A stretch of DNA of 35,714 nt from Nemertoderma westbladi (taxonomy: Eukaryota; Animalia; Xenacoelomorpha), in contig JAUCBJ010006465.1 in the NCBI GenBank assembly GCA_032718475.1, positions 1 through 35,714 of the forward strand, read 5' to 3'. Both the position numbers and the translations under genes were made by a program. This document shows, piece after piece, positions 1 through 35,714 of the stretch; within the stretch, counting starts at the first letter, position 1; each line of letters opens with the position of its first letter. Under the pieces are notes generated by a model that saw only the letters and a list, made by a program, of their open reading frames with translations, was not told the origin of the DNA and ran no database searches.

Positions 1-829
1 TAATTCAAAAACTCGAACACTACGGTATTCGTGGGACGCCTTTGGATTGGTTCAGGAGCTACCTAACAGATCGTCAGCAAAAAGTGCTATTTAAATCGAC
101 CCTATCACATTCTAGTACAGTAACTTGTGGCGTTCCCCAAGGGTCTATTCTTGGACCGGTACTATTTCTGATTTATATTAATGATATTACTGAATGTTCA
201 TCCATTCTAAATTTTGTTCTTTTTGCCGATGACACGAATATTTTCCACTCAGGATCTGTCTTAAATATACTCATTGATCAACTTAACAGCGAATTACTTA
301 ATATATATAAATGGCTTGCAACAAATAAACTATCCCTAAATTTAGATAAAACTAAGTTTATAATAATTTCTACTAAACAATACAGCTGGGCAAACAAACA
401 CATTTTGATTAACGGAAACTTAATCGAAAAAGTAAATGAAATAAAATTTCTAAGTTTTCTAAAATTTCTAAAGTAGTGACTTAAAATGGAACAAGCATAT
501 TCAATACATACAACTAAAAATAGCTAAAAATGTGGGAATTCTTGATAAACTTAAACATTTCATCCCGTACAAAATTCGCCTGACATTATACCACACACTG
601 ATCCGCCCATATCTCACATTCGCACTTACGATATGGGGCAATGGTGCCAGTTCAAATAGTACAGCTACAAATTCATTACTTATTTTACAAAAAAGGGCAA
701 ATTCGCTACATTCACAACATTCAATACCACACAGAGGAACTCATGAAAACCCAGAACGAATTAACATTATCTAATATATATAAATATCAATGTTTTCTTT
801 TCATGTACAAATATATTAAGCTTAAATAA
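1..829 (+). pseudogene. 3' part of a CR1/L2-group (Jockey-type) LINE reverse transcriptase, disrupted
   Basis: Motifs WFRSYLTDRQQ, GVPQGSILGPVLFLIYIND, LFADDT, WLATNKLSLNLDKT, then LYHTLIRPYL and ILQKRA. Broken by a stop at 474-476 and by frameshifts. Confidence 0.9.
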
Positions 830-1352
830 AAATAGAAATAACAGACGAATTGATACATTGCTAATTATTTACAACGTGGCTTGTGTGGTAAGGTATAGGA
901 CATGATCAGATGCATTGATTTCAGATGATATGAATCTGATATTTCAAACAATAACTAAACTAAAAGTATATCGTAATGAACTATGATTTAATAAAGTCTG
1001 TCTGCAGTCTGTACTGTCTGTGCATAGAAAGTTTATTTTGGAAAATATATTTATGTGGGCCCTCATAAAGCCACGAACAATCATGTCAGTTAACCATTCC
1101 TATATTACATCAGCAACACACAGGATAGGATAAACATTTTTGCATTTGACGTTGTTTAGGTTGGTGTACAAAGTAATGTGTGGGGGGAGGGGATAGATTC
1201 GGTGGCACAATGACAAGCGTACAATGACACGCGGGATGTAGGCTAATGATAACCTTAACAGAAGGTACTACTAAATAAGGAAAATTAATAAAGTGATGCG
1301 TTTCGTGATTTAAATCGACTTCTCCAAGATGAATTTCTAACTTAATCCAAAT

Positions 1353-2159
1353 TAGCACCAAATGTCGTGCCCATCACCAAAAAGTACAAGTTTGCGATGT
1401 CGAGTGCTGTTTTTATTGATTCCATCGGATTCAGGACCCTCATAAACCCGTATATCGCAAGAAACAAGATGATACTATCTACTCATCAATTTGCTTATTT
1501 TCCAAAATTTGGTGCTGGCACAACAATTTTCACTCACCGGCGAAAAATACAAGTTTGAAAACTCTTATGAAATTTTTACTGATTCCATTGAGTTCAGAAC
1601 CCTCACAAACCCGTATAACGCAAGAAACAAGATGGCACAATCAATTGATATATTTGATGGTTTTCAAAATTTGGTGCTAGCACCACATTTTGCACCCACT
1701 TCCGAAAAATACAAGTTTGAGATGTCTAGTTCGATAATTATATATTCCATTGAATTCAGAACAGCCATAAACCTCTAAAACGTAAGAAATAAATTGTCAC
1801 AAGCAATTTTATCTATTGAATGGATTTTCAAAATTTTGTGCTATTTATTTTGAATTCCATCCAATTTCTAACTCTAAAAAACCGGTGTAAATCAAAAATA
1901 GAGATGTTACAATTCATATTCAATGAAATTTAATTTTCAAAAAACGTCTCAAAAAAAGTGCCATAAGTACGGTTAAAAAATGGTGCTCTAACTCGTAAAC
2001 TACACAATATTTTTGAAAACGGTATTCACTACTAGGAAGACAACAGATTTTTAGGAAAAGTCATAAAATTTCAGATGCCCAACTGCGTTTGTTTCAGAAT
2101 TATAATAAAGAAACCACGGGGAAGGTCATATTGACCCCACCCCTCCGGGTTTAATAGGG
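1353..2159 (+). mobile_element. piggyBac-like non-autonomous element (MITE), 5'-truncated copy with intact right end
   Basis: Highly similar to 5316-6303 and 22347-23865. Ends ...CCGGGTTTAATAGGG followed by TTAA (2160-2163). This end is the reverse complement of the family's left end CCCTATTA. Subterminal GGTCATATTGACC inverted repeat. Confidence 0.8.
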
Positions 2160-3159
2160 TTAATCCGGCACTGGGGTAGAAGCTATTGTAAGTAGATGTA
2201 TCAAAGGATATGTCATCTGCAAAGTACATGTAACCAATAATGATACCCTGGAGCTAACTGAACTGTTATTGGGTAACCGTGCTAAGCAAATGCCCTGATT
2301 GACTGATTACTAGGGCTGCTGGTAAATTACTTTATTACAGTGACTGATTCCCAATTCCAACCACCTCGACTTCTCCTATGACAAATTTGTAAAAAAAGGT
2401 TATAAAAGTTTTGTTTGAAAAAAATATTAGAATTTGTTAACCTATTTATTTAATTGCACAAGTTTACAAGTTATTAATACTAGAACACCATTTCAAACGC
2501 AAGGAAATAAAAAAAACACAAAAATATCAGTGTTTCTCGGTTCATATTATAAAATACTGATGGGTGAGTGCTGGGGCTTTATGTGACGTTCTCAGTACAT
2601 CGGTGGTTCTAATTAATAACTTATTATATAATGTGACAATGGCGACAAGTTGCCATCTCACTCACCCCATGCCTTGTAAAGGCTTAACCCAATTATTTTA
2701 TTTTACAATGACAATAATATTACTTAGTCTTGAGTTCAATTGTTGCGACTATAGAGTTAATATCAGGACCTAAATATATTTACCAAATTTACATTGAAAA
2801 AAACATTTCTCGGATGTCATGGGTCAATCCCAGCATGGGGTCCAGGGCAGTTTTCAAATCGGTACGAATGATTTTAAGGAACTAGCCACTAGGCAGGGCG
2901 TATCTCTGCCTTTACTGGTAGCCACACATGAGTACTGGAATTTCCTCTGGGGGGGGACCGCAAATGAAATCATTATTTACATTTATAAACGGTACAGTAT
3001 AACAATGTAAATATTATATTATTCTATTAAATTTTTTACATACACTTTATTTATAAGTATGTTACAGGGCATAAGTATAACAATAACACTATGGCACTCC
3101 ATGTTAATTAAAGTTCAATATAATTATTGTTCACACATATTGTTCGCAATTTGCTTTGT

Positions 3160-3534
3160 TTAGGATAAATTGAAACTAAAACCCTCGGCATCCCAGCACC
3201 ATCCTCTGAACATCAGTCCACTTCTCCACTTTACCCTCGAACCACGAAGGCAAAGGGAGGCCCCACGGCTTACCGCGAATTGGACCCTGGTACGGACCCA
3301 ACCCATCGTGGTACTGAAGGGCTTACACCACGACCGGTGCAGTCTGTCCGCTAGGATGTGGAGAAAGTGGATCGCTAGCGGTGCCAGAACTGCGTCGCAG
3401 GAAGAGACGAATGGCGAGAAGTAACCACGCCGAGCTGAGGCGGCATCCTCATAGAGGAGAGCCTTCAGCCGATTCGAGGACAGACTAGGGGAGCGGCCCA
3501 CGTAAGAACCGGTGTCAATGTTTAATAACCGCAA
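3160..3534 (-). pseudogene. C-terminal restriction-like endonuclease region of a HERO/CRE-type (R2-superfamily) non-LTR retrotransposon, 5'-truncated
   Basis: Translation IDTGSY...FSPFVSSCD...FLHILADRL...W.KPFS..MGWVRTRVQFAVSRGASLCLRGSR resembles the RLE C-terminus ending in CLRGSR that I recall for these elements. Confidence 0.75.
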
Positions 3535-4211
3535 TAGGATACAGGAAATAGGCTGTATGAAATAGGTTTGTGCGTAATCCCTGGCCTAACAGCTGAAGTA
3601 AATTTACTTTAGTTTACTCCACAATACCTGGTCATGCTCTCTCAGTTGACTGAGAGCGAAAACTCGCTGCCCACTTGGAAAGAGTGCCTCAACTTAGGTA
3701 TGGGATTCACACCCTTGTTGTGGTGGAGGATCAGGGGGGATGGGATTCCCACACCAAAACCATCCTTGAGTAAAGCTGCAGACGAGCTTAAACCATGGCA
3801 TTCCTGTGTCCGACTAAGTCAAGTACCTATTCCAGTGCTTGTCTGTGTCCTTGTGGAGTGGGAATGGGAATGCTGCAATGTGGCTCTGCAGAAGCCCAGT
3901 TTTTATGGTTGGTTACTTACATGGTGATCAATACTTTACACACATCACATCTTCAATAGATGTTTTATGGTTATAAATGAATTATTGATGAATATGGGTT
4001 ATTAATAGTGTAGATTTATTTAAGTAGTTTCAAAAACAAGTGCGATAAAGTTCAAAATGAAACCTGGTTATACTCAAACACGTGTCACCTTTTCAAGACT
4101 AATTGTGATCCGCCTATGTATCAGGTCGCGTTGAAAAGCCAACTACCAGTGTTGATTAAAATACAATGTTGTTCTGTTCAATGTGCCGGTTTTGGAGGAG
4201 TTAACACATCA

Positions 4212-4366
4212 TTACTTGTCTTCTTTCGTTTGGGAAGAGTTTTTTGCTAACAGTGTCCGAATTTCAGATGTGTCATTCCTGTAGTAAAGTTGTCCTTCTC
4301 TGTTATCAAAATCATAAACTTGTTCTTCCAATTGCTTTTCTGGGAACATCATCGCAATAAAAAATC
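4212..4366 (-). CDS. MFS transporter (OFA/oxalate:formate antiporter-like), last coding exon
   Basis: Acceptor CTTTCAG|GA gives a phase-1 join reading G-FFIAMMFPEK...KEDK*. Stop TAA at 4212-4214. Confidence 0.8.
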
Positions 4367-4519
4367 CTGAAAGATAATATTTACATATACAGGAAGCAGT
4401 AGGCATACTAAGTACGAAAGTGATACAAAGTAGAACATTGTACAGTATATCACTTAACTGAATTCGTCCTTTTGTGTACTTAGAATGACTATAATTTTAT
4501 ATACCATGATGACCCTTAC

Positions 4520-4674
4520 CTATTGTAGTTATACATCCAACAAAAATGTATAACCCAGACCACCCCAAGGACTCGGCTAATGGTGTGGATAGGGCTGTCA
4601 TCAGGAGAGAAACAACAGCTTGGTTGGTGAACAACAGCCCATAGTTAGCTGCAGCATACTTAACACCAAAATAC
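4520..4674 (-). CDS. MFS transporter exon (YFGVKYAAANYGLLFT...GWSGLYIFVG)
   Basis: Acceptor TTTACAG and donor GTAAGG. FG.K....NYG is a characteristic OFA-family motif. Confidence 0.9.
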
Positions 4675-4778
4675 CTGTAAACGGTTATCAAAGTATATAT
4701 AAATAGTGTACACCTAGGTATGATGTACTAGTTTACGAATTTGATACAATAATGTATAAGAACACAACATGAACTCAC

Positions 4779-5056
4779 TGAGTAACAGCTGATGGAAACA
4801 AAGAAAAACAACCTGAGAATGTTCCATGAATTACAACAATCCATATTAAGAACATTGCCTTGCCTCCAAATACGGTAGCTGGTAGAGTCAGTACAAATGC
4901 AGCTAGAATTCCACTAATTGTACACATAATTATCTTGTATGAAAAAACATCGGCCATATAACCCCAAAATGTGCGCCCGAAGCAATTAGCTATAGATGCG
5001 ATAGATCCAACAATTTGTAGGAAATGATCATCGTCAATAAATGTTTGTCCGAATGT
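4779..5056 (-). CDS. MFS transporter exon (TFGQTFIDDDHFL...NCFGRTFWGYMAD...FSLFPSAVT)
   Basis: Acceptor TTTCTAG and donor GTGAGT. Contains the GR.FWG..AD MFS motif; phases agree with neighbouring exons. Confidence 0.92.
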
Positions 5057-5315
5057 CTAGAAATATGAAATAAAAAATAAAAATCAATAATGTTAATTAC
5101 TATCTTATTCCAAAATTTTAAGGAATATTTGAAACCATACATATTTATGTCACACTCGCTTGGCTCAATATTCCAGCACTATGACATTTTCACCAAACAA
5201 AAACTATTAGCCTGCATGCATTTCGAAAAAAAATGTTTCAACCTTAATTGCTCATTTAAGCATAAACATGACCGCATCTTAATCTATTTCAATGTCCTGT
5301 AACAATTATGCATTA

Positions 5316-6303
5316 CCCTATTAGTACCGGGCTATAATTGCTACTTGTATTTTTCGGCGTAATTTGTCAAATTTTGGTGCTAGCACCAAATTTCGTACCC
5401 ATCACCAAAAAGTACAAGATTGCGAAGTCCAGTGCTGTTTTTATTGATTTCATCTGTTTCAGGACCCTCATAAACCCATATAACGCAAGAAACAAGATGA
5501 TACTATCTACTGATAAATTTGCTTATTTTCCAAAATTTTGGTGCTGGCACAACAAATTTCACCGACCGTCGAAAAATACAAGTTTGAAAGCTCTTATGAA
5601 ATTTTTACTGATTCCATTGAATTCAGAACCCTCACAAACCCGTATAACGCAAGAAACAAGGTGACACAATCAATTGATATATTTGATGGTTTTCAAAATT
5701 TGGTGCTAGCACCACATTTTGCACCCACTTCTGAAAAATACAAGTTTGAGATGTTTAGTTTGATAATTATATATTCCATTGAATTCAAAACAAAAAATCA
5801 TCACACAAAATCAGTTCATAAATTGTCATAAGCAATTTTATCTATTGAATGGATTTTCAACCACCTACAACACCACCAACAACCTAGCACCAAAATTTGC
5901 AAACAGCACCGAAAAATACAAGTTTGATACGCTTGATGCAACTCGTATATATTCCATCGAAACCAGAACCCCAGAAACCCCAATTGCGTAAAAAGCAAGT
6001 TTCTAACAATCAATCAATTTACAAAATTGACATATTTCAAAATTTGGTGCTGGCACCAAAATTAAATCTAAAATCGATGTAAATCTAAAATAGAGATGTT
6101 ACAATTCATATTTAATGAAATGTAATTTTCAAAAAAACGTCTCAAAAAAAGTGCCAAAAGTAGGGTTAAAAAATGGTGCTATGACTCGAAAACTACTCAA
6201 TATTTTTGAAAACGGTTTTCACTACTAGGAAGACAATAGATTTAAGGAAAAGTCATAAAATTTCAGATTCCCAACTGCGTTTGTTTCAGAATTATAATAA
6301 AAA
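5316..6303 (+). mobile_element. piggyBac-like MITE, internally deleted, right end missing
   Basis: Starts CCCTATTAGTACCGGGCTATAA, identical to 22347, then skips about 475 bp relative to that copy. Same internal ~180-bp degenerate repeats. Confidence 0.8.
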
Positions 6304-6451
6304 ACGATAGGATTTACGATAGATTTACGATAGGATAGCGCGGGATTAACCCAGTTATTGTGAGTATGGTTTATAGGATTTTAATTTTGGGCTTTTGCAT
6401 AAGCCAATAGTGATTTCCTACAACGAATGCAATATATGTTTTATATTTTAC

Positions 6452-6619
6452 CTTATATAAGCTGGTAACAAACAATACAGCGACAGTAGTTGTAGCGGAG
6501 TTAACCCATAGGTTGTAAAAAGCTCGGTGTCGTAATAGTTCATAGGGTCTAAGTTCACCTTTAGACTCTGGTTGATCAAAAGATATTGGTACCGACAAGT
6601 CTGCGACTAATTGATTTGC
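6452..6619 (-). CDS. MFS transporter exon (central loop plus LLRHRAFYNLW...TSLYK)
   Basis: Acceptor TTCGCAG and donor GTAAAA; 168 bp, phase 0/0. L....FY.LW is typical of the start of OFA TM7. Confidence 0.85.
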
Positions 6620-8142
6620 CTGCGAATATAAATCACTTGCTGATATATGATCATTCTTTAGATAAATATACTATCATACTCCTACTTCAACAGATGAATG
6701 CATACTGTATGTTAGACATCATTTTCATCAAAAACTTTTAAAAATAACAGTATACAATTCACTGTATACTCCACTCCGAGTCCACCAAACATCTAAAACG
6801 GTCTAAGTACGATCTTGCAACCTGCAGCAACCCACTAAATTTATTGCGCCGAATTTGTAATCGGATGATTATACGGTTCATTTCCATCGCCAATTTTCAC
6901 ATTTGATGGCTTCCAAATTAATTTTCTCTTGTTTGCTTGTCTTTTTGATGGACAGATCGAGAAGCACACACAGACACAATACCACCGAATTTTAAAACCC
7001 CTGATATCGGAAATGATATCTCCGGAATAGGAAAACCCCTGTAGGATATTCTTTAGGCAGATAATGTCATTTTCACTTTTTTGACGGACAGACAGACAGC
7101 CATATCTCGAGAAGAAAAAGAGATCTTGCTACCGATGTAGATAAATTTGAGGGATTTAAATGTTATTAAAAGCATGGCACATTAAATTCAATAGAAGTTA
7201 ACAATAAAAGCAATTAAACTTAAAATAAGATATTAAGATTTATGTTCTAGGTGTCTAGATCCCATCCAGTTAAACTGGGATAACTTTATTGGAAGTAACA
7301 ACAGGAACAGTGTGAATGGCATCAGGGACTCACTATTTCATTGAAGACCACATGAAGATGAAACGCAAGTCCACTGTAAAGTTTCTACTATGTAGAATCT
7401 TTACTACATATATGCCCGTCGAGATACCTTCACATTGGCGTTGTGGCATTAATATCATCCATGAGTAATAGAACATCTACGAGTACTGTAGTAACATTAT
7501 GAAAACTTGTAGGAAAGGCGCGCGTGTAGGTCCTCATATATAGTTAGACAGTCGTGTACTACTGAAGGAATTCCCAAATGAATGATTAACCCGCACTCCA
7601 ATATGGAATCCTTAAATACAGGGTGACAGGGACGCAGGCCAGGTACATAGGTGGATATGCACCGACTTTAAGTTTAAACGTTGGACATCAATTAGTGTTT
7701 ATCTACTGAATCACTGATCCTCAAAATGGAGAATACAAACCTTGGTTGGGTCTTTGGATTGGAATGGGGCCCAGGCGATGTCACAGTGACAAACATTGTC
7801 GATTTACAAGGAAGATTCTATATAAACTAAAGCCATCGGCTCGATTACAGATTCTGGGGCATTCCAGGGGATATTTTGCGAAACTATACGACAACGGAAT
7901 TCCAGTTGCCGATGAAGGTTCCGACGAGTACCGTATTCCGACCATAGCCAACAATGCAACAGTTTCCAACCAATGTTATGTAAAATATGCAGCAACAATT
8001 CTACCATTGCAGCATTGTTAGGTTTAACAAAACAATTCAAAATTAAAGTGAATAAGCAAAAACCGAGTGCTTTCGCCTGTCTGCCTGTAGTAAGCTTTAA
8101 TAACTAAAGCTTGACAAGTAAAAAGACGATCCACTAAATTAA

Positions 8143-8790
8143 CCCTTTAACGCCGGCATACAGGCTTTTCCCGTTGATGACATGCGCGGCAGACGGGCAC
8201 CGCCCGTCACTCTTCTATGCTTTGCTATAGTAATTTGTTATGGCGCCGGTTTTCAACGCAGTCCATTCCCATATAGCCGGCAGACATGCAGGCCGTATCT
8301 AAGTATATAATTAGCCTATGAATCAGCTCCAACTGATTTAGCATCTGAGTTTATAGTGTTTACATTGGGTATAATATAACAAAGAATAGTTACATTGTTC
8401 CCAATTCACTGCTTTCCTCAACACAGTTAACAGTAATGTTGCAAAGATTTGTAAAGCTTAATAAATTAATTTAAATCAACCCACCATGCTGAAATATTTG
8501 TCACATGCATAACATACACATTACTATATTATAATATATTATATTTATATTTCCATTTCTTATAATAATAACGGTAAAACAAGGCCAAACTGGTGATAGA
8601 AGTTAAATATCTGTTTTTATTATACCTTTAGTAGTAGGCTAACATTAGTACAAAGACATTTTGAAAAAACTTTTGAAAAAACTTTTTTTAGGTTTTAAAT
8701 TTCCAGGGTTTTGACAAATTTTCAAAAAAAAATTACTATAGTCGGTTTTCAATGCAGAAAGTTTTTATTAAGTTTATTTTATATATTTAT
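8143..8790 (+). mobile_element. Possible left part of a second piggyBac-like family
   Basis: TTAA (8139-8142) followed by CCCTTTAACGCCGGCA. No matching right end found, and the end coordinate is a guess. Confidence 0.3.
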
Positions 8791-8843
8791 TATATTTTAT
8801 AGTGTTGACTTAAAATATTATAACAGAACTACACAGTACTGAC

Positions 8844-8967
8844 CTTTTCAGTTTCAGAAGTATCAAACAACAAGATCACCCCAATAAGTTGCATTGCAAT
8901 GTAGGTGGCGCCCAATACCAGGAATATACTGGGGACATTGTCCAGCACAGCAGGTTGACTAAAATAT
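8844..8967 (-). CDS. MFS transporter exon (YFSQPAVLDNVPSIFLVLGATYIAMQLIGVILL), not in the ORF track
   Basis: Acceptor CTCACTAG and donor GTCAGT. Phase-2 join AA|A gives K-YFSQ; encodes a hydrophobic helix. Confidence 0.88.
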
Positions 8968-9226
8968 CTAGTGAGGAATTAATATTATGAAAAATTATAA
9001 ATATTTTCAGGAAAAACATTTGAACTAATATCTATTGCAGTAATTACTACTATTAGCTATTATCCATTATTATAGACTAGGGGCCAATTAGTCTAGGGGA
9101 GCCTTTGTGAGGCGGTATAATTATATTAAGTTCAAATATAATTTGTACTGCTTCGCAAAGAGCATCCAGATTACGTGAAATGCAGTCATGCAAAACCTAA
9201 AGGGTATCCCTGACAAGTATTCCTTC

Positions 9227-9529
9227 AGGAGCCCTTAAATTTACTAGAATCACGATTTCCTGATTGGTTTTAAACCGGGTACCTAGCAACGCCATTAGCT
9301 GGTTTCAAAATGCCTAATTAATTGCCGGTAGCGGGGGCCTTTAAAAATACTGGAGTCACTATAGTGTTTATAGTTGTTATAAGGGCTCCTGAAATAGTTA
9401 CTCTAGTATTTTTGAGGGCCCCTGCTAAGTACATGCAATATGGCATTTTGAAAATAGCTGGTGGCGTTGCTAGGTACTCGGTTTAAAACCAATCAGGAAA
9501 TAGTGATTCTAGAAATTTTAAGGGCTCCT
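9227..9529. mobile_element. Mutator(MULE)-like foldback MITE, 303 bp
   Basis: About 90-bp terminal inverted repeats (AGGAGCCCTTAAA...TTTAAGGGCTCCT), a second inner inverted pair, and an exact 9-bp TSD TATTCCTTC (9218-9226 and 9530-9538). Confidence 0.88.
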
Positions 9530-10990
9530 TATTCCTTCCAGCAGCAAGGTCAAATAATTTCCTTTTTTTCCATGAAATACAGTAACTAGGTAAATTATAA
9601 ATTACTAGCAACACAGGCGCGCTTATGCGCGCATACGGGTGCCAACTAACTATAGAATAATATGTTCACAGTAAATTATAAAAAAGGCCATTTTTCTAGC
9701 GCTGAAAATACCTAGAAAATTCCAAGCAAGAGTTTGTGTTGTATTCTGAGGGAAGGAGCTATTAGCTGGGTAAAATGTTTTTAGCGTAAGGTCAGAGAGT
9801 GATCCCACTCTATAACATGGCAATTCCTGAAATCCATTCAGCTGAATGGAACGATAGAGTAAACTAAAGTAAATTCACTTAACAATGTTCTAAAGGAGAG
9901 TCTGACAGAGAGTAATCTTAGCCGCTAAATGTCAATCAACTATAAAACATTTTGAATGCGACAGTGTGTAACCTGATACAGATAATAAGCAGTGAATTTT
10001 ATATTTCAAACAAAAATGTTATGGAGAATCATTATGAGGCTGAGTAAACATTCAGACTTATAAGCATACAGTATTAATGTTGGCCCAAAGATTTCTAAAC
10101 AAAACAATTATTATTATACGAGACTACAGTTCAATCAACAGTAGCCAACAACATATTGTGTAACTAACAGTTATTCAGCTTGCACACCACCTAACATAGC
10201 AGATTGAGTAACCTTATAAATCTTTCTATAATATGCATTGGGAAGAGTTATTCTGGTGAGACTGTAATAGCCAGCTAAACCAGTTAATGTTTGCTTCAAG
10301 TTCATTACACGTATATTGATTCTGGGTTACAACTAATAAGCAATCATTGAAAAATTCTCGCTAATTTTATTGATATTAATGAAAAGCAATCAAGTTCATT
10401 ACTCATATAGTCTTCTTGACCTTTATTAATAGCGCACACCGACGACTAATAATTGGGTGAAGTATGTTCTAGAGCAATGGATATTGAGCTCAATAGATCT
10501 CAAGATCTCACATATTCTTAATTATCTCGAGTATTAATTAATTAATTAAGGCGTAACTTTCCTATTACATGGCCGATACACATATAAACCAGCATACAAA
10601 GTCTTGTAGCAAACTACCATACCGGAGGCTTAGGTTTAGTCGGAGATACGGCTACGACAAAAATATATACATACATACATACAACATACATACAACATTG
10701 ACAATTGTAGATAGAAAATAGATATAAGATAGAAAGAAGATATGGTTGGCATGAATGATTAATATAAGATTTCACTAGGGATCCAAATTGGCCAACAAAT
10801 GTTATTAATAGGATAATTTTCAATCCATTCCAGGAGAGTTTGAAATTGGTGAAATAATAAATATCTCTTGGAACAAATATGCATATTTTTTGGAATAAAA
10901 AATAAATAAAATTGTATGTAGTGGATACCTACATACCAACCAAATAAATCCAACACTGATGGTTTTAGATCTACAAAACAGGTCACTTAC

Positions 10991-11266
10991 TTAGTCTTTG
11001 GGTATAGTGAGTCTGGTATATCTGGGGATAAATTTTGAGGGTTGATGTAAACAGTTTGTACAAAGTTGAATCCAAAAGCCCCGAGACCAAATCCTCCAAC
11101 AACAATGCCACTGGCAAGTCCTTTGAAATTTGGAATCCACTTCATAGCTATAACTAAAGGCGTAGCATACGCGAATCCTGCTCCCAAACCAAATACAACT
11201 CCATAGGTGAACACAGTTAAGTAAAATGAAACCTTTATCGTAAGAGTAGTAGTCAATACGCCAAGG
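10991..11266 (-). CDS. MFS transporter exon (SLGVLTT...TYGVVFGLGAGFAY...KWIPNFKGLASGIVVGGFGLG...INP)
   Basis: Acceptor TTTTCAG and donor GTAAGT. Strong OFA-family motifs; joins in frame to exon 30697-30886 (ATG AG|C CTT). Confidence 0.93.
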   Translation of the reverse strand, partial: PWRIDYYSYDKGFILLNCVHLWSCIWFGSRIRVCYAFSYSYEVDSKFQRTCQWHCCWRIWSRGFWIQLCTNCLHQPSKFIPRYTRLTIPKD

Positions 11267-11889
11267 CTGAAAATATAATATTAGCAATATAAAGATAGAT
11301 GGGTTGAATGGAGGGAAGGGAGTGTGGGGTGGGGTGGGGAGGGGGGTGGGGGTGGGTGATTGTGGTCAAACTAAATTTGTCTGGGCATCCACACCACAGG
11401 GTGGTGAGCAAATGTGGTCTCTAATTTTGTAAAATATTATAGAAAAATGCTGACTTATTTTTATTGTGTGTGCAAAGTGGTACAAAAATTAAAAAACCAA
11501 ACCATAAGCATAAGCATAAGCAATTAAGCATAAGCATACTTAGGGTATCCCGATACTGGTATGACAGGCGCGTCCCTCCACCCGCATATTGCAACCGGGG
11601 GGAAAAATCCGCTGCCAAATTTTGGCCCACCAGGACCAAATCTGCTAGCAGATACGGTCCCTTCGCTCTTATTTTGTCCCCTTGAATCTAATCTAAACTA
11701 CCCTACCGACAAAAATAACTATAGAGGATTGACGATATCGTATTGATAATCGGACTTCCTTCAATAATTGGTGGAAAATGTAATAACTATAAAGAGAGCC
11801 TATCATCGGCATATAATGCTGGCTGATTCAGTACGTTAAACTATCAGTCACGATGGGATTTCTCGTAGGCTGATTTATATAAAAGGAAG

Positions 11890-12120
11890 GCGGACTTTTC
11901 TAAAAAAAAAACAATATAGTTACTAATCGAGGGATAGGAACAGGTTACAGAGGCAGGCTTTTCTAACCAAAACAATAAACGATATTGATACCAATGAGGG
12001 AAAGGAACAGGTTACAGAGGGAGGCTTTTCTAACCAAAACAATAAACGTTATTGTTACCAATGAGGGGAAAGGAACAGGTTACAGAGGAAGACTTTTTTA
12101 ACCAAAACAATAAACGATAT
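11890..12120. repeat. ~64-bp minisatellite, about 3.5 copies
   Basis: Recurring GGAACAGGTTACAGAGG...TTTTCTAACCAAAACAATAAACG. Confidence 0.85.
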
Positions 12121-12162
12121 ATTTCCTGTAGTACTGTATTGGTATTGTATAGTCTGATAGAG

Positions 12163-13311
12163 TGTTCGTGCTTTCAGACCTTTTAGCAGTTTAACCTGCC
12201 AATTTTAATTGTCCTTTTGATTATGAATTGACTTTAGCCCTTACCAATTACCTGGTGTACAGAAGTTACATCTGCCAAAGCCAGTCCGTGCGCGGCGTAT
12301 GACCCACGGTGTGGGAGACTGGATTCGGGCTCCTTAGGAAGTATTGCGGTGTAAGCTACTTTGTATTATTCGATTGATCGCTACTATATAATCTCTGACA
12401 ACCATATTTACTTTCGGGGAAAAATTAACAGTTCCTTTAGGACGTGGCGCTTTAAGTATAAAAACAGAGTTATGACTTATACCAATCACAACTAGATGGC
12501 CGCAGAGTTTCGTAAATAGCGCATTCTTTAGGAGATGCTTTATTAACTTTCACACTACTTCACACGACTTCACACGACTTCACACGACTTTACACTACTT
12601 CACACTAATTTGCCGACCATCACTGAATTTGATCATATATAAGGAGGATTGCAACTGACACACGTAGGGATTATGAAATAGCATTTAATTCACACGAAAC
12701 CACTATAATTTAAGTCGCAGTTGCTACCGGTAGACTCTTTCTCCGCTTACCTCAGTAATCAATAAGATTGAGGGGGTTTATGATTATTTATCGGTATTCT
12801 CCAAATATAACATCCATTAATATAAACAATTAATACAATATAAAACAGCATTAAAACAGTGCGGTGGACAGTCAGTATGTGTTCAGTCATATGAGTTGAT
12901 GTGTGTCCAGAGAGTCCGGATAGAGTGGTCCAGGGAGTCCGGATAGTGTTACAATGTTAATAGATTTACGTTCCTATAACTAAAGCCATCAGGTGTTTTT
13001 TGGGCCAAAGTCTGAAACGACCGTACTTAGTACAGAATTCTGAGATGAATCTAATTCTCAGAAAAATAATAACAATAATGCATTGCGCTAGTTCTCAGGT
13101 AGGTCTCCGTTGGTATAACAGAGAAGATTGCTCTGATTGGCTGAATAAGCCAGGACAAAGTGATCTCCACGTACCCAAAGAATCAGCTGACAGATTTCGT
13201 CATCTTGGTTCTAATTTCTTTCCGACGCGTAGTTGAACAATTTTAGGGCTATTTTAGAGTATTCCGCGCATTGCGTGAAAAAGACTTGTTATGTCCGCAA
13301 AAGCTTTTACT
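12163..13311 (-). repeat. 3' LTR
   Basis: Highly similar to 28135-29259 (scattered transitions, many at CpG, plus small indels). Preceded on the minus strand by a short purine tract GGGAGCGGA (PPT-like, ~13311-13319). Confidence 0.95.
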
Positions 13312-13389
13312 CCGCTCCCAGAAAATGGGATTCAAGTCTATAAAATATAAAAATCACAGTTTCTAAAATACAAAACTACTCTAAACTAT

Positions 13390-15604
13390 CAGTCCTTCTT
13401 TCGTGAACGGCGTTTACAAAGTTTTTTGAGACCAGTAAGAGTCTTTTTCTCTTTGGGGTGAGCCACTTTAAGGAGGGCCACAACTCCTGCGGGAAGGGTG
13501 CAATACGATTGCATCAGAAGGTTTTGGATTACGGTCGGTGTATCCGCCGGCCGAGGTACCCGGTTGATCTATATCAACATCGGTGGAACAAGGTCAAACA
13601 ACCTTTAGAGCTTGTTTCAGGATGGCAGCTCTTACCGGTCCTTGTTGGGTCGTTTGTACGACAGCATTAGGTTTACCGTGTGTAGTGAGAAATTTCCACG
13701 GTTTAATTGTTCTCTCTAATTCGCGTTCTCTGGCTTTATATTCATAGGGTCGTCTATGAATTTCTTGTAATTCAGGATGCGAGTTTATGAACAAGTCGCC
13801 ATGGGATTTATCAATGGTAGAAACTTTAAACTGTGTGTAGTATCTTCCTTTTTACCATATAATATTGCGTTAAATTGACATAATAGAGGTGATCTTTGAT
13901 CCCGTAAAATGAGTTTGGTAAAGGTCTAGCGCGTAGATTGACTTTGTGTACCATATGACGGACAAGATCCGCTCGATTGTCCGGAGGTTCAACGAGTATA
14001 CCGTTGACACAAGCGGCCTCGACTGGTGGTCGTTGCAACATAGGAGCGTCAGCAATAAGATCTCTAGATCTTAAGTTGATATGAACCGGTTGGGGTTGTA
14101 CCGTGGCGAAGAGTTTATCTCCGAAATGGGGAACCATCGAGGGATGAATGATGGTTTTGGAATAGAGATCTGTCATAAGGATTTGAACTTCCGGTTGGGC
14201 CAAAGCTGCTTCCCCTCTCTCATCCATCTCGATGTGCTCCTCCTCGAGCTGATTATCCTCCGCTTGTCGTTGGAAGCGCTCGTCCAAGAACTCTTGTAGA
14301 GAGTAGGTTCGTCCAAGTTTGATATCTTCCTCAAGATTCTGGATTTCCCGATCGAACTGAGGTAAAGCCAATTCCCTTACCGCTCGGACCCGTTGTTGCA
14401 ATTTACGTCTGTCCAAACAATCGTAAGTTCCCTTTCCGATCCTTTGCCGAATAGTGTCCAGCACATTTCGTACAACACCTTCCTCCACCTTGGTGACAGG
14501 TTGTATCGGAGTCAAACCGGGACGATTATACGGGTTGAACGGCGATATTAGATGTCCGCGTCCCAATCCGGTTAGCTAGGGAGTCTAGTATCTAAATTAG
14601 TCTAATATCTAGAGAGCCCACAACCGGAGTGACACCGACAATTGTTCGGGTAACACTAGATCTTTGAACAATGAGTACAGTTCAGGAGGATCCGTCATAC
14701 TATTAGGATCAAGAGTCTGAGGTCGCACTAGGGAATGAGGAGGTCTGACCAAGTATTCCGGAACTCTGATCATAGGTTTATTTAAGGATCGTTTGAGTCG
14801 AGTGAGCGTAGGTGATACGTCGAATAAGTTACGCTCAAAACTCCCGTAAGTATAGTGAGTAAAACTGTGTTTAGCGCAACGTCTCCGCGTATGCTTATGT
14901 CTCTCCGTTTGTAGGTTGGGTACAGGGCATTCATCGCAGCAATACCAAAGACGCACGTCTTGTAGGGGAAACGCTGGTGATCCCTCTCCAGTTTCACAAT
15001 ATTCCTCCATCCGCTCGAAGCCATCCGGTACAACAGGTAGCGGTCGATCGGCGGCAAGATACATCATAGTAAAATAGAGTCATTTGAGTTCCATCATAGG
15101 GTTATGATGTATACCTTGAGGACATCGAGTTTCTAGATTTTGTTGACCGGCCACATTGAGATAAGTTTCTCCCAAGAATTCTAAATATTCGTTGAAGTCA
15201 CTGCGTTTATCCGGCTCTTCAACATCTTCTCTTTCGAGTCGGTTTCGAATAGAATTTTCATGTTCAATTCTCAGTTTATCATTCCGACTCCGCTGGGCAT
15301 GATATTTAAATAGAATCATTTCCCTTTAGGTATCTACATCGTCTGTATCGTGTAAATCGACTGGATGACCAGCAGTTAAGAAGTCCATATACACACCATT
15401 ACGATGCGTACAGTGAGCGGCGAATTTTCTATAGTCCAACTCACGCCTGAGCCGCTCATCTGACATTGGCGGCTCGACACAACGGCCATCGTCCTCCGTA
15501 GTATGTTGACTAGCATCGCCGCTTATCAAACTATCAACAAACGCCCGCAGTGGTAGGGTATATCGCTTCCTGACACCAAGATCATCCTCTATCAACTCAG
15601 TCAT
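13390..15604 (-). pseudogene. Degenerate extra ORF (ORF3, ~700+ codons) of unknown function at the env position
   Basis: ORFs 15326-15604, 15080-15319, 14609-15067 and 13826-14566 are all in one frame, separated only by stops. A frameshift in an A-run near 13850 appears to continue into KGRYYTQFKVSTIDKSHGDLFINSHPE, and a further frame ends KKLCKRRSRKKD*. Confidence 0.7.
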
Positions 15605-16411
15605 AGCTGCTATATGAGTTCATCGATATTATAGTTAATAATAATCAGGCTAGCGGTCGTCGCTGCCTCCCCCTCTATGCCCCCGGACAGCGTGAGATCC
15701 TCAGCGCTGATGTACTGTCGTTGCTGTGCCTCTCGCCAACGTAGTAGCTACACAACGACAACAATACCGCGTGAGTCACTCCACTGTCCGTCCCCAAGGG
15801 CTTGGATACACTAGAGGTACTTGCTACAGAGGCAGGGTAACTTTCACAACTGCGACTCGCTACTGTAAACACACTTTAGTAGTAACATTCACCTATAAAT
15901 ATACAAATTTCACATTCCTGCCATAATTTGTACAAATTAGGGCCATTTGTCCGTTAGTCAAATGCTTTCCAGAATGCCACGTTATTATTATGTATCCCTA
16001 GATACTAGCAAGGTGCTATTTATTCCGCATGCTATTCAATGGGGCAAGCTTTCTATTGTTCTTTTAACTCGCTTCTAATTCTAGCGTTGTTGTTACTATG
16101 GTGACATTATGGAAAGCTAGCGGTAGAATTAGGGTAATTCTCATGCATACAGATCTGGGATGCTATTTAATAGTGATTCTTTAATTGTCAATATTCCTCT
16201 TATACATGATTTTATGAATTTTATTGGCTATTGACTGTACACTGGAGATTCTCTCACACTAATATACTTAATAGGGTGAATCTCCGCTCCCATGATCTAT
16301 TAATTAATGGAATTTTGGGAATGTTATAAATTGTATAAAATGACAATTTATTAAATTCATGAGAGGATATGAATTTAAAATTTATTCCCGTGAATTTTAT
16401 TATTTGATATT

Positions 16412-16770
16412 AAAATAGGCACAGTTTTATTCCAGACATGTCTGGGGACTAAGATCCTTAATTCCAGAATTTTGTCTTTTAAGAGTATCGGTAAGTACTA
16501 CGATATCTTAATCGACTAGAATTTTAGAGGATCTAAAGTTTTAACAGATTTGATTTATAAATTTTCTATATTTTGACATTTGTTATAACAAACGTTGTAA
16601 ATATTTATCAAATATTTAATATTTAGGATGGGCACCGATTTATTCCAGAACATGTCTGGGGACGTTAACCACTGCTTCTAGAATTTTGTCTTTCAAGTAT
16701 ATCGGTGGGTGCCGCGATATCTTAATCGACTAGAATTTCAGATGGTCAAAGGGTTCAACAGATTTATTTG
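16412..16770. repeat. Diverged ~145-bp direct duplication (period ~213 bp) with conserved hairpin potential
   Basis: Both copies share TTATTCCAG(A)ACATGTCTGGGGAC, AGAATTTTGTCTTT, TATCGGT and CGATATCTTAATCGACTAGAATTT. Confidence 0.8.
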
Positions 16771-17591
16771 AAGATTTATTAACAGATTTATTTAATAATG
16801 TTATCAATACTAATAATATTTGTTAATATTTTGAGCTTCAATGCTACTGTTAAATGGACATCATTCTATTATATGTATTATTTAAAATACGGTGTGAGAG
16901 CAATATTGCAAGAAGCAATGTCAGTGAGAAGAGGCAAGTCGTTTCCAAGGTCTACCCAGAGCTTGGTTTAGCCAAGACACGAGGATCTGAACTTTGCATT
17001 CCTAATACTCTACTTACCAATAATACTTAAGTATAGTAGGGGCGGTATATTGTACTTTAATAAGTACTGACATTTCATCTTACTGTAGTCACGCATTTAT
17101 AGTATGATACGGACAGTAAGGAAAGAGAAAATGAATTACTTCTCGCCGTTAAACGAAATATATTATACAAAGTAATTAAGTAATAAAATACGAATATATT
17201 GCACTAATCTACTGAATAATCGTTAAAATATTAATTCTACTAAATAAAATTAAAGAAAACGATTATAATAAATAAAAATTACATAATAATACATACACAA
17301 ATATAAATAAAAATATAATATATAATATAATATATATAATATATATATTTATTATTTGTTATGCAGGTTAGATATAGTAGTTCACTTTTTGGTCACTATT
17401 CTCATTTGGGTTCATTCTTATTTTGGTTTCATGTATTTTATTTAGCCTTTAGTGGTATCAGTTGTTGGGTTTCATCTATTTACTACCGGTCTGATTTGTT
17501 TATTTCTCTATTTCAGTATTTGGTTTCATTTCCTGTATTATATTGGTCAATTGGTACTGTGCTGTTTTTAGATAGGGTAGGGACTCACAGT

Positions 17592-17648
17592 ACACTGCTG
17601 ATGATGGAGCTGTGTTTCCCCGGGTACAGTGTTTAAATCCTGAAACCC
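17592..17648 (+). ncRNA. Candidate hammerhead-like ribozyme with permuted strand order, copy 1
   Basis: ACACTG-CTGATGA-TGGA-(13 nt)-GGG-TA-CAGTGT-(TTAAA)-TCC-T-GAAA-CCC. Stem I is 6 bp, stem II 3 bp, stem III 4 bp. Confidence 0.55.
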
Positions 17649-18246
17649 TTTATTTTTATCAAATTTAGTATGTAGACTTACCCCTTTCGGCGGACTAAAT
17701 GTCCTGTATTTTCTAATATATAGGATAGTTATTCGTGCAGTTATTAAAGTGTTTATTTGTACAGGTTTTACTGTACCCATATTGTTTCTTATATATTTCT
17801 TGTGCAGTATGCCTCTTGTAGCCTATTGAAAGCTAGTTGCTTCCGTTACTCTAGTTCTGGGAGTTACTATTGGGTATCATTATTCTATCAGTGTTTGGGG
17901 GGGGGGGGGGGGTGTCTGTATGGTCTTGGGGTTGTTATTTACTGCTGTATTCATACCATTATATAACATATCTATTATTAGACTGTGCAATACAGCCATT
18001 ATGGATTTATTTGTTATGCAGGTTAGATATAGTAGTTCACTATTTGGTCACTATTCTCATTTGGGTTCATTCTTATTTTGGTTTCATGTATTTTATTTAG
18101 CCTTTAGTGGTATCAGTTTTTGGGTTTCATCTATTTACTACCGGTCTGATTTGTTTATTTCTCTATTTCAGTATTTGGTTTCATTTCCTGTATTATATTG
18201 GTCAATTGGTACTGTGCCGTATTTAGATAGGGTAGGGACTCACAGT

Positions 18247-18303
18247 ACACTGCTGATGATGGAGCTGTGTTTCCCCGGGTACAGTGTTTAAATCCTGAAA
18301 CCC
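18247..18303 (+). ncRNA. Candidate hammerhead-like ribozyme, copy 2
   Basis: Identical to 17592-17648. Confidence 0.55.
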
Positions 18304-18970
18304 TTTATTTTTATCAAATTTAGTATGTAGACTTACCCCTTTCGGCGGACTAAATGTCCTGTATTTTCTAATATATAGGATAGTTATTCGTGCAGTTATT
18401 AAAGTGTTTATTTGTAGTTAGGTTTCATTTTTGATAGGAGACTGGATCACATTGTTTCTATATATATATTTCGCCAGTCAGGTTGTACTGTACCCATATT
18501 GTTTTCTTATATATTTCTTGTGCAGTATGCCTCTTGTAGCCTATTGAAAGCTAGTTGCTTCCGTTACTCTAGTTCTGGGAGTTACTATTGGGTATCATTA
18601 TTCTATCAGTGTTTGGGGGGGGGGGGGGGGGGGGGGTGTCTGTATGGTCTTGGGGTTGTTATTTACTGCTGTATTCATACCATTATATAACATATCTATT
18701 ATTAGACTGTGCAATACAGCCATTATGGATTTATTTGTTATGCAGGTTAGATATAGTAGTTCACTATTTGGTCACTATTCTCATTTGGGTTCATTCTTAT
18801 TTTGGTTTCATGTATTTTATTTAGCCTTTAGTGGTATCAGTTTTTGGGTTTCATCTATTTACTACCGGTCTGATTTGTTTATTTCTCTATTTCAGTATTT
18901 GGTTTCATTTCCTGTATTATATTGGTCAATTGGTACTGTGCCGTATTTAGATAGGGTAGGGACTCACAGT

Positions 18971-19027
18971 ACACTGCTGATGATGGAGCTGTGTTTCCCC
19001 GGGTACAGTGTTTAAATCCTGAAACCC
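18971..19027 (+). ncRNA. Candidate hammerhead-like ribozyme, copy 3
   Basis: Identical to 17592-17648. Confidence 0.55.
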
Positions 19028-19692
19028 TTTATTTTTATCAAATTTAGTATGTAGACTTACCCCTTTCGGCGGACTAAATGTCCTGTATTTTCTAATATAT
19101 AGGATAGTTATTCGTGCAGTTATTAAAGTGTTTATTTGTAGTTAGGTTTCATTTTTGATAGGAGACTGGATCACATTGTTTCTATATATATATTTCGCCA
19201 GTCAGGTTGTACTGTACCCATATTGTTTCTTATATATTTCTTGTGCAGTATGCCTCTTGTAGCCTATTGAAAGCTAGTTGCTTCCGTTACTCTAGTTCTG
19301 GGAGTTTCTATTGGGTATCATTATTCTATCAGTGTTTGGGGGGGGGGGGGGGGGGGGGTGTCTGTATGGTCTTGGGGTTGTTATTTACTGCTGTATTCAT
19401 ACCATTATATAACATATCTATTATTAGACTGTGCAATACAGCCATTATGGATTTATTTGTTATGCAGGTTAGATATAGTAGTTCACTATTTGGTCACTAT
19501 TCTCATTTGGGTTCATTCTTATTTTGGTTTCATGTATTTTATTTAGCCTTTAGTGGTATCAGTTTTTGGGTTTCATCTATTTACTACCGGTCTGATTTGT
19601 TTATTTCTCTATTTCAGTATTTGGTTTCATTTCCTGTATTATATTGGTCAATTGGTACTGTGCTGTTTTTAGATAGGGTAGGGACTCACAGT

Positions 19693-19749
19693 ACACTGCT
19701 GATGATGGAGCTGTGTTTCCCCGGGTACAGTGTTTAAATCCTGAAACCC
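19693..19749 (+). ncRNA. Candidate hammerhead-like ribozyme, copy 4
   Basis: Identical to 17592-17648. Confidence 0.55.
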
Positions 19750-20073
19750 TTTATTTTTATCAAATTTAGTATGTAGACTTACCCCTTTCGGCGGACTAAA
19801 TGTCCTGTATTTTCTAATATATAGGATAGTTATTCGTGCAGTTATTAAAGTGTTTATTTGTAGTTAGGTTTCATTTTTGATAGGAGACTGGATCACATTG
19901 TTTCTATATATATATTTCGCCAGTCAGGTTGTACTGTACCCATATTGTTTCTTATAATATATATATATATATATAATATAATATAATATATAATATATAT
20001 AATATATATAATATATATAATATATATAATATATAATATAAATAATGTAGTCACACACCCACTCCAAACGCTG

Positions 20074-22346
20074 TTACGTTGGGGAGTCCCTAGATGTTTG
20101 TTGGATTAGGGAGGTGGTCGTGGGAAGAGTCTCTTGCCTTCCATAGTTACCGGACAACTCTCGGTCTCTTTCCAGTAAACATAAACGACCAACCGGGCGA
20201 TTAACTTGTTGTGTTTTGAACACAATTCCAGGTTTCTTAAAGTTACGTCGCATGACAACGATTTCTACCGATCGCACTAAACCATCATCGGATATATGAG
20301 TCTCGATGATACGACCTGTCTGCCACCTCTTACGGGGAAGATCTGATTCAACGATAAGGACCATGTCTCCGGCGCTGACGTTTTCTTGCTGCGCAAACCA
20401 CTTTGTTCGAAGTTGTAGCGTAGGAAGATAATGTTTTTCGAAATGGTCCGCGAAACGACGGGATAATAACTGCATAAGTTGCCAAGTTTGTCAGCAGTAT
20501 TCGTCTCCGTCTGTTATTTCCGATTGCGGGAGCATGGCTACAGGTTTCTTTAGTAGGAAATGCGCGGGTGTTAGCGCTTCTAGGGAGTCGGGACTAGATG
20601 AGACTGGCATGAGTGGTCTCTCATTGAGATAGGCGGCGATTTCTTCCGTTAACGTCTGCAAAAGTTCGTCGGTGAGATATGCGCGGCACGGCACTATAAA
20701 GTGAAATGCGGTCTTCACGCTTCGTATGAGTCTCTCCCAACTTCCTCCCCCCAAGGGGAGTTGGAGGCGTTGAAGGTCCAGCTAGATGCTGTTACTCTTA
20801 GCTGATTGTCCACCTGTCTTTGGTTCCAATCCTTTACGTAAGCTTTGATCTCGTTATTGGCGCCAATGAAATTTGTTCCCTTGTTAGATCTTATAGTGTT
20901 GCTAGTCCCAAAACGAGCGATTTGTAGGCGTAAGCTCAGTATGAAGCTGTTGGTAGATAGATCATTCACCATATCTAGATGGATCGCTCTACAAGTCATA
21001 CAGACAAAGATGACGCACCATCGCTTGACTATAGTCCTAGCGCAATATACTTCAAAGGGGCCAAATAAATCCACACCAGTATTAGTAAAGGGTGGTTCAA
21101 AAAAGCTTACTCGTTCCCTAGGTAATTCTGCCTCTCGCTGTGTTAAAGGCCTACTAAATGCTTTCCTACAGGGTATACAGTTCCTAAGAACTTGGTTTAG
21201 AGCTCTACGGGGCTTATGGAAATAATAGCGAGTTCGAATTTCGCTAAGAACTCGTTCTCTACCAGCATGATAAAGCTTACTGTGAATATCTACAATCATC
21301 TTGATTTGTATTTCAAGATTTCTAATGAGTATGGGAATTAGTTAATCTCCCTCCGACACGTATTAACCCATCTATCATCGTGCTAGAGAAACGATCCCTT
21401 AAGCGCATCTGTGGATTTCTCAACAACAACAAATACTTATCGGAATCCTCGTAACATTGCAGGAGTCTCAGTATCTGCTTATTGGTATCATCATGTTCTT
21501 GATAACTGATCTTCTCAGTCAGAAACCTATCAGACACTCTATAAGTGGGAAGGTCTTTAGTAGCATGGACCTTTTCAGATACTACTGGAGCGGTATCATT
21601 AGCGATCTTCGTCCTGGAATAGTGATGATGGAAACATCTTTTCAAATACACAACGGCCTTACAAAGCTGATTCCAGGAGCTGTAATGACCTATTGCTCTT
21701 TGTAGGAGAGGAGAGAGTCCTTGCGAGCCATCTGGTGTCCCAGATTTCCAGTCTCTTTCCCTGATTTCTATAACGGATTTAGTTGTATCTCGGGTAACAT
21801 CCGTGGGTGAGTTTAGGTCCACAGCGTTGTCACCGGAGGCGTGTAGCACAGACAGATCTATCACTGGTTTAAATAACTTTTATTTACTCGTCCGGGTTTT
21901 AGGTTTGACTTTCTCCGCTCCCTTGGCTTGTCTAAGCTCCGCCGTGGTAAGATGAGGAGGCCATTCCTCCTCTTCTTTACTCAGGAAGTCGGGTCCACCT
22001 AACCAGTCTGGAGTATCTATCAATTCTTGAGGAGTTGCTCCTCTGGAAGCGATGTCAGCTGGAATAATCGTCCCAGGGCAATGTCTCCATTGATCTATAT
22101 TAGAGCGACTTAGTATAATGGCTAGTCTGTTGGTAACGAAGACGCTGAACTGACAGACTTCATTAGTTATATACTCCAGAATGAGTAAAGCATCAGTCCA
22201 ATATACAGTTTTCTCCAGTGGATAGTCGATCTGTTCTGTTACATTCCGGCCAATGGCTGTAGTGTATAGAGCCGCCTTTAACTCCGCTCTGGGAACTCGC
22301 AGTTTGTTGTTTATTAGGGCTTTAGAGGTGACTAATGAAACCTTAA
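20074..22346 (-). pseudogene. pol: BEL/Pao pol C-terminal part: RNase H second half and integrase (HHCC, core, C-terminal domain)
   Basis: KVSLVTSK...PRAELKAA...YWTD...FVTNRL...WRHCPG..PADIASRG...WLGGPDFL; GLIRVGGRL; H....HAG...C..C; PFTNTGVDLFGP; RAIHLD; WERLIRSVK; LNERPL; LTPAHFL; GLVRSV. Contains stops and frameshifts; the catalytic SD..TNF motif reads SNKGTNF. Confidence 0.95.
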
Positions 22347-23865
22347 CCCTATTAGTACCGGGCTATAAAATGTTGTACAAATACCGGGGGGGGGGGGGTC
22401 ATATTGACCCCCCCCCCCTCTAAAATCTACAAATTTTTACGAAAACGTCTGATTTTTTGTTTGTACGTAGGTATCACTAGTCAGGATCCGACCGAAAAAA
22501 AAAATTTCGAAAAAATGTACTGGGGTGGTTATATTGCAGCACCAAAATTACAAGTAGTGCACAATTTTCAGAAAATTTGAAACTGACATTTTTCGTCTAA
22601 TTGTTTTTCAATACAGGTTTTCTGGGGCGCAAAATACATTGGAAAATATTTAAAAATGATATGATTACCATAAATGGCTGTTTAGTCCTCTCTGCGTAGG
22701 AAAAAAATGAAAAAAACAAGTTACCAGCACTTTTCAGTTAGAACACAAAATTTTTAATTCACTTATGCGATGCTATAAATTCACATTTTCAGGTTTTCTA
22801 GGGCGCTGATTCTAATGGAATACATTTCAAATATGCCAGATCATTGCTACTTGTATTTTTCGACGTAATTTTGAAAATTTTGGTGCTAGGACCAAATTTC
22901 GTACCCATCACCAAAAAGTACAAGTTTACGATGTCCAGTGCTGTTTTTATTGATTCCATCGGATTCAGGACCCTCATAAACCCGTATAACGCAATAAACA
23001 AGATGATACTATCTACTGATCAATTTGCTTATTTTCCAAAATTTGGTGCTGGCACAACAATTTTCACCCACCGGCGAAAAATACAAGTTTGAAAACTCTT
23101 ATGAAATTTTTACTGATTCCATTGAATTCAGAACCCTCACAAACCCGTATAACGCAAGAAACAAGGTGACACAATCAATTTATATATTTGATGGTTTTCA
23201 AAATTTGGTGCTAGCACCACATTTTGCACCCACTTCCGAAAAATACAAGTTTGAGATGCCTAGATCGAAAATTATATATTCCATTCAATTCAGAATAGCC
23301 ATAAACCTCTAAAACGCAAGAAATAAATTGTCACAAACAATTTTATCAATTGAATGGATTTTCAAAATTTTGTGCTAGCACCAAAATTTGCACCCACCAC
23401 CGAAAATACAAGTTTGATACGCTTGGTGCAACTCGTAAAAATTTCATAGAAACCAGAACCCCAAAAAACACCAATTGCGTAAAAAACAAGTTTCACACAA
23501 TCAATTTACAAAAATGACATATTTCAAAATTTGGTGCTGGCACCAAAAATTGGCACCCGCCGAAAAAACAAGTTTGAAATTTCTAAATCAATTTATATGA
23601 AAAGAGATGTTACAATTCATATTTAATGAAATGTAATTTTCAAAAAACGTCTCAAAAAAAGTGCCAAAAGTAGGGTTAAAAAATGGTGCTATAACTCGAA
23701 AACTACCCAATATTTTTGAAAACGGTTTTCACTACTAGGAAGACAATAGATTTTTAGGAAAAGTCATAAAATTTCAGATTCCCAACTGCGTTTGTTTCAG
23801 AATTATAATAAAAAAACCACGGGGGGGGGGTCATATTGACCCCCCCCCCCCCCCCCCCCCCCGGG
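22347..23865 (+). mobile_element. piggyBac-like MITE nested in the BEL RNase H region (longest copy)
   Basis: TTAA (22343-22346) followed by CCCTATTAGTACCGGG. G-run-TCATATTGA-C-run inverted repeats at both ends and internal ~180-bp repeats. Interrupts ...LRVETPDGS / KVSLVTSK. Confidence 0.88.
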
Positions 23866-24110
23866 ATCCATCGGGAGTTTCAACCCTCAGGTAGGCTACT
23901 ATACCTATTCCCATATCGCTAGCGTCTCCAAACACATGGAGTTGATAGGAATACGTGGGGAGAACGTGACCGAAATATGAGCGGGAAATCTTAAAGTTCT
24001 CGATAGATGGTAAAGAATCTTCCCATTTCATCCACTTCTTTAGCAGTTCTCCCTTAAGTGGATCATCCCACAAGTTGTTTTCGAGCCACATTTGTTGTAC
24101 TAAATCAGCC
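23864..24110 (-). pseudogene. pol: BEL/Pao pol: post-RT tether and RNase H first half
   Basis: QQMW...WDDPL...W..W...L...R.Y...LHVFGDAS..GIGIVAYLR. Confidence 0.92.
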
Positions 24111-24138
24111 ATGGTAGGGTCTCTATGTTGTTGGTCCA

Positions 24139-26993
24139 TCAATAATAGAGAACCTTTTTGTCCCAGCGAGTACCTACTCCACCCTTTGGCAAAGTTGATG
24201 CTACGGCTCCAACAACCATAGAACTCTGATATTCCTGAGACTTACCTAACCAGTCTAGCTGTCTACAGATCTCCTGAATCTCATCTGAAAACTCTATAAT
24301 CCTGCTGCTAAGAAACTTTCGGGGCGCTACTAATTTCGCATACAGATATCTAGCTATGTTAGTCCTGTTACTATACCTGATGTTTAATGTATCCCAAACT
24401 TGTCTCAATCCGTCCGGATGTCCAATAAACTTTAACGCCATTAACTTGGGAGGTCCTTCCAAGCATTCGATGAGGAATCGTAGTTTCTCTCCATTGGATA
24501 ATACGGAGTTCTGTATGTTATCTTTGTAATATTCATTAAAAGGTAACCATTTCATCTCATCTCCATTGAACTTGATGACCTCTCCCACTTTTACCGCTTG
24601 GCGGGCTTCAGTTCTAGCCATTTGACGTGTAAAACTTTTTGAGCCATCGAATTATTTAATATCGAATTATCGGTATATAAATTTCTCGGATTATTATCAG
24701 ATCTGTATGGGATATCATTATCAACAGGCTTATAGATACCCTTAATAGGGTTTACTATAGGAGTTTCTACTTCGCTAGCAGTATAGATGCATGTAGGCTC
24801 CACACCTTGCGTATGAAATACTTCAGACCTAACGGGCTGACACATTGTTACAGGGGGTGGTGGTATACCCATTTGTATATTTACTAATTTATCACGCTCT
24901 AGAGCGATATTTTGCTGTACTTCTTGCAGCTCTAACCTACTCTCTCTCACTGTTCCCTTTAACAGTTGAACAGTTCCTTCCAATTCTCGGACTTGCTTGG
25001 AAGATTTAATTTTATTATTTTCTAACTGTCCGAGCAACTGCTCCATCCCCCGTCATCCCTCGTCCACCCACTCAACCGCGGAGGCGGGAGTGTCTGCCAA
25101 CGTCGTAGCTGGATGGCATATTGGGACGACGGGAGACATTGCGTTTATAATGTCTTGCTCAGCGTCCAGGATTGTTTGGGATTCCGGCAGTTGTCTATTG
25201 GGCACAGGTAGTTTGGTACTGTGCAAAGGGAATTTAGAGTTAGGTTCTTGGAGCAAAGGGGTCTCTATCAAGGGAGTGGCTTCGCTAACAGGCCTAATTA
25301 TTTCTGGCTCATCTACTATAGTAGGGAGTCTTTCTACTGTAATAATTTGGGCTGTTGGTTCTTGATTACTTGAGTCTACATTAGCTAGTTCCCTTCTCAC
25401 CGCAGGGGGTAAGTTAGGTAACTTCTGCCGGTGTGGCGCTCTTCTATGTCCGCTTGAACGAGATTTATTACCTTTACCCTCGGGGTCCGTTGTATCAACT
25501 TCATCAGAGGAGGTAAATCCCTGTCTTCTGGGAGTAGATCGACTCAGTAGTTGCATCTGAGTAGCTGCTCTTTGTTTATTTAAGTAATCTTGTTTCGCCT
25601 GAAGGTTCTCCAACTCTAGTTGGGCTGTCGCTTCAGATACCCTCAGTTCTGCTTCTGCCACTGCCGCTGCTGCTGCCGCTTTTCTTTCAGCCTCTGCCAC
25701 TGCCGCTTTTCTTTCAGCTTCTGCCGCCACCGCTGCCGCTGCCGCCTTTCTTTCAGATTGTGCCACTGCCGCTGCCGCTTTTCTTTCAGCTTCTGCCGCT
25801 GCCGCCGCTGCTGCTAACTTTCGGTCTTCTATTTGCCTTTTCTTTATTTGTTCTTCTTGGTCCATTGTGATGAGGATGCTTTCATCAAATTTAGCCTGCT
25901 CCGCAGCTAATATTTCTGCATCTAAAGAGTCCAACACGAATTTGGCTCCCTCACTATTGGGGTGCAGTCCAGCTAGCCATCTCCTTAGCTCTTTGTCACC
26001 TATAAATCGTTGATAATCCAACAGATAGATGTCAATAGCATCCTTCTTCTTAGGTCTTTCGGATACCGCCTCGCCTTCCACGTGAGAAAAGGTTGTATCT
26101 GTTGATTCTCCGTGGGTTACTCGTTCAGTTAGCTGAACCCTCCATTGTGTTGTTCCCTGGACTTTAACATTCACTCGCTGGAACCAAGTCTTCACAGCCA
26201 CTTGCAACGATGTGTCTTGACTTCTCTTCGATGCCTCTTCAAAGGCTGAAAGGATTTATCTGATCCTCAAGATACATTCTCTCACTTGGTAAAGCAGCTC
26301 TCCCTGCTCTTGAGGTGCCTTAGGTTGTTGAAATAATTGAATTTCTATTCTTTACAAGGAGTTGAAGAATCCCTGGACATATCCTGCTGCTGACCTCTTC
26401 CATACAGCGGGATCTCTGGTGTCCCTCACTACCCCCATTTGGTATAAGTCTTCCCAGGCAGCTTCCGATAAGTTAAACGGGAGTCCGGGTCTGGGGAAGT
26501 TCCATTGAGTCTCTACAATAGACCTTAGTTCTTCCATCGGGTATCCTGCATAACTGTCCCTGGTCGATCTCTTATTTCTCATCCAATCCACTTGATGTTC
26601 TTCTACAGCTATAAGTACTCTAGTGAGCACGGCTCCAGGAAGAATTAGAAGTGGGTCGGGATAAACCACTTCTTCCATCCTTGCTCCGATCTTGGGCGTT
26701 AACTCTTCAGTGTCGGAACTAGAGTTGCTACGCAGTTGGGAAATAAGTTCTCGGTTCGGGTGCTGTTGTTGTTTGGCAGCCATCTCTTGGTCTCGCTTAA
26801 CTTGAGCCCTAGTGCCTATAATAGACCTATGGTGCTTTACTAGCATAGGGTCCGATACCACTACTGCAGGTATAACCTTTCTTACAGTAGGAGGGGACTT
26901 AGACTTCGGTCTGAGATGTTCTATACTTTGATCTGGGTCACAGATCGTTCTTTCCAGGAGACTATCTGACAGTGTTTGTTTTGTGTCAGACAT
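24139..26993 (-). pseudogene. gag: BEL/Pao gag with a long N-terminal region; DUF1759-like capsid domain at 24139-24621; C-terminus deleted
   Basis: ORFs 26352-26993, 25053-26207 and 24591-25046 share one frame with three internal stops. A frameshift leads into KFNGDEMKWLPF...LSNGEKLRFLIECLEG...WDTL..RY. No zinc knuckles, protease or RT follow. Confidence 0.85.
25655..25815 (-). repeat. Coding tandem repeat giving (A)n-(V)-AEAERK, about 4 times, within Gag
   Basis: Translation KLAAAAAAAEAERKAAAAVAQSERKAAAAAVAAEAERKAAVAEAERKAAAAAAVAEAE. Confidence 0.85.
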
Positions 26994-28134
26994 AATTTAT
27001 TTTGCAGTTGAATGCCTACTACTATAATGACAGTTAAAGCAAGTCTAGAGGAAATCAGTATCAACTGTCCATCTAGTAGTTACTGATATAACTCTAAACT
27101 ATAAGTCTTAAACTTAAACTGGTCTTAAACTATAAGCACTATGTTATGTACCCGGAGTGTCCTATACCTAGAGGTTAATTATCGAAGCCAACCAGAGCTA
27201 ACGGTCCTATTAACCATGTTACAACACAAGTATACTGCCTGCACACTAAATTACTTTCAGGAAAGCACTGTACTCTAAACCCTAAATTAGGTACAAGTAC
27301 TTATACAACAAATAACTAGCAGTTAAATATACGTGAACAGCCAAAAGAACCATGGTATCTGCTGGAGTAAACGGAGCACAAAATCACCAGTCTTTACCTA
27401 CGCCAAGCAGCCCTGATGTAGTACCGGGGTTAATTTAACTATAACGGTATGAATAACAAGCACAATTACTGTAAGGGATAAACTTGGGGAGAAGAAGGAG
27501 AAGCATAAACTCTGAATAATAAATATTACGCTACCCGTACAGACTATTCAAATAAAATACAGACCAAATGCTGGCAGACTACTGTCAAGCCTAAATAAAC
27601 TACAGTATATGCAATCTCCAAAATGGTTAGTTAGTAGGCATTCTAACTACGTAGTACGACTTATTCTTTCGTGAGGATTTACCTTACATCACTGGATGCC
27701 TCCACCTTCCTAACTAGCACTTTATCGGACAGACACTCTACATACACTGCAATCGCCTCAGACCTAACAAAAGTTAGACAACAATCCGGCCTACAAATTA
27801 TTTATACAATCTGAGCAGGCTTACATGCCTTCTGCTCAATATTACACTTACCGATAAATAAAACTGACAGAAATAAGTGAACCATACGAAGGAATAAGGG
27901 GTGATCAATCCCTAATCCCCTAACAGCCTACAATATACAATATTTCACAATCGAAATAATACTGGGTAAGTACCGGTTTGGGTTATTAGGCCTACAGTTT
28001 ACCGTCCGACCGGCACATTTGATTTTATTGCCTACTGAGCAATAAAGAAACTGAAATTTAATTAATGTTCTCACCAGAACATTAGACAAAATATATTTAT
28101 TGCCTACTGCGCAATAAAGAACAAAATCTATTAA

Positions 28135-29259
28135 TGTTCGCGCTTTCAGACCTTTAGCAGTTTAACCTGCCAATTTTAATTGTCCTTTTGATTATGAATC
28201 GACTTTAGCCCTTACCAATTACCTGGTGTACTGAAGTTACATCTGCCGAAGCCAGTCCGTGCGCGGCGTATGACCCACGGTGTGGGAGACTGGATTCGGG
28301 TTCCTTAGGAAGTATTGCGGTGTAAGCTACTTTGTATTATTCGATTGTTCGCTACTATATAATCTCTGACAACTATATTTACTTTTCGGGGAAATATTAA
28401 CAGTTCCTTTAGGACGTGGCGCTTTAAGTATAAAAACAGAGTTATGAATTATACTAATCACAACTAGATGGCCACAGAGTTTCGTAAATATGCTTTATTA
28501 ACTTTCACACTACTTCACACGACTTCACACTCCTTTACACTATTTCACACTAATTTGCCGACCGTCACTGAATTTGATCATATATAAGGAGGATTGCAAC
28601 TGACACACATAGGGATTATGAAATAGCATTTAATTCACACAAAACCACTATAATTTAAGTCGCAGTTGCTACCGGTAGACTCTTTCTCCGCTTACCTCAG
28701 TAATCAATAAGATTGAGGGGTTTTATGATTATTTATCGGTATTCTCCAAATATAACATCCATTAATATAAACAACAATTAATACAATATAAAACAGCATT
28801 AAAACAGTGCGGTGGACAGTCAGTACGTGTTCAGTCATATGAGTTGATGTGTGTCCAGAGACTCCGGATAGAGTGGTCCAGGGAGTCCGGATAGTGTTAC
28901 AATGTTAATAGATTTACGTCCCTATAACTAATGCCATCAGATGTTTTTTGGGCCAAAGTCTGAAACGACCGTACTTAGTACAGAATTCTGAGATGAATCT
29001 AATTCTCAGAAAAATAATAACCATAATGCATTGCGCTAGTTCTCAGGTAGGTCTCCGTTGGTATAACAGAGAAGATTGCTCTGATTGGCTGAATAAGCCA
29101 GGACAAAGAGATCTCCACGTACCCAAAGAATCAGCTGACAGATTTCGTCATCTTGGTTCTAATTTCTTTCCGACGCGTAGTTGAACAATTTTAGGGCTAT
29201 TTTAGAGTATTCCGCGCATTGCGTGAAAATGACTTGTTATGTCCGCAAAAGCTTTTACA
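28135..29259 (-). repeat. 5' LTR
   Basis: Reads TGTAAAAGC...GCGCGAACA on the minus strand and is a direct repeat of 12163-13311. Contains (CACACGACTT)-type 10-mers. Confidence 0.96.
28494..28587 (-). promoter_or_regulatory. Putative LTR TATA box (28581-28587) and downstream AATAAA (28494-28499), bracketing the R region
   Basis: TTATATA followed about 85 nt later by AATAAA on the minus strand. The same arrangement occurs in the 3' LTR and, with similar spacing, in the related solo LTR (TATAT ~30114, AATAAA ~30196). Confidence 0.55.
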
Positions 29260-29285
29260 TAGAGCATACTGCTGTACTGTAGTAC

Positions 29286-30545
29286 TGCTAAAGCTTTTGC
29301 GGCCAAAATGTCACCATTTTACACAATGCGCTGGGTACTCTAAACCCTTGAAAACTCTCAAGAACTTTGTATTTTATGAACTGATGTAAACTTCCTCCCT
29401 CCAGCGTTTATTCTCAGTATAACACTTTCCCCTACATTCCCACAGTAACCCAAATGCTCAGATTACCAAATCATTAGCCATTGGATATTATTATCTTTGT
29501 TTACGTTCTTCTTTGTTAGTCACCGTCCAATCAGTATACTTTCCATCCTATGTCACCCCATAGACTGAATTACCGGATCCATTGGTTACGGGTTGATGGC
29601 ATGGAAACTGGTCCCTGATTGGGAGTTCTTGCCTGTTCTATACGTTCTACGGCGTTCGATATGATTCATGCTTTGTGAACTACTTGAGGCAAGAATATTC
29701 TTGCAGGTTTCAGAGTTGTGATTATCTATTTCACTTCCTGACTCTGTGCCCAGAAACACCAGCGGCTAGAAAGATACAGACCGCAAATCTATTACCGTTT
29801 ACATTTCTATTATATGTTTGCATCTCAAACTTACATGCAGACTCACTGCAACACACACTGACTGTCTGATATTTCCGCAACACCGCATTTTTATACTGAT
29901 TTATGCTGTTATAATCTGTTGTCATTGTATCATATGGATTCATGTTAATAGTTGGAGAATACTAACGAATAACCGGTAGATCTCTTGGTTTTCATGATCA
30001 TTGAGGTAAGCGGAGGGGTTTACTATCCCCAATTGCATAGTTCAAATAACAGTGGTTTGTATGAGTTTATGCTGTTTCATAGACCCCAACGTGTACGTGA
30101 GTTAAGTTCTCCCTATATGCAAGTAAAATCGGTGACTGTAGGCAAATTAGCGTGTTTCAGTACTATTGCCCGTCCATGCGAGAGTGTGAACGTTCAATAA
30201 ATACATCCATAAAGGATGTAAACATTTGCGTTATCTCAAGCCCACCCGTTGTAGTTAGTATAAGTCATATTATTTTCTGCGTAGTAATTAGATCGCAACA
30301 CCTGAAAGGATCTGTCAGTATTTAACGGAAAATAAACATAGTTTTGGAGATTATATAGTAAAGATCGATTAAATAATACAAAGTATCCTACGGCTTGTTC
30401 CTATGACTTTCTGCTACCGAATCCAGTCTGCCACCTCCGGTGGGTCATATGCCGCGCTAGACTGGCTTTGGCTGTGTTCATCTGTCTTGGGCTGTCAGGT
30501 ATTAATAGACATATAAAGTAGCAGGTTAAACTGTTAAAGGACTGT
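29286..30545 (+). mobile_element. Solo LTR of a related BEL family, in opposite orientation
   Basis: Start TGCTAAAGCTTTTGCGG...CAATGCGC..GTACTCTAAA resembles the LTR 5' end. CCGAATCCAGTCT...TGGGTCATA.GCCGCGC..GACTGGCTT and GCAGGTTAAACTG.TAAAGG resemble the LTR 3' end. The middle is unalignable by eye; terminal CA and TSD are not resolved. Confidence 0.8.
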
Positions 30546-30696
30546 ACCGTATTGTAATAAAATATCTCAATATCAAGCACTCATCAATCAATACATGAAG
30601 ACTGTCAATACTCCATATACTTTTACACACTGACATATGTAACATTTAGGCTACTCATAGGCTATAATAGGGCAACTTTAGGATTATGTTAATAAC

Positions 30697-30886
30697 CTCA
30701 TCACCAATGATCCAATCAACACAGACCATCTTGCTCCAATTTTTCCGTAAGACTTCCCGCCAAAATACATGGTAGATCCGATGCCAAACATTGCCAAACT
30801 TTGAATCCAAACAGCAGTTCCGTGTGTCAGTGTGGCAGGACTTGAGTATTGACGAATGTAAGATGTTAAATAAGGGTTCATATTAC
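30697..30886 (-). CDS. MFS transporter, 5'-most exon visible (GNMNPYLTSYIR...GGKSYGKIGARWSVLIGSLVM)
   Basis: Acceptor TATTTCAG and donor GTTATT. GN..PY..SY is typical of animal OFA-like MFS proteins. It begins in phase 1, so it needs an upstream exon that I could not find in the window. Confidence 0.9.
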
Positions 30887-30977
30887 CTGAAATAGTTAGA
30901 ATATATTAAATTTCATTAGAAATATTCACATTAAATTGTACATATCTTGAAAAATCCGTTTACAACTTGGGAAAAAG

Positions 30978-31475
30978 AGTGGAAGGGTTTATTTATTGTG
31001 GAAGATCACCCATGGTGGTGAACAGGCATTCCTTTAAGAAACAGAGTGGAAGGGTATACTGTGGAAGATCACCCATGGTGGTGAACAGGCATTCTTTTAG
31101 GAAACGGAGTGGAAGGGTTTACTGTGGAAGATTACCCATGGTTGTGAACAGGCATTCCTTTAGGAAACAGAGTGGAATGGTTTACAGTGGAAGATCACCA
31201 ATGGTGGTGAACAGGCATTCCTTTAGGAAACAGAGTGGAAGGGTTTACTGTGGAAGATCACCCATGGAGGGGTGAACAGTCATTCCTTTGGGAAACAGAG
31301 TGGAAGGGTTTACTGTGGAAGATTACCCATGGTTGTGAACAGGCATTCCTTTAGGAAACAGATTGGAAGGGTTTACTGTGGAAGATCACCCATGGTGGTG
31401 AACAGGCATTCCTTTAGGAAACAGAGTGGAAGGGTTTACTGTGGAAGATCACCCATGGTGGTGAAAAGGCATTCA
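30978..31475. repeat. 63-bp minisatellite, about 8 copies
   Basis: Unit AGTGGAAGGGTTTACTGTGGAAGATCACCCATGGTGGTGAACAGGCATTCCTTTAGGAAACAG repeated head to tail. Confidence 0.95.
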
Positions 31476-31863
31476 TTGGCTTAACGAGCCTAAAAGATTC
31501 TCCCATTCATAAATTAATTTTGCTGAATTAAAAACTTTTGAAAATTTTAGCACGAAAAATACTGGAGATGGGTGCGAGAAAGGGCCCATAGCACGAAAAC
31601 TAACATAGCCATGTAAATAAAAAAAAAAAAACCTGGCGTTTGCTGTGTTGGATTGCCTATTAAATTTTAGGAAAAGTCACGAAATCGGCCACAACTGGTT
31701 AGAGAAGAAATAAGTACCAATCTGTTGAAATGTTAGACACTAAATATTGCTACAATGAACGCACGCAATCTCAAAGATCCACATCAAATATGGTGACATG
31801 GTAGCTCCGTAGCTCTGGCAATTTAATATAACAACGACATCATGACAACAGCCATGAAGTACA

Positions 31864-32480
31864 ATAAAATCAACAGGAAAAACCTTGAGTCTTAAACCCC
31901 ACAAACTATCAAAAAACATAATACAGTAATATCAGGAATATACTGTATATACTGTATATATTAACGCCCAAAATAGTACTCAGGCACTAGGGCCATCAAA
32001 AACCACAAAACAATACAAACAAACAACAACATAAATAAAAAACACAAATATATTAAACATGCTCAACATACAGGTATGTATCGCACCCTAACCCTAAGCC
32101 TAACCGCCATACACTAAATGATACCGGTAATGAACTGCACAAAAGCTAAGCCTATATTCTATAAGAAAATTATGACATTTTTAGCCGTAAAGGGGTAGAA
32201 CTACAGTAGGGCAAAAATAATTAATTTTATCAAAAATATGGTTGCGTTTCGGTGTCTGACACGGTAATCTTGACAGCCCATCAGCTAGACAAAGTATTAC
32301 CGATTATGTTAAGCAGTTTTAATATATTTATGTTTTTTGTTTATCTTGTTTGTTTGTATTGTTTTGTGGTTTTTGATGGCCCTAGTGGCTGATTACTATT
32401 TTGGGCGATAATGTCCTGATATTATTTTTTTTGTTAGTTTGTGGGGTTTAAGACTCTAGGTTTTACCTGTTTATTTTACA
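31864..32480 (-). mobile_element. Non-autonomous Penelope-like fragment with ~180-200-bp inverted arms and a degenerate hammerhead-like motif (32244-32291)
   Basis: 31864-32070 is an imperfect inverted repeat of 32305-32480. The centre (32130-32290) aligns by eye with the reverse complement of the 722-bp unit (AACTGCAC, CCTATA, AGAAAAT, GACATTT, AAGGGGTA, CTACA, GTTTC, CATCAG). Confidence 0.6.
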
Positions 32481-32720
32481 ATTAATATCCCCCTGTGGGG
32501 CGAGCCACGAAGTGAGTGAGCCTTAGCGTAGTGGTACCATTAATCAACCTGTCGTTCTGTCGTGTTAAATTTTAAACGTTAATAACTCGGCCAGTCTTTG
32601 ATGAAATCTATCCAAACTTGGTACACATGTTGTTTGGCAAAAGTTTAGAAATTTTCCAAGTAGAATTTCCGTGTGACCTTCGAGAAGCTAAGATAATAGC
32701 AGTTAATTAGTTAATTAAGT
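32481..32720 (+). mobile_element. Possible Helentron-associated (DINE/HINE-like) fragment
   Basis: TTAATATCCCCC start, short CTGTCGT repeat and AATAACTC...CCAAACTTGGTACACATG resemble such elements. Boundaries are uncertain. Confidence 0.35.
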
Positions 32721-33872
32721 TGATTACGGTAAAAACACCATTTTCAACCTGCCTTTTAAAGGAAATTAATTGTTCTACAGTATAAGACTTCAATAATTAT
32801 ACTTAAAAATTATACAGATGTAATCCACATACTCAATTCTATTGTAGTTTTAAATTAGTTCAAGTGATTTGCTTTAATAATTGTGTCTTTAATTGATCTA
32901 AAGTAATTAAAACGGCATAAAAAATTGATTATCATTAAATACTGCTCATTTATTGGTTAACATCCAAGTTGGCTTGTTTCCCAGCAACACTTGAGGTATT
33001 CAGTCAGCCTTGCTTGTAAGAGGCAGACTGCTGCTGCTGCTGGTAGGATAGCATTAATTCCCCATCCATTCACTCACTCTCCATTCAACTGGCTGACTGG
33101 AGAGTGGAGGTGTGTTTAGGTATCGGGTTCAATGACATTAATATTATTACTAAAGTAACGTCGGGATGTTAATATTCACTGCAGCTATGAGTCTCTCTGG
33201 TTAGTTGAATGAATGAAATAAATTATTGTTTTACTGTTCCGAATATCAATGTTTATTTTTGTAGGCCAACTTACTGTATTATTATTTAATCTAAATGTAC
33301 ATAATAGTTTAAATAAATTATTTCACAATTTCATTCCAATTCATACTGCTTACGCAACCATGCTAATTAGGTATATTAAATGGCAGGATTGTTTTTAATT
33401 AAAATTTTTACAGAGCAAACAAGTATATTGTATTTAACTGAAAGTTAATTTATTTCGGTAAGTAGGCCTTGCGGTTTGTTAGTTTAGTTAGTATAATAAG
33501 TATCAAATATATTACGTGCTGCTGTACAGTAAACGCGGCTTTGCGTTATTGAATTACAGAATTGGCGGTACAAAGTACATTAATAGGGATCAGGCATATT
33601 GCATTTATATAATTGTTGTTGTAAATGTACAATAATATGCGCCACTTTTATTTTAGTAACTGCAATGTGTATTTCATTTGTACCTGCAACCCATTAAAAA
33701 GGGCAGCTGAACTTATCGCGGACAGGCTGACTATTCACCATAAAAAAAAACCCCAAATCGCCGCAGTTCCACTTACAGTTCCATAATATTATTCTGTTTT
33801 GTACGGTGGCCCATAACGGCCACCGCTCCTCTCACACACAGGTCACCCACACAAACATCATTCTTAATTTTA

Positions 33873-34195
33873 TAGTGTGTGTGTGCGTGGCATAGTGTGT
33901 GTGTAGGTGGCATAGTGTGTGTGTGGGTGGCATAGTGTGTGTGTGGGTGGCATAGTGTGTGTGTGTGGGTGGCATAGTGTGTGTGTGCGTGGCATAGTGT
34001 GTGTGTGGGTGGCATAGTGTGTGTGTGCGTGGCATGGTGTGTGTGTGCGTGGCATGGTGTGTGTGTAGGTGGCATAGTGTGTGTGTGCGTGGCATAGTAC
34101 GTGTGTGGGTGGCATAGTGTGTGTGCGTGGCATGGTGTGTGTGTGTGCGTGGCATGGTGTGTCTGTGCGTGGCATGGTGTGTGTGTGCGCGGCAT
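33873..34195. repeat. Compound (GT)n-GGCAT[A/G] minisatellite with ~20-24-bp units
   Basis: Repeats of GTGTGTGTG[C/G/A]GTGGCAT[A/G]. Confidence 0.95.
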
Positions 34196-34699
34196 ATGTC
34201 CCAGTGTCCGAGTGGATACAGCGCCTGACTGCTTTCACAATAGTGTTTGCGGCGCATGTTCAAATCCGACTTAAGGCTGTAGAAATTTTGCACCGTGGTG
34301 TTACTAGGCAAGCACTTTAGACTTAGTGCTACGCCAACCCAGCAGTATAATGGGAACCTGGCTTTGCTGGGGAAAAAATAATGCAGGCGCTCTGATAAAG
34401 GGTATGTGGCCCCTAAGGGTGCCTGAAATAACAAATATAAATGTTAAATTTATTTTTTTATAGTGAGTGTATACATCATTTCATTATCTCAGGTTAATTC
34501 AATATGTCGATGTATCTTAAGATTTGGTATAGGTGAGTAAAAAATAGCGATGAAAGTATATTAAATATTTGAGAATTGAATTAGTGTTGTTAAAAATTAC
34601 AGCAATAACATTGACCCAGATACCTTGGTATTAATAGTTTAGCTAATTGTTTAGTTTTATTAGATTAATAAAAGTGTTCCAAAACAATTCCTGTTTGTA

Positions 34700-35714
34700 T
34701 TATTCCCAATGCAAACAGATACTTCGGAAAATGTGAAGGGCTTCTGTGTGGTTTCGTGGTGGGTACTGAAATCCATAGTTTGCACACACGTACATGCAAT
34801 AAGCATGGGTGTTTTCTGGAATCGAGACATCAGTATTACCCAGATCTCCATTTACTGTATCAATATGTAGCCTATTCACTCTGAGTTCTAAATCAGCAAC
34901 TCCTCCTCGTGGAGTTGGAACGTAATAATTCACAAGTGGTCTGCCTGAAACTGTGTAAAAACGTGACCTACGTATGTAATGCGAATTCCAGTTATTGCAA
35001 ATATCATTTAACTGATTCTGAATGAGGTCCGAAAATGCAAACCACATAATGTTGCGATGGTGCGTTATTGCAGGATTGTAGATCCCTATCTCTACAATGT
35101 CTTTAAAATAGTTGATCCACCAGTTCGACCACGCTTTCCTTAATATGGACCAATATGCTTCAATTCGTTGGTTGTGAGTGGATGTCACATACCGGTGAGT
35201 GGTGTGGTCTTGTCTGAAGTTGCACTGTGCAGCTGCCATGATGCCATTTTCGGTCCCACAATCAATCTCGAGACGTACTGGGCAACCAAACTGGTCCACT
35301 GCATCAGTGAAAAATCCACATATGATATTGGGTTCATTGTTGGTTCTGGTCACCTTCAACCATATCACCATCCTGGACCATCCGTCAATGCAGCTGTGGA
35401 TTGGGAAGCCAAATGGTTTTAAATTATCGTAACCATCGGCATGCCACGCTGCATTGGGTCTGCGATTCGAATATATGCATCATTGCATTTTATGCTTACG
35501 CCTCAGGGTTGATGTCATGTAAAATACGCTGACATTATTCCACGAAACGGAATGTCCATTGCTCGTCAAATAAGCCCAGACTTGCCTGTAACTCGAAGAA
35601 GACCCATGTCCGTCAATTATGGTTCTAATTTCATGCTCGATAACTGTCAGGTCTTGATTTCGGTTCCTTCTCACTAATCCCATGTCCCGTAATCTGCGCC
35701 GGAGTGTTCGTTTT
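34700..35714 (-). pseudogene. Integrase-core DDE transposase (IS3EU-like DNA transposon), disrupted, continues beyond the window
   Basis: One frame reads Y...PNAAWHADGYDNLKPFGFPIHSCIDGWSR..IWL.V..TNN.P...IDCGTEN...NQRIEAYWS...WNSHYIR, with an in-frame TGA at 35480-35482. The superfamily name is from recall. Confidence 0.8.

Follow-up and report, generated by a model that had tools for sequence, protein, structure and literature searches.

The question raised by this locus is whether a hammerhead core whose strands stand in an unusual order is a true ribozyme and, if it is, what purpose it would serve in the genome of an animal. The motif lies on the plus strand at positions 17592-17648 of the 35,714-nucleotide stretch of Nemertoderma westbladi DNA that was analysed as a whole (the window). 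Its letters, its coordinates, its three stems and its core bases, as reported in the original prediction, were all borne out when the sequence was re-read and the pairing checked, and the observation itself is confirmed as real. Block C (17592-17608) comprises the 6-nt 5' strand of stem I, the CUGAUGA box (17598-17604), U10.1 (U17605) and the 5' strand of stem II, GGA (17606-17608). Block S (17622-17632) consists of the 5' strand of stem III, the GUA triplet and the 3' strand of stem I, and block G (17638-17648) of the 3' strand of stem II (UCC), U11.1, the GAAA at 17642-17645 and the 3' strand of stem III. Stem I joins 17592-17597 to 17627-17632 with 6/6 Watson-Crick pairs; stem II joins GGA to UCC at 17638-17640 in 3 bp, behind a U17605·U17641 apposition; stem III joins GGGU (17622-17625) to ACCC (17645-17648) in 4 bp, including U16.1-A15.1; and all three stems abut the core. 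The cleavage triplet reads GUA^C, with a cut predicted after A17626 by analogy with hammerheads. The conserved core, namely C3-A9 (CUGAnGA), G12-A15 (GAAA), U16.1 and H17, is present in all four copies of the motif found in the window. Positions 10.1 and 11.1 of hammerheads are normally paired, usually as G-C. The U·U at this position, which had already been pointed out, leaves it unpaired and is treated here as a departure from a usual, not a strict, feature.

The strand order corresponds to a layout that is already in the literature. Eckert et al (2023; PMC10085705) divided the hammerhead into blocks C, G and S and designated the order C-S-G as type CSG, and the blocks of the present motif run C, S, G. 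The A-C-B order recognised in the original prediction, which is indeed not a circular permutation, is therefore the published C-S-G; its novelty was overstated, since the topology had been described and two such RNAs had cleaved in vitro. In the accessible text and supplement of that paper, type CSG consists of two similar unique sequences (five by the count of the supplementary table), from soil metagenome DNA only, in which three pairs are flagged by R2R and none by R-scape. Both RNAs, CSG-1 and CSG-2, cut themselves in vitro where predicted, with rates of 0.004 and 0.026 per min. The authors regard the evidence for CSG as weaker than that for SGC, and the same text names no host or element for CSG and no biological role; one GCS candidate aside, it reports no such RNA from genomes of known organisms. 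Type SGC (HRIMA-1 and its variants) begins with another block and comes from metatranscriptomes, with 583 sequences and R-scape support. The published RNAMotif descriptors specify CGAAA, that is a paired 10.1-11.1, and allow the 5' strands of stems II and III to stand no more than 10 nt apart; judged by eye, they would miss the present element, because it has UGAAA and 13 nt. Standard models also miss it, as had been expected: Rfam gave no match at the gathering threshold across the whole window, and no ribozyme match at an E-value of at most 5 across 17300-18750. A literature search, with most subscription papers outside its reach, found the term 'type-CSG' in PMC10085705 alone, no description of CSG from animal genomes or retrozymes, and none on G10.1/C11.1 mismatches. 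The topology thus has a precedent; what appears to be new is the host kingdom, the retroelement setting and the variant with U·U and a long helix.

The comparison also brings out a fourth helix. In the published CSG structure, an additional helix forms between the segment immediately 5' of stem I and the one immediately 3' of stem II (Eckert et al, 2023). This helix lay outside the pattern from which the present motif was recognised, yet it is found here in the same place, which supports the assignment. Its 5' strand occupies 17580-17591 and its 3' strand 17609-17620, both on the plus strand: 17586-17591 pair with 17609-17614 (6 bp) and, past a 2x2 loop, 17580-17583 pair with 17617-17620 (4 bp), with a U·G and then a G-C closing the stem I/II end. 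What had been described as a 13-nt linker is consequently the 12-nt 3' strand of this helix plus C17621, a single unpaired base before stem III that is C or T among the contigs of the family. Because the 5' strand of the fourth helix belongs to it, the element starts at 17580 and not at 17592, and the suggested construct of 17585-17655 would truncate that strand. When 16-mers were drawn at random from the window, draws that may include real ribozyme copies, six abutting pairs arose in 118/20,000 and an equally stable duplex in 32/20,000.

Folding of 17576-17655 gave the same picture. The fourth helix is the dominant predicted helix, with pair probabilities of 0.92-1.0, stem III reaches 0.9-0.99, and the strands of stems I and II sit in two loops; these probabilities cover the nested helices, namely the fourth helix and stem III, as the program cannot predict pseudoknots. 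The nested scaffold is that of the published CSG consensus, where stems I and II are pseudoknots. A competing GCUGUG/UACAGU hairpin, previously raised as a caveat, has a pair probability of 0.0 once 17580-17591 are included. The earlier idea that a short linker replaces the usual loop-loop contact holds in part: the 5-nt UUAAA at 17633-17637 does bridge the tips of stems I and II, but it is no simple replacement, as the fourth helix is also present and dominates the fold. A fourth helix of 8-12 bp would have about the length required to lead back, tip to tip, from stem II to stem III, as a linker of 1-2 nt demands.

[quoted passage not shown] The ten two-sided differences fall short of strict covariation, which presupposes common descent, and they are what a shared fold would predict. 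CSG-1, CSG-2 and the present motif have in common the C-S-G order with four helices, a 6-bp stem I, helices that abut without a spacer, a fourth helix closed by U·G and then G-C and set 1-2 nt apart from stem III, and the circumstance of being known from DNA. The linker of CSG-2 is UUAAA, identical in length and letters to that of the array motif, and that of CSG-1 is UUAAU, giving a shared UUAAW. The differences are a G10.1-C11.1 pair in CSG against the U·U here, a stem II of 5 bp against 3 bp, a stem III that is one pair shorter here, a fourth helix of 8 bp against 6+4 bp with a 2x2 loop, a GUC triplet against GUA, and other stem letters; moreover, the published sequences come from soil metagenomes, whereas ours stands in a tandem repeat of an animal genome. 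By its layout in sequence, the motif is a type-CSG hammerhead with a non-standard 10.1/11.1 pair (Eckert et al, 2023). The likeness to CSG-1 and CSG-2 could be convergence.

These comparisons bear on two other readings of the locus. The first is that short motifs have come together by chance in an AT-rich repeat. A relaxed C-S-G descriptor gave four matches in the window, which are the four known copies, and nothing else on both strands; applied to both strands of 1,500 dinucleotide-shuffled versions of the window, 107,142,000 bases in all, it produced six loose matches and none equal to that observed, a control that favours the motif, as the descriptor was composed after the motif had been seen, and whose margin is wide. 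The nested folding energy of the motif is not unusual (z of -0.4 to -0.8), which leaves some room for coincidence, as does one loose match in a bacterial coding region. On the other side stand the absence of equal matches in 107 Mb of shuffled sequence, the independent fourth helix and the agreement with a published layout of which the original prediction was unaware, and we regard chance as extremely improbable. The second reading is that of an ordinary type I hammerhead that has lost its GAAA, with a local stem II formed by GGA and the UCC at 17617-17619 and a palindromic CCGG, the downstream UCC-U-GAAA-CCC being coincidental. The local GGA/UCC pairing and the CCGG before GUA can indeed be read in the sequence, and the tandem repeats of animals normally carry type I hammerheads (Cervera and de la Peña, 2020, PMC7229834; Li, Clavereau and Pollet, 2026, bioRxiv 10.64898/2026.07.22.740005). 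Nevertheless, no GAAA stands between CUGAUGA and GUA in any of the four copies, nor between TCC and CCGGG, where its presence had been named in advance as grounds for this reading; none occurs either among 12 of the 17 indels found in the four sequencing runs described below. The local stem has a probability of 0.0 in the fold, the downstream block provides both missing partners, and the fourth helix and the UUAAW linker would be further coincidences. The order C, G, S without a pseudoknot, which defines type I, is not that of the array motif, and we consider a deleted type I hammerhead very unlikely.

The search for relatives in other collections was less informative. Two degenerate CSG patterns and one 15-mer recovered 49+2+84 viral, 31 metagenome and 56 prokaryote-genome loci, 222 in total, from collections poor in animal DNA and with patterns that required either a 6-bp stem I or GG/CC in stem II and could thus pass over CSG of another form. 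One of the first 138 loci and none of the last 84 passed a loose pairing filter, BLAST of the repeat unit against all 222 found nothing, and no convincing CSG homolog emerged among these viral, metagenomic and prokaryotic loci. The single loose match (locus L101, 1480-1575, minus strand, Candidatus Competibacter) lies in a 193-aa lipoprotein-like ORF with a signal-peptide-like stretch; it was set aside as likely due to chance, given the coding region and a fold that buries CUGAUGA in one long hairpin.

The setting of the motif gives the second part of the answer. The original prediction was right about the single motif and overlooked that it recurs in a tandem repeat. A retrozyme-like array extends over 17352-19957 on the plus strand, composed of three full units (655, 724 and 722 bp) and a partial unit of 505 bp, each of which carries one of four letter-identical copies of the 57-nt motif, starting at 17592, 18247, 18971 and 19693. 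With the fourth helix included, the second, third and fourth copies of the ribozyme occupy 18235-18303, 18959-19027 and 19681-19749 on the plus strand. Units 2-4 are distinguished by 1-3 substitutions; 62 bp are missing from unit 1. The unit has 36% GC and 43% T; its longest ORF (123 aa) matched no Pfam family, the GAAAC of block G is the sole GAAAC that it contains, and neither a descriptor scan nor an Rfam search found a rival processing ribozyme in it. Cutting at the predicted sites would yield monomers of 655, 724 and 722 nt. Two further features recur in every unit: a long hairpin 40 nt 3' of the ribozyme (17690-17740), without an Rfam match, and a 7-8-nt motif complementary to block G of the ribozyme, four times per unit (18080, 18122, 18177 and 18421).

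Metazoan non-LTR retrozymes have been defined, and searched for, by means of type I hammerheads (Cervera and de la Peña, 2020; Li, Clavereau and Pollet, 2026). Members of the class are expected to be expressed as linear and circular monomers and to be related to the pseudo-LTR of a Penelope-like element in their own genome. The array resembles them in several respects: it is a tandem repeat, non-coding and low in GC, each unit has a single hammerhead, the units in an array are few, and the genome contains many copies. Its tandem units each contain a complete hammerhead, and its GC of 0.36 lies under the 50% expected of a non-coding retrozyme, one ORF having been tested and found without a Pfam family. 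Its hammerhead is CSG and not type I, and because of this the array is filed as retrozyme-like and not as a member of the class. Its unit of 722-724 bp exceeds the 150-450 bp given in the earlier of the two studies and falls inside the range of 51-972 bp in the later one. Retrozyme target-site duplications, when present, are longer than 4 bp. At the array, no clear duplication was found, both junctions lying within TA/TATAA-rich microsatellites (17301-17351 on the left and 19953-20045 on the right), and the array ends do not match the predicted cut site. Ends unrelated to the cut site fit tandem insertion after rolling-circle reverse transcription. An identical 9-mer at 17084-17092 and 20046-20054 flanks the array together with its microsatellites, and this pair may be a target-site duplication, the ends of an LTR or a product of chance, the last roughly estimated at 1 in 10.

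The wider window contains a spliced major-facilitator transporter gene on the minus strand (4539-30887; homologs of PF07690, oxalate:formate antiporter-like), with exon-like matches at about 30887-30693 and then from 11277 down to 4539. The array is predicted to lie within an intron of about 19 kb of this gene, in which several transposons are also found. As the ribozyme is antisense to the gene, it would not cut the transporter pre-mRNA. A decayed element of BEL/Pao type follows the array on the minus strand (20074-27000), with DUF5641, an integrase zinc finger and DUF1759; alanine-rich 27/33-bp repeats occur within it at 25650-25850, and no matching LTR pair was found for it in the window. 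BEL/Pao retrotransposons are essentially restricted to animals, and these domains together with the spliced gene would in themselves make an animal source very likely. The possibility that the array interrupts a BEL/Pao LTR of which an empty copy stands elsewhere in the window was rejected, as neither flank has a second copy. No Penelope-like or Naiad ORF was recognised in the window. Other repeats were observed as well. An element of 162-164-bp subrepeats, each with a palindrome, is present in three copies (1336-2121, 5364-6313 and 22386-23852), the third of which splits the BEL/Pao element and is bounded by terminal inverted repeats containing G/C runs; the three-copy element is likely a non-autonomous DNA transposon. 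ORFs without a Pfam family at 13826-15619 on the minus strand, with a weak lead to DUF3435 (score 0.87, low recognition), are possibly the remnant of a tyrosine-recombinase transposon. A repeat of about 1 kb with inverted arms occurs in two copies that are 96-98% identical (12182-13307 and 28153-29344), and the regions 3-774, 34700-35371, 30954-31540 and 33832-34227 contain an RVT_1 reverse-transcriptase fragment, an ORF with an rva_4 integrase core, and 63-bp and 20-bp minisatellites.

The repeat unit is not confined to this window. It was found in five DNA runs of one organism, from three studies, with 118, 128 and 302 aligning records in runs X1-X3 and 8 in X4, over a range of identities, and in X1-X3 many of these records run at their ends into unlike sequence. 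The runs listed as carrying it are all of DNA, which has no bearing on whether it is expressed. The recurrence of the unit across runs of three studies indicates that it belongs to a repeat family and did not arise from faulty assembly of the window; runs X6 and X7, of other organisms, contain next to none of the words of the unit. Variants were considered over 611 bases in four runs at a threshold of 5%. Among 40 of the 41 variants, two fall inside the 69-nt ribozyme against about 4.5 expected by length, a depletion that is not significant, and none affects a core base or a base of stems I-III. The commonest in-motif variant among them is C17621>T (18276 C>T), which occurs in 4, 9 and 15 contigs of runs X1-X3 and affects the unpaired base. 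The other is A17587>C, carried by the main contig of run X4; it disrupts a pair of the fourth helix, and none of the same variants compensates for it. Diverged contigs across the ribozyme exist (records 11, 13 and 21), with 16-25 other letters.

Taken together, we propose that the motif is probably a CSG hammerhead with four helices, likely to cut itself after A17626 by analogy with CSG-1 and CSG-2, and that its role is to process the transcripts of a retrozyme-like mobile element; the interpretation offered with the original prediction is thereby partly supported. The fourth helix and stem III would form first as two neighbouring hairpins, whose loops would then pair with each other and so create the pseudoknotted stems I and II. 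Together with the fourth helix, the UUAAA linker would keep stems I and II side by side in place of the loop-loop contact. Multimeric transcripts of the plus strand would be cut after A17626 into monomers about 720 nt long that bear a 5'-OH and a cyclic phosphate, as in known retrozymes. In the retrozyme model (Cervera and de la Peña, 2020; Li, Clavereau and Pollet, 2026), a host ligase would then circularise the monomers, a borrowed reverse transcriptase, for which the Penelope-like enzyme is the usual candidate, would copy the circle by rolling circle, and the copies would be inserted as tandem arrays at TA-rich sites. Cleavage would probably be slow, because of the U·U at 10.1/11.1 and the 3-bp stem II. 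Several observations weigh against this proposal: the uncompensated A17587>C, the misfolding induced by flanks, the weak stem II and the 5/24 CSG-1 pairs broken or absent; the array ends away from the cut site, the lack of a clear target-site duplication and of a recognised Penelope-like ORF in the window; and the identity of the four copies, with no homolog from the 222 pattern-matched loci.

It can also be hypothesised that the element is CSG by descent and is now nearly or wholly inactive, as a result of the U·U, the short stem II and complements within the unit, the array having grown by satellite-like duplication of DNA. CSG-1 and CSG-2 do have G-C where the U·U stands (Eckert et al, 2023), the fourth-helix change in run X4 is uncompensated, and near-identical adjacent units fit recent local duplication. 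Long contexts point the same way: over 21 contexts with longer flanks, the fourth helix kept a probability of at least 0.8 in 16, and stem III was at least 0.5 in 14 and below 0.5 in seven, and two long linear fragments folded with an upstream 8-mer in place of the fourth helix, whose probability dropped to 0.01 and 0.11. Within the unit, a 9-nt segment on the plus strand (18487-18495), about 200 nt downstream, is the exact complement of the cleavage-site strand (18277-18285); 5/2,000 shuffles yield such a complement spanning the cut. Its pairing has a probability of 0.87-1.0 in three fragments, 0.03 in a longer one and 0.0 in the circle, where a different segment occupies the cleavage site at 0.53. 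These complements could represent misfolding, or a switch that would allow the cut during transcription and protect the circle afterwards, which makes 18487-18495 a candidate off-switch. In Xenopus, moreover, 1/9 predicted retrozymes cleaved in vitro and 8/9 did not (Li, Clavereau and Pollet, 2026). Inactivity is difficult to reconcile with core bases that are intact in 4/4 copies and free of variants among those considered in four runs of three studies, and the numbers of records in X1-X3, with their many ends in unlike sequence, fit a dispersed family. The U·U itself has an active precedent: the axolotl hammerhead HHR_Amex2, with U·U at the base of helix II, was 22% cleaved in 1 h as a monomer and did better as a dimer (Cervera and de la Peña, 2020). 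We consider inactivity unlikely on balance.

The weakness of stem II, whose duplex amounts to -1.1 kcal/mol, raises the question of whether an active ribozyme might be wired differently, either as a strand-swapped dimer of two units or with the 5' strand of stem II taken from upstream (AGGGU at 17574-17578 with AUCCU at 17637-17641), which would give A10.1-U11.1 and a split block C. The upstream duplex is indeed stronger (-3.2 kcal/mol), and G17577>A in run X4 would convert a G·U in it to A-U, a single change, in one contig, that equally fits an outer closing helix. In the axolotl, hammerheads whose helices are weak perform better when dimeric (Cervera and de la Peña, 2020), and certain Naiad 3' ends show an S-G-C order by eye (PMC8557442). 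The contiguous wiring, however, agrees with a layout that cleaved in vitro (Eckert et al, 2023), and no helix was seen by eye that would clamp the strand after A9 to the upstream strand. Such rewiring is in our estimation distinctly improbable, and the contiguous four-helix CSG ribozyme is retained as the preferred reading.

Naiad and Neptune elements target (TA)n, which recalls the TA-rich junctions of the array, and the accessible text of the same study reports Naiad elements as being without hammerheads (Craig et al, 2021, bioRxiv 10.1101/2021.04.23.441226). In the Naiad supplement (PMC8557442), searched with four short motifs, three of the seven GCTGATGA places are found at the 3' end of a record and have GAAA upstream of them, and two of these three are by eye clearly S-G-C, with UGG after CUGAUGA as in the array motif. 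The C-S-G layout was found at 0/7 GCTGATGA places of that file, whose line breaks can hide matches, and the S-G-C order of the Naiad ends thus differs from the plain published C-S-G of the array motif. A general link between scrambled hammerheads and Penelope-like elements is plausible. We advance only tentatively, as a proposition somewhat more likely to fail than to hold, that CSG hammerheads serve as ribozymes in animal retrozymes or Penelope-like derivatives that form an overlooked class, invisible to type I searches, that the two soil examples come from such invertebrate repeats, and that the antisense segment switches the ribozyme off once transcription is over so that the circle survives.

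A third and divergent sequence with the four-helix layout and ten two-sided differences strengthens type CSG, which also gains a context, that of a multicopy repeat in a eukaryotic genome. The repeat family present in this genome would furnish the covariation data that type CSG is missing. Should the element cleave, surveys of retrozymes and Penelope-like elements based on type I descriptors would undercount such elements, and a pseudoknotted hammerhead could drive the formation of circular RNA in animal cells.
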